Shown: positions 1 to 64,000 of the stretch, piece by piece
How the letters are laid out: each line of letters begins with the position of its first letter
How positions within the stretch are numbered: the first letter of the stretch is position 1
Assembly (NCBI GenBank): GCA_049516875.1
Contig: JBEKSS010000005.1
Coordinates: 32,001-96,000 of the forward strand
Direction: 5' to 3'
Origin: Candidatus Bathyarchaeia archaeon
Lineage (GTDB): Archaea > Thermoproteota > Bathyarchaeia > Bathyarchaeales > Bathycorpusculaceae
Length of the DNA stretch: 64,000 nt
Notes under the pieces: model-generated
What the model saw: the letters and a program-made list of their open reading frames with translations, nothing else
Database searches by the model: none
Told to the model about the DNA's origin: nothing
Translations under genes and position numbers: made by a program

Positions 1-204
1 TATCCTCTCCTCATCTGGAACACTGTAAAATCCACGGTCCTGACACTCAATTCCGCTTACGTGAATTGCGAAAGACGGAAGCGCCTTTCTGGTCACTCTC
101 AGCAAGAAATTTCTCGCAAGAAACAATTCCTCTTCAAAATCTACTGTTTTGAGGGAACGAAAAACAATACGATAGGATTTTGCAATCTTTATGACTTCTT
201 CCAT
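1..204 (-). CDS. Hypothetical protein, partial (runs off window)
   Basis: Open frame from ATG at 204: MEEVIKIAKSYRIVFRSLKTVDFEEELFLARNFLLRV..., no stop before base 1. Confidence 0.6.
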   Translation of the reverse strand, partial: MEEVIKIAKSYRIVFRSLKTVDFEEELFLARNFLLRVTRKALPSFAIHVSGIECQDRGFYSVPDEERI

Positions 205-259
205 GACAGAGTATCCAGTTCAGTCGTTTAAAAGGCCTTTCCCGATTTGAGGCTTTCAC

Positions 260-309
260 TGGCGCAGGGTGTGGGATTCGCTTGATGTTCAAATCTCGCA
301 CCCATCACT
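260..309. other. Back-to-back tRNA 3'-end-like fragments (possible att remnant)
   Basis: Minus strand 280-260 reads CGAATCCCACACCCTGCGCCA (T-loop half, acceptor half, CCA). Plus strand 287-309 reads GTTCAAATCTCGCACCCATCACT. The two form an imperfect inverted repeat. Confidence 0.45.
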
Positions 310-360
310 GTGCAAACATAGCTTTGGTTAGGCTCCATTTCGGTTAACAGCTCCAAAATA

Positions 361-392
361 TGGCTAAAGTGGCGAAAGTGGCGAAAATGACG
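361..392. repeat. 9-bp tandem repeat (TGGCGAAAG-like, ~3.5 copies) next to a TATA box
   Basis: tggctaaag tggcgaaag tggcgaaaa tgacg, followed by TTTATAAA at 400-407. Confidence 0.6.
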
Positions 393-486
393 CACTAAAT
401 TTATAAACGAACAATACATACTTTTATCATGAGAATGGAAAGGGTGTGAAAAAACGGAAGAAACTATAAACCTTGATGACCGGCAT

Positions 487-699
487 GTGCTGATTAAAGT
501 TTATCGTGTACGCGCTACTGGCGCCGGGAACGCAACCCTGGAAACAAGTATTCCACGAGAAGTTTTTGAGCGAGAGGCCAGGCGGGCTGGCCTAACGGTT
601 GAAGAGGCATTAGAAAAACTTGTGGCCGTATGGCGCTATAACAGCTTCCCTGGAATCCACCTGACTTTCGAGCCTAAAAAGGAGAGGTCGCAATTATGA
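487..699 (+). CDS. AbrB/MazE-like small DNA-binding protein
   Basis: KVYRVRATGAGNATLETSIPREV resembles the swapped-hairpin start (x-G-x-S-L-x-V-x-I-P). Confidence 0.6.
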   Translation: MLIKVYRVRATGAGNATLETSIPREVFEREARRAGLTVEEALEKLVAVWRYNSFPGIHLTFEPKKERSQL

Positions 700-787
700 C
701 AAAGGAAAAACACCGGGTTTCTGGCCCGGTGACCCAAACGAAAACACCGATCAGGACCTAAGTTGAGCTTCGTGAGGGTAATTCTAA

Positions 788-994
788 ATGAGTAACTCTG
801 TGCTTTATAAGTTTTCAATCGGGTCGCCTGTCAAAGGGTCCACCGGCCTTGGCTGGCCCCGTTATGTCCGGTGCCCATTACTTGAGAGATGGGTTTCGAC
901 GGATGTTTGTGCGCGTATGAAATGCCGATGTTCCGACATCGAAGAGAAAACCGCTACTGCTTACGCTGTCATGGCAAAGTCTTTTGGAGCGTGA
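788..994 (+). CDS. Small Cys-rich hypothetical protein
   Basis: ORF with RCP...C..MKCRC, in operon context. Confidence 0.5.
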   Translation: MSNSVLYKFSIGSPVKGSTGLGWPRYVRCPLLERWVSTDVCARMKCRCSDIEEKTATAYAVMAKSFGA

Positions 995-999
995 TTTGT

Positions 1000-1479
1000 A
1001 TGAGTCAACAACCTCAGCAGAGCTTGGACAGAACCATTGTACTGGGCCAAGTGGAAGAGCTCAGAAAAACGGTTGAAGATGTTAGAGCGGCCTTAGATGA
1101 GTTGAAGCAAAGAATCATCAAGTTAGAAGCTGACGCAGGCGTGACGGAAACAGGCCTCAGCGCGGTTGCCAGCGCATTAGAGCTTCGCGGGATCCTCAAG
1201 AATGGTGAACCTGTTCAGGAAAAAGAGCCCGCAGCAGCCGTGAAAGAGGAAACCTTCGCAATCCTGAAGTGGGAGTCTCAGCAGGGCGCCAAGATAGGGT
1301 CCTATGATGTTGCCTACGAGGCCAGCAACCTCGAGGACAAGTGGACGTCAGCCTTCAACATTCTGAGGCAAAATAACAGCACGATAAAGGACAGGTATCA
1401 CGGTCAAGGCTACGAATTTTCGTACTGGCTTTATGGCGAGGGCAAAATCTACAAGCAAAGATTGAAGGCGAAAACTTGA
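1000..1479 (+). CDS. Hypothetical protein with N-terminal coiled coil
   Basis: Likely start ATG 1000 (MSQQPQQ...) just after the stop of the previous gene; heptad pattern VEELRKTVEDVRAALDELKQRI. Confidence 0.75.
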   Translation: MSQQPQQSLDRTIVLGQVEELRKTVEDVRAALDELKQRIIKLEADAGVTETGLSAVASALELRGILKNGEPVQEKEPAAAVKEETFAILKWESQQGAKIGSYDVAYEASNLEDKWTSAFNILRQNNSTIKDRYHGQGYEFSYWLYGEGKIYKQRLKAKT

Positions 1480-1784
1480 GAGTACATTGTACGTACGGAT
1501 CTTCGGTTTTCATGGTTCGTATCCCAAAAGAGCAGGAAGACATGATCGTTCTAGTCTGTTTCGGATGTAAGAAGTCCTGGCCTGTGAAGGTTGACTGTTT
1601 GCCGAAACCTGAGTGTCCCAAATGCTCTTCTGTGACGTTCATTGTTCATACTCCACCGAAGAGCACAGCAACCCGCGACAAAATAGTATGGTTAATTTGC
1701 GATGAATGCCGGGCGCTTCAAAACATCAAGTTTGGCGAACTTACGGAAGTTGACTCTGGCGGCGTTTTGAAGAGGAAGGTGTAA
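1476..1784 (+). CDS. Zinc-ribbon protein
   Basis: Three CxxC pairs (CFGC, CPKC, CDEC); TTGA start/stop overlap. Confidence 0.7.
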   Translation: MRVHCTYGSSVFMVRIPKEQEDMIVLVCFGCKKSWPVKVDCLPKPECPKCSSVTFIVHTPPKSTATRDKIVWLICDECRALQNIKFGELTEVDSGGVLKRKV

Positions 1785-1786
1785 CA

Positions 1787-3718
1787 TTGCCAGGCGTCAA
1801 ACTTGATGATGATTTTTACATCGAGAAAACAGCAGAGGGTTATGTTCTTCTTGATCCCGGCGGCAAGGCTGTCCTGGGTCCATTTACGCTGACAGACAAA
1901 TCAATAATGAAAAAGATTGAAGAGCGCACGGGGGCGTCAGAAAAGGCTGTGGAGAGTGCTCTGGCCGAGCTTGCAGTACTATCTGCTGAAGAAACTAAAA
2001 AGACAAAGGCGGACAAGGAGAAGAGAGTCAAGAAAAAACTGAAGGATTCAGGGCTCACGGTTGAGGGTTCCTTTGAAGCAATTTACTCAGACGATAAGCC
2101 CTGTTTTTTGTTGAAGAATGGTGAGAGCTTCAGTATTGTCGAGAGCCTTGACAGTGATGGAGAAAAGGTTTTCCCGAAAGAGGCGAGAAACGTCCCTTAC
2201 GAGCCCTATGGCTATTTTCAAGGTTCTGTTCCAAACAGGGAAGACTTGTTCTGGCGGGTCCGGCAGGAGTTTGACACATGGATAGATGTGGAGCCTATCT
2301 GGAAAGATGTCTTAACCGCGTTAGTAATCTTGACGTACCTTCAGGAGAAACTTCGAACGGTACCATACATTTTCCTCTTTGGCGACAACGAATCGGGCAA
2401 AAGCACGGTCCTGCAGCTGCTAAAGTTTCTGTGTTACAGACCCATGTACGGGGTGACCATTCCAGCCGCGGACCTCTACGGGTACTTGGAAGACAGCGAC
2501 AGCATAGGCTGCATCTTGGAAGACGAAGTTCAGGGTATCAACAAGGACACGGACAAGATCAAGATTTACAAGGCAGGCTACAAGGCGGGAGCTGTCGTGC
2601 CGAGGACCCTTATCACCCAGAACGACCGTATCATAAAGTATTACAAAACTTTCAGTTTCAAAGCATGCGCGAGTGAACAGATACCACAGGTAAAGGGTTT
2701 CGCTGAGAGATTTCTCTTCATTCCTATGGTCGAAGGTTTTCCCCTGAAGGAGTGGGCGGACGCGACAGAAGAGGACTTGCACCGTCTTCACACTCTGCGA
2801 GATATCCTTTTGAAGTGGCGCATGCTCAGCCGAGACTGGGACTTGCCTAGCCTGGAGCTGCAGATGAAGGGGCGGCTTAAGGAACTGTGGAAGCCCATTC
2901 TACAGGTCACGCATGGCCTGCCGGTCTATGAGGACCTCTTCAAGTTTGTGGAGACCCAGAAAAACGAGAGGCTAAGCAACAGGCAGAACACTCTCGAGGG
3001 GCACATCGTCAAGGTCGTCGTCGACCTTCACAACGAGATGAGAGAGGAGAAGTCGAATCTTCCTTTCACGCTAATCTGGGAGGAACTCGTTCACGATCTC
3101 AACGGCAAACTTGACGACCGGAAACCACACGTTATGGACACAAGCGAGTTCTTCGAGGTGACTAAGAACAAGGTTGGTTATCGGCTGCGAGAAGTGCTTA
3201 GTGGCAGAACAACAGTGATAAAAGACAGAGATAGCGATGGAAAGCGTGTTTCTGTTAAAGCATATGTTTTCGACTCTGAGAAGTTGAGGCGTGTAGCCAA
3301 AAAGTATGGTTATGAAGTGTCTACTAAGTTACCGAGTCTACTAAGTTCCGAGAGTGCGCTCACGCCTGAAAGTATGGATAAAACCACTCTTAACAATGTT
3401 GAAAAAGAGCCTTGTACACCTCAGGAACTCGGTAGACTTAGTAACTCAGTAGACAGCCAAAAAGAGCCCTCTGGACTAGCTGTAGAAGACTCTTCTATAT
3501 CGAAAAATCCATTAAAAGAAAGTGTCGTAGACGAAAGGCTGTCAAACTCGGTAACAACCGAGCATACTCCTGGCGAAGAGGAAAGGGTTTGCGGTAAGTG
3601 CGCATCATGGCATAAACCAGGCTGTTCCTATCCAGAAGGCGAGCCTTCTTGTGTCACTCCATTGAACCGGTATGCCGCTGATTGTAAGGACTTCATTGCC
3701 GAGGAGGCCAAGGCATGA
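1787..3718 (+). CDS. P-loop ATPase, putative replicative helicase/Rep, with C-terminal Zn finger
   Basis: Walker A GDNESGKST, Walker B CILEDE, Arg-finger-like AERF, C-terminal CGKC..H..GC...C...C; position typical of an MGE replication gene. Confidence 0.75.
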   Translation: MPGVKLDDDFYIEKTAEGYVLLDPGGKAVLGPFTLTDKSIMKKIEERTGASEKAVESALAELAVLSAEETKKTKADKEKRVKKKLKDSGLTVEGSFEAIYSDDKPCFLLKNGESFSIVESLDSDGEKVFPKEARNVPYEPYGYFQGSVPNREDLFWRVRQEFDTWIDVEPIWKDVLTALVILTYLQEKLRTVPYIFLFGDNESGKSTVLQLLKFLCYRPMYGVTIPAADLYGYLEDSDSIGCILEDEVQGINKDTDKIKIYKAGYKAGAVVPRTLITQNDRIIKYYKTFSFKACASEQIPQVKGFAERFLFIPMVEGFPLKEWADATEEDLHRLHTLRDILLKWRMLSRDWDLPSLELQMKGRLKELWKPILQVTHGLPVYEDLFKFVETQKNERLSNRQNTLEGHIVKVVVDLHNEMREEKSNLPFTLIWEELVHDLNGKLDDRKPHVMDTSEFFEVTKNKVGYRLREVLSGRTTVIKDRDSDGKRVSVKAYVFDSEKLRRVAKKYGYEVSTKLPSLLSSESALTPESMDKTTLNNVEKEPCTPQELGRLSNSVDSQKEPSGLAVEDSSISKNPLKESVVDERLSNSVTTEHTPGEEERVCGKCASWHKPGCSYPEGEPSCVTPLNRYAADCKDFIAEEAKA

Positions 3719-4122
3719 CAGCTGTCGAGAAGCAGAGAACTAGCATGAACGGCCATCTGTCTGTCCTGGTCCAGCGGGTTCACGATGACGAGACACGGCT
3801 TGGCTACGCGAGTAAAGAACACCTCATCGACGTTTGCGAGTTCATATTGTCTTGGCCAGGCAGGTATGGTCGCGTAGAATATTCCGAGGCCATAAAACTT
3901 CTTGCACATTACCGTCTTGCGAAACTCGCAAACGTTTACCATAGTTATCGTGGCACGTGCCGGCGTCTCATTGAGGCTGAACGTGCGAAGCCGTATTTTG
4001 GGCGGTGCAGACGCTGCGGCAAAACCATTTCAAATCCAATCAGCCTGGCCTTTGGACACGGTCCAATTTGTAGAAAAAAACTTGGAATTCATGAGAAAGC
4101 TGGAGATCCGCAAGAGGGATAG
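3715..4122 (+). CDS. DUF6011-like Zn-finger protein
   Basis: CRRCGKTISNPISLAFGHGPIC matches the CxxCG...S...GxGPxC signature seen in phage proteins. Confidence 0.7.
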   Translation: MTAVEKQRTSMNGHLSVLVQRVHDDETRLGYASKEHLIDVCEFILSWPGRYGRVEYSEAIKLLAHYRLAKLANVYHSYRGTCRRLIEAERAKPYFGRCRRCGKTISNPISLAFGHGPICRKKLGIHEKAGDPQEG

Positions 4123-4125
4123 AAA

Positions 4126-5028
4126 GTGACCCAGGACGTCGTTGAACCGAAAGCATCCATCGTTGAATCTTCACCGGAGCTCAGGGTGAACCCTGAGTAT
4201 GAGAGGTTGCTGCCAAGGCTGAGTGTGCGTGAGTTTGAGGCCCTGAAACTTTCAATCAAGACTGAAGGCCAGCACTTCCCGATAGCCGTAAACCCTCAAC
4301 ATGAAATCTTGGACGGACACACCAGGGCGAGGGCCTGCAAAGAGTTGGGCGTGGCACCGGAGTATGAAGTGAAATCCTTCTCAAACAAACTGCTGGAAAA
4401 GAAGTTCGTCGTGGAAGCGAACCTGAGACGGCGGCAGCTGAATCGATTTGAGAAGGCAGAGCTCGGCAAGGTCCTTCTCGAAGTTGAATCTAAACTTGCC
4501 AGACAAAGACAGTTGTCCAAGCTCAAACGGGGGACTGAAACCACGTCTGGACCAAATGGTCCGAACGGGGAAAAGGGTCGAGCTCGTGACCTTGTTGGCA
4601 AGCAAATCGGCCTGAGCTCCACAACCTTTCACAGAGCCCTAACAATCATGGACAAGGGCTCGGAAGACTTGAAAGCCGAAGTGAGAGAGGGAAAGACAAG
4701 CATAGCCCACGCCTACCAGACGGTTCGGCCAGAGGCGACCCACCAGAAGCCACGTGAAATCAGCCGGGTTGAAACTTCACCTGCACTGAAGAACCAGACC
4801 GACGTCCAGACGCATCACGAAAAGAATGCCTCTCCCAAAAATGAAAATGACCAGCGTGTACCTCGCACAATTCTCTTTTGGCCCTACGAACTGGCTATCA
4901 TCCAGCGGTTCACACCAGGGCCGCCGCCGACTACGTTTGAAGATCTCGTCCATAAGGCTGCCTACGACAAGTACGTCAAAGGACAACCAGTTCGAAGCCG
5001 GCTGAGCTCAGGGGAAGTGATTGGGTGA
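4126..5028 (+). CDS. ParB/Srx N-terminal domain plus HTH protein
   Basis: LKLSIKTEGQHFPIAV...ILDGHTRARAC...NLRRRQL; HTH ARDLVGKQIGLSSTT. Confidence 0.85.
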   Translation: MTQDVVEPKASIVESSPELRVNPEYERLLPRLSVREFEALKLSIKTEGQHFPIAVNPQHEILDGHTRARACKELGVAPEYEVKSFSNKLLEKKFVVEANLRRRQLNRFEKAELGKVLLEVESKLARQRQLSKLKRGTETTSGPNGPNGEKGRARDLVGKQIGLSSTTFHRALTIMDKGSEDLKAEVREGKTSIAHAYQTVRPEATHQKPREISRVETSPALKNQTDVQTHHEKNASPKNENDQRVPRTILFWPYELAIIQRFTPGPPPTTFEDLVHKAAYDKYVKGQPVRSRLSSGEVIG

Positions 5029-5372
5029 GCAAGGAAGTAGAATTTCTCGTCAAGTTACGCGATGCAGCTCAAATGATGGCCGACGCCTGCCAGGAGCTTC
5101 TAGAGTCAAAGTCACCCACGCAAGAGCCCAGCCAGCCGAGGATCCCTGTTCTGGACCTGGCTCAGGTCAACGCCCTGCCATGGAAACCATACGAGAAGCA
5201 ACCAGCAGGCGCATGGATATTCACGAATAACCGACGGCCCACGGGCTCTGATAAACTCATTGAAGCCGTCAAAGGCGCCAACGGGAAACTGGAGCTCGGC
5301 GAATACAAGTACAGCCTTTCAAGAGACCCGTCAAAACCCTTCCTCAGCCGCTGGCCAACGAAAAAGAAATAG
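5025..5372 (+). CDS. Hypothetical protein
   Basis: 115-aa ORF with GTGA overlap with the ParB gene. Confidence 0.7.
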   Translation: MSKEVEFLVKLRDAAQMMADACQELLESKSPTQEPSQPRIPVLDLAQVNALPWKPYEKQPAGAWIFTNNRRPTGSDKLIEAVKGANGKLELGEYKYSLSRDPSKPFLSRWPTKKK

Positions 5373-5603
5373 GATGGAGAAAGGTCTTGCTCACGAACAG
5401 CGGACATAGCACCACCTTACGGCGGCGAACACTCTGGAGCAGGGCTTCAAGGACGCGCCCAGCCGCAGACCCTCTAAAACCAATAAGGAAGGGTGTTCGA
5501 AGGCAAATAGGCCTGATGTCCGAGCTGCAGAAAACCAAGTTGTATTCAAAAGACCATTGTAGGATGGGTTTGTATCTTCACAATAACACAGGAAGGACAT
5601 GAT

Positions 5604-5828
5604 ATGACCATTAAGAATCAAAGCCACTTTTCTGACAATTTGAGCGAATGGGAAAAGAGGGGCAACCTCAAAACGATGATGGTTCTGAACGTGACCTCGA
5701 GAGGCAGCAGCTTGGCTGTGATCATTCCTAGAGACGTTGTGGAAGTCAACGGCTTGGTTTCAGGCGACAGAGTTAGGGTTTGGCTCTTGGACCATTATCG
5801 GAGAAGAAGGCGTGGTGAAACAACTTGA
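5604..5828 (+). CDS. AbrB/MazE/SpoVT family DNA-binding protein
   Basis: SRGSSLAVIIPRDVVEVNGLVSGDRVRV. Confidence 0.85.
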   Translation: MTIKNQSHFSDNLSEWEKRGNLKTMMVLNVTSRGSSLAVIIPRDVVEVNGLVSGDRVRVWLLDHYRRRRRGETT

Positions 5829-5986
5829 AGGGAGACGAGGAATGCGAGGAACATCAATGCGAATATCTGAAGTGGTGTGTTTGGCATCCTGAGGACTGCC
5901 AAGGAAAGCCTTGGGACAAAAGAAGAGTCGTCGATACCATCAGAAACAATCGCTCCAGAGCCCTAACAAGGATTCCGCACCCTTAA
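5825..5986 (+). CDS. Small Cys/His-rich protein (53 aa, not in the ORF track)
   Basis: TTGA overlap with the previous stop, upstream GGTGA SD; MKGDEECEEHQCEYLKWCVWHPEDC... Confidence 0.5.
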   Translation: MKGDEECEEHQCEYLKWCVWHPEDCQGKPWDKRRVVDTIRNNRSRALTRIPHP

Positions 5987-6162
5987 TGGATCAGAAAAGC
6001 ACTCAACCCCAGAGCCCAGACAGAAAACGACAGTGCTACATCTCATAGAATTAGTGCTCTGAAGCACTTCCTTCTCTTCTCAAGGCTTCAACGATTCGTT
6101 TCCTAGACGCTTGGGCTTCTTCGTCAAGCGGCGGTCCACATCTTGCAGACTGCTTCAACCCG

Positions 6163-7383
6163 TCACTCCGGAACACTGAATCCTTCTTTCTTCAAGGCAC
6201 CTAAGACTGTTTCCCGAGCTTCTGGCGGCACTTCCCTGGACCCTGCTGGCATCAATGCGGAAGCGATGTTTTGAGCTGCTTTCGACGCCGGCGCCTCTTT
6301 CAAAATCTCTCGTCCGAAATCCGTCAGCTTTTCAAGCCCCTGTCCAATTAACTTGAATTCATCAGTCCGCCATTCACCAAGATTCCCCCTGAGTCCTCGG
6401 ATCTCGTCTTTGAGTTCCCCAATCTGCCCACGCATTGCGTCTCGATCTTTTTGGTCTAACTCTTTCTCCTTGGTTTTCAACTCAGCCTCAAGTTTCTCTA
6501 TCTTTTCACCCAGCTTGCTCACTGAACCATCGTCTAGCAGCGTTTTCGGAGTCTCGAGTTTCTTGTTGATATTTTCCAGGCTATTATTGATGGTTCGAAG
6601 TCCATCGTCAACTTTTTCGATTCTGCCCTCCATATCTCTGAAACGCAGTTGCGTACGCATATCATCTTCTGAGTACATGCGTGGCGACTGGTCCATACCG
6701 CGGTCTGGGTACAACCCTCCACCACCCTTGCCGTAGCCGTAATCAGGATATCCTTGTGGACGCGGCTGCCCCACTCGATAGCCCTGAAAGGTTCCCCCCA
6801 TGCCTCGCATCCGGTCCAAATGAAAACTTTCAGCGACTCTTTGAACCCTTTGAACGATATCCATGACATCAGCATCGCTCAGCCTCGGGTTAAACCTGGC
6901 TATAAGAGCATGGAGCCTGTACGCGTCGAAAATCAACTCCTCATCTGAGGCAAAACGCTTGAGAATATAGGCAGACGCCTTCTCAGACGCTCCAGGAACG
7001 CTCATTAATTCCTCTTCTAAAGTCCGGGACATTTCGTCGCGCATGTCCTGGAGCGGATCCGGCTTCCCTTCTGTTCGTCTGGGGGGCTCCTCCTTGTGTG
7101 GTTCTTTCCCTTGAAGTTGTCCTGAACGGATGAGCCACCCTCGAAGGCCGTGGATAGTCTGAGTGCTGAGGCCTGTCACGTGCGATATCTCCTGCACATC
7201 AGTTTCACCCTGGAGAAGAGCCTGGATAGCCTGCTCACGAGGCCCTTCCTTCCCAGCCTCGTTCTCCATCCTGAGAGGTCCTTCTTCTCCTTCAAGGGTT
7301 TCTCCAGGTTTCTCCAAGGGTCCCTGAGCGTCACCTTGAGCCCGCTTGAGTTTCTCTTTTAAGCCACCCTCTTCTGCCATCAT
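6163..7383 (-). CDS. Hypothetical protein with HTH and long coiled coil
   Basis: HTH-like DVQEISHVTGLSTQTIHGLR; C-terminal heptads. Confidence 0.8.
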   Translation of the reverse strand: MMAEEGGLKEKLKRAQGDAQGPLEKPGETLEGEEGPLRMENEAGKEGPREQAIQALLQGETDVQEISHVTGLSTQTIHGLRGWLIRSGQLQGKEPHKEEPPRRTEGKPDPLQDMRDEMSRTLEEELMSVPGASEKASAYILKRFASDEELIFDAYRLHALIARFNPRLSDADVMDIVQRVQRVAESFHLDRMRGMGGTFQGYRVGQPRPQGYPDYGYGKGGGGLYPDRGMDQSPRMYSEDDMRTQLRFRDMEGRIEKVDDGLRTINNSLENINKKLETPKTLLDDGSVSKLGEKIEKLEAELKTKEKELDQKDRDAMRGQIGELKDEIRGLRGNLGEWRTDEFKLIGQGLEKLTDFGREILKEAPASKAAQNIASALMPAGSREVPPEARETVLGALKKEGFSVPE

Positions 7384-7445
7384 CTAAGCCTCATTTTAAA
7401 AGATTTAAAGGCAGTTCGTTAATAAACTTTGAAGAGGCGAACACT

Positions 7446-7889
7446 ATGACTCAGCAACCGGAAAAAACAAAAACGTCAACCCGAGGCGCCATTCTAGGCC
7501 AACTCATTACCGCTCAAAGGCTTCAGGCTCCGGGTCAAGGGCTCCCGAGCACTCAGGAACCGGGAGTTCCGCAGCAGGTTTTCGGGCTTCAGAACGTGCT
7601 GGACAAAATAGACCAGGTGCGAGCTCAGTTCCGTGGGCAAACGGGTTTCAAGCCTGGGTTGATCGCGGAAAGACGTGCCCTGCGAAGGTCTGAGGTGCTG
7701 ACGGCCGTCAGCTCTCCGAAGACGATCATCGTGAAAAATACGGAAACTGAAGATGCTCCTGCACCTGCTCCGCCTCCGAAAGCAGCCTTCAAATGCCCCT
7801 GGGAAAACTGTGGCTTCGAAACTGAAGATGCTGCGGCGTTTCAGTTTCATGTCACGGACCACAGTCGATTTCACCCAAAGAGCTATTGA
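7446..7889 (+). CDS. Hypothetical protein with C-terminal C2H2 Zn finger
   Basis: FKCPWENCGFETEDAAAFQFHVTDH. Confidence 0.75.
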   Translation: MTQQPEKTKTSTRGAILGQLITAQRLQAPGQGLPSTQEPGVPQQVFGLQNVLDKIDQVRAQFRGQTGFKPGLIAERRALRRSEVLTAVSSPKTIIVKNTETEDAPAPAPPPKAAFKCPWENCGFETEDAAAFQFHVTDHSRFHPKSY

Positions 7890-8311
7890 ATATGTCATCA
7901 AATCCTCTGGTTCTGCGACCTCTCGGCAGAAAATCGCAAGAACTAACTGCGCTTGATAGGAAACCCAACTGGCTTGGTTTTTTGCGCGTTCGATATTTCT
8001 GCAGGACTCACCATATCGAGGAAACCCTTAGGATGCCCGTTCTGCAAATTTCCCCCTCGAGCACAAGGTGGCGAAAGCTCAGAAAGCCGTGGTTTCATGT
8101 CTACTACAAAAAAATGCATAACTTTATGCTTTTTGAGAAGGTTCTCGTGGACTCGAGAGTTCAGGACATCGCCATCCGCGGAGCTGTTGACTGTATGTTT
8201 GAAGTTATCCGCAAAGAAACCACTTTGGATGGCTTCTTGGAGACGTGGTTCGAAAACAAACATGGCCGAGTAGAATATTCAGTGAAGAGAGAAGAAGTGG
8301 GGGACGATTGA
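7886..8311 (+). CDS. Hypothetical protein
   Basis: 141-aa ORF overlapping the previous stop. Confidence 0.6.
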   Translation: MNMSSNPLVLRPLGRKSQELTALDRKPNWLGFLRVRYFCRTHHIEETLRMPVLQISPSSTRWRKLRKPWFHVYYKKMHNFMLFEKVLVDSRVQDIAIRGAVDCMFEVIRKETTLDGFLETWFENKHGRVEYSVKREEVGDD

Positions 8312-8335
8312 ACCCTTTTGCAGTGTTTCGCGCGG

Positions 8336-8851
8336 TCAATAACCCATAGCCATGAAGTTTAGTGGGTAAGACCCTTGACCTATGGCGATATACGGGTTGT
8401 TAGCGAACGTTGGGCTTCCGACAGTGGCGAATGATCCTGGACGCGGCGCACATTTCAGACGAGGCTCATAGGTTCCGATGGTTCTGGCAACTGGGCTTCC
8501 TGTGGTAAGCATAACTATGGGAGTGGCAGAGTAGGGCGCATTAAAAGTAGTGTATCGGGGCGTGCCAATTCGGATAAATCCTGCCTGTTGCATGTAGGTC
8601 TGGATTCTGACAGTGTTGTTCGAGGACCCTGGGTTAACGACTCTTGCGTGGGCAATGATGGATAGGGGTGTTCCACCGGTGAGTATCATGTTGGTTACGG
8701 ATGTTAAGCCCAAGGTTCCGGCGGGAATCTCTCTTTCTGTCGACGGCCATCTCTGATTGATAATTCCTTCAGAAATCCTTCTCTGAGCGCCAATGACGCC
8801 TGAGGCGATCTCCTCCCTCGTGACTTGCACACGCCTTACGATTACCGGCAA
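8336..8851 (-). CDS. Beta-rich putative virion/fibre protein
   Basis: TTFNAPYSATPIVMLT and terminal YIAIG/FMAMGY resemble H-type-lectin/gp53-like fibre repeats; AGGTG SD upstream. Confidence 0.55.
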   Translation of the reverse strand: MPVIVRRVQVTREEIASGVIGAQRRISEGIINQRWPSTEREIPAGTLGLTSVTNMILTGGTPLSIIAHARVVNPGSSNNTVRIQTYMQQAGFIRIGTPRYTTFNAPYSATPIVMLTTGSPVARTIGTYEPRLKCAPRPGSFATVGSPTFANNPYIAIGQGSYPLNFMAMGY

Positions 8852-8862
8852 GGTGTTTACAC

Positions 8863-9282
8863 CTACAACTCTACGCCTTCAAACGCGACGCCTGCCCACC
8901 GTGCGCTGCCAAGTTGCAACAGCCTTAGTTGGAATGTGCCTGGTCCCAGCGAGTGTACGGGCTCATCCACTTTTCCGCTGCGGTTTTCAACTCCTCTTCC
9001 CTGCAGATAGCCAATATCAACCGTTCCGTTGATTTGCCCCGGCGCGAGCGTTCCAGTCTTGGTTAGAGCCCACCAGAGCTCAGCTGAACCCGCTTGAATG
9101 CTCAGGTACGTCATTTGAAAAACACTGCCTGGAGCCACCCTGTGGCTTCCAGCCGTGACCGTGACGCCGGTTCCCCTTACACGGGAGGCCCTCATGAGCG
9201 TCAGAGTCGGAACTATCTGGTCTATGAACTGTCTCTTACGCGGGTCGAGTATCTCATGCCTTTCTACCCTAATTTCAGGCAT
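8863..9282 (-). CDS. Beta-rich putative jelly-roll-like virion protein
   Basis: Alternating beta-strand pattern, Gly-rich turns, C-terminal strand VAFEGVEL; likely start ATG 9282. Confidence 0.5.
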   Translation of the reverse strand: MPEIRVERHEILDPRKRQFIDQIVPTLTLMRASRVRGTGVTVTAGSHRVAPGSVFQMTYLSIQAGSAELWWALTKTGTLAPGQINGTVDIGYLQGRGVENRSGKVDEPVHSLGPGTFQLRLLQLGSARWAGVAFEGVEL

Positions 9283-9358
9283 TCGTTCACTTTCCATTAA
9301 TAACTTCATCTTGAAATGCTTTTAAGCGTTTGAAGGCGATTCTTATTATGGTGAGCAC

Positions 9359-9766
9359 TTGAGTCTTGTAACTATGGCCGTCGACGGGTTTGTGCGACGC
9401 TGGCCGATTATCGGGCAGCCGCTGTTCTTTCCGTCGAGGAGCACGAGGAGTCCGGCTCCACATCAACGCTTTCCGAAGCCTGCGCCTATTCCAACGTATG
9501 AACGTCGGTTGTGGGGCGCTGACAACTTCGACCGCTTCGAGAACCAGCGATTTGAGCGAGGCCCAAGTCGACTGACCGGCCCAAAGCCCGGGGTCAAGAC
9601 TTATGGTGGATTCGGTGTCGTGAACCCCGTGTACGTCGAGCCGGAAACCCGCGTGAAAACTTTCAACGCGCCCGCATCATACGGGAACATTCTGCCACGG
9701 GCTCCTGTGAAGAGCTATGAACAGGGGTTTGGGCAGGCCGCTAGGACGCCCATCAAGACCTATTAG
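9359..9766 (+). CDS. Pro/Arg-rich hypothetical protein
   Basis: 135-aa ORF with repeated VKTY/VKTF/VKSY/IKTY motifs. Confidence 0.65.
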   Translation: MSLVTMAVDGFVRRWPIIGQPLFFPSRSTRSPAPHQRFPKPAPIPTYERRLWGADNFDRFENQRFERGPSRLTGPKPGVKTYGGFGVVNPVYVEPETRVKTFNAPASYGNILPRAPVKSYEQGFGQAARTPIKTY

Positions 9767-9868
9767 GGTTGAGAATGAGTCTGTAAATAACAATATTTTT
9801 TGTTTTCAAAAAAAATTTTAACTAGAACAATCATAGTTATTTTGTGCGGTTTTGTTAATCTGAATTAA

Positions 9869-9890
9869 CCGAAACGTTTTTAAATTTGTT
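9869..9890 (+). promoter_or_regulatory. BRE-TATA promoter driving the array
   Basis: CCGAAACG-TTTTTAAAT after an AT-rich tract; a near copy CTGAAACG-TTTAAATA lies at ~12378-12393. Confidence 0.6.
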
Positions 9891-9899
9891 GCGTTCAAC

Positions 9900-10410
9900 A
9901 TGTTTTAGTACGTTGTGCTTAAAGCAACAACGTACAGCAACATCATAAGCAACTAATCAACCGACACGTAAAATCTACGGCTGTTCTATGGCTGTTCACA
10001 ATACCTAAGACGGATTAAGCCTTTGATCTTGAAACGCTTCTGTTGGGTGGAACAGAAACACAAATACCGCCACGATTAGAGGCTTGAAAGGTCTTTAAGA
10101 CGTGTGACGAAACACACACACGGATTTAGTACGGCTGTTCTGGAATATCTCGATTTTACTGAAGTTTACCATGTTGGGAAATTAGGCTTATGCCATCGCA
10201 GAAGGTTAAGGTGTTCTGTGGATGGGCGGAATAAGTTAAAACCGTTGAAACCTATTGTTTTAGGCTGTTCCACGTCACAAGACGTAAAACGTGACGCAAA
10301 CAAAGAATTAGGCTGAAAAACACCTTAAAAGATTAGACCTTTATTATCCTTATCCTAGAGGTAATAAAGACAATTCAGACAGACGCTTCTCTAAACCGTT
10401 GCCCACAACA
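9900..10410 (+). ncRNA. Putative long structured leader/ncRNA
   Basis: At least 6 hairpins, a 10-bp loop pseudoknot (10206-10215 with 10319-10328), 4x GGCTGTTC, and no credible ORF. Confidence 0.55.
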
Positions 10411-10426
10411 AACACAGGTGTTTTCT

Positions 10427-10738
10427 ATGCTGAATGTCGGAAAATGTCGAAGTTGCGGTTTCGTAGTTCACCATCTATCTACTCCAGACTTCAAGGCTCT
10501 TATGAACGGACACCTCAGCAGATCTCATCCCAGCGAAGCCTTTGATTTTCCCCTGCACGTCACTATGACAGACTTCAAGGCTCTTTTTATCATCGTAAGA
10601 GTCACGAAGGAAGAGGAGATAGAGGGCACACTACGAGTTCTGCAAAACCGTGGTTATTGGGTGGCAATTCGTAACCATCCACAACTACAAAACATCCTTG
10701 TTTCTGGCTTGGGCATCGGGGAGTTAAAGCCTTTCTGA
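10427..10738 (+). CDS. C2H2-type Zn-finger protein (array gene 1)
   Basis: AGGTG SD; CRSC...HLSRSH; internal 17-bp direct repeat at 10485/10569 (DFKAL x2). Confidence 0.75.
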   Translation: MLNVGKCRSCGFVVHHLSTPDFKALMNGHLSRSHPSEAFDFPLHVTMTDFKALFIIVRVTKEEEIEGTLRVLQNRGYWVAIRNHPQLQNILVSGLGIGELKPF

Positions 10739-10790
10739 AATCCTCTACGGCAAAATAGCCTGCAGACTAGTTTCCTCACTTAAAGGGAGA

Positions 10791-11273
10791 ATGAATGTTT
10801 TGCCAAGAAGAAATGCTCAAACAGCCGAAACCCAAGTCGTGACTGAACCTTCTAGACTAGATTTGCTTGAGGCTTTCGCAGAGTTGGTGGCTGAGAGATG
10901 GGGCTATTTTATGGGCAGACGCCTCACTCAACAAGAGATGACTGAGAAGTGCAAGAACGAAATCAAAGCTGCCAGAGAGAAATCCAAGGCTCTCAACGGG
11001 AGCATAGAGAAACTCATCAAGGGCGAGGATCCAGAAGTCCGAGCCATGATTGAGACTCAGCGTGCCGACCTGAAGAACGCCAAAGAAATCGCGGGCGAAG
11101 CTAGAAAGCCGTTCCAACAAAAGATTGCCCCTCTAGCTCAAGCTCAGAAATACTGTGACAACGTGGCCATTCCCGACTCTTTGAAAGAGTTGGGGCACCC
11201 TGTCACGCCACGGTTCAGCCTCAGCGAGTGGGTGGGCAAGGCTGTCGAGCAGAACAAGAGAAAGAAGAAGTAA
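10791..11273 (+). CDS. Coiled-coil protein with C-terminal PRFSLSEW motif and basic tail
   Basis: 160-aa helical ORF followed by an oligo-T junction. Confidence 0.8.
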   Translation: MNVLPRRNAQTAETQVVTEPSRLDLLEAFAELVAERWGYFMGRRLTQQEMTEKCKNEIKAAREKSKALNGSIEKLIKGEDPEVRAMIETQRADLKNAKEIAGEARKPFQQKIAPLAQAQKYCDNVAIPDSLKELGHPVTPRFSLSEWVGKAVEQNKRKKK

Positions 11274-11319
11274 GTCAGCTTCTTCCACATCAACCTCAAC
11301 CCCCTTTTTTTCCTGCTAA

Positions 11320-11845
11320 AACTGTTCGGCTCGTCCGACAGTGGCATGGAAAGGCAGTCTTGCGAGAGCTAGACGCACGAGAGGACAGAATAAAGGCTTG
11401 AGAAGACAAAGATAGAAGCGTTTGTGCGTTAAACCTCAAAGGACTGTGGAGAAGGAAGACCGCTGGCTGTAAGGGAACAGCCGAAACCCCAATGAAGTCT
11501 TTTTCACAGCTAACCGCTCAGGACCTCTTCGTCCATTATCCAGAAGGTTTAATGGACATGGAGAGGGCACTCTCCGAGCCGATCGGCGGTGTAAGCTGAA
11601 GGAGAGTTGGTAGCTCGTATAACACAAAGAAGAAGCCCCATTACTTCTAAGCCTGATCCATGTGGGAGACACCCCCAATCATACTACCCACGTGCTACTC
11701 ACATTGAACAAGCTACCTTCGGGTACGCATGTTTCAAGTCGAGTTGGGCGGAAGCGAGCAGCGTAGAAGGGCGACTTTCTACGCGAGGAAATGGAAGGCG
11801 CAGCAATGCGCTGGGCGAGGCAGCACAGACGCTTACCAACGCTGG
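11320..11845 (+). ncRNA. Putative large structured ncRNA (~520 nt)
   Basis: Continuous nested stems, GCGA and GCAA GNRA loops, a C(UUCG)G loop, and G-U pairs consistent with plus-strand RNA. Confidence 0.65.
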
Positions 11846-11857
11846 GGTGTTAGTGTC

Positions 11858-12082
11858 ATGAGCATTTTCTGCGAGAATGAAGGAAAGTTGGTCACTATCG
11901 TTATCCCAAACAGAATAGCCATCGGCAGCCAAGTGAAAGTCATCAAGTGCCACAAGAAACTGCGCGATCGTGATTGTAGGGGCTGCCTTGCCAAGCATGC
12001 GTGTGCTGTATTCTTAGACGAGCCGAGGTTTTCACTCAAAACTTTCTGTGGAGGTCGAAGACGTCGAAAACGGAAACCATAG
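11858..12082 (+). CDS. Small Cys-rich protein with PRFSLKTF motif and Arg tail
   Basis: GGGGTG SD at 11844-11849, then ATG 11858 (MSIFCENEGK...). Confidence 0.7.
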   Translation: MSIFCENEGKLVTIVIPNRIAIGSQVKVIKCHKKLRDRDCRGCLAKHACAVFLDEPRFSLKTFCGGRRRRKRKP

Positions 12083-12113
12083 TCCTCTTCCTTTTTCTGT
12101 TCGGGGTGCATGT

Positions 12114-12374
12114 ATGGCCAGAGTTTTGCCAGCAAATGCTATAGAGGTGTCACACAACAAGGAAGCATTCTGCTTAATCTTCAGGTTCCAAGCTGCTGAC
12201 GCACATCAAGAAGCCGTCTACATCTCCATATCGCCTGCAGGAGCAAAAACCACGTCTGCCCTAATCGGCAGGGAAATCCAAGAGTACGAAAGAGAAACAG
12301 GTCTGACAGTAGCACCTTGGGAAATGCCTCAGAGCACACTGACCCAGATGAGTAAAAACCACCTCTCAAGCTGA
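12114..12374 (+). CDS. DUF3467-like protein
   Basis: ANAIEVSHNKEAFCLIF...ISISPAGAKT...LI..EIQEYE..G pattern; start follows a junction repeat. Confidence 0.65.
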   Translation: MARVLPANAIEVSHNKEAFCLIFRFQAADAHQEAVYISISPAGAKTTSALIGREIQEYERETGLTVAPWEMPQSTLTQMSKNHLSS

Positions 12375-12436
12375 TCGCTGAAACGTTTAAATACCTTCTT
12401 CCTTTTTTTGTACGAGGTACGAAGTGGGGTGGAACG

Positions 12437-12643
12437 ATGCCCAAAAAGAAAAGCAAGAGTAAAGAAACCGCACGGCTCAACCTGTACCTCGACCCGGACC
12501 TGGCGAAAAAGCTGAACGACTACTGCCTCGCATACATGGAAAAACACAAGAAAATAATTGAGTCCATAAGACAGATGGTTGGCAGGATGGCGCTGGCAGA
12601 ATGGCTTCAAAACCACGGCGACGACTTCACCGTCGAGCTCTAG
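12437..12643 (+). CDS. Ribbon-helix-helix-like DNA-binding protein
   Basis: RLNLYLDPDLAKKLNDYC beta-alpha-alpha pattern; has its own BRE-TATA upstream. Confidence 0.7.
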   Translation: MPKKKSKSKETARLNLYLDPDLAKKLNDYCLAYMEKHKKIIESIRQMVGRMALAEWLQNHGDDFTVEL

Positions 12644-12674
12644 CCTCCACTTTTTTCTCTTCGGGGTGATTCAA

Positions 12675-12806
12675 ATGGTAAGAAAAGATCCGGAGCATTG
12701 TAGCCACATACGGATAAACAGGGTCCTTGACACCTGGCTCTGCAACGAGTGCGGAGCTGAATTTGTTCCGAAGAATCCTAAGCACACGACAAAGTGGCAA
12801 AATTAA
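12675..12806 (+). CDS. Small Zn-ribbon protein (43 aa)
   Basis: HCSH...WLCNECGAEF; bounded by two junction repeats. Confidence 0.7.
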   Translation: MVRKDPEHCSHIRINRVLDTWLCNECGAEFVPKNPKHTTKWQN

Positions 12807-12824
12807 CCCCCTTTTTCTGCGGTG

Positions 12825-12955
12825 CAAACACCTACTTCATCGACAGTCGAAAGGCTGCAACAGGCGGCGTGGCTCTAATCTCGCTGCGACAAGGGCACTT
12901 TTTGCGCGGAAAAGGTAGGGGGTTCTGTGCAGAAAACCCTAGTCGTGACCATTGG
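12825..12955 (+). ncRNA. Putative small structured RNA (multi-way junction)
   Basis: CCTAC/GTAGG encloses three hairpins, including CAGTC-GAAA-GGCTG. Confidence 0.5.
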
Positions 12956-12969
12956 GGTGTGTATGAGCA

Positions 12970-13635
12970 ATGAGCAAGATACCGTTGCTTCTGCAGCGCA
13001 TTCAAAGATTTGAGGAGAGTCCCAGGGCTCCGCCGAAGACAAGCAAGAAACTGCTAGCCCTTCTCAATCGATTGAACACTCGCGAGTGGCTGCCCATCGT
13101 TGAAGGACAGCTGATGGAAGCCATTGTTCACTTGAAATGTGAAGTGAAGTTCATTGAACACCTGCCCCGCTGCCGGTTCTGTCAGCTGGAGCTCCAGCTA
13201 GATGTCGAGCGTTACAACGGAGTCCATTCAACCTGGTATCTCAGCCTGGAAAACAGTGAATATCTCGAAGAGGAATACCCTGACTGTCCCAAAGAGGAAG
13301 ATTACACGATAGATGATTATTGGAGTCAAGTGGAACGTTACAGGCAGACCGGCACAACAGAATCGAAAGACGTCAACACCCTGAAATTCATCTTGGACAG
13401 GGCAAAATGGGCTTACCAGATAGCTGGAAAACAGATAAAACTGGCCCGGCAGCTGCTCAGACTCGTTCGAAACTGGAACTTCAGCGAGAAGACCGAGGTA
13501 GAATTCAACAGGCTCTTCGAAGAACTTGAAATGTACGAGATAGCTAATCCTTCCCTTTTTTCTGCCTTGGGGTGTAAACACGAGCGACAAACTTCAGAAA
13601 CTGATACACACCATCAACACAAAACGGTATGCTAG
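12970..13635 (+). CDS. Hypothetical helical protein with CxxC; C-terminus reads through a junction repeat
   Basis: CRFC; the junction copy at 13553-13574 lies inside the ORF, so the native stop was probably near 13547. Confidence 0.7.
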   Translation: MSKIPLLLQRIQRFEESPRAPPKTSKKLLALLNRLNTREWLPIVEGQLMEAIVHLKCEVKFIEHLPRCRFCQLELQLDVERYNGVHSTWYLSLENSEYLEEEYPDCPKEEDYTIDDYWSQVERYRQTGTTESKDVNTLKFILDRAKWAYQIAGKQIKLARQLLRLVRNWNFSEKTEVEFNRLFEELEMYEIANPSLFSALGCKHERQTSETDTHHQHKTVC

Positions 13636-14566
13636 AGGAAACCCGAAGGATATACTATATCGGATTCTCGATGAAATCGACATGAGAGCCCACTTCGGTT
13701 ATAGAAGAAGCTGGGAGATACTCGTCGAACTGTTGGCCTATCACCTTGGCTTGCTGTCAAACCCCTGGCTCTACTCGAAACCAGCGATGGACTTACGGTA
13801 CGTTGAAGAGAAGACGAATCCGATGATAAGGCTCGGATTCCGCAGAAACCAGGGTCTGTGGGCTCCTAGAATGAGACTGCAGTGGAGACATCCAGCCTCC
13901 CAGCTTTCACGAGAAGCGAGAGAGGTTCTAGCCCGCGTTGAAGAGACGGACCTTCTGGAACAGTACGTCGTGGCAGCCAGGGCTAAGCCGTGGGACCATG
14001 TAGGCGACATATTCGTTGAACAGGAACTGGCAGGACGGAAGAACGCTCTTGGACAGAACCTGACACCCAAGCAGATCGTTGACTTCATGTTGAAAATGAC
14101 CCTGGATTTTGATAAGCCCACAAAGGAGCCAAGAACGTTGCTTGAACCATGTGTCGGAACAGGGCGATTTCTGATAGAAGCAAGTCTGATGAACCCTGAA
14201 AAACCTCTAATCCTATTCGGAATCGAGATAGACATCACACTGTACCGGGCATGCCTAGTCAACATGGCTCTCTTCAGCAGCAACCATCCCTACAGCATCA
14301 TCCGGGCTGACACGTTGATGCTTGATCTCGAGGCTTCAATGCCTGGCAGCCCGGTCTGGAACCAGGGTAACAGGTGGGATCCAGCGGACATGTCACCATA
14401 CTACATCAAGATACCTCTACCATTCAAGTTCTCCCTAGCGGAAATGGCAAAGGTTATGAAAGAGCAGTCAACCGACGTGCAGCAGCCCACCATCGTAATA
14501 CCGACGCCGCCGATGGCGTTCTCACTTGCAACACTGGCCAGAGCGAAGAAGAAACAACAGACATAA
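13580..14566 (+). CDS. N-6 DNA methylase (HsdM-like) SAM-binding protein lacking the NPPY motif
   Basis: GQNLTPKQIVDFM, LLEPCVGTGRFL, LFGIEID, IIRADTL. The frame is open back to ACG 13580, 5 nt after GGGGTG (track start 13682). Confidence 0.8.
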   Translation, partial: TSDKLQKLIHTINTKRYARGNPKDILYRILDEIDMRAHFGYRRSWEILVELLAYHLGLLSNPWLYSKPAMDLRYVEEKTNPMIRLGFRRNQGLWAPRMRLQWRHPASQLSREAREVLARVEETDLLEQYVVAARAKPWDHVGDIFVEQELAGRKNALGQNLTPKQIVDFMLKMTLDFDKPTKEPRTLLEPCVGTGRFLIEASLMNPEKPLILFGIEIDITLYRACLVNMALFSSNHPYSIIRADTLMLDLEASMPGSPVWNQGNRWDPADMSPYYIKIPLPFKFSLAEMAKVMKEQSTDVQQPTIVIPTPPMAFSLATLARAKKKQQT

Positions 14567-14598
14567 TCCCTCTTTTTTTTCTGTCCGGGGTGCAAAAG

Positions 14599-14997
14599 TT
14601 GAATCCTTTGGAATTGTATCAGCTTAGGCGTTACTGCCGCAAATACGGATTGGATTTTCAGGAGGTCGACAGCACGTTAACATACGCAGAATGCAAAAAG
14701 CATCTTAAGTCCCTGGTGCACATGCTCTTCCAATCACTGGACACGTTTGAACTGGCTCGCATGGCATCGCTGCAGGTAGAGTACATAGAAAACCACGCTC
14801 TCACCTACTATGCATCATGTCGGGTGGGTGGAGAGACAAAATCGGAAGAAGTCGGGGATCCCGACACGAGTCCACAGCGGTTTTCGCTGAAGACCATGAC
14901 AAGTGTTGGATTCTCTCTTTCATCATACGCAAAGCGACAGCCTGCATTTCCGGACCCTAGCATGAACAAGACAAGGCAAACTCAACGAAAAACCTAG
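14599..14997 (+). CDS. Hypothetical protein with two FSL motifs
   Basis: TTG start 6 nt after the junction GGGGTG; ends ...PQRFSLKTMTSVGFSLSSYAKRQ... Confidence 0.75.
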   Translation: MNPLELYQLRRYCRKYGLDFQEVDSTLTYAECKKHLKSLVHMLFQSLDTFELARMASLQVEYIENHALTYYASCRVGGETKSEEVGDPDTSPQRFSLKTMTSVGFSLSSYAKRQPAFPDPSMNKTRQTQRKT

Positions 14998-15094
14998 GCT
15001 AAACCGCCCAGAAATAGTCTTCTTCCTCATACTATATTACAGAAATCTCAAACATTCGGTGAGAGCCCTCTTTTTTTCTCCCCGGGGTGCAAGA

Positions 15095-15364
15095 GTGAGA
15101 CTCCGACGAAGCGACGTGCAAATCGTGAGAGCGATTCTCGAGGCAGCCAAGAAACTGGTGCGGGAGCCCTACTCGCTGAGCGAGCTGGCCGCAGCGGCAA
15201 GCGTGACGAGGAAAACCGCGAGAAGATGGCTCAGCCTGCTCAGGACAGTGGCGGAACTGTTGGTTCTGCCCCTGGAAACCAGGGTTGCTTATTTTGAGGG
15301 TCCAGGAAGAGGCAGAAAGCGAAGACGGAAAAGACTGACCACCGTTTCTCTCGCGCTCAGGTAG
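15095..15364 (+). CDS. Winged-HTH DNA-binding protein with basic tail
   Basis: YSLSELAAAASVTRKTARRWLSLL; GTG start after a junction repeat. Confidence 0.75.
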   Translation: MRLRRSDVQIVRAILEAAKKLVREPYSLSELAAAASVTRKTARRWLSLLRTVAELLVLPLETRVAYFEGPGRGRKRRRKRLTTVSLALR

Positions 15365-15497
15365 GCTGCCATCCCCTTTTTTTCTATGTTCAACTGGGTT
15401 CACTTGGGGTCCAAGGTTTTTGTATTTTCTCCGCACGCTCGTTACGGTTGCCCTATGGGGTGAAAAAACCCTTAAACCTTAAAGGAGAAAGAGAAAA

Positions 15498-16046
15498 ATG
15501 AAAAGACTCAGTAGGCTTAGTACACGCGGCAAAACTCTGATCGTCATCTTGTGCGCTGCTACGCTGGTTGGGGTTGCCGTCGCTATCCCCATCCTCGAGC
15601 GAGTGCTAACAGTGACAGTTCAAACCGGGCCCAGGCTCTTCGAAATCTGGAACGCGGACAGGACAGCGCAGATAACGAGTGTGGATATTGGCGGAATCTT
15701 CCCGGACCAGGTCAACGCCGTAAACTTGACCACGATCTACTTGCACAACACCGACACTTCGGGACAGCGCGACCTGAACATCACGGTGCATCCGTCGGCA
15801 ACGTTCGACTCGACCATCTTCAACCTGCTCGTAAACGGCACAAACCTGGCGGATGGCGTCACAAGAGTGCTTTGGAACAACGGGCCGGGCACATGGGTCC
15901 TGGCCTGGGGCCACGACCAGACGTATCCGATAGAGTGGGTCAAGGTGGAAATCTACCTGTGGCTCAAGCCCGAAGCAAGCCCGCCAGCCGGCGCCTACGA
16001 CTTTCAGCTGCTCTGGGACGCGCCGCTAGGCTCTTGGGGACCGTAG
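15498..16046 (+). CDS. Secreted/membrane-anchored beta-rich protein
   Basis: Basic N-terminus plus hydrophobic helix LIVILCAATLVGVAVA; several N-x-S/T sequons; GGAG SD and TATA-like CTTAAA upstream. Confidence 0.75.
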   Translation: MKRLSRLSTRGKTLIVILCAATLVGVAVAIPILERVLTVTVQTGPRLFEIWNADRTAQITSVDIGGIFPDQVNAVNLTTIYLHNTDTSGQRDLNITVHPSATFDSTIFNLLVNGTNLADGVTRVLWNNGPGTWVLAWGHDQTYPIEWVKVEIYLWLKPEASPPAGAYDFQLLWDAPLGSWGP

Positions 16047-16096
16047 TGAACGCTAAAGCGAACACTTCATAACCCTCTTTTTTCTGTTCGGGGTGA

Positions 16097-16396
16097 ATGA
16101 AAGCGTCTGAATCTCTTAAAACAAAAGTCAAATCCTACAACCCGTACACGAGAGCACGGAACAATCAACAGATTTACAAGACGTGTCCAGACTGTGGAAG
16201 AGAGCTTATGATGTATCGTGAATCGGGACATCAGCACTGGAGACCTACCGGCAGAGCATGTCCAGAACTTGTTGAATGGAACTATGTTGTGTACATACGA
16301 TGTGGAATCTGCGGTGGATTAGTTAAAACACGGTTGAAACCTATGTCGAAGTCTATGCCAAAGGACCTAGCGCGGCAATGGAAATTAATACCCTGA
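16097..16396 (+). CDS. Zn-ribbon protein
   Basis: CPDCG...CGICG; between junction repeats. Confidence 0.7.
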   Translation: MKASESLKTKVKSYNPYTRARNNQQIYKTCPDCGRELMMYRESGHQHWRPTGRACPELVEWNYVVYIRCGICGGLVKTRLKPMSKSMPKDLARQWKLIP

Positions 16397-16435
16397 GTCT
16401 CCACTCCTCCCTTTTTCTGTTCTGGGGTGATTGAA

Positions 16436-16582
16436 TTGAGTTATTTGCGAAGAATCTTAGGAGTAGTCCTGAATGGCGCCGCGGAAGTCAGTCAGATCGC
16501 CAGCGACGCCGCCAAGGAAACAGCAGAAGTAGTCAAGGACGTCGCCAAGACCGTTACCGAGAAGAAACCAGCAACGGCATGA
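16436..16582 (+). CDS. Small amphipathic helical protein (48 aa, not in the ORF track)
   Basis: TTG 6 nt after GGGGTG; MSYLRRILGVVLNGAAEVSQIASDAAKETAEVVKDVAKTVTEKKPATA. Confidence 0.65.
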   Translation: MSYLRRILGVVLNGAAEVSQIASDAAKETAEVVKDVAKTVTEKKPATA

Positions 16583-16673
16583 AGCCTTTATTTACGAGGG
16601 GCTTCTGCCTCTTTTTTTTCTGTTCGGGGTGAAGGCCCGTTTAAGGTTGGAATGAAGGGCAAGCAGTGGTTAT

Positions 16674-17012
16674 CTAGGGAAGGAACGCTAACTTTTCCCA
16701 AGACCAAGTCGGATTTTTGAAGCCGCGCTTAACGTATGATTCAATTATTTCATCATCAGACATTTTCAAGATGGTATCTGCTGCCTCTAGCGTTTTTTTC
16801 GCGTACTCAAAGACAGGGTCAACGCCCGAAAACGCATAGCGTTTGTCGAGTTCGGCCTTAGTTATAAGGGTGCGGCGAGGCATATGTTTGCTTCGTTGAT
16901 GCCTCAAGATTTTGGCTATTTCTTCTTTGGATTTTGACCTCTTCATTTTCTCTATTGCGTTCAATCTCTTCATTTTTTCTTCATTCTCGCTGTTACGGTA
17001 CATTTTTTTCAT
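16674..17012 (-). CDS. Basic hypothetical protein
   Basis: Lys-rich ORF; GGAG SD before MMKK; TTTAAA upstream. Confidence 0.6.
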   Translation of the reverse strand: MKKMYRNSENEEKMKRLNAIEKMKRSKSKEEIAKILRHQRSKHMPRRTLITKAELDKRYAFSGVDPVFEYAKKTLEAADTILKMSDDEIIESYVKRGFKNPTWSWEKLAFLP

Positions 17013-17167
17013 CATCTCCTTTTCACATTCCAAAAACCTCGGATATTTAAATGTAGAGCAGCCACGGCCTGCCGTGGATCCTGTTTCAGCGAGGGACGCT
17101 GCCAGCTGTTGGCTAGAGCCTGGCTGCCTGCTGCAGCAACATTCCTCATAATCAAGTTATTAACAAA

Positions 17168-17398
17168 GATAGAGAGCGTAAGGCGGGTCAGTTCCTCGCA
17201 GACATGAAAGAACAGGACCAACTCAGCAAGGGCGGTGGAGACCAAAAATCAAAGTTACACGATGTTACTTTGAAAACTATAGGGATTGAAAAGATTGAGT
17301 CTCAGCGGTGGCAGCGCATCGCTGGAATACCTGAGGAACGATTCGAAGAATACCTGCTGAATGCTAAAAAGAGTCAACGGCTAGAAGTACGGGGTTGA
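17168..17398 (+). pseudogene. Fragment of a phage-type protein (domain often N-terminal to phage DNA methylases)
   Basis: DRERKAGQFLADM...TLKTIGIEKIESQRWQRIAGIPEERFEEYL, truncated at both ends. Confidence 0.5.
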
Positions 17399-17427
17399 AC
17401 ATTTAGAGGTCGCAAATCCGTGCATTA

Positions 17428-18375
17428 TTACGCTCCTAGCAAGAGGAACGCTATATAAAGAACAAGGCATATAGCGGAGAATAGAACGTACCACTGATTT
17501 CTCTTCCACCATCTTGAGATTTCTGCATTATGTGCGTCGATCCAAGGTGAAAGTCTTTTGAACAGTCCGTACATGGAGCCGATAGTGAAAAGAACGGAAA
17601 GCAGCTGTGAAAGCCAAAGCCAGTTGGCTGCAGAGTTGACCGCTGGCGCCGTCTCCGGAGTGACGTTGAAAAACGCAGTCGTGTAGGTGATGGCGTTTTG
17701 AGACGACAGTGTACCGCCCGTGGAGGTTTGATACGTTTCATCAAGGAGAAAAACCCAGAGTTCCCATTGCCCGATCTGACTGGGATCCGTGGCTGTCTGC
17801 TTCTCAAGCCACACCTCGCTGTTTCCCTCATGGTTGCTGGCGTTCCAGTAGTCTCCTTGTCCGCTTATCATTGTCTGCCGCGAAATTTCAAGGTAGCTTC
17901 CATAAGTCCCCAGTTGCAGATAAGTGCCTTGAGCATTAAGTGGCCATGGCGATAGCTTGTAGCCCTGTGCGACATAGACGTCTTGTGGAAACACGGACGC
18001 AACAGCCCCTGTGGTGTTCACAAGGAAGGCGTAGAAGTATGGCTTGCTGAGCGGGGTTCCGGTGTTGTTGATTTCCACGTGAATCTTGACTGTCCCTCCT
18101 ATTGGGACGTCCGTGTTTTCGAATGAAATGTAGATTCTGGCCGAGTAGCCCGACACGCCCGACGACGCTGCAACGTCGCCTTGCAAAACACTACTCGTAA
18201 GGTAAGGGTATTGAGTCGGCACGAACTGTAGCTCTAATTTTCCAGGCTCAAAACGTGAAGCAGCCCAGGACGCAATGCCAGGGGAAAATAGAACGAGGAT
18301 AATTATCAAAACGATGATTCCGGACACCACGTTTCCAAGAGTCCATCTCGATTTCTTTTTCGATTCCTCAGCCAT
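17428..18375 (-). CDS. Membrane protein with extracellular beta domain
   Basis: N-terminal TM, Ig-like middle, two C-terminal TMs; start MAEESKKK. Confidence 0.75.
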   Translation of the reverse strand: MAEESKKKSRWTLGNVVSGIIVLIIILVLFSPGIASWAASRFEPGKLELQFVPTQYPYLTSSVLQGDVAASSGVSGYSARIYISFENTDVPIGGTVKIHVEINNTGTPLSKPYFYAFLVNTTGAVASVFPQDVYVAQGYKLSPWPLNAQGTYLQLGTYGSYLEISRQTMISGQGDYWNASNHEGNSEVWLEKQTATDPSQIGQWELWVFLLDETYQTSTGGTLSSQNAITYTTAFFNVTPETAPAVNSAANWLWLSQLLSVLFTIGSMYGLFKRLSPWIDAHNAEISRWWKRNQWYVLFSAICLVLYIAFLLLGA

Positions 18376-19229
18376 TTTTCTGCCTTCGACCATTGGTCGA
18401 CTGCCTATTAGTTGAATCGGCTGATATCGTTTGCGGTAGCTCCGCACTCAAAACTAATCCTTTAGCGGGCTCAGCACTCAAGTCATGCAACCATGAATCT
18501 TAAATAAATCGTTAGCTTTCTTATGAACCTGAAATATGGATTCAGAATTCAGGTGCGATGTACCCACGTGGTCGACTTGAACCACAAACACGCGACCGTG
18601 CATGATGGCGAACCTTTTTATTTGCGGTCTTGTTATTTGAACTTTGCCGGATGATGAAAAGGCATTAAATTGACATCAGGATGAAATCTCAGAGTTACTC
18701 GGACGGCACTTGACGAGCAACTTGAATATCGTGCTGATTTCTCTAAGTGTCCTCCAGCGTGCTTGTAGAAACCATGATGCTACATGCAAAACTGCCATGA
18801 TACACGCTCGAAAAACGATTTCCGCCAACCAAGGGATCACGTACTATGTCTTTCCAGAAGAATGATGGGTACCTTCACCTATTCATACCGAAGCAAGTAT
18901 AGTGGTTCGCTTGCCCCTCTTTTTCCTTCTTCTCTGGAAACGCTGGAGGAGTCGGTTCTTCTAGGTTCTAACGTGGCACTTTTTTTCTTTTCGTTCACCG
19001 AGTTCTTTTTTTGAATATTCAATTTTCACACTCGTTCCTATGTTATCTTGACGTTACAAGTAGTTGATTTTGCAGTGACTACCAATATCTAGTTTCAGAA
19101 GCCAAAATCTGTATCATGAAAATTAACCCTGAATCAATAGACACTGTTCAGACAATATGCCGATTCACGACTTTCGCAGCTTGAGAGAAATGAAGTGAAC
19201 CTTCAAAATCATAGTCTGACGTTGACGGA

Positions 19230-20009
19230 TCAAGGCCTTATCGCTTTGCGAGCGAAGGTGATGTAGCCAGTGTGTCCAGTCATCAATGTGTGGGGCCGTG
19301 TTTTTCCCCTTTCAACTTGCATCCCGCGCATCAGGCACTCGATTGTCTCGATGCTCACGAAACCATTTTCTTTCAAGGCTTCAACTGTCTTCACAACCTG
19401 ATCTATTGTCGGACTAAAGGAAACTAGTGTTCCGCATGGCTTTAAAGCGGTGAACGCGTGCGGGACAACCATCCAAGGGATTGCCAAATCAAGTATTACT
19501 GAATCAACCTCCTCCTCGTCTATTCCGGTTGTAACGTCCTTGTTCTTCAATTCGACGTAGTCAATTATGCCAGCGCGTCTCAGATTCTTCTCAGCCGTTT
19601 TTTGAAATTCTTCTCTGATTTCGTAGCTGTAGACTCTGCCGTTAGGCTGGACGTAATGGGCTAACGCCGTGGTCAGAGCGCCTGTTCCAGTGCCAGACTC
19701 AACGACGCAGCTTCCTGGCCCTATTCCGCTGAACATTACAATGAGTGCTATGTCCTTCGGATAGGTTATCTGCGTTTGTCGGACAGATTTCATGATGTAA
19801 TCATGGAGCAACGGTTTCAGCGCTGTGAATTCGAAACCCAGACTGCTTTGAACCGTGGAACCGTATTCTTTTCCGACTAGGTCGTCGAATTTTATGAAGC
19901 CCTTGTGGGTATGGAAGCTTTTTCCGCTTTCAACTTTGATCAGGTAGGTCTTTCGTGCGCTCAGGCTGAGAAGTATGTGGTCGCCATCGAGTATTTTCTG
20001 TTCTGTCAA
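19230..20009 (-). CDS. trmI: tRNA (adenine-N1)-methyltransferase
   Basis: FHTHKG, QITYPKD, ESGTGTGALT, VILDL, HTGY. Confidence 0.95.
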   Translation of the reverse strand: MTEQKILDGDHILLSLSARKTYLIKVESGKSFHTHKGFIKFDDLVGKEYGSTVQSSLGFEFTALKPLLHDYIMKSVRQTQITYPKDIALIVMFSGIGPGSCVVESGTGTGALTTALAHYVQPNGRVYSYEIREEFQKTAEKNLRRAGIIDYVELKNKDVTTGIDEEEVDSVILDLAIPWMVVPHAFTALKPCGTLVSFSPTIDQVVKTVEALKENGFVSIETIECLMRGMQVERGKTRPHTLMTGHTGYITFARKAIRP

Positions 20010-20018
20010 CTGTTTTCA

Positions 20019-21497
20019 CTATGGTGTGTATTTGAAAGGATGTTTTGATCGGTCCTTGTTTTCCATAAGCTCGTCCATGCCAGGTCTGCCTTCCATGGCC
20101 TTGCGCACGGCGTGACGTACAGCCTTGTAGTTGTTTATGTACACACGTTGTCGGTCAACGGCTGCGGGATGGACGAAAACGTTTGCTATGATTATGAGTT
20201 CTTCAACAGCTTCCTTCGGAATCGTGCCATCTGCGACGCTGTCTATGACAGCTTTGGCCACCGCCGTTTGGGCTGGCCCATAAACCATGCTTGCCTCCCG
20301 CATGCCCCTGATCGTGACTGTTGGAACGATTAGGGTTACCGGCTTGACCGCCAAGTTCGGCTCCAGAATGGCCAGTAACGGCTCATGCCCCGGAGTTGGT
20401 GTTGCCTTGGCCTTTGTGAAGGCTTCCGCCACTGGGCCGTCTTTCGTTCCGATAAGGAGGTCAACGTGAGCCACCTCTGCATCCTGCCCAGCTAGTGCTT
20501 CCCCAACGCGCAGTTTGAAGTTCTTGACTGTTTCTGGAGTAATGTCCACGGTCACGAAACGCTCTTCCAGAGGTTTCTCAGTTAGCTCAAAGCTTATTGG
20601 TTTTGGTTGTACTTTCCCTATTTTTTCCAGGTCGAGCCTCAGTTCCTCTTTTGACTCGTAGGTTAATTCTCCACCGACGCTTAATGGTTTCCTCACTGGG
20701 CCGACCTTGATTTTCATCATCTTCAGCGCCTCTTTTGTGCCTACGGCGCCGCTTCCCGCTATTATTCTAGCTATTTTCTGGACTTTGTATTGAAGTTCGC
20801 GGGCCTGTTGCAGCTCACCCTTCTTCACATGGTTATAGATTTGAATCCAAATGTCGGGTATGACGTTGGCACTAGCAAGGATTGCCCCTGAGCATCCGGC
20901 TGAGAGTCCTGCCACGACAACCTCGTCGTGCCCGCAAAGAACGTTTATCTTGTCCCTGACTTTTTCCAGAACGGCCAAGATGAAGCTTAGCTGTCCGCTG
21001 CTGTCCTTCAATGCGACGATGTTTGGGATTTGCGCTAGATCTTCCACCATCTGCCAGGGAAGAGGCAAGCCTGTGCACTGCGGAATGTTGTAGAGAATTA
21101 TGGGCAGGTCGACTTCATTCGCAATCGTGTAGTAGTGCTCGTATATTCCCCGATCTGCTGGTTTTAGGTAGAACGGTGTGACGATGAGGGCAGCGGTGGC
21201 GCCAACGTCCTTTGCGTACTTCGTCATTTCCACCGCTTGGTCTGTGCCGCTTGCTCCTGTCCCAGCAATCACTGGAACCCGGCCGTTCACTTCGTCAACC
21301 ACGATCTTGATTACGCCCTTTTTCTCCTCGTTCGTGAGGTTTACAAACTCGCCGGTCGTACCGCACGGGACGACTCCGTGAACGCCCAGTTCGATGCAAT
21401 GGTTAACTAAACTCCGCAGCCTTTCTTCGTCAATTGTTTTCCCGTCGTCGGTAAAGGGCGTCACCAGCGCGGGCATAATGCCTTCCGGCTTGTACAT
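20019..21497 (-). CDS. DapA/NAL-family aldolase fused to formaldehyde-activating enzyme (Fae)
   Basis: GTTGE, YNIP, LKDSS; C-terminal VGEAL...VAHVDLLIG...GPAQ...HPF Fae domain. Confidence 0.9.
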   Translation of the reverse strand: MYKPEGIMPALVTPFTDDGKTIDEERLRSLVNHCIELGVHGVVPCGTTGEFVNLTNEEKKGVIKIVVDEVNGRVPVIAGTGASGTDQAVEMTKYAKDVGATAALIVTPFYLKPADRGIYEHYYTIANEVDLPIILYNIPQCTGLPLPWQMVEDLAQIPNIVALKDSSGQLSFILAVLEKVRDKINVLCGHDEVVVAGLSAGCSGAILASANVIPDIWIQIYNHVKKGELQQARELQYKVQKIARIIAGSGAVGTKEALKMMKIKVGPVRKPLSVGGELTYESKEELRLDLEKIGKVQPKPISFELTEKPLEERFVTVDITPETVKNFKLRVGEALAGQDAEVAHVDLLIGTKDGPVAEAFTKAKATPTPGHEPLLAILEPNLAVKPVTLIVPTVTIRGMREASMVYGPAQTAVAKAVIDSVADGTIPKEAVEELIIIANVFVHPAAVDRQRVYINNYKAVRHAVRKAMEGRPGMDELMENKDRSKHPFKYTP

Positions 21498-21719
21498 GGA
21501 TAATCTCCACCTTTTTATTCCAACAACGCTTCTTATATCATTTGAGTCTTATAGTGCCAAAACCAATACGCCAGTGTAGGTCTCGTCGTTAACGACTATC
21601 ACCTCTGTGCGTTGATGAAATTGTCTTTCATTTTGCGCACGCGAAGCGAAATTTCATTGAGTGCGCAAACAGTCTGAAACGCTTAAATTGATTGAGGTCC
21701 AGAAGTTAGCAGGCGGAAG

Positions 21720-23012
21720 GTGGTGGCTTTGGCTGATCTTAGGGAGAGATTGAGGATCGACGAAGGAAATTTGAGAGAGATAAACGAGTTCCTGTTGCAG
21801 AAGAATAATCCCCTCGTGAACGCTGTCCTACAGATTGTTGAAAAGTATGGTGGTGTCGATGAGATTAACCGCAAAGCCAAGGAAGCTCGCAGAATTGAAA
21901 GCCTCATGGGCAGGCTTGAGAGGAAGAGATCTCCGTTTGTGAAAGATCTTGAATGGCTAGTAAAGATGCGAGATGAAGAGGCTTTCATAAGCATCCCCGA
22001 ATACCGAAAGAAAATCCTAGGAAAGAAAGCCGAATCAATAAAGTTTAACGAGGCTTTTGCTGTCACTTTGGAAATTAGTGCCTTCAACTTCTTTCCGTGG
22101 ATTGTTGAAGAAGCAAAGAGAGCTATTGCACAGAGGAGCCTGATGCCTGCCCGTTATATACGGGTTCGTTCGATGGAGGAGCAAGTTGAGGACGACGACA
22201 TTGTAGCTTTTGCGGCTGCGATGCAAGTTGTGGGAGCCTCTTACGTCCAAACCCTGGATACTAAAGGCACAATGCCCGGACCTGATGGCAAATCCATCAA
22301 TGTTCATCTTGGCGGCGCGGACACGATTGCAGGGTATTATGGAGGGATCGGTATTCCGAATGATTACACTCTAAAATGGGTTGACGAATTTCTCCATTAT
22401 TATACGGAGTACGGACTTCCGCAGGTTTTGAACACGAATTCGGGGACGGTTTTGCTGGGATATTGGCTGCGAAAACTTGGAATCGACATTGAATTTAAGA
22501 TTTCCGTGTTCCTAGGAACTGACAATCCCTACTCGATCCTGTGGACGCTGTTAACTACAAAGCTTTTCAGCAGGGATGATGGTTCCACTCCGCTTATCGG
22601 GTTTAATCTTTCAAACTCCGTCAGCAACGAGACGATTGAACTTTCTGCCTACGTGAGAAGGGCGTTCGGTTTTGAAGATATCGTTCGAATTGAACATCAC
22701 GTCACTGAAGCCTATAAGAGCATTGTGAGACAACCATACAATCGCACAGACGAACTTGTGCAACTTGCAAATCACGTAAAAAACATCAGCGCGAAACATG
22801 AAGGCGGAATACCTGAAACTGAAGAAAAAAGAGAACATCCGTCAGACATTCTGGAATACTTTCTGTCGAAGAAAGACATCGTTGAAAAGGGACTGATGCC
22901 GAAACTTCTGACCAACTATCTCGACAAACACGATGCGCTCAACATCACGGCGGAAGCTCTGACCCGACATGGGTTAACCTTCATGGCAGCACAGAAACTA
23001 CACAGACAGTAA
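21720..23012 (+). CDS. Conserved hypothetical protein
   Basis: 430-aa ORF with enzyme-like motifs (DTKG, RIEHH, SAKHEGG). Confidence 0.85.
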   Translation: MVALADLRERLRIDEGNLREINEFLLQKNNPLVNAVLQIVEKYGGVDEINRKAKEARRIESLMGRLERKRSPFVKDLEWLVKMRDEEAFISIPEYRKKILGKKAESIKFNEAFAVTLEISAFNFFPWIVEEAKRAIAQRSLMPARYIRVRSMEEQVEDDDIVAFAAAMQVVGASYVQTLDTKGTMPGPDGKSINVHLGGADTIAGYYGGIGIPNDYTLKWVDEFLHYYTEYGLPQVLNTNSGTVLLGYWLRKLGIDIEFKISVFLGTDNPYSILWTLLTTKLFSRDDGSTPLIGFNLSNSVSNETIELSAYVRRAFGFEDIVRIEHHVTEAYKSIVRQPYNRTDELVQLANHVKNISAKHEGGIPETEEKREHPSDILEYFLSKKDIVEKGLMPKLLTNYLDKHDALNITAEALTRHGLTFMAAQKLHRQ

Positions 23013-23101
23013 CAAACTTGCACGTTCCGAGAGTCGACCTAACCCAAGCTGAGGGTGTTTCCCGTTATGATGCAGGCGTCTGCTGTGGGTGACCTTTCTT
23101 T

Positions 23102-23923
23102 TCACCAACTTTCTTTGGGTCGACGCATGACCATGAAGACTGTCGTGGCCACGAAGAAGACGGTTGTCACGGCAAGGATGACTGCCACCCGTCTGGTGTT
23201 GTCCAGATCATCATTCATACTGCCTTGCAGCGCGGTGTAATTGCCCCACAGAGTAGTGTAATTCTGCTGAAGCTGCACGAAAGTCTGGTTAAGCTGCAGG
23301 TACTCACCTGCAAGGCTGGTGTAGTTATCGTTTAACTTGGCGTAATCATCGTTTAGCTTCGTGTAATCATCGTTTAGCTTCGTGTAGTTATCATTCACCG
23401 TCTTGAGTTGATTTTCAAGGTCTTTGAGGAGCGTGTTCTCAACATGAGTCATGTAGAAACCGCTGACAGCATCTGGGAACCTTAGCTCTAAGCCTCCCAG
23501 ACTGGCGGAATATGTCAGTTTGATCTGTCCAAAGGTCACACCCCACACGCCGCCTGGAATAAAGAACGTTCCGTTGTACTCCCTGTCCGCACCACTCAAG
23601 GAGAAGTTGTAGTCAGTCACGCTTCCGATTGAAACCTCGTCCGTTCCGTTCAGGAAACCATAAACCTCGAATCTCAACAGTTCCACGTAGACGCTCGTTT
23701 GCGGCGCGAGACGTAGCCACACCGTTAGATATTCAGCAGGCAGAGCTTCCGCGGTTGCATTGACCTGGATCTTTATTCCGGGCATTTCTGAGTCGAAAAA
23801 AGTCTTGACGTTCTCCCCTCCAACCTGCCCCCTTACCTTACACATCATTGCCAATGTCAAGATGCATACGATAAGAATGAAACTTGGCTTTACTAGTCTA
23901 CTCACCTTTTGCCCTCCGAACAT
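23102..23923 (-). CDS. Membrane-anchored coiled-coil protein
   Basis: Signal peptide, YTKLNDD heptads, C-terminal TM plus RRPK. Confidence 0.85.
   Translation of the reverse strand: MFGGQKVSRLVKPSFILIVCILTLAMMCKVRGQVGGENVKTFFDSEMPGIKIQVNATAEALPAEYLTVWLRLAPQTSVYVELLRFEVYGFLNGTDEVSIGSVTDYNFSLSGADREYNGTFFIPGGVWGVTFGQIKLTYSASLGGLELRFPDAVSGFYMTHVENTLLKDLENQLKTVNDNYTKLNDDYTKLNDDYAKLNDNYTSLAGEYLQLNQTFVQLQQNYTTLWGNYTALQGSMNDDLDNTRRVAVILAVTTVFFVATTVFMVMRRPKESW
23321..23399. repeat. 21-bp intragenic tandem repeat (~3.7 copies)
   Basis: gtaatcatcgtttagcttcgt x2 exact plus flanking variants; encodes heptads. Confidence 0.85.
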
Positions 23924-24021
23924 AGCTTACTGGCGCTGTTTTGATCAGAAGTTATTTAACGTTTTCTATCTGCTTTTGAATCTCGGATCCAAAGGGCAGA
24001 AAACGCGCGTTGAGTTTTTCT

Positions 24022-24276
24022 TTATCTCATTGAACGAATGAAGCGTTGGTACATGTAAACGAAGTATATCGCAGAGAAAACAGTCAAGAGTATTTCAAAG
24101 GACAAAATGGCTGGGTTGTTTTCCACTGCCATGAAATACCCGTGTTGGAGTATGTCTGTGAACACCAAGAGCTGCAGGAATATGGCCCCCCCTAGGCAAC
24201 TTAAGCCCAACGTGTGAAAGAGTACCTGCATTCGATGGTTTGGTCGTGTAGCGTTCATCGTAATCGTGAATATCAA
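24022..24276 (-). CDS. Small two-TM membrane protein
   Basis: Two hydrophobic segments. Confidence 0.65.
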   Translation of the reverse strand: MIFTITMNATRPNHRMQVLFHTLGLSCLGGAIFLQLLVFTDILQHGYFMAVENNPAILSFEILLTVFSAIYFVYMYQRFIRSMR

Positions 24277-24756
24277 GAGTTGCTACGTTCACTTATACGT
24301 TGCGAATCCAAGCACAAAACAAGACCTAATGATTAAAGTTTAGGATTCCTGGTTCAAACCCTCAATCAAAAGCATAACGTGGAACCTTAATGACGGATTT
24401 CCAACTTTGAGCGAGAGACAAGTGCGTCCTTCGGTTAGAGATAGGGTTCGAGGCAGTTCTTCCGCTGGCGGATGTTTCAGGGTCCATCAGCATCTTCTCC
24501 AAATCCTCTGATACCCAACCGACAACAATGGGCTTTTCAAGATTCCTCCGGCTTCTGATCTGTGTGCTCTGACATACCCTACCCTCGGTCTACTATATGA
24601 TACAAATATGATTCAAGAAAAGAATCGGACGTGACGATGAGTCTTCTTTCGGCGCGCGTACGTGGCTGCGCCTGCTAGGGTAGCCTGTCCAGGAAGCCAA
24701 AGCCTCCAGAATGCTGCCTAGTTTGTGCGGGTCCTTGCAAAGCGTGCGTTCGTTTC

Positions 24757-26574
24757 TTAGTCATCAATTTCTCCCCCGGCAAGTCCAGATTGGCCTCGCT
24801 GATCTGTGAGAACAAGTGCTGTGTGTGGCTCAAGAGATAAGTGAATGTTGCATGCTTTGACTCGGTAATCTTTTGCAGTTAATAAATCGGTGAAAATGGG
24901 CTCTCGGTCTGGATTGATTCTTTTGCTTTCAATGGTAATGTTTTGTTTTCGCGATGAGTTGTTCATCGCAACCAATACTCTGTCTTCTTCATGCTTTCTA
25001 AGGTATGCATAAGTGTTCGTTTTCGAGTCCAAATGCAACGTAGCGAAGTCTCCGCCTGTCAGGGCCCTGTGATCTTTCCTTACATTAACCAGTTTTCTGC
25101 AAAACTCGAAAAGTCTTAGGTCTTGACTTGTCTCATCCCATATCATCCCTCGTCTGTTATCTTCCCATTCTTTGCTTCCCTTGAGGCCTATTTCATCGCC
25201 ATAATATATCGCCGGCATGCCAACATACGTCATTTGGAAAATGATGGCGAGCTTCATCCTTTCCACGTGCCCGTCGCAAAGCGACAGGAATCTCACAGTA
25301 TCGTGGCTTCCCAGTAGATTGTAGAGAACATCGTTCACCTGTTGATAGTATTGCATGCGCAGTTTGGCCAACCGAGCGTCAAATTCCTCAACCTTAATAC
25401 TTCCTTTTGCGAAGAAATCGGCAATGATTTCTCTCAGCGGATAGTTCATTACAGAATCAAGTTGGTCTCCTTCCAACCATGCTGAAGCGTTCTGAGAGAT
25501 TTCACCCATAATCAAGGCGTCCGGCTTTGCAACCTTGACCTCTCTGCGGAATTCCCTCCAGAATTCGTGATCAATTTCACTCGCTGTGTCAAGTCTCCAG
25601 CCGTCTATATCTGCCTCTTTGATCCAATAGACTGCAACATCAATCAAGTACTTTTTTACCTCAGGATTCGAGGTCATGAATCGTGGCATGCGCCAAACGT
25701 TCTTGCCCCATGTCTCATAGGTGGGAACAGGGTGAGTTTCTATTGGAAAATTGTATACTTTGAACCATTTCTTATATCTTGACAACTGCCCCTTCTGGAC
25801 AACATCTTGGAAGGCCCAAAACTCAAACCCACAATGGTCAAAAACGCCGTCGAGGACGATTTTTAAGCCCATTTCATGGCATTTTCTGACTAGTTTACAA
25901 AAAGTCTCCATATTCCCGAAGTGTGGGTCAATTCTGTAATAGTCCGTTGTGTCATACTTGTGTGAGGATGGTGAACTGAATATTGGGGTGAGGTAAATTG
26001 CATTCACTCCTAGATTGTTCAAGTAGGGTAGGCTATCTATTATGCCCTTCAGGTCGCCTCCATAGAAAGTCTCGCTGGTAGCAGGTAGTTTTCCCCATTC
26101 AACGACGTTCGGCGGGTCACTTGATTTGTCTCCGTTACGAAAGCGTTCCGGGAATATCTGATAGAATATTGCTCGTTTCGCCCAACCTGGTGTCAATACG
26201 GTGTCGCCCTCACGTATGTAGGGCATCTGAAAAAAAGGGAACCCCATCTCCCTTGGTTCTGGCTGGTTTGTATGGAAGCCAGCCTCCGTGTACCAGAATT
26301 GTTCAGAACCATCGTCCAAGAGAAAGGCGTAGCGAAGCCTTTTAGAGATTGGCACTTTCATGATGACGTTGAAATAGTCGAACAGATCATCAGTTGCAAC
26401 CTTGTTCATGCAAAGCTTTTTTAGAGGTTGGGTCGGCTCCCATGGATCTCCATAGAAAAGTTGGCAAATCTTTAGGTAACTCTTTTTTGCTTTCAGGCTG
26501 ATGCTTAGTCTGTACGGGTCTAGCAGATAGGCGTATGCTCCTTCTGACTTGTGGCAAACGGCTTCCCTCGGCAT
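24757..26574 (-). CDS. GH13 cyclomaltodextrinase/neopullulanase (cytoplasmic)
   Basis: YQIFPERF, GGDLKG, DGWRLD, GE, SHD; N-terminal CBM34-like domain. Confidence 0.92.
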   Translation of the reverse strand: MPREAVCHKSEGAYAYLLDPYRLSISLKAKKSYLKICQLFYGDPWEPTQPLKKLCMNKVATDDLFDYFNVIMKVPISKRLRYAFLLDDGSEQFWYTEAGFHTNQPEPREMGFPFFQMPYIREGDTVLTPGWAKRAIFYQIFPERFRNGDKSSDPPNVVEWGKLPATSETFYGGDLKGIIDSLPYLNNLGVNAIYLTPIFSSPSSHKYDTTDYYRIDPHFGNMETFCKLVRKCHEMGLKIVLDGVFDHCGFEFWAFQDVVQKGQLSRYKKWFKVYNFPIETHPVPTYETWGKNVWRMPRFMTSNPEVKKYLIDVAVYWIKEADIDGWRLDTASEIDHEFWREFRREVKVAKPDALIMGEISQNASAWLEGDQLDSVMNYPLREIIADFFAKGSIKVEEFDARLAKLRMQYYQQVNDVLYNLLGSHDTVRFLSLCDGHVERMKLAIIFQMTYVGMPAIYYGDEIGLKGSKEWEDNRRGMIWDETSQDLRLFEFCRKLVNVRKDHRALTGGDFATLHLDSKTNTYAYLRKHEEDRVLVAMNNSSRKQNITIESKRINPDREPIFTDLLTAKDYRVKACNIHLSLEPHTALVLTDQRGQSGLAGGEIDD

Positions 26575-26625
26575 TCTGCTGGCCCCCACTGTGGAGTCTA
26601 TCAAACTGTGTTCGATGGTTGAGTC

Positions 26626-27729
26626 TTAGGTAAAGTTTTCTCCTGAGTTTCTGTCGAAAACGTGTGCATTGCTGCTGGTTAGGTTGACCCACACCGTTTC
26701 TTCCATCTGATAAAGTCTTCGATCGGACGCAACGATCACGATCCTGTTCTTGCCGACTTCCACATGAACCACGTTTTCTGCCCCCAGAAGTTCAACGCCA
26801 TAGACCTCGCCTTTTAACCATCCTTCCTGCTCGCCTTCCATGCTGATTCTACAGTCTTGGGGTCGTATCCCGTACGTTACGTCTGTCGGAAGCTCGGCAC
26901 CTTTATTGACGAGGGTTTTCAGAAGCTGCGAATCAACTCTTATGTTGAATTCTTCTGCGTTTATTATTCCCGAGTTCTTCGTTATCTCAAGTTTCCCGTC
27001 GACAAAATTCATGGGTGGGGTTCCGATAAAGCCCGCCACAAACTTGTTGCTTGGGTGTGAATAGACTTCTGTGGGCGGAGCGTACTGTTGAAGCTCACCC
27101 TTGAATTGAACCGCGACTCGATCAGCAAGCGTCATAGCTTCAAGCTGGTCGTGCGTCACGTAGACTGTGGTTACGCCTAGTCTCTTCTGGAGCTTTTTCA
27201 GTTCGATTCTCATCAGCACTCTGAGTTTGGCATCCAGATTGCTAAGAGGCTCATCCATGAGGAAGACTTTTGGGTTTCGCACGATGGCTCTTGCCAAGGC
27301 GACTCTCTGCCTCTGCCCTCCGCTGAGTTGTTTGGGTTTGCGACCCAAGAGTTCTTTGATTTCCAGTGACTCGGCGGTCTTCTCCACTCTGTTCCTTATT
27401 TCCTCTTTCGGCACCTTATGCATCTTAAGTGGAAAAGCAATGTTTTGGAAAACTGTCATATTAGGATAGAGTGCGTAGCTCTGAAACACCATAGCCACAT
27501 CTCTGGCCCAAGGTTCAAGTCTGGTAACATCCATACCCCCAATGTATACAGTGCCTTCAGTAGGCGTTTCCAAGCCAGCTATCAAACGGAGAGTCGTAGT
27601 CTTTCCGCATCCGCTTGGCCCGAGCAAAACGACAAACTCTTTGTCTTTGACCTCGAGTTGAAGGTCTGCGACTGCTACAACTCCGCCTTCGAATAGTTTT
27701 GTTACATGCTTAAGCAATACGTCAGCCAA
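26626..27729 (-). CDS. malK: Sugar ABC transporter ATPase
   Basis: GPSGCGKTT, LSGGQRQR, DEPLSNLD, TOBE domain. Confidence 0.92.
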   Translation of the reverse strand: MADVLLKHVTKLFEGGVVAVADLQLEVKDKEFVVLLGPSGCGKTTTLRLIAGLETPTEGTVYIGGMDVTRLEPWARDVAMVFQSYALYPNMTVFQNIAFPLKMHKVPKEEIRNRVEKTAESLEIKELLGRKPKQLSGGQRQRVALARAIVRNPKVFLMDEPLSNLDAKLRVLMRIELKKLQKRLGVTTVYVTHDQLEAMTLADRVAVQFKGELQQYAPPTEVYSHPSNKFVAGFIGTPPMNFVDGKLEITKNSGIINAEEFNIRVDSQLLKTLVNKGAELPTDVTYGIRPQDCRISMEGEQEGWLKGEVYGVELLGAENVVHVEVGKNRIVIVASDRRLYQMEETVWVNLTSSNAHVFDRNSGENFT

Positions 27730-27816
27730 GAATGTTCACTCTTTTGGAAATCTCCGGAGTTTCTGTTGGTTCCAGAGTCTCTTATGCGTTTCTCTAACCA
27801 GCAAACTGCTTTCCTC

Positions 27817-28698
27817 CTAGCCTTTGACTGCTCCGATGGCAAGTCCGGCCCGGAGGTAACGCTGAATTATCATGAACACTATGACCAAAGGAATGGCGGA
27901 CAATACAGACATAGCAGCGAACTGAGGCCATGTTGTCGTTAGATTGCCACTTTGGGCCAAAGAAAACAGCGTCAATGGAAGCGTGTAATTAGACTGACTA
28001 GCAAGGACAATATTGGCAATAGCGTATTCGTTCCATGCAGTCAAGAAGCTGAAAAATGCAGTGACAGCCAACCCTGGCACGGTCAGCGGCAGAACAACAT
28101 GATACATTGCGCTAAAGTAGGATGCTCCATCAATGAGAGCAGCTTCATCAATGTCTCTTGGAAGCGTGTCAAAGAATGCCTTCATATTCCACATAGCGAA
28201 TGGCAGAACCAAAGAGACGTACACCAAAATAAGGCCGAAAAGACTGCCGTATAACCCGAAAGAGAGGAGGAGATAGAAGAAGGCGATGTACATCAGAAGT
28301 CCAGGAACAAACTGGATAAAAATGAGAACATACAGAATAGGCCTTTTACCCAAGAATCTGAACCTTGACATGGCATAGGCTGCAGGACAAGCGACTAGCA
28401 AACAGAGACCGGTAGTAGATAGAGACACTATCAGACTATTGACTAACCCTGACCAAAATGGCGAATTGGCCGCCAGCGCCCAACTGTAAGCTTGCAAGGT
28501 TGGATTAGGAGGAATGATCTGCAGTGTCGTCGTGAGAAGAGACCCGTAGCTTCTTAAAGAGGCAGAAAAAATCCAAACAATGGGGAAAATGACTGCTAAT
28601 TCCACGATTACGGCAAGCGCATTCTTGCTTATTCCGAAAAGAAGCCGCCTCCTGCCTATTCGTTGAATCCTTCTACGGAATTTCTTCCAGTAGGTCAT
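27817..28698 (-). CDS. malG: Sugar ABC permease
   Basis: EAA motif IDEAALIDGAS. Confidence 0.9.
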   Translation of the reverse strand: MTYWKKFRRRIQRIGRRRLLFGISKNALAVIVELAVIFPIVWIFSASLRSYGSLLTTTLQIIPPNPTLQAYSWALAANSPFWSGLVNSLIVSLSTTGLCLLVACPAAYAMSRFRFLGKRPILYVLIFIQFVPGLLMYIAFFYLLLSFGLYGSLFGLILVYVSLVLPFAMWNMKAFFDTLPRDIDEAALIDGASYFSAMYHVVLPLTVPGLAVTAFFSFLTAWNEYAIANIVLASQSNYTLPLTLFSLAQSGNLTTTWPQFAAMSVLSAIPLVIVFMIIQRYLRAGLAIGAVKG

Positions 28699-29634
28699 CT
28701 AGCTCGCCTCCTCGGCTATTCGGCTTACTCGCAGGCCAAAGAAGCCGATGACCAGCACCATTATCAGGACTATGCCCAAAAAAGCAGAGGCAAGTCCATA
28801 GAACCTGCCAGTGAGTATCGTCGTGTAACCCCAGACCATGACAGTTTCATTAAGTCCACCCGCTCCAGTAGAAGGTCCGCCCCGGTTGAGCAAGTATGGA
28901 ACGTTGAGGTTTTGAAAAGTTGTGTTCGCAGTCAACAATGTTGCCAGCAGAAGAGGTCTGCTTATCTGTGGTAGCGTAATGTGCCTAAGTTTGTGCCATG
29001 ATCTGGCACCATCGACTGTTGCTGCCTCGTACAGTTCAGGGGGGATACCCTGCAGCGCCCCTAGAATCACGGTCATCATGAACGGGTAAGCAAGCCAAGT
29101 GTTCGTTATGTTGTAAGCTGCGAAGGCAGGCCACTCGAGGTTCAGCCAGTTAGGACCTGGCAGACCGATCATGCGCAGAACTTGGTTTATAGATCCAGAA
29201 CCTGTTTGAAACATCCCTTGCCATATTAGAATTGATGTAAAGCCAGGCATCGCCCACGGCAAGATAACGATTGCCATCTGGACTTTCTTGCCGAACAAGT
29301 CCTTAGAATTGTAAAGAAGAGCAAAGGCCAGGCCGACTGCAACCTGAAGTCCCACATTGGTTACCGTCCACAGGACGGTCTTATACAACACAGATTGGAT
29401 GTGTGGACCATAAACACTAAGCAACCTTTGATAGTTCTGAAACCCTATGAACTGATAGCCGGTTCGTATATTGAACAGTGTCAGGTTTGTAAACCCCAGT
29501 CCTATGGAAAAGAAGATAGGATACGCGTTGAAGAAAATCAGCATGGCCAAAGAAGGCAGCATGAAAAAGTAGGCAACGGTGTTCTTTTGCCAAATATCTT
29601 TCAAAAAAGGGGAGTGTTTGGGCTCTTCGCTCAT
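28699..29634 (-). CDS. malF: Sugar ABC permease
   Basis: LYEAATVDGAR; PWAMP. Confidence 0.9.
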   Translation of the reverse strand: MSEEPKHSPFLKDIWQKNTVAYFFMLPSLAMLIFFNAYPIFFSIGLGFTNLTLFNIRTGYQFIGFQNYQRLLSVYGPHIQSVLYKTVLWTVTNVGLQVAVGLAFALLYNSKDLFGKKVQMAIVILPWAMPGFTSILIWQGMFQTGSGSINQVLRMIGLPGPNWLNLEWPAFAAYNITNTWLAYPFMMTVILGALQGIPPELYEAATVDGARSWHKLRHITLPQISRPLLLATLLTANTTFQNLNVPYLLNRGGPSTGAGGLNETVMVWGYTTILTGRFYGLASAFLGIVLIMVLVIGFFGLRVSRIAEEAS

Positions 29635-29646
29635 TCCTGAGGCCCG

Positions 29647-31543
29647 CTAAGGATAATGCCCGTACTTCGTCTGAATGTTGGTTATCACTGAGTCTTCGGC
29701 TTGTTGGAAAGCTACCTGAGCAGTTTGGGTTCCTTGAACTACCGCGTTCCAAGCGTTTGTCGCTCCCGTCCAGACATCACCCATTTGCGCATTATTAGGT
29801 ATCGGGATGGTGTATTTGAGCTGGTTGCCGAAGCCTGAGATGACAGGGTCGTTCTGGATGGTTGTGTCTTTGTAGGCGTCATAGGTCACGGGTATATAGC
29901 CTAGCGTCTTGCCTAGAGCTATTTGATTGGTTGCGCCTGTAAACCATTTCATGAATGCGATGTCAGCATCTTTGTTGGCATCTTTCACGTTTGAGGTCAT
30001 CCAGATGCCTTTGACTCCTTCAAACGGCATCGGAGTTGCGTTGTTGTTCTGAGATATCATGGGAATCAATGACAAGCCGAAGCTGATGCCTGCATTCTTC
30101 ACGTTCGCAACCTCCCAGTCCCCATCGACAAGCATTGCTGACTTGTTCTGCTCGAAAAGCGCGTCTTGGCTGGCTCCGCCCAAGTCTGGAGCAAGGTAAG
30201 GCAGTATGGTGCTGTTGAACCACGATGCAGCCTGAATGGTGCCTGATGAGTTCAAGCCAACAAGACCCGTGGTGTCGTTGTAGTAGTATCCTCCCCAACC
30301 TGAAACCCACGGGAACAGGTGGTAGGGATCGTTTAGAGTGACGTAACTTAAGCCGTATTGGTAGGGAGCCGTTCCTCCTTTGGCAGACTCGTTGTGCATT
30401 AAAGCGACCATTTGATCGGTGGTAGTGGGAGGAGTGGTAATGTACGCCTTGTTGTAGAAGAGCGTCAAGCATTCGGCGGACAAGGGAAGCGCCCAAAGGT
30501 GTCCCTTGTATGTCATGGCAGACAGGGCGCTCGGATAATACGCTGCCAAGGTGGCGTTGTCAATGTAGGTGTCTATCGGGAGAATCAGGCTGGCGTTGAC
30601 AAACTCGCCCTGCCAATCTTCCGCGCCCCAAGTATACAGGTCGGGGCCTTGGCCTGCAGGTATCGCAGCCGTCAAAGCGTCGTGCATGCCAGCGCTTGTC
30701 TTTTGAACCATATTGACTGTGACTCCTGGGTATGCCGCCTCGAATAAGCTGATCTGTGTGTTCCAAGCAGTAAGCTCGTTGGGTAAGAGCGCGTGCCAAA
30801 TGGTCACAGTGCCTGTGATTATCCTCACCGTCAAAGTGTTGTTTGAAAACGCGTAGACTCCTGTTGTGCTGTTGAATACTTGCACGTTCCAAATGTACGT
30901 TCCTGCGCTTGTGAACGTGCAGTTAAAAGAGTTCAGTGCATTGTTCTGAACGGTCGTGTTCGACGCCACAGATTGCCATGTTCCAGTCACGTTCACCCAT
31001 AGGCTTGCATTCGCAATATTGTCTCCTACGCTCACCGGGGTGTAGGTGAACGTTACCGTGGTTGGGAGGGTTCCCACCGACTGATTTGCACCGTCAACAG
31101 GAGTGTTAAGAGCGACAGATACACCTGCACTTGCCACGATCAGGGTATAATTTGATGATGCTGAGACTCCGATCGTGCTGTTGAATACTTGTACGTTCCA
31201 TTTATACGTTCCTGAGGCCGTGAATGTGTAGCTAAAAGAGTTGACTGTGTTGTTCTGTACGTTTGTGGTATTCGACTCTACGGACAGCCCGTTCATCAAT
31301 AAGCTCGCGTTAAAGATATTGTCCCCTATGCAGACTGGGGTGTAGGTAAACGTTGCGGCGCGTGTGTATTGTGTTGCGCCGTTACTTGGACTGTTAAGAG
31401 AAACAGACAGAGTTGTCGCTGCTGCACCGGGCATATAATAGACGTAGGCCGCTGCGACGACAGCAATGATTATAATGATTACAATGATTGCTGCAACCAA
31501 CATTCTCGATATTGCTCGCTTTGATTGTCTTACTTTCACTAAC
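29647..31543 (-). CDS. malE: Maltodextrin-binding protein with two N-terminal Ig-like repeats
   Basis: KRA/ISR class-III-like signal plus TM; duplicated ~95-aa beta domain; GPDL, LFYNK, DGDW. Confidence 0.85.
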
Positions 31544-31802
31544 ATACTCTCCGCTAGGCCCTTTAGGAGCATTCCAGATATAACTATTTCGAAGCCTCCA
31601 TTTTTGCACGCGCGAAAATGCCATAGCAAAAAGATCAATTTCTCATGGGTTTTGAACCTCTTCTCATGTTATGCGCAACGAAAATGTTTCTTCGGAGACT
31701 TCCAGCTGTGTAGGCAACAGCATCCAAACATAAAATATTTTAGCTAATTATCTGTAATTGTCTGCTATGCGCTTTCGTTTCAGCCAGAGAAGTTGAAATG
31801 GC

Positions 31803-33656
31803 ATGTTGAGCAAGATTCTGGTTCTTCTGATAGGTCTATCCTTGGTTTCGAGTTCCACACTCCCCATCATTCAAGAAACCTCAACGGCCAATTCATTCAG
31901 AAGACTCGTTTCAAGCGTCAATGTGGCGCAGCGACAGCCGCAATTCAACTCTCTGGCTAGCGACATCGCGTTCGAGACGCCTGACTGGGTGAAAAACGCG
32001 GTTTTTTATCAGATCTTCCCTGACAGATTCCGCAATGGTGACCCCACCAACGATCCAGCAGGGAACGGCGTCTCTGGAGACCTATTGTGGAAGGCATGGA
32101 ATGGATCAAGCCAGTATTTCCCTGCAGTCTACGCTTTGAAAATGCCTTGGACTCAGCTTCCCGAGGAACCTGCAATGGGTAGAGACTGGTTCGGTGGGGA
32201 CCTGAAAGGTGTACAAGATGAAGCTCAGTACTTGGCTCATCTGGGCATCACAGCTATCTATCTTAATCCAATAATGGACTCAACAGACAACCACGGATAC
32301 ACAGTCATAGACTACAAGTCAGTTAGCCGCTATTTTGGGGCTAACGCGCGGGCCTCTAATGGATCGCTCATTCTAGACCCAGAAGCAAGTCTTCAGGTCT
32401 TCGAGAATATGACAGATGCTCTGAAAACTCATGGAATAAGGGTGATACTGGACGGAGTGTTCAATCACGTTAGCGCGAAAAACCAGTGGTTTGACAGAGA
32501 TAATGATTACTCGACTCTGGGGGCCTTTGAAAGCCAAAGCTCCCCCTGGTCCGATTGGTTCACTTTCTACAACTGGCCAAAGAGCTACAGGGCATGGGGT
32601 GGTTTTCTGAACATGCCGGAAGTCAACGAAGTTGACGCCTTCAAGAACTACATCTACGCAGACCCAAACGCGTCTGTTATAAAATTCTGGAACGACCTAG
32701 GCGTAGATGGATGGCGCCTCGATACAGGCCAAGATGTCAGTCACGGGTTCTGGAAAGAATTCAGATCAGCCTACAAAAAACTGAACCCTGAAGGGTACAT
32801 CGTAGGAGAATATTGGGGAGACGCAAGTCCGTGGCTTCAGGGCGACGAATGGGACTCTGTCACGAACTACGGATTCAGAGACGCCGTTCTGGCTTGGGCG
32901 GCGGGTGAGAACGTTGAAAGCGAGACCGCGCTCGACTATGCGCTTACGTCAATCCAGAAAGATTATCCGTCCGAAGCCTTCTACACGGCATTTAACCTGC
33001 TCGACTCACACGATACAGAAAGAGCCCTCACCTACTTGGCCGGAGACAAGAACAGGATGAAATTGGCGGTCATTTTTCAAATGACCTATCCAGGGACGCC
33101 CGTGATATACTATGGCGACGAGGTTGGAATGCAAGGCCTCTCAGATCCAGACTGCAGGCGGCCGTACCCATGGTCCGATCTGGGATTGTCTCCAGACACC
33201 GACATGCTGGCGCACTACAAGAAGCTAATCTCTATAAGAGAGACCTATTCTGTTTTGAGAACGGGCTCGCTATCCACTCTCCTCGTTGATAACGCAAATC
33301 ACATCTACGCTCTGCTGCGCGAAGATAACTCTTCAAACCCTATGGCAGTTCTAGTCTACAACAACGGCGTCAATCAAACCTCTGTGACGTTAAACGTGAC
33401 TGGTCTATTGCCCGAGGGCGCCACACTGACAGATGCGCTCAATGACAAAGTGTACAAGGTCGAAAATGGCAGAATTACACTGCTTATGGAAGGCTTGTGG
33501 GCGAGTATACTGATTGGAACTAGCACTTCAATCAGTGAGTTTCCGTGGAACTGTTCTTCTGTAATCACTCTCGGCGTTGCGTTTTTTGTCGTGGCTACGA
33601 CAGTAGTACGCACTGTTAGACAAAGGCGAAAATCAGACAAGCAACGACCAACCTGA
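31803..33656 (+). CDS. Secreted GH13 amylopullulanase-like enzyme with PEF-CTERM-like anchor
   Basis: Signal peptide, YQIFPDRF, DGWRLD, GE, SHD; ISEFP plus TM plus basic tail. Confidence 0.9.
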   Translation: MLSKILVLLIGLSLVSSSTLPIIQETSTANSFRRLVSSVNVAQRQPQFNSLASDIAFETPDWVKNAVFYQIFPDRFRNGDPTNDPAGNGVSGDLLWKAWNGSSQYFPAVYALKMPWTQLPEEPAMGRDWFGGDLKGVQDEAQYLAHLGITAIYLNPIMDSTDNHGYTVIDYKSVSRYFGANARASNGSLILDPEASLQVFENMTDALKTHGIRVILDGVFNHVSAKNQWFDRDNDYSTLGAFESQSSPWSDWFTFYNWPKSYRAWGGFLNMPEVNEVDAFKNYIYADPNASVIKFWNDLGVDGWRLDTGQDVSHGFWKEFRSAYKKLNPEGYIVGEYWGDASPWLQGDEWDSVTNYGFRDAVLAWAAGENVESETALDYALTSIQKDYPSEAFYTAFNLLDSHDTERALTYLAGDKNRMKLAVIFQMTYPGTPVIYYGDEVGMQGLSDPDCRRPYPWSDLGLSPDTDMLAHYKKLISIRETYSVLRTGSLSTLLVDNANHIYALLREDNSSNPMAVLVYNNGVNQTSVTLNVTGLLPEGATLTDALNDKVYKVENGRITLLMEGLWASILIGTSTSISEFPWNCSSVITLGVAFFVVATTVVRTVRQRRKSDKQRPT

Positions 33657-33804
33657 TGCAAGTGAATCGGCAATTTCCAGTGGATCCGTTTCTTTTCATC
33701 CAAACGATGCAAGGACTACTACGTAAGAAACGGTCTTGTGATAGCCAAGGCAAAGTCTAAAGGCGCGGGATATATACTCTATCTATTTCATGAGCTGAGA
33801 AAGT

Positions 33805-35076
33805 ATGAAGAAGCCAAATGTGCTCATGACAACGATGGAATATGACGTGATAAAAGTCGGAGGACTCTCAGCTGCATTGACCTCAATGGCGCATGCGCTG
33901 AAAAAGTACGCAAACCCAAGAATCGTTCTTCCAAAAAGCGGTTGCAGTCCCCCTTGGAAAAAGGTAGAAGAAAAACAGCAGCCCGAGATGACCATGCAAG
34001 TATATGAACACAACGGAGTCAGTGTTTATACCCTGTCCAATCAAATTCTTGATACGCAAGAGGTGTATCCTGAACCCGCGGACCAACAGGGCATAAAGAA
34101 GATTGACGAATTCTCCAGAAGATTGACTGAAGTTGTCGACGACATAGATTTTGATGTTGTGCACATGCAGGATTTTTTCGCCTACAAAGCCATGGACAAA
34201 TTCAAAGAAATGGGCAAGCCGATTCTATTGACCATTCACAGACTCCACAGGGAATATCCCACATGGTTTTCAGCAGAAAGAACAGCCTTGAACAAAGCAG
34301 ATTACTTAACAGTCGTCGGCGAATCGTACTACAAAGAAGATGAGAAAGAGCTATTCCATGACTACAGGAAAAAGACTACGCATGTCTTCAATGGAGTCGA
34401 CACGGAGTTCTGGAACGTCCAAGCTTGCTCCTTTCCGAAACTGGCTAGGAAGCAACGAAGAAAGACAATTTTACAAAAGTACGGGCTCACAGACGGTGTA
34501 CTCTATACATATGTTGGAAGATTCGATCCCGTGCAAAAAGGAGTCGATATCCTTCTGAAGGCAAGCGAGGAATTTCTGAAAACAGAAAACGTAAAAATGA
34601 TAGTTGTCGGTGTCGGAGACAAGAAACTAGAGAAGCAGTCAAAGGAGCTTGAAACACGACATCCTTCGAAACTTAAGGTCTTCAATCAGCTTCTGTCGAA
34701 AGAAACCGTGCGTGATATCTACTGCAGCGCGGATTTCGCCTTAGTCCCAAGTCTATTCGAACCGTTTGGGCTTGTCCAGTTAGAGGCCATGTCATCTGAA
34801 TGCGTGCCCATAGGAAGCAAAACAGGAGGAATCAAGGACACCGTCATCTCGTATGGCGAAAATCCCAAGTTAGCAACTGGGTTTCTGGTGAAAAAGGGGA
34901 GCCCCCCTGCTCTTTTGGAGGGCATGAGGAAGGCGTTCCAGCTCTACGATGAGAAGCCGGAAATGATTGAGAGGATGCGTGGAAATGGAAGGAGTAGGTG
35001 CGAAACAGTATTTCAATGGAATGTTTCAGCTAGAAAATACTTCGATATATATGAAAAACTCCTACATCAACACTAG
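33805..35076 (+). CDS. glgA: Glycogen/starch synthase (GT5)
   Basis: KVGGL, EPFGLVQLEAM, TGG. Confidence 0.88.
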   Translation: MKKPNVLMTTMEYDVIKVGGLSAALTSMAHALKKYANPRIVLPKSGCSPPWKKVEEKQQPEMTMQVYEHNGVSVYTLSNQILDTQEVYPEPADQQGIKKIDEFSRRLTEVVDDIDFDVVHMQDFFAYKAMDKFKEMGKPILLTIHRLHREYPTWFSAERTALNKADYLTVVGESYYKEDEKELFHDYRKKTTHVFNGVDTEFWNVQACSFPKLARKQRRKTILQKYGLTDGVLYTYVGRFDPVQKGVDILLKASEEFLKTENVKMIVVGVGDKKLEKQSKELETRHPSKLKVFNQLLSKETVRDIYCSADFALVPSLFEPFGLVQLEAMSSECVPIGSKTGGIKDTVISYGENPKLATGFLVKKGSPPALLEGMRKAFQLYDEKPEMIERMRGNGRSRCETVFQWNVSARKYFDIYEKLLHQH

Positions 35077-35089
35077 ACGGGTGCCCTGA

Positions 35090-36859
35090 ATGAAAAGCGT
35101 CTGGATATTCTCCTTTGAATGCGCTGGAGTAGTTAAGGTTGGAGGCTTAGGTGAAGCAGTCTACAACATAGCGAGGCACCTAGCAAATCGAGGCCTCGAA
35201 GTCACTGTGTTTATGCCAAGCCATGGAGTTACCAAGAAACATGACATAAGAGAGAAGTTAGCTCTCCAGGAAGGCAAAATATCAGTTAAAGGAAGCGTTA
35301 AAGGAAAGAGTTTTCTGCCTTACCGAAGTCCTTTCCGATACGACATTGGAATCCAGACTGGCGCTCTGAGCGGCTTCAACGTCGTCCTATTTCACGGGTT
35401 GAACAATGCTGCCACCGAAATCTTGGACAATGAAACGGTCTACAGGTCAAATCTCATCGAGGACAAATCTCTATTGCTTGCCAGAGGCATCTCAGGCTAC
35501 GTTAAACATCTACGAGATCTCAACAAGGAGTTTCCAGATGTTGTTCACGCCCACGACTATCACAGTGTGCCTGCAGCAGTTATGGCTAAACAGAAGCTTG
35601 AAGAGTACAATCACAAGACAGCCCTAGTCTTCACTATACACTTGTTAAGCGACAAGAAATGTTCATGGAACTATCTCGGTGAAGATTGGTGCGGATTGAA
35701 AAATAGGTCCCATCAAGTTTACTTCTTCACCAAAAAGGTTGAAATGTCTGATAGGACCGTCCTAAGGAAGGCCAGGTTCAAACTCGAATCTTTTTGCGCT
35801 GTTGAGTCTGATGTTCTGACGAGCGTGAGTCAAAGCTACTTGCAAGACGAAGTTATCAAACGAATAGGTCAAGGTTGCGATGGAAAGACAGCGTTTCACT
35901 GGAACGGGTGTGACTGGGACTACGGAAAAATGCTCGGAGATGTCATGAAAAAGTTCGGGGACGACATGAGAAGCACGTTGGGAGTAACTCAAATAGAACG
36001 GCACGACCTGAGAAAGTACTTCCTAACGAAGGCCATAGGCAACCTCAGATCAGAGGAGCCAATTCTGGAAGAGGAAAAAGTCAGGGAGATTGTGTTGACT
36101 TTCAAAGGCAAACCTTTCGTCGGTAATGGCAAACTTGAGCCTTTCAATGATGATGGTCCCATGGTTCTGATGACTGGAAGGCTGGGAGAACAAAAAGGGG
36201 TAGACATGCTGTTCAAAGCTATGCCTTATGTTCTGGAAAAAGTTCCCAAAACCAAGTTCGTTCTTCTACTGTTACCTCTCGAAGAGGAAATCAACCTGAT
36301 AAGCCAATCTGCTAAACTCATGAACAAATACCCGCAAGCGTTGAGAGTAGTGTTCGGGAAGGCACCCAGCATCTACCCTCTTGCGCACCTAGCCTCAGAT
36401 GTTTTCGTCTGCCCAAGCAAGTGGGAGCCGTTCGGCATAATGGCACTGGAAGCGATGGCAACAGGAAATCCAGTCGTTGCTACAGCGGTTGGAGGGCTGA
36501 AGGAAATAGTCATAGACGTGAATCAAGACTTGGAAAACGGCACCGGCATTCTTGTTCCGAAAAATGATTATAAAGGCCTTGGAAAAGCGCTCTCGTCATT
36601 ACTCGCTACCATGCAGATTTCAGAGATTTCCCAAAGAACGGTTGGAACAGAGCGTCAAGAACCCCAAAAAATCCCGACGGCAATATCGAGCGATTCGCTC
36701 AAGGAAGCTGTTCTGAAACAGCTTTCCTACGGATCTAGGCTGAGAGAAAACGCGATGCGAAGGGTAGAAACCACCTTCCGATGGAGCAAAACCATAGAGA
36801 TGGTGATTACAGCCTACGAAAAGGCCATCGACCTGGCAGCCAATCGTCAGCAATACTAG
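35090..36859 (+). CDS. glgA: Glycogen/starch synthase (GT5), second paralog
   Basis: KVGGLG, HAHDYH, EPFGIMALEAM. Confidence 0.88.
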   Translation: MKSVWIFSFECAGVVKVGGLGEAVYNIARHLANRGLEVTVFMPSHGVTKKHDIREKLALQEGKISVKGSVKGKSFLPYRSPFRYDIGIQTGALSGFNVVLFHGLNNAATEILDNETVYRSNLIEDKSLLLARGISGYVKHLRDLNKEFPDVVHAHDYHSVPAAVMAKQKLEEYNHKTALVFTIHLLSDKKCSWNYLGEDWCGLKNRSHQVYFFTKKVEMSDRTVLRKARFKLESFCAVESDVLTSVSQSYLQDEVIKRIGQGCDGKTAFHWNGCDWDYGKMLGDVMKKFGDDMRSTLGVTQIERHDLRKYFLTKAIGNLRSEEPILEEEKVREIVLTFKGKPFVGNGKLEPFNDDGPMVLMTGRLGEQKGVDMLFKAMPYVLEKVPKTKFVLLLLPLEEEINLISQSAKLMNKYPQALRVVFGKAPSIYPLAHLASDVFVCPSKWEPFGIMALEAMATGNPVVATAVGGLKEIVIDVNQDLENGTGILVPKNDYKGLGKALSSLLATMQISEISQRTVGTERQEPQKIPTAISSDSLKEAVLKQLSYGSRLRENAMRRVETTFRWSKTIEMVITAYEKAIDLAANRQQY

Positions 36860-36985
36860 ACCGAACGGAAGAATAAAATAGAAAAACAGTTCGCGTTGAG
36901 TTCCAGCGCTTTGGACTTGCCTGAAGAAGATTGATTTCCTTGACTCTCCGTAATTTCAGTAGACAGTACAGGAGTGTGATGAACC

Positions 36986-37918
36986 GTCAAAGAATATCTA
37001 ATCGGAACTGGAGGGTGGGCATACTTTCGAGTTCCGGGACTCAGGTCGCTGACGGCCTACTCACGAATCTTCAACTTTGTAGAAGTGAACTCCACGTTCT
37101 ATCAGATACCCCTGCTGAAAGAGGTTGAAGAGTGGAGGAAACTCGTGCCTCCGGATTTCAAGTTTTCTGTCAGAGCGCATCAATCAATAACGCACAAGTA
37201 CAAGCTTCAACCAGTAGAGAAAGTGCTTGAAGCATTTGAGCGTATGAAGCAAATATGCAGCAAATTGAACGCCGAGGTCATGCATCTCCAAGTGCCGTCA
37301 TCTTTTGAACTGACTAGAACCTCAATCATCAACCTTCGCAATGTACTTTCCTCAGTGAGTCTTCAAAAGCTTCGGCTGGCTCTTGAAATCAGAGGGGTAA
37401 GATCTTCACAACTGCCTCCTGAGTTGCTTAAGACTATTCGAGAATACAATATTGTCCACTGCACAGATCTTTCAAGTGGGGAGATGCCTGCTTATGAATC
37501 AGACATACTTTACACCAGGCTTTTTGGAAAGGGGAAACACAATGTGTACCAGCCCACTGACGAGGAACTTTCAGAAATAGACAACGAAGCCTCCAGCGGA
37601 AAGTCCGAGAAGATAGTCATGAGTTTTCACTTCGTCAGAATGTACAAAGACGCGGCGAGGCTCAAAACGTACAAGCAGTCGGGCAAGTTTCCAATGATTA
37701 CCCGGTCGACGGGCTTAGCCTCGCTTGAGGAGGTTCTGAGTGAAGATGCAAGATTTCCATCAGCAAAACAAGAGCTGATACGCAGCCAAGGATGGAAAAT
37801 CTTTGATTTAACCGAAACTAACCGGATCCACGCAGGCGACATGCTTGAGAAACTTCCTGAAGCAACCTACAACAATTTAGGCGAAGTCGCCAAAAGACTG
37901 AAACGTGTGATGAGGTGA
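36986..37918 (+). CDS. DUF72 family protein (start codon lesion)
   Basis: The frame extends upstream of the track start to YLIGTGGWAY...FVEVNSTFY but begins at GTC, with no canonical start. Confidence 0.8.
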   Translation, partial: VKEYLIGTGGWAYFRVPGLRSLTAYSRIFNFVEVNSTFYQIPLLKEVEEWRKLVPPDFKFSVRAHQSITHKYKLQPVEKVLEAFERMKQICSKLNAEVMHLQVPSSFELTRTSIINLRNVLSSVSLQKLRLALEIRGVRSSQLPPELLKTIREYNIVHCTDLSSGEMPAYESDILYTRLFGKGKHNVYQPTDEELSEIDNEASSGKSEKIVMSFHFVRMYKDAARLKTYKQSGKFPMITRSTGLASLEEVLSEDARFPSAKQELIRSQGWKIFDLTETNRIHAGDMLEKLPEATYNNLGEVAKRLKRVMR

Positions 37919-39108
37919 AGAGTTTGGCTTCAATTATCGATAATGTTTTTCTAGGCACTTCAGGATGGAGTTACAACGAATGGGTCGGCCCATTCTACAC
38001 GAGAATGGACAAGAGCAAGCTCCGCGCGTACACCAGAGTCTTCAAAACAGTTGAAATCGACTCAACTTTCTACAGATACCCCTCCAAGGGCACCGTCATG
38101 GGGTGGACGAGATATTCGCCCGAAGGCTTTGTCTACACGTCGAAACTGCCCGGGTTAATCACACACGATAAGAAATTGAGTTTGGGCGAAGGGATAGAGC
38201 AGGATCTACAGAGATTCATAGAACTGATGGAACCTCTAATTCTTAGTGGAAAATTAGGCTGCGTACTCATCCAGCTTCCGCCCAAATTCGATTACCGACC
38301 TCAAGAACTGGAAGCCTTTTTCAAAATACTGCCTACGCATGTGAGGTTCGCCGTGGAGTTCAGAGAACAGTCATGGATGAGAAATGAAACATGGGGGCTG
38401 CTTGAAAAATACCGGGTTGCTTACACAGTCGTCGACGAACCTCTGCTCCCTCCAGAGGCTCATTTAACGTCAGACATCGCCTATTTTCGATGGCACGGAC
38501 GCGGAGAAAAGCCCTGGTACGACTACCGTTATTCCGTCAATGAGCTTGAACCTTGGATACCAAAACTGAAGGATGCTGCGGGAAAAGTCGATAAGATCTA
38601 TGGATATTTCAATAATCACTATCATGGCTATGCCGTCGAAAACTGTGTCCAAGTCATGGAAATGATTGGAAACATAAACGCGAAGCAGGTTGAAGTCAAG
38701 AACAGGGTTGAAAAATACTTGCGGAGCTCAGCCGAGCTGAAGAGCTCTACGCTAGAGAGCTTCGTTGAGCCTAGAGACAGGAGTTTTGAGAGTCTGATGC
38801 ACTATTTCGTTCCGGCGGAGAGACTGCAGAGGGCTGAAAAGATTGAGGACAGCGAATTGACTATCCGAGAGCAGAATACGGGTAGAGTTGATGCAGTGAT
38901 AAGAGGCTACCACATAGTCATAGACGCGGAAGCGGCAACGATTTCTCATGATTGCGCCGATTGGGGGAGAGTCTTAGCGACCAAAAAATTGTGCAAGCAC
39001 ATCGCGAAGCTACTTCTTTTGATGAACAGAGAAAAGGCAACTGAAATGCTCAGGAAAATGTACACCCAGCAAGACAAATGGCGGTTTGTGCCTTACACAA
39101 GCGAATGA
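37915..39108 (+). CDS. DUF72 protein with C-terminal SWIM-like Zn finger
   Basis: GTSGWSY, VEIDSTFY, YFRWHG, FNNH; HDCADW...CKH. Confidence 0.9.
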   Translation: MKSLASIIDNVFLGTSGWSYNEWVGPFYTRMDKSKLRAYTRVFKTVEIDSTFYRYPSKGTVMGWTRYSPEGFVYTSKLPGLITHDKKLSLGEGIEQDLQRFIELMEPLILSGKLGCVLIQLPPKFDYRPQELEAFFKILPTHVRFAVEFREQSWMRNETWGLLEKYRVAYTVVDEPLLPPEAHLTSDIAYFRWHGRGEKPWYDYRYSVNELEPWIPKLKDAAGKVDKIYGYFNNHYHGYAVENCVQVMEMIGNINAKQVEVKNRVEKYLRSSAELKSSTLESFVEPRDRSFESLMHYFVPAERLQRAEKIEDSELTIREQNTGRVDAVIRGYHIVIDAEAATISHDCADWGRVLATKKLCKHIAKLLLLMNREKATEMLRKMYTQQDKWRFVPYTSE

Positions 39109-39515
39109 GCAAAGCAAATCGCGCTTTCTCTCTGAGTCTTTAGATAAGATTACATCTTGCCACCAACCGAGTTGAAGAGTTTTCAGTGAACGAAGTGGAT
39201 TCCGATTTCGTCCTGTAACTGTGGGTGCATTAGCGTTCTAAATGTCTTCCACCTCCCCCCGACAGGTCAAGTTGCTGGTTGAGCAAACGTTTCCATACAT
39301 ATTCCATATAGTCCCTCTGACCAACATGTCATCATTCAGGACAAGACTTGTGAATAGGTAGCTCTGGTTCGTTTTCTGGGACAGAAAGGTAGGTCTGGTT
39401 TGAGTATACGGATGCAATGATTCGAATGAAACTATTAATTCTTAAGAAAGAAGGTTTAAGAGTGAAATCTTCATGTTTAGCTTTTGAACAAGATGTTGTG
39501 ACGAAGTGGGACACG

Positions 39516-40157
39516 ATGGGAAAAAGGATGCAACGCAGGGGTAGGAACAAGCGAGGCATCGTAGGCATAGAGGCTGCAATTGTGCTCATCGCCTTCGTGG
39601 TGATCGCTGCAGCCCTAGCCTACGTTGTAATAAACATGGGTTTCTACGCGGCTCAAACGGCTAAATCAACAATAGACAAGGGGATTCAAGAAGCCACAAG
39701 CGCCCTCGAACTTGACGGATTTGTTACTGGCAAAACGAACTCATCCAACGCCGCTATTACCTACCTTGTGATTCCATTGAAGCTGGCCGTAGGGCAGGAG
39801 CAGGTCGACTTGGCTGGCAACACAGTGGTTGTTGCGGTGCAAGGACTGAACTTCTCTCTCGCAAACATTTACAGTGGGGCAGCGACCTCGAACGAAACAG
39901 ATCTTGCCAACCTCATGGCAAACGTGACCAACGCACCAAACGCGCGTTGCTTCATCTACAACAGTGAACTTTCCACTGACACCACGCTCAAGCAAAACGC
40001 GAAGGCATACTTGGTCATAAACCTGGGAGACCTATACGGGCTGCCATCGTACAGCAAAGCAAAAGTTGAGGTTAGAACAAGCAAGGGTGCAGCTCTGATG
40101 GTCATGAGAGAGATACCCGGCAGCCTGCCCCCAGACGCAATTGTCGACCTTCGCTAA
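39516..40157 (+). CDS. flaB: Archaellin (archaeal flagellin)
   Basis: Class III signal KRG/IVGIEAAIVLIAFVVIAAALAYV. Confidence 0.88.
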   Translation: MGKRMQRRGRNKRGIVGIEAAIVLIAFVVIAAALAYVVINMGFYAAQTAKSTIDKGIQEATSALELDGFVTGKTNSSNAAITYLVIPLKLAVGQEQVDLAGNTVVVAVQGLNFSLANIYSGAATSNETDLANLMANVTNAPNARCFIYNSELSTDTTLKQNAKAYLVINLGDLYGLPSYSKAKVEVRTSKGAALMVMREIPGSLPPDAIVDLR

Positions 40158-40212
40158 GCAACCAGAATCTACTCTTCCTATTTCCTACCCTGATTAAACG
40201 GGCAAAGTGCTG

Positions 40213-41537
40213 CTAAATTCTGTACTCTTTTCCCTTCTCGACGCGAGTCACTTTTCCTTTGAGGTCTCGCATGAACTTGCCTACCAATTCAGCATTTTCT
40301 GTGTGTATAGGGAAGATTTTCGCTGCGTCAATTTCTTCTAGAGCGCTTTCAGCTGCAGAGGCATTATCTGTCCTGAAACGTGGACGTGGTATTGGGGCAG
40401 GCCGTAATGGTCTAGCGAGTTAGCGAGCTTCTTGAAGTCAATCTCTATTTCTTCATTGAAGCGTTCCGATGCTGACAGCACGTAGCAATGTCTGCTTGCG
40501 GCTGGATTTCGACAAGCTCTTCGAAGTCGTAGAGGGACAAGGCTAAGACCACTTTACACTGTTGCTTCGAAGCTTCGAATACGTCGATGATCTTGTCGGC
40601 GTGTTGTTCTATGATTTGGCTTTCCCATTTGTCGCGTCTTTCCTTCGATTTTCGAAAGATCAGAACATTATCAACATTCAAGTTCGGGACAGTCAAACCT
40701 CTGTCAGCTTGCAGTGCGTTCAGCAGATGGGCTTGCCTAAGTGAAACAGCTAGGCACTGCTTGTTCTTCTTTGCGATTCGAAAGAAACTATTCAACCGGT
40801 CAATATCGGCGTAAGCAAACTCTGCAAGCACAATGCCCCTCCCTCGCTGACGATGCAGTTCAATTTATTTTCGACTTCTTTTTCAGAGGAAATTGAAGCG
40901 CCGGTCATGTTCTTTGCTTCAGTGACTATCGCGGCAGGTTCTGCTTCTTTGGCCTTGACAACGAAATCTCGCGTCATCTGCGGTTTCGCACCGTGGGTTC
41001 GGAAGTCTCCGGTGTACACCACTGTGCCTTGAGAGGTGTTGATTACAAAGCCGTATGCGCCCGGCACGGAGTGGTCTACGTGAATCGGCTCGATCTCCAG
41101 GTTGCCGATTTTCCGTTTTTGTCCCGTCTGAACGATCTGAAGGGGATGTCTTTGACGCGGAACTCGAGGTCGGTTCTGCGTCGCCTAGAGCTTGTGGAAT
41201 GGTTTGTGTTGTTTCGCCGCAGTAGATTGGGATTTGGCGATTTGTGAAAGACAAGTGGGCTGAGTGGTCCAAGTGGCCAAGAGAAACAAACACAGCATCA
41301 TTTCTGGCGGCTTGCTGTCAAACTTGTAGATGCCGTCAAGCTTGGTAAGATTCCAAGTTTTTGCAAGCTTTTCTCACTCTTTGGCGAAAGAAAGGGCGGT
41401 GAGTAGAAAAGTCTCCTCATGCTGAAGGACATGCCGAAATCAAAGGTTTTGGTGTCTCCGTCTTTGAGCAGGATCTTGTTGCCGCCAATCTCGTTCACTC
41501 CGCCATAGAAAGTTAACGTTGTTTCTTGTTTGACCAT
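40213..41537 (-). pseudogene. RNase J-like MBL-fold/beta-CASP hydrolase, multiply frameshifted
   Basis: Fragments in several frames: GGVNEIGGNK..DFG, SLGHLDH, YTGDFRTHG, HVSG, FPIHTE. Confidence 0.85.
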
Positions 41538-41539
41538 GC

Positions 41540-43237
41540 CTATTCCTTCAATTCTTCTACTTTCCTGCAAACGTTCGAGAGAATGAGAATTATGTGTGGG
41601 AAGGTGAACACGCTGAAGACTTTCGTGTATTTCGGGTTGCCGGCGTTCTTGACGGTTTTGAAGTTTCCCCCAGCTTGCAGATAGCCAGTGACGAACGTCT
41701 TTGCCATCAGCTCTATCCGATGCGCATCGGCAAACGGAGAAACATCATGGCCAGCATAATACAGAAATTCGGCGATGTCCCAGGCTCTGTCTCCGTTTCG
41801 GCCCGCTTGCTCCAAGTCGGTGAGGTAAAGCTGATCCTTCCTGTCGACGAGAATGTTCTCTGGCTTCGTATCGCCTAAAGCAACACCCAAGGCATGAACC
41901 TTTGCGAACAAGCTGCCAGTTTTTCCAATGAGGTCCAAGTCTTTCTTTAGTTCACTATCACTCTTTGAATCTGCGATTCTTCTCACTACCTTGCTAAGGT
42001 CTTCACCCACAACGTACTCCATGAAAATCAAACGCTGATTCGGACTCACATACAAGAGCTCTGGCACCGCAAGACCTTTCGAGTGAAGCAATCGGTTTAT
42101 CGCACATTCTCTTTCAAGCCTTGAACTTCCAAGAACGGCAAAAGTTCTAGTCCCAACAGACCACAACGTGAGAGGAAACCATTTGAAGTTGGACCAATCC
42201 CTGAACCTTTTGACAACAACCTTCTTCTCCTTGCCATCAACAATGGTACTGACCAGATAAACATCGTTCAAAATACCGCCGATGCTCGTAACCTTGATTT
42301 GGGCGCCCTTGCCTGCCCTGAGAACCTTCCTAGCAAAGGCTTCAATGTTCACCCTGTTCGCCAATGGCACAAGGCCGCTTGCAGTCTTGACGTACACAAG
42401 GTTCTCCGGGTCTTCGATTAGCAGTTTCGCTCTTGGACCCTCGCTGAGAATCCTTTGAAGGTTGAAGAGTGATTCCTTGTTCTGTGAAAGAGTGTTTATA
42501 ATCTGCGGAAGCATGCCCAGCAAAGAAGCAAACAGCACTCTGTGTCCCGTTTTTAGGAGACTCGTGAATCGAACCTTGCGAGTTCTAGCTTTGTCGACAA
42601 ACTCCTTCGAAATCCTCACGTAGCCCCCTGAAAAGCTGACAGTCTTATCTCTTTCCAGCTTCTCCAAAGCGTCCAAAAACCCGCCCAGACTTTGTTGAAG
42701 GTTCTTCTTCTCCCTGACGAGATTTGATAATGACTCGAGCATTGGTGGGAAAAGCCGGGCCCTGGTGAGCAATGTTTCATACATGAAATACTCTGGCTTT
42801 ATGTAGAACTCATAGGAGAGTTCTGGGAAATCTAAGACGAGGCTTTGCAGAAGTTCAAGAATAACGCGCCTTTTCAGAGTGATTTCTTGAAGGTGCAAAT
42901 ATTCAGCATTAACAATTGTCTTGTATGGAAAAATCAGTCCGCCAGCGAGGGCTTCGCCCAAGAGACCTCTGTCCACATCCCTTTCAAAAACCCATTTGTC
43001 GACTGCCAGAACCACAATGCTGCTTGCGCCTAGGGCCTTGGCGTAATTCATGAGCCTGGGCTGAAAGTCTTCTATGACCAGCAAGACCTGGGCGGCTGTC
43101 CTTGGAGAGGTCAAGCTTGAAGAATAGTCACTGCACAGACACATGGCCGTGATTTGGCAAGAGCCTGCGATGTGTCTGCTGAAGCTCATGATCTCTTGCG
43201 TCAGCTTTTCGTCCTGACGTTTCGAACTTTGAGCCAA
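41540..43237 (-). CDS. Atypical kinase (Bud32/RIO/Kdo-like) with degenerate NTase-like N-terminal region
   Basis: VVVKR, MEYV, GDTKPENI, TDLE. Confidence 0.75.
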   Translation of the reverse strand: MAQSSKRQDEKLTQEIMSFSRHIAGSCQITAMCLCSDYSSSLTSPRTAAQVLLVIEDFQPRLMNYAKALGASSIVVLAVDKWVFERDVDRGLLGEALAGGLIFPYKTIVNAEYLHLQEITLKRRVILELLQSLVLDFPELSYEFYIKPEYFMYETLLTRARLFPPMLESLSNLVREKKNLQQSLGGFLDALEKLERDKTVSFSGGYVRISKEFVDKARTRKVRFTSLLKTGHRVLFASLLGMLPQIINTLSQNKESLFNLQRILSEGPRAKLLIEDPENLVYVKTASGLVPLANRVNIEAFARKVLRAGKGAQIKVTSIGGILNDVYLVSTIVDGKEKKVVVKRFRDWSNFKWFPLTLWSVGTRTFAVLGSSRLERECAINRLLHSKGLAVPELLYVSPNQRLIFMEYVVGEDLSKVVRRIADSKSDSELKKDLDLIGKTGSLFAKVHALGVALGDTKPENILVDRKDQLYLTDLEQAGRNGDRAWDIAEFLYYAGHDVSPFADAHRIELMAKTFVTGYLQAGGNFKTVKNAGNPKYTKVFSVFTFPHIILILSNVCRKVEELKE

Positions 43238-43340
43238 TGTCCCACCTGAAAGAAGCGACCTAGGATAGAATCAATCCGTCTGCGAAATATAGTTAATGCT
43301 TTACGGCAATGCTAGCCAACGGTTTGAGACTCTGAGAACG

Positions 43341-44153
43341 CTATTTGCGTTCGATTATTTTGATGTAAGCAAATGCTGCGCTGAAAGTGAAGACCGCTGA
43401 AAAGACAACGACACTCAGGATTGAGTAGTAGGAGAACGGTGGGGAACCCAGTAGGAAAGAGCGGATAGTGTCTGATGTGCTGCTCAAGGGGTTGATTTCG
43501 GCGAATGTTACCAACACGGCTGGGAACTTGCCCTCGCTCCCAAGTTGCTGTATCAGCGAAAGCGGATAGAAGACGCTGCTGCAGAAGAACAGCGTATAAT
43601 AGACTAGGCCTCTCGCTGTGATAAATTTCTCGAGGCTTGAGGTTGAAACCGCGATGGCGATGCTTAGACCTGAGATGCCGATGGCTGTAAGAAACAGGAG
43701 TCCTAGGATTACAAAGAACTGTGGCACTGTTGGCAGGCCGAGAAAGACAAAGCAGGTCGCCAGTAGGGGTGACATGTAAACCATGCCGCGCAATCCTCCT
43801 GAGAGCACGCGTCCGACAGCTAATTCCATCCGTGTCATGGGCACGGAGAGCATGTAATGGTGAACTTCTCTTCGACGTTCCATGTTTATTTCGCGTCCTA
43901 TCATGAAAGCCGAGGCGAACAAACCGGTAACGACGAGACCCGGGGCGAAGAAGCTGAAATAGTTTTTTATGTCCAAGTTTGGGTTCAGCACTTTGTTATA
44001 AACGACGGCCGTGATGAACAAGTCGGCGAGGTTCATCGTGATTAGGCCCACCAGCCACATTTTGTAGCGCAGAAAATTCCTGAAGTCATGCTCTACAACA
44101 TGAAAGACTTGCCTCAAATCACTGCCAACCCCCACCCTCAATGCGTCTGTCAT
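43341..44153 (-). CDS. ABC-2 type permease
   Basis: Six TMs, FYP, NPL. Confidence 0.85.
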   Translation of the reverse strand: MTDALRVGVGSDLRQVFHVVEHDFRNFLRYKMWLVGLITMNLADLFITAVVYNKVLNPNLDIKNYFSFFAPGLVVTGLFASAFMIGREINMERRREVHHYMLSVPMTRMELAVGRVLSGGLRGMVYMSPLLATCFVFLGLPTVPQFFVILGLLFLTAIGISGLSIAIAVSTSSLEKFITARGLVYYTLFFCSSVFYPLSLIQQLGSEGKFPAVLVTFAEINPLSSTSDTIRSFLLGSPPFSYYSILSVVVFSAVFTFSAAFAYIKIIERK

Positions 44154-45159
44154 AGATTGTCACGCCTACGAAAGTGAAAAACCCGAAGAACGCGACTACG
44201 ACAAGTACTGGCAAAAGCGGGTTGTCTAAAGTCGTGACAGCTGCTCCCCAGCGGAAAAGATCCGTGACATACGTGAGCGGATTCAAACTGGCCAGGCCAG
44301 CGTACAACGGGCTTGAAGCTTGCAGGACTACCAACGGGTACATTGCCGTGCTCAGGCGTACGATTAATGCGTCCAAAACGCCCATCAATATGTCAAAACG
44401 GTCGCTGGATTTTATTATCACCGCCAGCGTTATACTCATTCCCGACACTCCAAAGGCGAACAGAAAAAGCGCGAACAGAGAGATCAAGAAGGCAATCGGG
44501 TTCAAGGAGCCAATGACGTATAACGACACGGCTATCAACGGTCCAACATAGATGAATGCCCTCAGCCCTCCGCCTATAGATCGACCTAAGACCAGTTGCC
44601 TCCTTGACACGGGCAGACTGAGAAGATACTCAAAGACTCCATGTTCTGCCTCTTCGTAAAGGTCAAATCCGATGAATATGGCAGCCGAGTAAAGAGTCAT
44701 AACTGACAGGCCTGCTACGTAATAGCGAAAATAGTCAAGGAGCGAAACGACGTTGATCGAATAGTCATCTGCGATGTTACTGGACGAGAACTTTACAGAC
44801 CACAAGCCAACGTCAGGACTGCTGAAGGCGAGCCCTAAACTGTAACTGCCTACTGATGAGTTGAAATATTGACTCTGTGATAATGTGCCGTTTGGATAGT
44901 ACACTTGAACCTCGCCGAATCCTTGCGCTGATGACACGTTGATAAGCATAGAGCCTGCACTGCTCGTGGAATTGACTTGGAACAAGTATGTCTGGTAGGG
45001 TTCGAGATGCGTTGAACCTGTTGCCAGCGTTTGCGTAGGAATGTTGATCATACGCGAGGCAATCAGTCCGAAGAGCGCTATTTGGGAGACAAACCAGATG
45101 GCTCGCATGATTATCATGAACTTGTACTGGAAAAAAAGGCGTACGTCCCTTTCAATCAC
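44119..45159 (-). CDS. ABC-2 type permease with extracellular insert
   Basis: TM pattern, MYP, NPLTY; PPC-like beta insert. Confidence 0.85.
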   Translation of the reverse strand: MIERDVRLFFQYKFMIIMRAIWFVSQIALFGLIASRMINIPTQTLATGSTHLEPYQTYLFQVNSTSSAGSMLINVSSAQGFGEVQVYYPNGTLSQSQYFNSSVGSYSLGLAFSSPDVGLWSVKFSSSNIADDYSINVVSLLDYFRYYVAGLSVMTLYSAAIFIGFDLYEEAEHGVFEYLLSLPVSRRQLVLGRSIGGGLRAFIYVGPLIAVSLYVIGSLNPIAFLISLFALFLFAFGVSGMSITLAVIIKSSDRFDILMGVLDALIVRLSTAMYPLVVLQASSPLYAGLASLNPLTYVTDLFRWGAAVTTLDNPLLPVLVVVAFFGFFTFVGVTIYDRRIEGGGWQ

Positions 45160-45184
45160 TAACAGTAGATTGTTCGTGGACGGC

Positions 45185-46159
45185 TCACTCCTTGTCCTTC
45201 TGTGCTTCTTCGATGGTCAAGCCCGTGTAGTGTGCAAACACGTCGTCAAGGCTGGGTTCACTCATGCGAAAAGACAGTATCGGCACCTCCTGCTTGGCGA
45301 ACATGTTCATTATTCTTGGAACAACCTCTTCAACCCGGTTCAGGTAAAGGCGCAGGTTTGAGGGCTTGACCTGCAGAACGTCCACAACTTCCTTGAGACC
45401 CTTGAGCTCCTCAACAACTCTTGCAGGAGCGGCCTTCTCGAGTTGAACGTCAACGATGTCACCTCCCACAATGCTGTCCTTGAGCTTCTTGGGTGTGTCA
45501 CACACGAGTAGCTTGCCCTTGTGCAATATTCCAACTCTGTCTGAGAGTTTGTCAGCCTCGTAGAGCTCGTTCGTCGCCAGAATGATGGTGCTTCCCTCGT
45601 CTCGGAGTTCAAAGAGCATGTTCCAAATCCTGTGTTTGCCGACGATGTCGATTTGGGCTGTGGGTTCGTCGACGATGGCTACTTTAGGCCTCTGAATCAG
45701 AACCTTCGCCATCTCCACCCTTTTACGCATGCCACCTGAAAGCGCATGAACGTTCTTTTTGCGGGCATCCCACATGTCCATCGCGTCGAGCACCTCCTTC
45801 ACCCTTCGCTTCCGCTCTGCTGTAGACAAGCCGCAAACCTTGGCATGCCAGTTAACGATGTCCCAGGGCGTGCTAACCCACAGCATCTTGGGCTCTTGGA
45901 AAGCTATGCCCAGCAGTCCACGCACTTTTTCGGGTTGTTTTCGTATGTCATACTCGCCTACGCAGGCTGTGCCTTCTGTGGGTTTGATGACCGTGGCGAG
46001 CATCAGAATAGCGGTGGTTTTGCCCGCGCCGTTTGGCCCCAGAAGCCCTAGGATTTCGCCGTCTTCTATGTCCAAGTTTAGATGATCAACTGCTGTGGCA
46101 TTTCCAAATTTTTTTGTAAGATTTTGAATTCGAATTATAGGCGGCACTTCTTGCACCAA
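45185..46159 (-). CDS. ABC exporter ATPase (DrrA-like)
   Basis: GPNGAGKTT, LSGGMRKR, PSLDDVF. Confidence 0.9.
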   Translation of the reverse strand: MVQEVPPIIRIQNLTKKFGNATAVDHLNLDIEDGEILGLLGPNGAGKTTAILMLATVIKPTEGTACVGEYDIRKQPEKVRGLLGIAFQEPKMLWVSTPWDIVNWHAKVCGLSTAERKRRVKEVLDAMDMWDARKKNVHALSGGMRKRVEMAKVLIQRPKVAIVDEPTAQIDIVGKHRIWNMLFELRDEGSTIILATNELYEADKLSDRVGILHKGKLLVCDTPKKLKDSIVGGDIVDVQLEKAAPARVVEELKGLKEVVDVLQVKPSNLRLYLNRVEEVVPRIMNMFAKQEVPILSFRMSEPSLDDVFAHYTGLTIEEAQKDKE

Positions 46160-46217
46160 ATGAAGGAACGTATAACGAGAATCTAACTAATTAAGATGTT
46201 TCAGCCTAACAAACGGG

Positions 46218-46805
46218 TCATTCCACCACATATCTGAAAGATATGTGTTCGCCGGCCGTCAGGCTCTTCCTGATCACGCGCAGTATGTCGCCTGGCTTAG
46301 CGCCTATGGCTTTGACACATGGGTCCAAAGAGCTTATTTGCGGCAGTTGGTACGCGTGGACCTTGTACCGTGCGAGCAACTGTTCTTTCTCTTCTTCCGG
46401 CAGGATTTCATGTTTTGGAACAAGTTTGTGTTGGAACAAGTCGAAGGCTGGGAATGTTTTGGGCAAAAGCTCTATCTTTTTCTTCTTTGCACCAAGCTTG
46501 ACCGCATGCGTATATCTTCCATCTGTAACTATTATCCCTCTTTCCACTTCAGCGTCCTTCATCGCTTTTGTGGCGCGGTTTATGCTGTTTATGCCCACTG
46601 TTGTTTCGCCCGGGACGCACCATATGAGCGCTTTTTCCTTCTCCTTCGGCATGTTAACGACGTAGCCTATTGCATCTTCATGTTTCTGTTTCTCAATCAG
46701 TTTGTAACCTCTGAGTTTAATCAGGGTTTCAGCTTTCCGTTCTTCCAAAGTGACTTCTTTCTTGCTCAAACTTACCCGTCCCGGAAACATTCGAAACCTA
46801 AACAA
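46218..46805 (-). CDS. rpoH: RNA polymerase subunit Rpo5 with N-terminal restriction-endonuclease-like (jaw) domain
   Basis: HKLVPKHEIL...LPQI...DP...GD...R.S..AG...R.V, plus a ~115-aa N-terminal domain. Confidence 0.9.
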   Translation of the reverse strand: MFRFRMFPGRVSLSKKEVTLEERKAETLIKLRGYKLIEKQKHEDAIGYVVNMPKEKEKALIWCVPGETTVGINSINRATKAMKDAEVERGIIVTDGRYTHAVKLGAKKKKIELLPKTFPAFDLFQHKLVPKHEILPEEEKEQLLARYKVHAYQLPQISSLDPCVKAIGAKPGDILRVIRKSLTAGEHISFRYVVE

Positions 46806-46865
46806 CGCATTAACCCTTAAACCTTACGCTCTCGTCCTCTGAAAGCGTTACAACCGCAAATCTGT

Positions 46866-47543
46866 TTAGACGCGAAGTGTCACGGTCTCGGCATACTTTT
46901 TCATGCTTTCAGCAAAGCCTGCGATACTCACCGGTGAGTAGGGTTTAAGAGAGGTGAACGCCTTGTCCAAGGTGTCGCCTGGCACGAATTGTTGCAGGAC
47001 AAAGTTTTTTGCACCCTTGACAAGCTCGCCTATCCCAACGATGTCTTCTTCGCCGACAAAACCCGGCACAACAGTCGTTCTGAACTCGCACTCGACTTTT
47101 CCAGTCTTCAGAATCTCGATCGTACGCACGAGCTCCGCTGTGTCTTTCGCTCCCAAACGTACATATTTTCCAAGACTGGTTTTCACGTCCAGTGCCACGT
47201 AGTCTACGTAGGGCAAGCACTCTTCTAACGCCCATGAGTTAAGGCCATTTGTGTCAAGTTTGACTGAGAAGCTTCTTTCCTTTAGCCTCTTCAAAAACTT
47301 CGGCAGTTCCCTGTGAACGGTGGGCTCTCCACCTGTGACGACAACAGCATCCACAAACCTCCTGCGTTCCTCCAGAATCTTAAGAGCCGTTTCGTCGTTC
47401 AAAAACGGAGGCTTGGGGTCGACGACTATCCTCCAGTTGTGACAGTATGGACAGCGCAGGTTACAGCCAGGAGTGAACAGAACTGAGGCCACACGATTTG
47501 GGAAGTCAACCAAGCTTGTCTTTTGAATGCCGCTGAACTTCAT
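46866..47543 (-). CDS. nrdG: Anaerobic RNR activating radical SAM enzyme
   Basis: GCNLRCPYCHN, TGGEP, DTNG. Confidence 0.92.
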   Translation of the reverse strand: MKFSGIQKTSLVDFPNRVASVLFTPGCNLRCPYCHNWRIVVDPKPPFLNDETALKILEERRRFVDAVVVTGGEPTVHRELPKFLKRLKERSFSVKLDTNGLNSWALEECLPYVDYVALDVKTSLGKYVRLGAKDTAELVRTIEILKTGKVECEFRTTVVPGFVGEEDIVGIGELVKGAKNFVLQQFVPGDTLDKAFTSLKPYSPVSIAGFAESMKKYAETVTLRV

Positions 47544-47554
47544 GGACTTTTCAC

Positions 47555-49672
47555 TCAAGCGGCCACTGCCTGCATGACTACCGACTTGTCGAAGGTTCTG
47601 CGAATAGCAAACTCTGCCTGCTTGCCGTCGTTCCATTGGTCAACTGGTCTCAGGTAGCCCACCACCCTCGAGTAGACCTCGCATTTTGCTCCACACGTTG
47701 GGCATTGCTTGTGTTCTCCGTTTATGTATCCGTGCGTCGGGCATATGCTGAAGGTAGGCGTTAGGGTGAAGTAGGGCAGGTGTGTGCTCCACGCAACCTT
47801 CTTGACGAGTTCGACAGTAGACTTCCACGAATAGAGTCTTTCTCCAAGAAAAATGTGGAAGACTGTTCCGCCTGTGTAGAGTGTCTGCAGCTTGTCTTGA
47901 TGCTGCAAAGCCTCAAACAGGTCGCCCTCGTAGTCCACGGGTAACTGTGAAGAGTTGGTGTAGAAAGGTTCTGCTCCGTTTGCCACGTTTCTCTGGTTAG
48001 CCGCAATCATCTCCGGATGCTTCTTCCTGTCAATGCGTGCAAGCCTATAGCTCGTTCCCTCCGCTGGTGTCGCCTCAAGATTGTAGATGTTGCCCGTTTG
48101 TTGCTGATAGTCCGACAGCTTTTCACGCATGAACGTCAGCACTCTGATGGCGAACTCTGTTCCATCGGTTGAGGCAATGTTAACGCCGAACAGGTTTAGG
48201 ACAGCTTCATTCATCCCTACGATACCTATGGTTGAAAAATGGTTCTTCCAGAAACGGTCAAAACCCTCTTTGACGTTTCGCAGATAACGTTTAGAGTACG
48301 GATACAACCCGTTCTCGGTAAACGTTTCCAACACCTTGCGTTTTATCTCTAAGCTGTCACGGGCTATCTCCATAAGCGCTTCTAACCGCTCGAAGAACTC
48401 ATCTTCATCCTTTGCCAGATAGCCTATCCTGGGCATGTTCAGGGTCACGACACCTATAGATCCCGTCAGTGGGTTTGCCCCGAAGAAGCCGCCTCCTCTC
48501 TTGCGTAGTTCCCGATTATCTATCCTCAAGCGACAGCACATACTTCGAACGTCCTCAGGTTTCATGTCGCTGTTGATGAAGTTGGAAAAGTAGGGTACAC
48601 CGTACTTGGCGGTGACTTCAAAGATTTTCTGGCACGCAGGCGTGTTCCAATCAAAACTCTTCGTAATGCAGTACGTGGGTATCGGAAACGTGAATACTCT
48701 GCCCTTCGAGTCACCTTGGCTCATCACCTCTGCAAATGCCGAGTTGAACATGTCCATCTCTGCCTGCAGGTCACCGTACGCTGCGTCCATGGTTTTTCCG
48801 CCCATCATTACTGCTTCATTCTTCATAAAGTCCGGAACCGTCAAATCCAACGTCACGTTGGTGAAGGGTGTTTGAAAGCCGACCCGAGTGGGAACGTTCA
48901 TGTTAAAGAAGAACTCTTGCAGCCCCTGCTCAACCTCTCTTTGACTCAGCCCGTCATAATGTATGAACGGCGCCAGGTAAGTGTCAAAAGTGCTGAACGC
49001 TTGGGCTCCAGCAGCTTCGCCCTGAAGAGTGTAGAAGAAGTTGACAATCTGTCCTAGGGCTGTTCTGAAGTGTTTTGCAGGCTTGCTTTCAATTTTTCCC
49101 GAAACGCCTCCAAACCCTGACGTGAGCAGCTCTCTCAGGTCCCAGCCCACGCAGTAAGCTCCTAGGACGCCGAGGTCGTGGATGTGCATATCCCCGGAAA
49201 AATGGGCCTCGGCTATGAGCGGCGGGTAAATCCTGCTGATCCAGTACTTGGCTATAACGGTGGACGAGAGATAGTTGTTCAAGCCTTGCAGGGAGTAACT
49301 CATATTGGAATTCTCCCGCACACGCCAATCCTCAATCTCTAAATACTGATCCACAAGGTCTGCATCGCTTAGGAGTGCAGCCAGCTCTCTTTGATCCTGG
49401 TGTTGCTTCCTGTAAAGAATGTAAGCCTTGGCGGTTCTCGCGTGGCCGTTCTCTATGAGCATGTTTTCAACTAGATCCTGAATCTCTTCCACCGTTGGAA
49501 CGCCATCGTCTCCAAAACGGTTCTTGAGTTCGGCCAAAACCTGATCGCTTATTCTCCTAGCTTGTTCACGGTCTTTCCCGCCTACGGCTTTGGCGGCTTT
49601 CCAAATTGCGTTTGTTATTCGGTCCTGATCAAACGGTTCTAATCTTCCATCACGTTTTCTGACGGACTTCAT
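47555..49672 (-). CDS. nrdD: Class III anaerobic ribonucleoside-triphosphate reductase
   Basis: ATP cone, SMCCRL, Zn site, glycyl loop YSRVVGYL. Confidence 0.95.
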   Translation of the reverse strand: MKSVRKRDGRLEPFDQDRITNAIWKAAKAVGGKDREQARRISDQVLAELKNRFGDDGVPTVEEIQDLVENMLIENGHARTAKAYILYRKQHQDQRELAALLSDADLVDQYLEIEDWRVRENSNMSYSLQGLNNYLSSTVIAKYWISRIYPPLIAEAHFSGDMHIHDLGVLGAYCVGWDLRELLTSGFGGVSGKIESKPAKHFRTALGQIVNFFYTLQGEAAGAQAFSTFDTYLAPFIHYDGLSQREVEQGLQEFFFNMNVPTRVGFQTPFTNVTLDLTVPDFMKNEAVMMGGKTMDAAYGDLQAEMDMFNSAFAEVMSQGDSKGRVFTFPIPTYCITKSFDWNTPACQKIFEVTAKYGVPYFSNFINSDMKPEDVRSMCCRLRIDNRELRKRGGGFFGANPLTGSIGVVTLNMPRIGYLAKDEDEFFERLEALMEIARDSLEIKRKVLETFTENGLYPYSKRYLRNVKEGFDRFWKNHFSTIGIVGMNEAVLNLFGVNIASTDGTEFAIRVLTFMREKLSDYQQQTGNIYNLEATPAEGTSYRLARIDRKKHPEMIAANQRNVANGAEPFYTNSSQLPVDYEGDLFEALQHQDKLQTLYTGGTVFHIFLGERLYSWKSTVELVKKVAWSTHLPYFTLTPTFSICPTHGYINGEHKQCPTCGAKCEVYSRVVGYLRPVDQWNDGKQAEFAIRRTFDKSVVMQAVAA

Positions 49673-50118
49673 GTTTTTACCTCTTTAATTAATCTCTGAA
49701 AATCTTCAGGTTCCTCGAATTCCCTGTAGACCGAGGCGAACCTAATGTAAGCCAATCTGTCAAGTTTTTTCAGATATTTCATGACTAGATCCCCTATTTC
49801 CCGGGAACTGACTTCCTCTTTTCCAAGAGCCATCAAGTCTTGTCTGACGTGCTCCGCCAATTCGCGGATTTGGTCCATCGTCACGGGTCTTTTTTCGCAG
49901 GCTTTTTGCAGACCTCTAATGATCTTGTTGAGGTCAAAGCGTTCAGGCCTACCGTCTTTCTTCTTCACCATCAACTCCACGGTTTCCACGTACTCGTATG
50001 AGGTGAAGCGCTTTCCACAATCTTCGCATTCCTTGCGTCTCCTAACGGTGTTGTCGGGCGAATCCCTGGTTTCAAGAGTTTTGAGGCTCTCAGACCCGCA
50101 ATATGGACACTTCATCAT
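49669..50118 (-). CDS. nrdR: Transcriptional repressor NrdR
   Basis: MKCPYCG...RRRKECEDCGKRFTSYE, ATP cone, AYIRFASVYR. Confidence 0.95.
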   Translation of the reverse strand: MMKCPYCGSESLKTLETRDSPDNTVRRRKECEDCGKRFTSYEYVETVELMVKKKDGRPERFDLNKIIRGLQKACEKRPVTMDQIRELAEHVRQDLMALGKEEVSSREIGDLVMKYLKKLDRLAYIRFASVYREFEEPEDFQRLIKEVKT

Positions 50119-50135
50119 GATCACGACCGTGCGCT

Positions 50136-50184
50136 TCACAACTCTTAGTGTTTCTATAACTAGAGCAGACACTAAACGTAGCGT
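50136..50184. promoter_or_regulatory. Tandem NrdR boxes
   Basis: TCACAACTCTTAGTGT (50136-50151) and ACACTAAACGTAGCGT (50169-50184), 33 bp apart, just downstream of the minus-strand TTTAAA at 50192-50197. Confidence 0.7.
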
Positions 50185-50480
50185 TTCGTTATTTAAACCC
50201 TTTTCACATTAACATCGAAATCGTTAATCGAACATACAAAGGAAACATGCCTGAAATATACATGATCAGCGAAAAAAACAGTGGCAAAACAAGTGTTTCT
50301 GGATGAAACAGCTTCAATTCTCGGCGATAGAATGCGACTTTAAGATTTTCGAACGAAAACCTCGAATACAGGAGAGATGCGCGGGCTGATTCAGCGCAAA
50401 GAAGCTAAATTCGTACCAATTGAAAATCAAAAGCTCCTTTATGCCCACAGGTTCGAAGCGAGGATTGTTGCATATGCTTC

Positions 50481-51755
50481 TCATGTCGGTTGCGACTCGA
50501 AGGTCTGATCGCATCTTGGTTGATTCCCTTTTCCAGTCCTTGATAAGGCGAAAATTACGGCTGCCGCCAGCAGTATTACACTTGAAGCCCAAAAGACACC
50601 AAAATACTGAAAGATTGTGGCAAGTATAAAACCGCTTATTATGGGTCCTAGTGTCTGTCCGACATCCATTACCGTGTCCAAGAAACCCATGGACGTGCCG
50701 ACAAACTCTGTCGCGACGAGCTCGCACATCAAGGGAGACGTTGACGCAGTCGTGGTTGCAAAACCGAAGCCATAAATAAGCGATAGCAGAAGCAAAGTTG
50801 GAAAGTCGGAGAAATATGGGATTGCCACCAGCGGGATAACGCATATTACTAAACCGATGATTATCGGTTTCCGCCTTCCTATTCTGTCCGAAAGCCTACC
50901 CATGTAGGCTCTAACGAATAATGCTAGGACAATGAGGCTGCCAGTGACGGCGGCTGTCGAAAAGAAGTCGAAGTGCAGGTTGTCCTTTAAATAACCAGAC
51001 AGAAAATAGTCCACTGTTCCATACGAATAATAGACAGAAGCTTGAACGAGGCTGACCGTCAAGACAGAACGATTCTTAGCCAAAGTGCCCCACCCAGTAT
51101 ACAGCCGTCTTGGAGTCTTTGATTCTCTTGAAATAGTAGCGACACGTGGCTTTCTTTCCGCTAGGAAGACCAACCCCATGATAAAAGTAGCTAGTCCAGA
51201 CGCTGCTACAGCCAAATACATCAAATGATAATTGTAGAGGGGGTCAGAACTCCTGGCGGTGGTGAATAGTATATATCCTCCGAGGAAAGGGGCAAGACCT
51301 CTTCCAACGTATGTCGCAGAAGTGAAAAGCGAAATACGTTCACCCCGTTGGGTGGGAAACAGTTCAGCCATTGATGCTTCGGCTACGGGCACGAAAATGG
51401 CAGTCGCAAATCCGTGATAGAATCTTACAAGGATGAGCTGCCACCACGAGGTAATTAATAGGTAGAGGAAAGGGGCGGTAGCGAAAACCAAGGAGGCTAG
51501 CAGCAGAAACTTCCTTCTACCGTATATATCCGAAAGAGAAGCTGCTGGCAAGCTGACTAGAATGCCCGGGATAGTTGAGGCCGCCCCGACGAGACCTGAC
51601 CAATCGGTCGGGGTTTGGAGTACAGTCGCAAAAGGGTTTAGCAATGTCTTGGACATAGTTGAGCTCAGGATCGCGAAGAGCCCCATGATACAGAGTATCA
51701 GAAAAATGCTTCTTCCAACGTTTATGGTTTGCAGACCCATACTCGGACTCTTCAA
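50481..51755 (-). CDS. MFS transporter
   Basis: SDIYGRRK and GRLSDRIGRRK motifs; 12 TMs. Confidence 0.92.
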   Translation of the reverse strand: MKSPSMGLQTINVGRSIFLILCIMGLFAILSSTMSKTLLNPFATVLQTPTDWSGLVGAASTIPGILVSLPAASLSDIYGRRKFLLLASLVFATAPFLYLLITSWWQLILVRFYHGFATAIFVPVAEASMAELFPTQRGERISLFTSATYVGRGLAPFLGGYILFTTARSSDPLYNYHLMYLAVAASGLATFIMGLVFLAERKPRVATISRESKTPRRLYTGWGTLAKNRSVLTVSLVQASVYYSYGTVDYFLSGYLKDNLHFDFFSTAAVTGSLIVLALFVRAYMGRLSDRIGRRKPIIIGLVICVIPLVAIPYFSDFPTLLLLSLIYGFGFATTTASTSPLMCELVATEFVGTSMGFLDTVMDVGQTLGPIISGFILATIFQYFGVFWASSVILLAAAVIFALSRTGKGNQPRCDQTFESQPT

Positions 51756-51954
51756 TTTTCAGCTTTTCCAAGCGTTACAGCCGCAGGCTTGATTTAACGC
51801 TTTTGCCTTCAATTATGCTCAGCTAGTATTTAGTTTGTGCTCCAAGCTCGCTTAGAGTCGCGTAGTGAGTATCCACTACCCGAAGAGCTCTGTTGAAGGT
51901 TTCAATGTAGGTTTTCGACGTTTTCCCAGGTTGTTTACCGCAGTCCAACGGTGA

Positions 51955-52464
51955 CTATTCTGATAGTTTCTTTCTTAGAAATTCTCTCCTCTCTTTTCGA
52001 TCCATCTTTTCAATTTCAGTCTTGTACTTCTGACGAAGCAATTTCAGCCTGCAGAATGCGTAAAAAGCATCATAGACTGGTCTGGCCTTTTCGATGGCTT
52101 CATGATCATCTTTTGCAACAATAGAGATTCCTGTTATCACAGCATCAAGTCCAGCCGCCTCGATGGCTTCAGGTTTGTCCGTGTCAGCCGTGCGCACGAT
52201 GTTTGCCAACTCCAACACTGCAGGATCCTTAATCTTGTACTTTTCGACAAACGCATCGAAACTGCACTTGTTGCCGTGATGACCAAGCTCGACACTGGGC
52301 GCATCATAAGGTATGGCCTTTTCCTTTTTGACAATTTCAGGCATTTTCTCGCTAGGCACAAAGATGAATTCAGCTTTTGGATCTATGAATCTTTTTATGA
52401 GCCATGGACAAGCCGTTCTGTCCACATGCACATATTCTCGAGTTACCCACTTCAGAACCTTCAC
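51955..52464 (-). CDS. chrB: Chromate resistance ChrB C-terminal-domain protein
   Basis: WVTR...VDRTACPWLIKRFID...HHGNKCSFD. Confidence 0.85.
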   Translation of the reverse strand: MKVLKWVTREYVHVDRTACPWLIKRFIDPKAEFIFVPSEKMPEIVKKEKAIPYDAPSVELGHHGNKCSFDAFVEKYKIKDPAVLELANIVRTADTDKPEAIEAAGLDAVITGISIVAKDDHEAIEKARPVYDAFYAFCRLKLLRQKYKTEIEKMDRKERREFLRKKLSE

Positions 52465-52539
52465 CTTTCGGAGATTGTCTGTTCCAAGCAGTTAAGCTTT
52501 GCGCGCGTTTTCGAAAAGGTTGCAACCAAAAACGCTTGG

Positions 52540-52875
52540 AAATCAGCGAAGATAGGACGACAGGGGCTGGCACGTTTGTCTTCACTCAGCTATCGTTCGG
52601 AGACAGTAGGCGGAAGAGGTTACCTAGGCCCAGCTGCTACGCTACTCGACCGTCGTCGGCAGAACCTTGCGTCTGCTCTGACCTGCCAGGCAATGAACTT
52701 CCTTTTCGAGAAGGGGATTAATTCAGTGGCGTTACACACCTCGGAGCAAAACGTTGCGTCAATGACTCTACTTCAGGGAATTGGTTTCATGATTGGCCAC
52801 TGTTGGAAGTTTATGCGCGAGGATATCTCTCAATGGCCCAGTCAGACCAGTTTGCTCAAAGGAGAAACTGATTAA
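52540..52875 (+). pseudogene. GNAT acetyltransferase C-terminal fragment
   Basis: RRQNLASAL...V.L.T...N.....L...IGF, without an intact N-terminus. Confidence 0.5.
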
Positions 52876-52923
52876 GGAAAGCGGACGTGAAGAAAATGTG
52901 CCGAAAATGGGGCAAAATTACCT

Positions 52924-53397
52924 TCACTGCTTCTTGCTGTGGACCGCCTCTTTCTCTAAGTCCAGTTCCCTCACTCTTGTTTCAATGAACTCTGCGACCT
53001 TGTCTTGGCTGTACTTGTTTTCTTGCTCCTGTTTTCTCAGCTGCTCATTGATTGTGCTCAACACTTTTTCCACGTCAAACGGTTTCATTATGTATGCGTC
53101 CGCACCTCTGTTCACCGCGCCCACAGCGTTCTGTAGCGTCGGATAACCGGTGATTATTATCTTCCGCATTCTAGGCGTTGTGTCCCTAATTTTCGTCAAG
53201 AGGTCTATTCCTTCCATGTCAGGCAGTCGAATGTCTATTAGGGCCAGATTGTAAAACCTCTTTTCGGTTCTTTTTATCGCCTCTCTAGCCGTGCCTACTG
53301 CCTCGATGTTATAGCCCTTATCTTCGAGGATTGCCATGAGTACCTTTCTTATGTTTTCGTCGTCGTCAATTATGAGGATTCTCGCGTCGCTATCCAT
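52924..53397 (-). CDS. Response regulator receiver protein
   Basis: IIDDD, DIRLPD, ITG, KPF. Confidence 0.93.
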   Translation of the reverse strand: MDSDARILIIDDDENIRKVLMAILEDKGYNIEAVGTAREAIKRTEKRFYNLALIDIRLPDMEGIDLLTKIRDTTPRMRKIIITGYPTLQNAVGAVNRGADAYIMKPFDVEKVLSTINEQLRKQEQENKYSQDKVAEFIETRVRELDLEKEAVHSKKQ

Positions 53398-53552
53398 GCT
53401 TCCTCACCTCCGTGCTCTCTTGTTCGTCTGATCTGAGAGATGACCGTGAGGATTGGTCTGTCCAAGATATGTCATCCCATCTAATCCGCCGAGACGCAAA
53501 TCTTCAAAGGGGAACCGCGCGATTTCAACCACGAATTGACTGCCTCGATTTT

Positions 53553-53939
53553 TCATTTTACAGTTATCTCTCCCTTTTGCATTATCCGACTCTTCGCGAT
53601 CTCCACGCATTCCAGAAAATCCGTGTTTTTGCCCTCCTCAAACTCCAAGCCAAGTTTCTCGTGAAGACGTTTCACAATGATTTTTTCAAGATAAGTTGCT
53701 CCTGGCCCAAAAATGCCCTCTAAGGCTCTTTTGAACTTTGTCAAGTTAGACGGGATGCTCTCTTCCTTCAGCTGAAAGGAGGTCTCCAAGTGGAAGAGTA
53801 TTGCTTGTCTGGACGAGTCCCCGAGCAAGCAGAGGCCTTCGTCAACGGCAGAGAGAAGAACCTTGTTAAAGTCATTTTGAGTCAATTGATGCCCTCGCTG
53901 ACAACGTGACCTAGGTCTTGAATGAAACTGGATTTGCAT
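53553..53939 (-). CDS. Archaeal signalling-associated hypothetical protein
   Basis: AVDEGL..LG.S....I.FHL...F.L....IP.....F..ALE.IFG; paralog of the next gene. Confidence 0.75.
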   Translation of the reverse strand: MQIQFHSRPRSRCQRGHQLTQNDFNKVLLSAVDEGLCLLGDSSRQAILFHLETSFQLKEESIPSNLTKFKRALEGIFGPGATYLEKIIVKRLHEKLGLEFEEGKNTDFLECVEIAKSRIMQKGEITVK

Positions 53940-54023
53940 TGATAAAACGTTTGTGAACTGTCAATATGGATTGTCAAACCGCACTCCACGATAAAGACGC
54001 GCCATAGAAAGCATTGAGGGGCT

Positions 54024-54362
54024 CTAGCCCTTCTTCGCCTGCAAATAAGTCCGTTCTACGGCCTTCACATAATCAGCGAATTTGAACTCCTTGCTCTCAT
54101 CGAGCTTCAGAATCTTTCCTTTTGACCCCATTTCCTCGTACAGCTTCTTCATTATCAGAACTTCCAAGAATCGTGTCCCTGCCCCGAAAATCCTCTCAAG
54201 TCCATGGTCAAAATCCTCGACTCGACCCGGAATCTCGTCCCTTCTGATGTCAAACTTCTTTTCGAGGTGGAAATAAATCGATTGTTTCGCTGAATCACCG
54301 AGCGAAGATAAAGCTGAATCCACAGCTTCAAGCAACAGCTTATGGAAAGCCTTCTCTGTCAA
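54024..54362 (-). CDS. Archaeal signalling-associated hypothetical protein (paralog)
   Basis: AVDSALSSLGDSAKQSIYFHLEKKF...IFGAG; start position approximate. Confidence 0.75.
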   Translation of the reverse strand: MTEKAFHKLLLEAVDSALSSLGDSAKQSIYFHLEKKFDIRRDEIPGRVEDFDHGLERIFGAGTRFLEVLIMKKLYEEMGSKGKILKLDESKEFKFADYVKAVERTYLQAKKG

Positions 54363-54615
54363 ACCCAAGATTCCTCTGAGGGAAACCCAGCTTGGGTAGC
54401 TATACTGGGGGGTCCTATAAATAAATTCTTCATGAATTTCTAGATTTAATCTCAGAATTACGTTGTTTTCGCGTCTAAAACGAGTTGAGAAAGCATGGTA
54501 ATTCCTCGATTTCATTTCAACAGATTCGAACCTTTATTCAGCTGATACTAGATAGAAACCTGCGCGCATCAGCTTCCAGGAGTGATTGGCATAGAAAAAA
54601 GAGGTTGATATTGTC

Positions 54616-54906
54616 TCAGCGTGTCTTCATTGAAGCGATGAATTCATCGATGGGAATTGCAGCCATGCTCGTAATCTTTATTGTTCCCCTCGAGCCAAGT
54701 TCGATTGAAACTCGGGCTATCGTTTTGTTGTCTGGGGCTTCCACAACGTTTGCAAAATCATAAGGCCCGAGAACAGCGTATTGACTGATGACTCGAACTC
54801 CGAAACCTTCAAGTTCCTTGTTGACTTCCTTGATCCTCTCCGGTTTTTCTCTGATTGTTTTCCACCCTTCGTCAGTCAAGTTGGAAAGCAAAATGTAGTA
54901 GGGCAT
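54616..54906 (-). CDS. GYD domain protein
   Basis: MPYYILL..LT..G...LGPYD...EAPD. Confidence 0.85.
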   Translation of the reverse strand: MPYYILLSNLTDEGWKTIREKPERIKEVNKELEGFGVRVISQYAVLGPYDFANVVEAPDNKTIARVSIELGSRGTIKITSMAAIPIDEFIASMKTR

Positions 54907-55257
54907 ACAAACCACGTTCAAATGCTATGTGGTTAATTAGGATTTCAGCTTTTCGATATTCATCCGCACGAGAAATGGGGATGTCTCCGTTGAAATCTTC
55001 GCCCAATTGTCTTTTCTTTTCCGTCTTTTCGGGCAACCGATGATACAATTAAGAATACTGTGTCCGTTGCTGCATCAGTTGTAGTGTTTGGAAACATATT
55101 GTTTATTGGTCTGATCCTCTACTCGCTGACTAAGAATGTCCCGCCCGCAACAGGCGATTCCTCGGAGTCAATCTTTTTTAGTAGCTGGGCATGCTTCGCT
55201 ACTATTCTACAGTTTATAGAAAGTGGGTAATTTTGGTACTGATGTTTCCTGTTAGAT

Positions 55258-55650
55258 CTATTCAATGTCCCATCTTTTGGTGACTTTTACTAGCAAGAAA
55301 ATTACCAAAGCTACGATGATGAAGGTTATCAAAGCTATGAGAAAGTCTCCATAGAGAAAATCCTGTGAAGAAAAGGTTGCTTTCGCTACGGCCAAGTTAC
55401 CAAGTCCCAGTGGATTCAGTATTAACCCTATAATCGGCATTATGAAGTCCTTGACAAGCGCTTGCACCAAGCCTCCAAGGTAAAGAGCGATAATAAAGCC
55501 CGCGGCAAGACCCATGATCTTGTACTTTGATATGAAGTCCATGAACTCACCCCATAGACCCTTTGGTGCTGGCGCGGCGGGAGCAGGTTTAGGTTCAAGC
55601 AGTGTTCGAATCTTCTTGAGTTCTTCTAACATGTCATCCTCTTTTGCCAA
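55258..55650 (-). CDS. mscL: MscL family mechanosensitive channel
   Basis: EF..FI....IMGLA.GFII...LV.D.IMP...YGDF...LI.F; TTG start after AGGTGG. Confidence 0.85.
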   Translation of the reverse strand: MAKEDDMLEELKKIRTLLEPKPAPAAPAPKGLWGEFMDFISKYKIMGLAAGFIIALYLGGLVQALVKDFIMPIIGLILNPLGLGNLAVAKATFSSQDFLYGDFLIALITFIIVALVIFLLVKVTKRWDIE

Positions 55651-55891
55651 GATTTCCACCTTGTTGTTATTTCTTTTTGATAATCTAATAAGGGTTTGCA
55701 TCGAGGGGCCAACAGGAATTTGAGCTTTGTGTTCGCCGCGGTTAGGAGCTTTGGAGAATTGAAATCCTCGGAAGATTCAGCGGTCTGGTGCTTTGGAGGA
55801 TATAGGTTTCGGACGCACAATGTGAATTATGTCTCTAAGCTTAAATAAAGAGTCAAGCAAGTTTTGACAATCCAGCAGCGAAGGCGAAACG

Positions 55892-56452
55892 GTGGTTCAG
55901 TCTCACAGACCGGGTTTGGGAGAGAAGCTCTTCTTCCTAGCTTCAGGCATAGTCGTCAGCATTCCAATAGCCCTCTTCTTTGAGCCTTCAATTGCTTTTC
56001 TCCGCCACTTTTTTCCGAATCTTCAAGGTTTTCAGGCTGAAATCCTATTGGTCGTTGTTATGGCTCCTTTGATTGAGGAGTTCGCCAAAGCTTATCCCTT
56101 GTTCTATCGTCACGGTGAAAGCCAAAGATCCCTATTCGCCCTGGGATTTCTTGTCGGCCTAGGCTTCGGAATCACCGAGTTCTTCGAATACGTGGTGTTG
56201 CTGAATGTTTCGCCTTTGATAAGGTTGCCAGGAATCTTTTTCCATGCAGCGACCACTTCAATCATAGCCTATGGCATTGCAACGAAGCGTTCTGGACTGT
56301 TGTATTTGATCGCATTCGCTCTTCATTCCTCGATCAACTTCGTATCAGTATTTGACATGCCCGAATTATTGTACGCGCTTACAATGGCAACAGCCTTCCT
56401 TCTCTCATTGATCCTCTATACGAAAACTTCAGAGAAGATGATCCCCTACTAG
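55892..56452 (+). CDS. prsW: PrsW family intramembrane metalloprotease
   Basis: PLIEEFAK, GLGFGITE, H...H motifs. Confidence 0.8.
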   Translation: MVQSHRPGLGEKLFFLASGIVVSIPIALFFEPSIAFLRHFFPNLQGFQAEILLVVVMAPLIEEFAKAYPLFYRHGESQRSLFALGFLVGLGFGITEFFEYVVLLNVSPLIRLPGIFFHAATTSIIAYGIATKRSGLLYLIAFALHSSINFVSVFDMPELLYALTMATAFLLSLILYTKTSEKMIPY

Positions 56453-56577
56453 GGAATTGGAGCCAGTGTTTTAAGAAGATGTGTTTTTTAGAATGTTCAG
56501 GCAGCTTCCGAATCGCGCGAGCCAAGGAGGAAGCCCGTGCCAAAAAAAGAGTGCAGAGTTGCCTGTCAGTTTGAGAG

Positions 56578-56652
56578 TGGGCCGGGAGAGATTTGAACTC
56601 TCGACCTTTCGGTTATCAGCCGAACGCTCCAGCCAAGCTGAGCTACCGGCCC
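56578..56652 (-). tRNA. tRNA-Ile(GAT)
   Basis: GGGCCGGTAGCTCAG...TTCGG-CTGATAA-CCGAA...GTTCAAATC...CCGGCCCA. Confidence 0.97.
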
Positions 56653-56736
56653 CTGATGGTGTGAACTACTATAAATCGTTGACCGTTTTTAAGTGTTTTC
56701 GGAACTCTTTTAATTGGTTTGCAGCTATTCTTGAAT

Positions 56737-56812
56737 GGGCCCGTAGCCCAGTCTGGATTAAGGCGCCGGCCTTCGGAGCCGGAGAACGGGGGTTCAAATC
56801 CCCTCGGGTCCG
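56737..56812 (+). tRNA. tRNA-Arg(TCG)
   Basis: GGGCCCGTAGCCCAG...CCGGC-CTTCGGA-GCCGG...GGTTCAAATCCCC-TCGGGTCCG. Confidence 0.97.
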
Positions 56813-57007
56813 CTGAATATTCTTCAGAAAGAAAAATGTCCAGGGATAATCGGAACTGGGTGCGCAGCGGCCAAAGTCTGTTGCCTGTAGCTCAAGACCA
56901 TAACTTATAGGCTTAGACGAACTAGTCTTGGTCAAGCACGTTCTAACATCAGGCGAGAAGATAGCCAAGACAAGGAGCGGAAGATAAATGTGCGCGCTAC
57001 TCACACA

Positions 57008-57152
57008 ATCTGATAATCATACCCCCTAACGCGCAGAGTACCTCAGAATGATTGATCAATTGGTTAGCTGATCTAAAAATAATAGTGGTCTGGTAATAAT
57101 CATCTGATAATGACACCTCCCCAACGCGCAGTGTGCTTCAGATTCATTGCTC
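57008..57152. repeat. Imperfect ~50-bp direct repeat pair followed by an AT-rich tract
   Basis: atctgataat..c.c..cc.aacgcgcag.gt.c.tcaga.t.attg.tc at 57008 and 57102. Confidence 0.7.
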
Positions 57153-57588
57153 TATTAATTTATTGATTTATTGATCTCAATCAATTAATCAACACACATT
57201 GAGTAGTCTGTGTGTGTTGGTGCGCTGATACAGCAAATGAGTACGTAGATGTAAAGACAGTAAAGTTGGCCAGGTAGCAGGGGAGTGGTGATATTCCATC
57301 TAACGGCTCGAAGATGCCCACGAAGTCGGCAACTGTAAAAAGGGCACCACGTGGATATTTGGTACGTGCTCGGCAAATGTCAGAGCAGAGAGTGTCTGCT
57401 TTTGCCCCGAGCATCGTTGAGGAGTAAAACGGCGTGAAATGCCTGTTCAGGAGCGCGCGTTGGAATCATCGGCAGTATCGGCAGTGTTTTCCTCATTTTT
57501 CTTCCTTTCAAATACGTCTCAACCTGGATGGACTTTATGTGTCTTTACAAAAAAAGGGAGGATGGTGTTGTCCTCGACATCCGGGGGT

Positions 57589-59892
57589 CTAGCGAGTCTT
57601 AAGTACGTCTGCGGTGAAGCTGTAAGATGTGCTTATCCAGTGTTCGAATCCTGGTTGGCTGGCGACCACCATTACAGATGGTCCAAATGTGGCGATTCTG
57701 GTGTCGATTGCTGGTAACAGCGCAGAGCCATCTTGTGTTTTGGGGTCAAGCCACATGTGAGTTATGTAGTCGACGGTCGTTACTTTGTGGCCCATGTTCA
57801 GCGTGACTGTTTGTATGAAGTTTACGTTGAACTTGTTGTACAGGACTTTGCCGTCCGTTATGTACCATCCGGCGTTGACTGACCATGCGCCTTGACCATG
57901 TTCAACGTTGTCACTGAAGCCGATTTCCGGTATCTGTATCTGGTCAACGAACCACCCGGTCAACTGGGTTCCTCCGTCGGTCCAATAGGTGAAGTACAAT
58001 TCTATGTTGTGACCTGCAAATGGCGTCAAGTTCATCTGTTCTTGGATCCAGCCGCCACTGTTGCCGTTGAATGCATTCCATTTTCCTGCAAAATAGTAGG
58101 CAAAGGGTTCATATGCGTTAGGCGTGTTGGGGTTGTCTTGTGGGTACGGAAGAGTATCGGTAGTTTTTAAGCCCTTGAGAGTGGTCCATTTACCCGTGGT
58201 GAGGTCGTGGACTTCCACGTATCCGTAGTCGAAATCTGGTTCGGTGTCGTAGTACGTCTTGAATTTGAGGGTCGCTCCCCCTGCGGGTATGCTGAAGGTG
58301 TGGCCCAGTCTGAACCATGCCCAGGGCGTCGTTATCGCGTCGGAGTACCATTCGTGTTTTCCTTCGGGTGGCGGTTGGCCGATGTAATCTTGACCGTTGA
58401 ATCTGACTTTCAGTGCAGGTGAGCCATCGTTGAAAATCACGTAGTTCACTGTGTAGGGAAGTTGTGGCAAACCATCTGGGTAGGGCATTCCTTGATTCGG
58501 ATACGTATCTACGATCCAGTTGAAATCAAGTGGATAGTAGTATTGGTACATATCCATGTAAATCGGTATGCTTCCCCATCCAGTTATTGACCAAGAACTG
58601 GACGGTCCGTTAGGCATTGGGAAATTGTAGTAGCCGTAGCTCCCGTCACCAACAGTGGCGTCGTTAAGGTAGTTTGCGATGGACCAGTCTTTGAATATTT
58701 GGTCGAAGTCTTTGCAGATATGCATTCCTTTGAGAGCATCGTTGTATCCTGCGATCCCATGGAGTGTGTCATGCGTGAGTTTCCAAATGAACTGCGACCC
58801 GTAGTGTTGGTAGACGTAGTAGGTGAACAGGCAGGCGGCACCGTAATTCTCCAACATGCCTTGCCAGTCTACAAGTGAAGTGTAGAACCAGCCCGACAGA
58901 TAGTAGTCGATGTGGCCTGCTGGGAATCCGTATCCACATACAATCTGAGCCAGTTCAGAGCAGCCTTCATTGACCCAGCTCAGTTCTCCGGGGTCTAGGT
59001 CGCGGTGGATCAGGTGCTGGAATTCATGAGCAAACGTGCCTTCATATTCGTACGGGATAAGCTGGCTCGGCAGGTAGGGCTTCACGTAATGAGCAAGGTC
59101 TCCGTTAATCGGGTGTGCTCCTTGTCGTCTGAACCATTGATATGTGTCAATGTGAATTATGTTTGCATTGTAAAGATTGCTTATGTAATCCCAGAAGTAG
59201 CCTTCAACGAACCATGCAGCATTATAAGGATCATAGAAAAGTCCGCTTCTGATGTTGAATATCAGTATCTGTACCTTGTAATCGTTGAAGGGGCCTGCAC
59301 GGTCCTTGTACATGCCAAAGAATGATGTGTCAGTGGCCCATATTGTGTTGTCAAACTCGTATGCCAACTCCACTAGTTGGCTTCCGAAGATGTAGTCACG
59401 GTATCCTGGCTGCAAGCGAGTTGATGGCGGGTTGAAGACCGAACTACCTGTCCAGCTCCATGGGTAGGCAAAGTACCATGTACTGGTGTTGAAGTCTCCA
59501 CCGGGGACATACTCGTCTTGGTAGCTCACGGTGGTATTGGTTGGGTCGACCCATACGTCGGGGTCCAAACCTACCCAGATGTTGCAGTGTGTGCCATTCA
59601 GGACATTCACGAAATCCAAAGGATAGAGTGTACCATAGTATTCGTCACTGACCATCACAGTCCACGGAGAGTGGGGGGTAAGTTGGGGCTCGAAACTCTC
59701 AGTTGTTGCGTGTTCGAGGAATTCTGATCCGTCAAATGCCAAAGCCTCGCCGTCCGTTGACGGTTTAGTTATCTTGGGGTGTGACATTCCTTTAATGGGT
59801 ATACTTGTTTGTGTCGAAGCTGTCGTATTGTTCATAGGTATTAGAGATGCTAGAAACACTGCGACAATTACAATTGCAAGTAGTTTTTTCAT
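57589..59892 (-). CDS. Secreted zinc metalloprotease (M30/M6, immune-inhibitor-A-like)
   Basis: Signal peptide, HEFQH...NEG, C-terminal E.D.DYGYVEV domain. Confidence 0.85.
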   Translation of the reverse strand: MKKLLAIVIVAVFLASLIPMNNTTASTQTSIPIKGMSHPKITKPSTDGEALAFDGSEFLEHATTESFEPQLTPHSPWTVMVSDEYYGTLYPLDFVNVLNGTHCNIWVGLDPDVWVDPTNTTVSYQDEYVPGGDFNTSTWYFAYPWSWTGSSVFNPPSTRLQPGYRDYIFGSQLVELAYEFDNTIWATDTSFFGMYKDRAGPFNDYKVQILIFNIRSGLFYDPYNAAWFVEGYFWDYISNLYNANIIHIDTYQWFRRQGAHPINGDLAHYVKPYLPSQLIPYEYEGTFAHEFQHLIHRDLDPGELSWVNEGCSELAQIVCGYGFPAGHIDYYLSGWFYTSLVDWQGMLENYGAACLFTYYVYQHYGSQFIWKLTHDTLHGIAGYNDALKGMHICKDFDQIFKDWSIANYLNDATVGDGSYGYYNFPMPNGPSSSWSITGWGSIPIYMDMYQYYYPLDFNWIVDTYPNQGMPYPDGLPQLPYTVNYVIFNDGSPALKVRFNGQDYIGQPPPEGKHEWYSDAITTPWAWFRLGHTFSIPAGGATLKFKTYYDTEPDFDYGYVEVHDLTTGKWTTLKGLKTTDTLPYPQDNPNTPNAYEPFAYYFAGKWNAFNGNSGGWIQEQMNLTPFAGHNIELYFTYWTDGGTQLTGWFVDQIQIPEIGFSDNVEHGQGAWSVNAGWYITDGKVLYNKFNVNFIQTVTLNMGHKVTTVDYITHMWLDPKTQDGSALLPAIDTRIATFGPSVMVVASQPGFEHWISTSYSFTADVLKTR

Positions 59893-60289
59893 TCTCCTTT
59901 TCTCCTATTTTAGTCGCGTATTATAATACGAGGTCACAGTTTTTGAATTTTGTGGAGAAAAGTTCTATGGGATGCCAAGCACGTTGCAGTTGACTGTCTT
60001 GCCTTGATTTCCTTGATGGCAAGCGCAGGCGAAAGCAGAACAGTTTTGTGTTTACCTTCTAGAAGCACCACAGCCGCAGCTCGCCACAAGAATGAAAATA
60101 CTAAATATCGTGACGCCACGATTTGACCCCAATTTCTCTCAGGCTTCGCCAGCATTTCGTGTGCAGAAGTTCACCATGAAAAACCCATAAAACCTAAACG
60201 CCACGAAAACAGCGGGTGTGAGGTAGCACGACGTTAGAAAAGGCTTCTGTGTGCAGACTGCACAGCGCGCGAGTCCGGATACGTGCCCA

Positions 60290-60688
60290 TCAGATTGCGT
60301 GCTTTGTTCTGAACACTATGACTCCAAGCACTGTTGCGATCATGAATAGTAGTAGAACGAGTATTGATGGAAACTCTGGAATTGTGGACGTAGCCGAGCG
60401 GATCATTCCAGTTGCATCGGAAGGTATTCGGCCACCTGTGTCTGGGGAAACCGCTGAATAGTCGACAAGGAACTTGTTCTTGAAGCCATGGTACGTGTGC
60501 AACGTCAAGTTATGCGGATATTCTTCAACAGGTTGAATATTGAAACTCGGACCAAAGTCGTCACTGTGCGGGTCAATGATGCCCCGTAAAGCTGGTGTTA
60601 GTTCAATCGCCCTCACTTCTTGACAATTAATCAGCACACCCAATATGAGAAGAGCTAGAACAGTTTCTAATGCAAGTTTACTTCTCAT
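60290..60688 (-). CDS. Small secreted protein with PEF-CTERM-like anchor (possibly internally deleted)
   Basis: Signal peptide; IPEFP plus TM plus basic tail. Confidence 0.6.
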   Translation of the reverse strand: MRSKLALETVLALLILGVLINCQEVRAIELTPALRGIIDPHSDDFGPSFNIQPVEEYPHNLTLHTYHGFKNKFLVDYSAVSPDTGGRIPSDATGMIRSATSTIPEFPSILVLLLFMIATVLGVIVFRTKHAI

Positions 60689-60921
60689 ACTACCTCTACC
60701 TGTATCTTTTTGTTGCGGTTTATATGAGTTCTGGAAAAATCCTCTACGAAACTATCGTGTCGATGATGCCTCAAATCTGGGTGCTGGCATCTATCTTTGA
60801 CTCAGTGATAATATTAGGCAGACCGCAAAGTATGAAACTGACTGCCGGTCATGGAGGCTTCCGATGCACTTCGAGGAAGCACCTAAATATTGGGCAACCC
60901 AACCTAAGACAGGTGACTCTA

Positions 60922-61200
60922 TTGAAGCTTCTACTTGATGAAATGTATGCCGGCCTGAAGGAGTACTTCGAAACGCTCGGATGGGAGGTACAGACAGCTC
61001 AGGATGCTGGGTTGAAAGGCGCAAGCGACAAGGACATAGTTGAATACGCCAAGAGTCACAATCTGCTGCTGATAACCCAAGATCAGAAACCAGCAGAACT
61101 GGCCGAACTGGTCGGAGTAAAATACGTGCTCATATCGAACGCGATGATAGCTAGGATAGCTGACGCAAAAATAAAAGAAAAATACTTGAACAGCAGATAA
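60922..61200 (+). CDS. PIN-like (DUF5615/Mut7-C) protein
   Basis: KLLLDEM...GASDKDI...LITQD; TTG start after AGGTGA. Confidence 0.8.
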   Translation: MKLLLDEMYAGLKEYFETLGWEVQTAQDAGLKGASDKDIVEYAKSHNLLLITQDQKPAELAELVGVKYVLISNAMIARIADAKIKEKYLNSR

Positions 61201-61217
61201 ATACCTAGAGGATTTAC

Positions 61218-61496
61218 ATGTCAACAGTTGAGGTTACGGTGAAAAGTCAGAGGGGCAAATGCGTCTTCGGGCATAACGTGGGCGACAAAATCGTGTTTGA
61301 CGGCAGGTCCGTTAAGGGCGACGTCTGCTACAGCGCTCTGATGGTTCTGCTTCCTAAGGTTTACGCGATGAGGTACGACGCGAGCTTCCCGTGGGCTAGG
61401 GACAAAGACGCAATCTGCAACGCCTGTCCAGACGGAGAGAACCCAGTCGTTTTCGAGATTCGAAGAGTTCGAGAAAAGGCTGCGGGCAGGCAATGA
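61218..61496 (+). CDS. TIGR04076-like Cys protein
   Basis: GKC..GH.VGD...C..A...CPD....V.FEI. Confidence 0.8.
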   Translation: MSTVEVTVKSQRGKCVFGHNVGDKIVFDGRSVKGDVCYSALMVLLPKVYAMRYDASFPWARDKDAICNACPDGENPVVFEIRRVREKAAGRQ

Positions 61497-61504
61497 AGAA
61501 AGCG

Positions 61505-62581
61505 TCATTGAACAAGTGTTCTCTGTTTTTCGGCTGAGACAAGGTTTGAAACCCTTACGCCAACGAGTCTGACTCTCCTCCCTGGTTTAAGATAAGGTTG
61601 GAGAAGCTCCCTTGCCGTTTTTTCCACGTCCTGCAGTCGATTCGTGATGAAGGACAGTGTCCTGCCGTGCATGTGAGTTTCGAAATTTTCGTAACGAACG
61701 CGGATTGTGATGGTCCTGAATTGGACACGTTGTCTCAGAACATCTTCCACGACCTCTTCTGAAAGCCGGTCAAGGGTCTTCAAGACAGCCTCAAAGTCAG
61801 TCGTGTCTTCTTGGAAAGTCGACTCTCGGCTTATAGACTTAATCCAGCTTCTTTCTTGGACCTCACTGTTGTCGATTCCGCGGGCCATCAGATGAAGCTG
61901 TTTCCCCACCTCGCCGAAAGCGTCAGCTAACACAGTTGGGTCACAACGAGCCAAGTCTTCTATAGTCTTTATTCCCATGCTCTCGAGTTTTTGCCCAGTC
62001 TTCCGGCCAACCCACAGAAGCTTACGCACCGGCAAAGGTGCAAGAAACCTCTCAACGTCTTCCTGTTTGACGATGGTCAGGCCATTGGGTTTTTGAAAGT
62101 CGCTCGCTATTTTGGCGACCAGCTTGTTTGAGCTTATTCCCACCGAACCGGTCAGCTTTTCCGTGGCGCAGATTTCATCCTTTATCTGCCGAGCCAGAGC
62201 CTCTGCTGACGGATAACCCTCCAACTTTGAGGTCACATCCAGAAAGGCTTCATCAATGCCCCATTGTTCAAACTTATCAGCGTGTTTCCGCAGTATCTGC
62301 ATGATTTCATTTGATACTCTCGCGTAGAGTTCGTAGTTAACAGGCAAGTAAACTGCTTCTGGACACAGTTTCCAGGCCCTAGAGATGGGCATGCCTGACT
62401 TTATGCCAAACTTCCTAGCCTGGTAATTGGAAGTGCTTACGACACCCCTTCCTGTCCCCCCCTTTGGGTCGGCTCCCACAATTACTGGCTTATCTTTGAG
62501 CTCCGGATGCTCCCTCTCCTCCACAGCAGTGAAAAAATGGTCCATGTCAAAATGGAATATTATCCTTCTTCTCTCGCTCAT
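61505..62581 (-). CDS. dinB: DNA polymerase IV (Y family)
   Basis: DMDHFF, YQAR, IDEAFLD, KPNG, little finger domain. Confidence 0.95.
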   Translation of the reverse strand: MSERRRIIFHFDMDHFFTAVEEREHPELKDKPVIVGADPKGGTGRGVVSTSNYQARKFGIKSGMPISRAWKLCPEAVYLPVNYELYARVSNEIMQILRKHADKFEQWGIDEAFLDVTSKLEGYPSAEALARQIKDEICATEKLTGSVGISSNKLVAKIASDFQKPNGLTIVKQEDVERFLAPLPVRKLLWVGRKTGQKLESMGIKTIEDLARCDPTVLADAFGEVGKQLHLMARGIDNSEVQERSWIKSISRESTFQEDTTDFEAVLKTLDRLSEEVVEDVLRQRVQFRTITIRVRYENFETHMHGRTLSFITNRLQDVEKTARELLQPYLKPGRRVRLVGVRVSNLVSAEKQRTLVQ

Positions 62582-62771
62582 GATGTTCCTTATCCGATTA
62601 AAATGCTCTGGTGTCAAGAAGGATGCCCACTGATTTCAATCTATCTAATCTATCAAAGGAAATGGGCATTTGCTGCCTCTGGTTACGCGCATCCAAACTA
62701 AAGATTCTGCATTCATAATCCTTAATGCCTTCAACAAAAGACAGTAAAGCCAATTTGCCTGAGGAACAGCA

Positions 62772-63005
62772 ATGAAAGAGAATGATATTAGCAAGGAAGC
62801 AGCTGAGCAAATAGCGGTTGAACTCCTCAAGAGAAGAAAGTGCAACCAGAGAATTGACGTCTCCACAGTTGAACAGAAAAATGAGACCTGGATTGTTCGA
62901 GGAACATGCCCTATTGACATGGAGGGACACCCATGGGCCGAAAAATTCGAAGTCACTGTGGACACGAGAGGAAGAATCAAATCTGCTGATTTCGCGTTAC
63001 TGTGA
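62772..63005 (+). CDS. Small PepSY-like hypothetical protein
   Basis: ISKEAAEQIA...W.V.G...V.VD..G.I. Confidence 0.65.
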   Translation: MKENDISKEAAEQIAVELLKRRKCNQRIDVSTVEQKNETWIVRGTCPIDMEGHPWAEKFEVTVDTRGRIKSADFALL

Positions 63006-63102
63006 AAACTCGGGCCTCAGACTTCACTCTTTCTTCGCTCCGCAGAGAATTGAATAGTTATATCTGAAAACTGCGTTTCTAATCTTAGGAATGTGACCAT
63101 AG

Positions 63103-63561
63103 TTGTTTGAGAAAACACTGGTTACGTTAGATGGTTCTGAACATTCGGTTCAAGCTTTGCGAACTGCGATTCAAATCGCAAGGAAATTCAATGGAAAACT
63201 GACGTTAGTCCACGTGTACGCCATAACCGTCGCGCCTATTGTGGTACCAGAGCCGACCACTCTCACTCCTTCAGGAGTCCCTGTGGTCACGCCGGCTGAA
63301 GTTTCAAGGATGATTGAAGCTGCCCGTGAGAGGGGCCAGCGAATCTTGGACGACGGTGAAAAGGAGGTGAAGTCTGAGGATGTTCAAGTCGAATCCACGC
63401 TCAAAGAGGGAGGCACTGTTCAAGAAATCACAAGACTCGCAAAAGAGGGCAACTTCGATCTGATAGCCATAGGCGCCAAAGGTGTAGGCAGGCTAAGAGA
63501 GTTCCTGTTAGGAAGCGTGAGCGAGGGTGTCATGAAACATGCACCTGCCCAGTTTTGGTAG
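63103..63561 (+). CDS. Universal stress protein (1-nt deletion at C-terminus)
   Basis: DGSEHS, G..G...LLGSVS; the canonical PCPVLVVK end is in the shifted frame. Confidence 0.9.
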   Translation: MFEKTLVTLDGSEHSVQALRTAIQIARKFNGKLTLVHVYAITVAPIVVPEPTTLTPSGVPVVTPAEVSRMIEAARERGQRILDDGEKEVKSEDVQVESTLKEGGTVQEITRLAKEGNFDLIAIGAKGVGRLREFLLGSVSEGVMKHAPAQFW

Positions 63562-63761
63562 TCAAGTGATCCGACAGTTTTTTCAGAGGGGCATCTGGAG
63601 TCTTGCAAGTTTTCAGGCGTGCAGGTTCCAGCAGGTTCAAACAAACTGTGCCCACGCGAACTGTGAGGTTCAGCTCGGCCTAGGCTTCCAGTTTCAGAAA
63701 GAGTACAGAAAGATATTTCTGCTTAGTCAACTAAACAGTGAAATTCTGAGCGTGTATCCTG

Positions 63762-64000
63762 ATGCAGAGGAAGGACATTCTGCGAGAGCCAGTAAAACAC
63801 GTGAAGATTAACGGGACACTCACAGTCGACCAGCTTGTCAGGCAGTTCAAAAATTCAGGCTCCTTTGGGGCTGGAAGACTCGCGGCGGCGTGTGACATCT
63901 ACGAGCGAATGCTGCGCGACCAGAAATGCACTGTTTTCTTAGCCCTGGCCGGAGCCGTCGTCCCTGCTGGGATGCGAACCTTGGTTGCAGACATGATTCG
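63762..64000 (+). CDS. dys: Deoxyhypusine synthase, partial
   Basis: MQRKDILREPV...GSFGAGRL..AC.IY..ML....TVFL.LAGA.VPAGMR; runs off the window. Confidence 0.85.
   Translation, partial: MQRKDILREPVKHVKINGTLTVDQLVRQFKNSGSFGAGRLAAACDIYERMLRDQKCTVFLALAGAVVPAGMRTLVADMI

Follow-up and report, generated by a model that had tools for sequence, protein, structure and literature searches.

In the 64,000-nt stretch of Bathyarchaeia DNA analysed here (the window), a row of small genes is separated by copies of one short motif, the joint, and we consider it probable that these joints are composite gene-end and gene-start signals of a one-strand cassette operon and, at the same time, the places at which its cassettes are exchanged. 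The operon would be long and promoter-poor, carried by a family of integrative elements in Bathyarchaeia, and each joint combines four parts: a C-rich pyrimidine box, a U5-8 tract, a short pyrimidine linker and the strong Shine–Dalgarno sequence (SD) GGGGUG(A), 4–7 nt before the start codon. The array and the genes that precede it are laid out as follows (window coordinates, strand, feature).

10418–10738, +, gene a, encoding a CxxC protein of 106 aa; leads the conserved genes of the module
10791–11273, +, gene b, 160 aa, helical hairpin protein, module marker
11295–11830, +, structured non-coding RNA candidate (5' domain ~11299–11400, core ~11412–11830), starting at the T-run after b
11842–11849, +, first-cassette SD (GGGGTG) with no T-run, 8 nt ahead of ATG 11858
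11858–12082, +, cassette gene c, 74 aa; G002 homologue 64% identical
12086–12108, +, joint 1: C-box, T5, CTGTTC, GGGGTG; T-run to GGGGTG 12092–12108
12114–12374, +, cassette gene, 86 aa, assigned to metagenome family 4
12397–12431, +, degenerate joint in which 16 nt are inserted between T7 and GGGGTG; ATG 12437 follows after 5 nt
12437–12643, +, cassette gene d, 68 aa; at the array end in G002, G163, G244 and G235
12645–12668, +, joint 2; T-run to GGGGTG 12651–12668
12675–12806, +, cassette gene, 43 aa, zinc-ribbon-like
12808–12959, +, split joint: C-box, T5 and CTG at 12808, SD GGGGTG at 12954, ~135 nt between
12970–13635, +, cassette gene e, 221 aa, running through joint 3 and overlapping the next gene
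13550–13574, +, joint 3; T-run to GGGGTG 13556–13574
13580–14566, +, cassette gene f, N6 DNA methyltransferase (PF02384 at 7.7e-10)
14567–14592, +, joint 4; T-run to GGGGTG 14573–14592
14599–14997, +, cassette gene g, 132 aa, TTG start
15065–15089, +, joint 5; T-run to GGGGTG 15071–15089
15095–15364, +, cassette gene, 89 aa, weak winged-helix matches, GTG start
15373–15411, +, degenerate joint: T7 CT ... GGGGTC, no gene at SD spacing behind
15498–16046, +, gene led not by a joint but by an AGGAG-type SD of its own; 182 aa, membrane helix at the N terminus
16072–16095, +, joint 6; T-run to GGGGTG 16078–16095
16097–16396, +, cassette gene, 99 aa, its ATG separated from the SD by a single nt
16406–16429, +, joint 7; T-run to GGGGTG 16412–16429
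16436–16582, +, cassette gene, 48 aa, TTG start
16606–16631, +, joint 8, terminal; T-run to GGGGTG 16612–16631, no gene behind

On re-reading the sequence, all eight junction copies listed in the preliminary description were located on the + strand at the positions it gave, together with its split copies (11299–11320, 12397–12431, 12808–12959 and 15373–15411). In the long-ORF frame, joints 1–7 lie 5, 6, 5 (to ACG), 6, 5, 1 and 6 nt from their start codons; the description of the copies as ending 5–6 nt before the next start is, therefore, correct for six of the eight, the exceptions being joint 6 (1 nt) and joint 8, which has no start. Indeed, no ORF was found after joint 8, in keeping with the earlier statement that the last copy has no substantial gene behind it. 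Gene f apparently starts at ACG, 5 nt after the SD, and the 34 N-terminal residues ahead of its first ATG are conserved in orthologues whose own start codon is TTG. Gene e is 75 and 57% identical to its counterparts in G002 and G163, respectively, where it is located after the methylase.

The joint is a property of the element and is not seen in host DNA, in line with the preliminary description, which did not see it in 45 kb of host DNA: all eight matches to the strict form T{5,}CT N2-5 GGGGTG in the 2.43-Mb assembly (both strands) fall in the array, on the + strand of a single 4.5-kb stretch (12092–16631). The loose form T{4,}N3-9GGGGTG has 32 matches genome-wide, including the same number, eight, in the array, and the pattern TTTTTCTNTNCGGGGTG with up to three mismatches matches the window 8 times versus 2.55 ± 1.55 in shuffles, with none of 100 shuffles reaching 8. 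Moreover, a T-run, SD and start within 60 nt are found behind only 7 of 2482 long host ORFs, which argues against an ordinary terminator plus SD common to the whole genome. The array is carried on a ~20.7-kb integrase-bearing element that is lacking from other genomes of the same genus, G288, G290 and G289 each presenting the empty integration site. The carrier is an integrative element of mobile type, and its family is spread in Bathyarchaeia. Its boundaries and integrase are as follows.

Contig C5:29838–29853, left copy of the 16-bp direct repeat, 2.1 kb before the window start
Contig C5:29919–31184, tyrosine integrase (PF00589 at 8.9e-9, phrog_1 at 1.8e-14), 2.1 kb before the window start
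Window 18512–18527, no strand assigned, right boundary of the insertion, marked by a copy of the imperfect 16-bp direct repeat (TTAgCTtTCTTATGAA); genomes of the same genus have the site empty

The joint architecture is conserved across many elements. Among 332 genomes of the family, further arrays are present in G002 (14 copies), G163 (11), G235 (7), G244 (6) and G150 (5), and across 80 metagenome loci 540 joints lie downstream of gene b on the + strand, with 2 upstream and 17 on the − strand. Gene b itself occurs in 6 of the 332 genomes, in 126 metagenome relatives and in 459 protein clusters at E ≤ 1e-5; its AlphaFold model is all-helical (pLDDT 84) and gave no match to the PDB at E ≤ 0.001. 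Homologues of gene a, for which a search against Pfam found no family, are directly upstream of b in G002, G163, G235 and G248, and likewise in 48 of 79 metagenome loci.

A profile built from 516 unique metagenome joints has a C content of 54–93% at positions −5 to −1, a T-run of 5–7 in 461 joints, and a linker that is 85% pyrimidine, opens with CT in 380 joints and is missing from 93, its length and sequence being variable; the distance from joint to start codon peaks at 5 nt, within the 4–9 nt expected of an SD. In the host, upstream regions display GGAG, GAGG, AGGT and GGTG at successively smaller distances from the start, the last of these most often at −11 (62 of 2253 first starts); the host SD is of the GGAGGTG type, and the GGGGTG of the joints fits it. 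As the 16S rRNA gene was not found in the assembly, the complementarity to the 16S 3' end is indirect, drawn from this host profile and the archaeal anti-SD. Such an SD would let each small gene be translated independently, even from the weak starts TTG, ACG and ATA. The proposal of an expression joint is consistent with this spacing, and with the TTTTTCT of the gene-end half, with 313 of 446 cassettes having the T-run 0–25 nt behind their stop.

Could each joint instead be a promoter, with a T-rich box ~22–25 nt before the start giving transcripts with short leaders? The centre of the T-run is ~21–24 nt from the start codon, near the archaeal TATA-to-start distance (PMC9608457). Host promoters, however, as judged from 26 tRNA upstream regions, have a purine-rich CGAAA followed by (T/C)TTAAAT, whereas the pyrimidine tract of the joint is without A; a search of the joints for elements of this kind found none, nor any A-rich box. 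An invariant SD 4–7 nt from the start is, moreover, sensible only inside a transcript, and we consider a promoter function extremely unlikely.

The gene-end half of the composite signal resembles known archaeal terminators. On the coding strand, 485 of the 516 joints have a run of at least five T, and TTTTTCT directly behind the stop codon matches the TTTTTYT at which SSV1 transcripts terminate (PMC9608457); U-tracts also serve aCPSF1/FttA. In Methanococcus, termination efficacy climbs with the number of U4 tracts, a single tract being intermediate (PMC8716108), and by analogy one tract would be expected to terminate partially. In the host, 302 of 2482 long ORFs have a T-run behind the stop, only a modest enrichment over random 50-nt windows (7.3%), and for this reason U-tract termination in this lineage is assumed from other archaea. 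The single U-tract is most likely a partial terminator or 3'-end signal, so that transcripts, as we propose, would stop or continue at every joint. Known archaeal U-tract terminators close transcription units, whereas those of the joints are fused to an SD and repeated 8–22 times in one co-directional row; if efficient, these serial U5-8 tracts would shut off distal genes, the methylase and the ligase among them. Either the tracts are weak, or they are overridden, or they have another role (an unstructured re-initiation spacer, or protein or RNA binding).

Between gene b and the array, on the same strand as the array, lies a ~500-nt structured RNA candidate that is conserved in G002, G163, G235 and G156. 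Hidden Markov models of its 5' domain and core match 70 and 59 of 70 loci, respectively; in 31 sequences 90.7% pairing is retained, with double changes in 69 of 106 pairs (0 of 500 shuffles as high), and the covarying helices are rich in G-U pairs. No match to 4227 Rfam covariance models was found in window positions 9000–18600 at the gathering score or at E ≤ 1, and two divergent copies gave chance-level matches only (E 0.46 to 4.2). It is apparently a large, folded and undescribed RNA. The split copy at 11299–11320 is the T-run after gene b with which this RNA begins, a feature that the preliminary description had missed.

Were the U-tracts efficient terminators, this leader RNA, perhaps together with proteins a and b, might drive read-through by processive antitermination with the joints as targets, in the manner of phage HK022 put or Bacillus EAR RNA. 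Its conserved position ahead of the array and on the array strand, the many G-U pairs in its covarying helices, the row of U-tracts downstream of it and the genes a and b upstream would all suit such a role. We know of no archaeal precedent, however, and put and EAR are far smaller; the leader RNA is itself placed behind a T7 run after b, and its role could be unrelated, for example in replication, packaging or as a ribozyme. We regard antitermination as unlikely.

The cassettes are in flux, and their break points are concentrated at joints. G150 has one cassette more than G002, bounded by joints on both sides (HSP ends 0/0), and cassette order differs among G000, G002, G163 and G235. The metagenome cassettes fall into 64 families and 132 singletons, with tandem duplicates among them. 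The order has changed in 61 of the 148 locus pairs, not independent of one another, that share at least four families, so gene order in related elements is not fixed; nevertheless, a backbone order is kept, with 87 collinear pairs and discordance in only 140 of 1631 family-pair comparisons. Taking as break points the internal ends of alignments at ≥88% identity, 98 of 157 are, in both loci, no more than 10 nt from a joint, a seven-fold concentration (62% versus the 9% of array positions this near a joint), in agreement with the expectation that changes in order and content occur at the repeats. Single cassettes ~90% identical are, moreover, found between unrelated neighbours, with both ends 0–6 nt from joints.

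These observations have to be weighed against the joints being expression punctuation alone, the U-tract and SD each selected for expression, and ordinary illegitimate or homologous recombination falling at joints only because they are gene boundaries. The joint fills almost the whole intergenic space, so that an exchange at any gene boundary will map to it; break points between genes are, indeed, expected in any mosaic element, for which reason 'plug-and-play' as a mechanism stays an inference. The kept backbone order, and linkers whose length and sequence vary as expected under functional selection and not unit copying, also fit this explanation. Single cassettes of ~90% identity between unrelated neighbours, tandem duplicates and the seven-fold concentration fit it less well, as does the terminal joint of the window, which keeps its SD with no gene behind and, as an 'empty' joint, would argue for joints travelling as units, albeit that it is the one such case (L175) in seven arrays with a visible end. 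On balance, punctuation alone is possible but doubtful. The notion of a recombination joint draws support only by comparison, from the joint-bounded single-cassette indels, permuted orders and break-point clustering. In the composite joint that we favour, the same ~25–30-nt sequence flanks every gene in direct orientation, and cassettes could for that reason be lost, duplicated, inserted and moved at joints; the joints themselves may cause the exchanges, the likely route being homology-driven, from joint to joint, both within one element and between related elements.

A further route, in which the tyrosine recombinase of the element captures and excises cassettes at joints as in integrons, is very unlikely. 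The enzyme does belong to the element, G235 and 9 of the 33 metagenome loci with at least 5 kb upstream carry its gene 1.4–4.5 kb ahead of b, and the array consists of promoterless one-strand cassettes; but in the element analysed here some 13 kb separate the integrase from the array, and the presence of the enzyme is accounted for by insertion of the whole element at the imperfect 16-bp repeats, which are unlike the joint. Joint length and linker vary, and RNA folding of the eight joints, each against 200 shuffles, found no hairpin or inverted repeat more stable than in shuffles (z −0.91 to +1.37; 39–190 of 200 shuffles fold equally well or better), bearing out the earlier remark that the motif is non-palindromic.

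Among known systems, integrons share with the array a tyrosine recombinase gene in the neighbourhood, one-strand promoterless cassettes each with a repeated site, and variable content. Their attC sites, however, consist of imperfect inverted repeats and work in folded single-stranded form, whereas joints are non-palindromic and carry a ribosome-binding site; given these folds and a pyrimidine tract running into GGGGTG, identity with attC was rejected. A CRISPR array, with near-identical 23–50-bp repeats and short, unique spacers of similar length, was likewise rejected, in line with the preliminary description: the spacers here are ORFs, neighbouring joints are 37–2009 nt apart (median 377) and the repeats are not of one length. 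A further comparison is with the consensus regulatory sequence before early and anti-defence genes of Sulfolobales viruses (Bhoobalan-Chitty et al. 2024, PMC11065993), where many small, unrelated archaeal mobile-element genes that are not conserved share one very similar regulatory sequence; that sequence is a BRE and TATA promoter with one transcript per gene, whereas the joints place a gene-end U-tract and an SD in a polycistronic row.

A close parallel is provided by the promoter-early stem-loop (PeSL) mobile regulatory cassettes of T4-type phages, as described by Arbiol et al. 2010 (PMC2839356) and Comeau et al. 2014 (PMC4122927). There, too, a short composite motif, which joins a terminator function to the expression signal of the next gene, recurs between the small genes, most of them ORFans, of hyperplastic regions, and insertions, deletions and replacements between relatives map to it. 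All eight joints of the window and the 516 metagenome joints are such composites between small genes, and both the G002/G150 indel and the break points map to them. PeSLs differ in pairing a sigma-70 promoter with a stem-loop terminator, in bacterial viruses, and their mini-circles have been demonstrated experimentally, whereas the joints, known here from sequence, have an archaeal U-tract and SD, an archaeal host and an integrative element as carrier. No host-like BRE/TATA was found in the joints, and, being also without a stem-loop, they would leave the cassettes dependent on read-through from upstream. Overall, we read the joints as a probable archaeal analogue of PeSL cassettes, and not as integron attC sites.

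The accessory genes of the element in the window form a row of cassettes separated by a short + strand repeat, the joint, which combines a C-rich box, a T-run, a pyrimidine linker and the Shine–Dalgarno (SD) sequence GGGGTG. The features concerned are the following (window positions):

10418–10738, + strand: gene a, encoding a CxxC protein
10791–11273, + strand: gene b, the marker
11295–11830, + strand: leader RNA, a structured RNA candidate of about 500 nt
12092–16631, + strand: the joint array
from 19230: host genes, beginning with TrmI, followed by the DapA–Fae fusion
20019–21497, − strand: host gene for a DapA-like 4-hydroxy-tetrahydrodipicolinate synthase domain (TIGR00674, 1.3e-73) fused to a formaldehyde-activating enzyme (Fae) domain (TIGR03126, 7.6e-63)

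All eight joint copies of the preliminary description were recovered in their places, each on the + strand, and its 'split copies' are also present in the sequence, the one at 11299 falling within the leader RNA. A degenerate pattern allowing up to three mismatches matches eight times in the window; dinucleotide shuffles give 2.55 ± 1.55 matches, and none of 100 attains eight. The motif had not been seen in the host DNA, and this holds for the whole genome (2.43 Mb, both strands): all eight occurrences of the strict form (T{5,}CT N2-5 GGGGTG) fall within the array, and a loose form has 32 matches, eight of them there. Were the joint simply an ordinary terminator plus SD, it would be common genome-wide; T-runs after host stop codons are indeed modestly enriched (302 of 2482 long ORFs versus 7.3% of random 50-nt windows), but only 7 of the 2482 host ORFs are followed within 60 nt by T-run, SD and start together, so the composite belongs to the element rather than to the host. 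The only other close pair of joint-like sequences in the genome (T5, linker and GGGGTG, 53 nt apart) lies outside the window, at C4:51122–51193 on the − strand, with no gene b near; b occurs once in the genome.

The limits of the element are given by three genomes of the same genus (G288, G290 and G289), in which the site is empty: host homology stops at position 29853 of the window's contig, C5, and resumes at 50512 (window 18512), so the insert measures about 20.66 kb; in G288, the two host flanks abut. An imperfect 16-bp direct repeat delimits the element, whose left end, lying just beyond the window, encodes a tyrosine integrase of 421 aa. The element's further genes, for a 643-aa P-loop protein (ATPase), a ParB-like nuclease and a 406-aa coiled-coil protein, are not common to related modules. 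Protein b is predicted to fold as a helical hairpin, whose best PDB match (E-value 0.15) gives no function; the names 'regulator of sigma D', 'FliH' and 'seryl-tRNA synthetase' were set aside, as they look like coiled-coil artefacts. Among the cassette proteins, Pfam and PHROG recognize only the methylase, the ATP-dependent DNA ligase and zinc ribbons.

An exact-type pattern is found in 4 of the 332 genomes searched in the family; the reversed control pattern also gives three singles, which places single matches at chance level. With a relaxed pattern, the background in these genomes is 0–4 matches per strand, as in the control, and strand-biased clusters stand out, each within a single 3–7-kb stretch (+/− strand: 8/1 in the window's own genome, G000; 0/14 in G002; 9/1 in G163; 7/2 in G244; 0/6 in G235; 5/0 in G150). 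Two further candidates, G313 and G246, were rejected as arrays, their matches being scattered. A search of about 185,000 species located the exact 17-mer at 104 loci, with arrays only at two (the records behind G002 and G134); the remainder are chance singles, mostly bacterial. In the IMG/VR viral contigs, the same 17-mer matches 14 contigs once each, with no array, and neither the methylase nor the b alignment has a relative there; the element is thus not among the recognized viruses. The methylase as a single query against genome contigs gave no match.

The marker, protein b, has 459 clusters; relatives of its gene carry the name Bathyarchaeia. The b alignment found 126 relatives in metagenome contigs, and 80 loci were kept, including the window's own sequence (L175). 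On the + strand of these loci, there are 540 joints in 349 kb downstream of b and 2 in 372 kb upstream; the − strand has 17 in 721 kb. The first joint lies 650–1500 nt past b, and a locus has up to 22 joints within the 10 kb covered. Three separate modules of b plus array (L223, L227 and L232) lie on one 2.23-Mb metagenome contig, so a single genome can hold several such elements.

A profile from 516 unique metagenome joints defines the repeat: the C-rich box has 54–93% C at −5 to −1, with purines at most about 10%; the T-run is 5–7 long in 461; the linker, 85% pyrimidine, opens with CT in 380 and is missing in 93; and an A-rich spacer of 5 nt leads to the start codon. GGGGTG is a one-wobble variant, at normal spacing, of the GGAGGTG-type SD of host genes, in which GGTG peaks at −11 (62 of 2253 first starts); a 16S gene, sought for the anti-SD, was not found in the assembly. 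In the window, the end of GGGGTG is 5, 6, 5, 6, 5, 1 and 6 nt from the next long-ORF start, the third of these being ACG. The reported distance of 5–6 nt hence applies to most copies, with one at 1 nt and the last followed by no ORF, as had been correctly noted. Such a terminal empty joint is not a general feature, since it is present in one of seven arrays with a visible end.

On its upstream side, the T-run stands close behind a stop codon and is followed by CT; among 446 metagenome cassettes with a complete ORF, the next T-run is 0–25 nt from the stop in 313, overlapping in 37 and further off in 96. The resulting TTTTTCT fits the termination signal of SSV1 transcripts, given as TTTTTYT in an excerpt of PMC9608457; in Methanococcus, an excerpt of PMC8716108 attributes intermediate termination efficacy to a single U4 tract and high efficacy to two. 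The joints are not promoters, because they contain nothing of the kind of the host tRNA promoters (CGAAA plus (T/C)TTAAAT). Nor are they hairpins: although the C-box pairs with GGGG in five of eight minimum-energy folds, which would sequester the SD, the RNA folds are no more stable than those of shuffles, in agreement with the description of the joint as non-palindromic. Within the array, at 15021–15045 and about 45 nt before joint 5, there is a 25-nt word with a TATA-like ACTATATTA; it recurs, dispersed and with up to three changes, at C1:430232, C4:149300 and C7:24696, and genomes of the same genus have several exact copies of it; the word may be either a promoter of host type or a small dispersed repeat.

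Start codons at SD spacing in 452 metagenome cassettes whose ORF is 50 aa or longer are ATG (185), TTG (148) and GTG (34), with none of these in 85; among the 85, 22 have ACG and 19 have ATA as the in-frame codon at 4–8 nt. In G000, G002 and G150, the first codon of the methylase ORF is ACG, 5–6 nt past the SD; G000 and G002 have no canonical in-frame start upstream of it, and the 34 residues ahead of the first ATG align with orthologues starting at TTG. Near-cognate starts at normal spacing behind a joint SD were seen at window 13580 (ACG), in G002, G150 and G134, and in metagenome cassettes, with ATC once. The ORF of cassette e (12970–13635) runs through joint 3 and overlaps the methylase gene (13580–14566) by 56 nt; two out-of-frame stop triplets stand just before the joint, so a frameshift may be involved, or an error in the assembly.

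Gene order in related elements is not fixed: it differs both among genomes and among metagenome loci. Shared cassette families in the genomes were defined by protein comparison, with the following result.

Cassette order in genomes of the family. Letters c–n, shared cassette families; x and., cassettes without a family letter; zn, 43-aa zinc-ribbon gene; TM, 182-aa membrane gene; RNA, leader RNA.
G000: a b [RNA] c x d zn e f(methylase) g x TM x x
G002: a b [RNA] c. h. i(ligase). j. e k f l m g d
G163: a b [RNA] .. i k h l l j f e m g d
G235: b [RNA] e. i h f m n d
G150: f n l m

Comparison of these orders shows that d, e, k, l and j change place. Cassette l stands twice in tandem in G163, and G150 has an additional cassette, n; when G002 and G150 are aligned, homology ends exactly at the two joints flanking n (distances 0/0). 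Cassette i is an ATP-dependent DNA ligase and f an N6 DNA methylase, and most other cassettes have no family. The 540 metagenome cassettes comprise 64 families and 132 singletons. Of the 148 locus pairs with four or more single-copy families in common, 87 are collinear, and in the other 61 the order changes at least once; discordance was counted in 140 of 1631 family-pair comparisons. The cassettes thus follow a backbone order, with many insertions and deletions and some moves. On its right side, family 0 has 13 different family neighbours and 11 singleton neighbours. Single-cassette tandem duplicates also occur in L205, L211, L213, L197, L209 and L251 (e.g. families 9 9, 3 3, 56 56, 20 20 and 21 21); like that of l, they are the outcome expected of unequal exchange between neighbouring joints. 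Cassette family 1 (e.g. L227:12937–13227; 97 aa), which precedes other cassettes in many metagenome arrays, matches only the N-terminal part of the adenylation domain of ATP-dependent DNA ligase, and may reflect a split ligase or an internal joint-like sequence.

Break points were scored as ends of alignments (at least 88% identity and 200 bp) lying inside arrays in both partners, among 37 loci with at least three joints. The expectation that content changes break at joints is borne out by 98 of 157 ends, which are no more than 10 nt from a joint in either partner (9.0% of array positions are that close), but not exclusively: 15 lie at 11–30 nt, 14 at 31–100 nt and 30 further away. Because the locus pairs lack independence and breaks gather at gene boundaries in any mosaic, this concentration in the alignments supports, but does not prove, a role of the joints as points of exchange.

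The leader RNA stretch is ORF-poor and aligns with the same position in G002, G163, G235 and G156. Other copies of the candidate are:

L025:1682–2377, − strand
L164:14605–15250, + strand
L166:18852–19532, − strand
L172:~1200–2050, + strand

Seventy loci extend 700 nt or more past b; a sequence HMM finds the 5' domain in all 70 of them, and another finds the core in 59. RNAalifold applied to four sequences gives 122 pairs, 42 with compensatory changes. For covariation, 45 near-full-length core matches were retained (14 partial ones excluded) and 14 dropped at ≥92% identity, leaving 31 sequences; the alifold structure (106 pairs) comes from the very alignment on which it was scored, and so has an advantage over the slid controls. 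With that structure, 90.7% of cells are paired (74.4% in shuffles and 40–46% with partners slid) and the covariation score is 0.49 (0.196 in shuffles, 0 of 500 as high; 0.08–0.13 with partners slid); 69 of the 106 pairs have changes on both sides. The many G–U pairs assign the RNA to the strand of the array. It matches no Rfam family. Two conserved C-rich loops, ACCCCAAUG and CCACCCCCAA, after which some copies have hairpin insertions, are complementary over 6–8 nt to the joint SD, with which they might conceivably pair; however, the first pairs locally with GGGG in a neighbouring hairpin loop (helix 6, 83.9% paired), and the second faces a conserved GAUUGGCGGGG, all of these columns being invariant. 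Over 421 bp, the core is 96.9% identical between G002 (L025) and G163 (L164), which belong to two genera and whose flanking genes are 55–79% identical; this points to a recent exchange of the piece or to very strong constraint.

The joint would thus act as a two-part punctuation of expression: its SD would allow each cassette to be translated on its own, and its single archaeal-type U-tract would terminate part of the transcripts behind every cassette. Since it flanks each gene as a direct repeat, it would also be the substrate for homology-driven loss, duplication, insertion and transfer of cassettes. The proposal of combined expression and recombination joints is upheld as to the observation and the fit of SD and U-tract; its recombination half draws on comparison of sequences, which falls short of proof. 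The boldest reading that the data allow is control of the array in cis by the leader RNA, through antitermination. Processive antitermination is known from put and EAR, of which the leader RNA might be an archaeal counterpart. Taken in full, this reading is a long shot: a, b, the RNA and the joint array would form a new archaeal cassette platform, in which the RNA, a new large structured class, controls the whole row, for example by making the polymerase resistant to 8–22 serial U-tract terminators or by guiding exchange at joints, and in which the strong joint SD licenses near-cognate starts (ACG and ATA). If true, Archaea would gain a functional analogue of integrons and phage antitermination.

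Bathyarchaeia count among the most abundant of the uncultured archaea that live in sediments, and, as far as we are aware, very little is known of their mobile elements. The present data delineate a family of such elements that is widespread (126 or more metagenome loci and 459 marker clusters, with up to three copies on one contig) and whose accessory genes are exchangeable cassettes behind one common signal. Among the cargo genes are those for a DNA methylase and a DNA ligase, and probably also genes that counter host defence. Together, b, the leader RNA and the joints provide a simple sequence handle for finding such elements and their ORFan cargo, as well as an archaeal test case of short regulatory repeats driving modular evolution, and they pose two puzzles: read-through of 8–22 U-tracts in series, and the role of a large covarying RNA absent from Rfam.

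No prior description of the joints or the leader RNA was found in the accessible portions of the literature, including the Bathyarchaeia virus paper, whose supplements might hold related contigs. As far as the excerpts of PMC2839356 and PMC4122927 go, the closest likeness is to the PeSL cassettes of T4-type phages, and we propose that the joints work alike; unlike PeSLs, they are archaeal and have neither promoter nor stem-loop. The array is not an integron: the joint is no inverted repeat that could fold, and insertion of the entire element accounts for the integrase. In Sulfolobales viruses, according to an excerpt of PMC11065993, early genes share a BRE/TATA consensus, from which the joints differ. 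We therefore class the joint arrays with regulatory-repeat cassette arrays, now in archaeal integrative elements, widespread and accompanied by an unexplained large RNA.

Follow-up and report, generated by a model that had tools for sequence, protein, structure and literature searches.

A large structured RNA on mobile elements of Bathyarchaeia with a probable circularly permuted RNase P-like core

We analysed a window of 64,000 nt from a Candidatus Bathyarchaeia archaeon (contig JBEKSS010000005.1, positions 32,001 to 96,000) and found a non-coding RNA gene that spans window positions ~11300-11843 on the + strand, flanked by a gene for a 160-aa protein (10791-11273) and by a small gene (ATG at 11858). 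A first-pass annotation of this DNA had described a densely folded stretch of ~520 nt with ten stems; the stretch is real as described, and all ten stems are present in the sequence. Its start at 11320 was close, and the conserved element begins earlier, at ~11300-11312. The location inside a T-run/GGGGTG junction was upheld by our junction scan.

A protein-coding reading of the stretch was rejected. All six frames hold stop codons (5-15 per frame in 11200-11900), Pfam gave 0 families at E ≤ 1 for five ORF fragments of the RNA stretch and PHROG 0 matches for three, no ORF is conserved in five relatives of the RNA, and the RNA alignment is free of 3-base (codon) periodicity. Protein-coding conservation, which the first-pass annotation had regarded as incompatible with its RNA reading, gave no signal. 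By DNA search the window RNA is a single copy within its genome, and a search of 61 relatives and of 401 genomes from the class with the window copy returned nothing beyond short chance matches.

The features of the locus are as follows; P1 to P13 are helices of this RNA, helices of RNase P are named as such with proposed equivalences, and fractions give the pairs of a helix in which both sides change.
10791-11273, + strand: gene for a conserved 160-aa protein, constantly 5' of the RNA (220 homologues; the RNA follows the gene in 82/84 loci)
11300-11311, + strand: C-run and T7, which form the junction motif's 5' half; the candidate pairing with GGAAAGG (11348-54) is 87.3% paired, 0/5
11312-11349, + strand: 5' hairpins, with H0 inner (11312-17/11343-49; 97.6% paired, 4/6) around H1 (11322-29/11335-41; 96.6% paired, 7/7)
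11384-11397, + strand: strongly conserved single strand GACAGAATAAAGGC, invariant columns in alignment A3
11405-11410, + strand: deletion joint, where relatives hold a peripheral domain of ~217 model columns closed by GUAGGUUCUCCAG/CUGGAAAAGAACCUAC
11416-11427, + strand: 5' strand of P1, a 12-bp long-range closing helix (partner 11823-11834); 93.7% paired, 5/12, with a coordinated 3-nt deletion in one clade
11434-11437, + strand: 5' strand CCTC of P2 (partner GAGG, 11817-20), at the RNase P P5 position and followed by an AAAG joint; 100% paired, 4/4
11444-11509, + strand: P3 (11444-55/11498-509; 10/12) around P5 (11465-70/11477-82; 5/6), with a GGG loop at 11473-75 and CCCC at 11487-90
11460-11463, + strand: pseudoknot strand CCGC of P4 (partner GCGG, 11586-89); 100% paired, 2/4
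11524-11566, + strand: P6 hairpin; 11/13
11569-11607, + strand: P7 hairpin, which holds the 3' strand of the P4 pseudoknot; 99% paired, 6/6
11613-11617, + strand: 5' strand of P8 (partner 11755-59), RNase P P2 equivalent; 98% paired, 3/5
11618-11634, + strand: joint with invariant AGAA (11631-34), RNase P P2/P4 joint equivalent
11635-11644, + strand: 5' strand of P9, GCCCCATT plus AC (partners 11790-93 and 11813-16), RNase P P4 equivalent and a pseudoknot relative to P8; 96.6% and 92% paired, 4/8
11644-11647, + strand: 5' strand of P10 (partner 11751-54), RNase P P1 equivalent, capped and without RNA ends; 98.5% paired, 3/4
11659-11694, + strand: P11 hairpin, whose loop CACCCCCAAT (11670-79) is complementary to GGGGTG; 8/8
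11697-11744, + strand: P12 (11697-700/11741-44), with a variable UUCG hairpin at 11714-25; 4/4
11761-11784, + strand: P13 GNRA hairpin, RNase P P3 equivalent; 10/10
11785-11790, + strand: GAGGAA joint with invariant AGGAA, RNase P P3/P4 joint equivalent
11797-11812, + strand: hairpin inserted into the P9 3' strand in a subgroup (10/51 sequences)
11844-11849, + strand: GGGGTG, the 3' half of the junction and a Shine-Dalgarno-like site of the next gene, at a fixed distance past P1 in 55/60 loci
11858-12082, + strand: 74-aa Cys-rich gene in a hypervariable slot 3' of the RNA (25 families among 47 ORFs of the slot)
12103-16631, + strand: 11 further T-run/GGGGTG junctions found by the junction scan

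We found that an HMM of the RNA family matches 82 of 84 related loci, always on the + strand and directly 3' of the 160-aa gene; the remaining two loci stop ≤34 nt past that gene. Nucleotide identity of the RNA is 67-93%, compared with 48-64% for the neighbouring protein. The relatives' RNA is typically ~800 nt, and the window copy is a shortened member from which one peripheral domain was cleanly lost; in locus L029 the interior of this domain was deleted independently. The 160-aa protein is predicted to form a helical hairpin with a basic tail (AF2 pLDDT 79); its model has no PDB fold match at E ≤ 0.001, its sequence gave coiled-coil noise only against the PDB, and an Atlas search with it gave no useful lead. 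An integrase lies ~3 kb upstream in three loci, and in integrated copies the RNA sits mid-element, with the host RNase P gene on a different contig. Neither the flank proteins nor the protein alignment have a relative in IMG/VR, and the family HMM confirmed none of the 89 matches there to a 16-base RNA motif. The family is, with near certainty, a large structured RNA on integrase-bearing elements of Bathyarchaeia that heads an array of small genes, and the window stretch almost surely belongs to it. Linkage to tRNA was rejected, tRNA genes being close to the RNA in only 2/84 loci.

Folding of the single sequence gave -201.9 kcal/mol on the + strand (z -3.14; - strand z -2.17), which is just a modest improvement on shuffles, and comparative data decide. 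For the 3' domain we used alignment A2, with 51 sequences (type 1) and 111 pairs, and found 92.9% of cells paired, against 74.7% when shuffled and 38-47% with slid partners. Both sides change in 81 of the 111 pairs, and double-change cells number 1023, against 304 shuffled and 105-185 slid; 0/500 shuffles attain the observed values. The 5' hairpins are paired in 94.3% of cells (43-53% slid), and no covarying partner was found for 11357-11400. G-U cells (396) far outnumber A-C cells (85), and therefore the RNA is read from the + strand. Hence, the plus-strand structured RNA of a mobile element proposed in the first-pass annotation is borne out by wobble and covariation, and the homologue search it called for yielded the family described above.

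Seven of the ten stems listed earlier are kept with compensatory changes and three are no family feature. GGCTGT/ACAGCC is P5, CCTCTTC-GTCCATTA/TAATGGAC-GGAGAGG is P6, CTCTCC/GGAGAG is P7, CATGTGGG/CCCACGTG is P11 and GCGTAGAAGG-GCGA-CTTTCTACGC is P13; TACC-TTCG-GGTA is the variable hairpin, whose columns hold letters in ~17/51 rows. CTGTG../..CACAG is P3 and covaries, in an inner register different from that proposed. The stem GACGCACGA/TTGTGCGTT pairs in 58.4% of cells and overlaps the covarying helix 11416-27/11823-34, conservation is absent for GTTGG..AAGCG/CGCTT..CCAAC, whose CGCTT has AAGCG at 11416-20 as its partner, and GCGCA-GCAA-TGCGC is the insertion found in 10/51 sequences. For the suspected GGG/CCCC pseudoknot, 94.8% of cells could pair, with zero both-sided changes.

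Few ribozymes are common to all domains of life, and RNase P is among them. With an RF00373 (archaeal type A) alignment of the host RNase P as the source of reference strands and joints, we found that P8, P9, P10 and P13, with the invariant joints AGAA, UAC and AGGAA, mirror the P2/P4/P1/P3 core of archaeal RNase P. From 5' to 3' this core runs through a P8 strand, ..AGAA, a P9 strand, AC, P10 (capped by P11 and P12), the second P8 strand, the P13 hairpin, GAGGAA, the second P9 strand and the P2/P1 strands; in RNase P terms, these are the P2 3' strand, P2/P4 joint, P4 3' strand, P1, P2 5' strand, P3, P3/P4 joint, P4 5' strand and P5. Hairpins cap P1, in which natural RNase P has its ends, and the new ends lie at the expected place of the specificity domain. 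The columns beside P9 that never vary in the window's subtype are precisely AGAA, UAC and AGGAA: A224, G225 and A226 of A2 fall in the AGAA joint, where the Rfam consensus has ...ACAGAA before the P4 3' strand, and A379-A383 are the AGGAA, where the consensus reads GAGGAAA. P4 stem, P2/P4 joint and P15/P2 joint are universally conserved positions, and archaeal P2 has 6 bp, as far as PMC3579882 describes them.

A second subtype of the family (type 2) brings the link down to the letters. Type 2 RNAs have an exact 17-mer and an exact 12-mer in common with the P4 strands of the host RNase P, in reversed order: the 17-mer (P3/P4 joint and P4 5' strand) is in loci L042 and L047, with a 16-mer in L061 and L065, and the 12-mer (P4 3' strand) is in five type 2 RNAs. 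A composite motif (GAGGAA plus a strand, and A[GA]AA plus the complementary 8-mer plus AC) matched twice in the 4.86-Mb own genome, once in the host RNase P and once by chance, and occurred in 24/84 loci, all on the + strand, all permuted and with covarying helices. A sequence HMM built from 29 family RNase P RNAs gave 12 matches, all on the + strand, in seven RNAs, with both segments in reversed order in five; reversed controls gave 0 matches and shuffled controls 0-1. No type 1 RNA was matched by this HMM. Hence, the P4 pseudoknot helix with its P3/P4 and P2/P4 joints is present in the family as P9, and the order is permuted in 24/24 scan loci and in 5/5 RNAs with two-segment HMM matches, in place of the collinear order with ends in P1.

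Comparison with Rfam models, suggested in the first-pass annotation, brought no family to threshold: the window stretch had no match at E ≤ 10 and five relatives none at E ≤ 1, and GOLLD, ROOL, HEARO, OLE, raiA, other large Rfam RNAs and group I/II introns gave no gathering-level match. RF00373 is the best weak match by E value on L042 (13.7 bits, E 0.13), with a collinear alignment of ~110 nt over the P5/P15 joint, P15, P15/P2 joint, P2, P2/P4 joint, P4 and P1; L061 scores 13.5 bits, and the gathering threshold is 84. Any RF00373 match was seen in just 2/6 scanned type 2 loci, an RF00373 search of the own genome found the host gene only, and the window and four type 1 relatives have no RNase P match in Rfam. 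For the window's own subtype (type 1), the link therefore consists of topology, joints and kinship with type 2. The core is probably a circularly permuted RNase P catalytic core derived from RNase P, and the window's subtype likely shares its descent, to judge from topology and joints.

The family RNA is like archaeal type A RNase P (RF00373) in its P4-type pseudoknot flanked by GAGGAA(A) and by ..AGAA, then UAC, in the P3-like hairpin directly 5' of GAGGAA, in the abutting P1- and P2-like strands and in the P5-like helix with an AAAG joint after it; type 2 members also hold the host's exact P4 strands and the bulged base of the P4 5' strand, the latter called in 9/9 type 2 matches and 0/15 of type 1. 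It differs in being permuted, with P1 capped by P11/P12 and no recognisable specificity domain, in its length (2-3 times greater), in large extra domains (P3-P7, 5' hairpins, peripheral domain), and in lying on a mobile element beside the host gene and scoring ≤13.7 bits against the threshold of 84. No equivalent of the specificity domain could be established. As leads, GACAGAATAAAGGC might correspond to the ACAGAAA joint of that domain in the Rfam consensus, and GACAGAAUAAAGGC, with a variable and deletable domain after it, is similar to the joint that precedes P12; the helices expected around GACAGAAUAAAGGC overlap P1, and the stem listed there earlier is the one at 58.4%. The hairpin within the P4-like strand of the window's subgroup (10/51) may conflict with RNase P-type catalysis.

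Type T RNase P of Thermoproteaceae, so far as it is set out in PMC3579882, likewise keeps the catalytic domain and the universal P4 and joints with most of the specificity domain absent, and was found only with its own model; unlike the family RNA, it is collinear, short, chromosomal and the cell's sole RNase P RNA. GOLLD and ROOL, in the account of bioRxiv 10.1101/2024.12.08.627333, are similarly large, ornate, associated with mobile elements, derived from comparative analysis and of unknown function; they are bacterial and match the family RNA neither in sequence nor by model, and a ribozyme core can be recognised only in the family RNA, which also has a constant partner gene for a protein. 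The first-pass annotation had proposed a new class conceptually like these, which we do not adopt because the core has RNase P joints and pseudoknot topology in permuted order, a likeness missed in that annotation.

Permuted RNAs have other precedents. Permuted SRP RNA is one of those in archaea. Permuted tRNA genes (PMC3978253) and a permuted 23S rRNA (bioRxiv 10.64898/2026.03.23.713588), as these sources present them, are others. Unlike the family RNA, these are restored by bulge-helix-bulge cutting and circularisation, and no bulge-helix-bulge motif was found at the ends of the family RNA; its P1 cap is moreover the best-conserved loop and not a spacer.

Downstream of the RNA, we found GGGGTG on the + strand at 2.9/kb (338 in 116.7 kb), against 0.04/kb upstream (7 in 188 kb), 0.03/kb on the - strand and a genome background of 0.099/kb. 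A T-run of T5 or longer lies within 30 nt upstream of 73% of the downstream sites. The junction motif is complementary to the conserved CACCCCC loop of P11, in which ACCCCCA is invariant; CACCCCC is present in 49/51 type 1 sequences and CACCCC in 11/11 of type 2. Pairing of loop and GGGGUG is beyond a covariation test because both are invariant. GGGGUG is also a plain ribosome-binding site, with the start codon 4-14 nt later.

Contigs of relatives in two sediment metatranscriptome runs of one study cover 11338-11873; these are contigs only, without RNA ends, whose depth is unfit for ranking genes and whose uncovered parts are uninformative. One 602-nt RNA-library contig extends from the RNA to within the next gene.

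In the laboratory, RNase P RNA has proved tolerant of new ends, and a guide attached beyond P1 steers cleavage to the target with which it pairs. As in engineered permuted or guide-linked RNase P, the family's CACCCCC loop lies just beyond the P1-like helix; the engineered forms are artificial, and the natural loop is a candidate guide by analogy only. We propose that the RNA may cut RNA, either as a ribozyme or within a ribonucleoprotein, for which the 160-aa protein or the proteins of the host RNase P are possible partners. The CACCCCC loop, at the place where an engineered guide is attached to RNase P RNA, would pair with GGGGUG at the start of each downstream cistron, and the polycistronic transcript would be processed at GGGGUG, the RNA's own 3' junction included. 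We give this explanation as a whole, a permuted RNase P-like RNA and proposed cutter of array junctions, a probability of about 0.5. Of its parts, RNA cleavage is a speculative function argued by analogy, with odds a little against it, and targeting of junctions by the CACCCCC loop is speculative and doubtful. A re-wired RNase P that is permuted to place a built-in guide loop beyond P1 and that cuts RNAs at GGGGUG, either to split the element's polycistronic transcript into single messages or to attack other RNAs, would be an unlikely but specific form of such action.

An RNase P-derived RNA need not cut. It could be a mimic that binds and sequesters host RNase P proteins, or an anti-Shine-Dalgarno sponge over the GGGGUG-led genes. 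Type 1 is without the bulged base and the P4-like strand of the window's subgroup holds an inserted hairpin, as such a mimic would allow, and every downstream gene has a ribosome-binding site complementary to the loop; yet the joints flanking P4 are invariant in 51 diverged sequences, more than a protein-binding mimic seems to need, and a lone RNA copy would be outnumbered by its dozen or more sites, which suits a sponge badly unless the RNA reaches very high levels. We consider this unlikely. That the RNA is ornate and new in the way of GOLLD/ROOL, with no relation to RNase P and with its P4-like helix and joints convergent or a small captured piece, is quite unlikely: RNase P models all stay below threshold, type 1 has no sequence-level match, and the larger part of the molecule (P3-P7, the 5' domain and the peripheral domain) has no demonstrable RNase P counterpart, but the 17-mer and 12-mer are identical to host P4 strands with the same flanks, a single permutation restores the helix order including the AC linker and the abutting P1/P2 strands, the weak RF00373 alignment is collinear, and the controls of the motif scan and of the sequence HMM are clean.

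A cis-acting leader of the array, serving T-run read-through, transcript stabilisation or gating of the first ribosome-binding site, would explain why no T-run lies between the RNA and the next GGGGTG, at a distance fixed in 55/60 loci, why each later junction has a T-run without space for a promoter, and why the 602-nt contig joins RNA and next gene. The 5' C-run is also pairable with the 3' GGGG in 95.8% of cells, but its changes are wobble only and the pairing is weak in the window itself. The ~800 nt, three pseudoknots and RNase P joints far exceed the needs of known antitermination RNAs, and the constant partner is the upstream gene, the downstream slot being hypervariable; a leader is improbable. 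Least credible, at a very low probability, is that the stretch is no RNA gene at all. Partial 3' copies of RNase P genes in relatives of this archaeal family resemble integration scars, and therefore RNase P-like DNA can act as an attachment site; with the integrase ~3 kb upstream in three loci, this fits a DNA element such as an origin or attachment site. Against it stand the excess of G-U over A-C and pseudoknots with compensatory changes on both strands, and, for an attachment site, the mid-element position of the RNA and the host RNase P gene on another contig; a decayed protein gene is at odds with the lack of periodicity, ORF, Pfam or PHROG match.

To our knowledge, natural forms of RNase P are collinear and cellular, and almost no large RNA classes are known on archaeal mobile elements. 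A literature search (subscription journals and supplementary files outside its scope) found no description of such an RNA. If confirmed, the permuted RNase P-like RNA would be a circularly permuted, enlarged relative of RNase P on mobile elements beside the host's gene. It would then demonstrate that the RNase P catalytic core is open to re-wiring and to use in another role, would enlarge the small set of large RNAs on archaeal mobile elements by one class, and would make guide-directed cleavage by RNase P testable in nature, as a counterpart to the guide-linked forms made in the laboratory. The family escapes standard RNase P models, and similar RNAs may therefore hide elsewhere.

The second C-motif of the RNA is CCCCAA in only 20/51 sequences, and the C-loops may make internal contacts instead. 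The T-runs at the 5' edge and in the relatives' peripheral domain could terminate transcription.

The element RNA is a structured RNA gene at ~11300-11843 (+) of the window (C5:32001-96000 of a 2.43-Mb archaeal assembly). We found that the window's initial ~17 kb, together with DNA upstream, look like an integrated element because they encode an N6 DNA methylase, a ParB-like nuclease and, upstream, a 421-aa ORF with tyrosine integrases as its relatives. At 20019-21497 (-), the window also has a fusion ORF that joins dihydrodipicolinate-synthase-family and formaldehyde-activating enzyme domains (PF00701 + PF08714). The immediate neighborhood of the RNA is as follows.

10791-11273 (+): 160-aa gene, upstream of the element RNA
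11274-11857: gap with the element RNA, between the 160-aa and 74-aa genes
11858-12082 (+): slot with the 74-aa Cys-rich gene (ATG at 11858), downstream of the element RNA

All six reading frames of the gap are closed, its ORF fragments had no family in Pfam or PHROG, its relatives have no ORF in common, and column variability had no 3-base period. We saw no sign of protein-coding conservation. At gathering level, Rfam found only two distant tRNAs in the whole window, and at E<=10 on 11000-12200 it returned four weak matches, each far under its own threshold; no Rfam family fits the element RNA. Its single-sequence fold (-201.9 kcal/mol and z -3.14 for the + strand; z -2.17 for the - strand) is suggestive of a structured RNA, not decisive.

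The stretch is single copy in its own genome, and by DNA search it had only short chance matches in 61 relatives and in 401 genomes of the class. The 160-aa protein upstream of it has 220 homologues, which identify the group as Bathyarchaeia, and an alignment of 40 of these, used as the query, recovered 80 metagenome and 4 genome loci and none from IMG/VR. We found matches to the window's gap alone in 75 of these 84 loci and to a family HMM in 82, all on the + strand and all immediately 3' of the 160-aa gene; in the other two, the sequence stops <=34 nt after that gene. The gap is 67-93% identical (nucleotide), compared with only 48-64% for the 160-aa protein. On one 2.2-Mb metagenome contig there are three copies of the module of 160-aa gene and RNA (L064, L068 and L075).

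Most full-length members measure 660-940 nt. The window copy, L010 (a metagenome sequence identical to it) and, through a separate event, L029 lack a peripheral domain that spans about 217 model columns; the window copy lost the closing helix along with the domain. In most full-length members this domain includes another conserved T-run, of 6-8 T (family-HMM columns about 270-277; for example, L020 near 3700-3760), which would be odd if T-runs terminate transcription in these archaea.

We measured covariation in A2, an alignment of the 3' domain of 51 distinct members, using 21 helices taken from those pairing in >=85% of sequences. Pairing held in 92.9% of 5330 cells versus 74.7 ± 0.4% after shuffling and 38-47% after sliding by 1-3 columns, a percentage favored by deriving the structure from the same family. 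Both sides changed in 81 of 111 pairs, double-change cells numbered 1023 (304 ± 18 shuffled, 105-185 slid), the covariation score was 0.493 (0.184 shuffled, 0.07-0.11 slid), and none of 500 shuffles reached any observed value. The 5' hairpins are 94.3% paired versus 43-53% slid, support that does not extend to pairing of the T-run. Long-range contacts include these:

11416-27 with 11823-34: P1, 12-bp long-range closing helix; in one clade, both strands have lost 3 nt in a coordinated way
11460-63 with 11586-89: pseudoknot CCGC/GCGG
P9, crossing P8: second pseudoknot

The large structured plus-strand RNA proposed by the first-pass annotation is borne out by the 1023 double-change cells and by 396 G-U versus 85 A-C cells; comparative pairing kept seven of its ten stems and rejected three. 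Variability is higher in paired than in unpaired columns (0.879 versus 0.685 bits). The element is a + strand RNA in which many single-stranded positions are conserved (69 invariant columns), and its family goes with the 160-aa gene. Among close relatives of the window copy, strand 11416-30 can pair with either 11372-80 or 11823-34, and in L017 strands 11372-11380, 11416-11430 and 11823-11834 all change together; this may be an alternative-pairing switch confined to the window's clade. Metatranscriptome contigs of relatives (two sediment runs, one study) cover 11338-11873, and one of 602 nt runs on into the next gene; as contigs, they give neither RNA ends nor a ranking of genes.

Twelve loci have a second form of the 3' domain, type 2 (L042, L043, L047, L061, L062, L065, L076, L050, L067, L036, L083 and L093), with the same 5' third as type 1, the subtype of the window copy, and a 3' domain that is different, simpler and closer to RNase P, closed by ACCUGCUU/AAGCAGGU. 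The type 2 motifs led to a comparison with RNase P, with helices referenced to the host RNase P RNA as aligned by Rfam. The host has one ordinary, full-length RNase P RNA gene (G000:C14:34820-35127 (-), 196.6 bits). L042 and L047 share exactly its 17-mer spanning the P3/P4 joint and P4 5' strand (L061 and L065 share a 16-mer), and five type 2 RNAs share exactly its P4 3' strand 12-mer; in type 2, the order of the two P4 strands is reversed, with the 3' strand first. A composite motif (GAGGAA plus a strand and, no more than 700 nt away, A[GA]AA followed by a complementary 8-mer and AC) occurs twice in the own genome, both strands searched: in host RNase P and as one chance match. Of the 84 loci, 24 have it, in each case on the + strand and in permuted order, with helix sequences diverse yet complementary.

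In L042, RF00373 was the weak match of lowest E (13.7 bits, E 0.13), aligned with high posterior probability from the P5/P15 joint via P15, P2 and P4 to P1; L061 scored 13.5 bits, and four other type 2 loci scanned had no match. An HMM built from 29 RNase P RNAs of the same archaeal family gave, at E<=1 on 83 element RNAs, 12 matches, all + strand and within seven type 2 RNAs, five of which had both segments in reversed order; reversed sequences gave 0 matches, five shuffles gave 0-1 each, and no type 1 RNA matched. By collinearity and by model score, these RNAs fall outside formal RNase P membership. The window copy maps onto RNase P as follows.

11613-17 with 11755-59: P8, as RNase P P2
11631-34: invariant AGAA ending a joint, as the P2/P4 joint
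P9, then invariant UAC: as RNase P P4
P10, with its 3' strand directly next to that of P8, an arrangement shared with the Rfam consensus: as RNase P P1
P13, then GAGGAA at 11785-90 (AGGAA invariant): as RNase P P3
CCUC/GAGG, then an AAAG joint: as RNase P P5

PMC3579882 places the universally conserved positions in two joints, P2/P4 and P15/P2, and in the P4 stem, and gives archaeal P2 a length of 6 bp. RNase P core joints and the pseudoknot are present here in permuted order: a single circular permutation turns the RNase P helix order into the one seen here. Unlike RNase P, the element RNA has P1 capped by P11/P12, and its ends fall in the specificity-domain region. As a lead, GACAGAAUAAAGGC and the deletable domain after it are a candidate counterpart to the specificity domain; the helix that should flank them shares positions with P1, and no more than 58.4% of its cells pair. 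Evidence for descent from RNase P is strong for type 2; for the window's type it consists of topology, invariant joints and the 5' domain in common with type 2. Overall, we give descent from RNase P a probability of about 0.75. Subscription journals and supplementary files aside, a literature search turned up no natural RNase P-like RNA that is permuted or borne on an element, and term look-ups in two papers on archaeal and Bathyarchaeia viruses gave none; one of them lists RNase P among the proteins of two proviruses.

The gene order is ~100-aa gene, 160-aa gene, RNA and small genes, often followed farther downstream by an ATP-dependent ligase, a methylase and others, with an integrase about 3 kb upstream in three loci. 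The ligase cluster is present in 36 loci, and two members match PF01068. This ATP-dependent DNA ligase, which also matches RNA-ligase and capping-enzyme domains more weakly, is encoded 0.4-1.9 kb 3' of the RNA (L047 3663-4826, L080 2824-3822 and 34 further loci); the window has none. The slot after the RNA holds 25 families among 47 ORFs (32-97 aa, several Cys-rich), a hypervariability that resembles an accessory or anti-defence hot spot.

The RNA heads a GGGGUG-punctuated gene array. In 55 of 60 loci it is followed at a fixed distance by GGGGTG and, 4-14 nt further on, by a start codon, so the first-pass annotation was right to place the RNA inside a T-run/GGGGTG junction. Downstream of the RNA, the + strand has 338 GGGGTG in 116.7 kb (2.9/kb), versus 7 in 188 kb upstream (0.04/kb), 0.03/kb on the - strand and a genome background of 0.099/kb; genes upstream do not use the motif. 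T5 or more lies just upstream of 73% of sites, and the window has 12 sites with a T-run (11844 to 16626). Each gene junction 3' of the RNA (window 11844-16631 (+); L011-L093) combines a C-rich tract, a T-run and GGGGTG. The P11 loop is complementary to GGGGUG: its sequence is CACCCCC in 49 of 51 type 1 RNAs and CACCCC in 11 of 11 of type 2. Another C-motif (11486-92) is CCCCAA in only 20 of 51. In some members, insertions beside one or the other C-motif supply GGGG and make that motif part of a long hairpin (after CCCCAA in L028, L013, L019, L026, L049 and L052; after CCACCCCCAA in L059, L073, L092, L046 and L066), as if the insertion replaced the motif's normal partner.

We propose, at slightly under even odds, that the element RNA cuts RNA. 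Its CACCCCC loop would pair with GGGGUG-led junctions, where the transcript would be processed; by analogy, laboratory guide sequences for RNase P are attached just beyond P1, and this loop sits just beyond the P1-like helix. Such targeting we regard as unlikely. Against cutting, type 1 lacks the bulged base that type 2 keeps in the P4-like strand (composite-motif scan), and in the subgroup of the window copy that strand is interrupted by a hairpin, features that a non-catalytic mimic or anti-SD sponge would accommodate; against junction targeting, GGGGUG is also simply a ribosome-binding site. Covariation is uninformative on this pairing, with the P11 loop and the GGGGUG site both invariant.

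The GGGGTG at a fixed distance, and a contig running on into the next gene, would also suit a cis leader or antiterminator, a less likely reading; the RNase P-type joints go beyond the needs of known antitermination RNAs. The permuted core weighs against an ornate RNA unrelated to RNase P, a reading with which the lack of type 1 HMM matches is consistent. A DNA element is very unlikely: the excess of G-U over A-C cells points to RNA.

As for how elements could come by RNase P sequence, two genomes of the same archaeal family (G021 and G013) hold a full RNase P gene and also a partial 3' copy joined to unrelated DNA: L214 7747-8033 (G021:C1:259746-260032), 83.5 bits, and L215 2718-2898 (G013:C170), 38.3 bits. 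Each partial copy resembles a scar left where an element had entered the RNase P gene; such integration would be a possible route for elements to acquire RNase P sequence.
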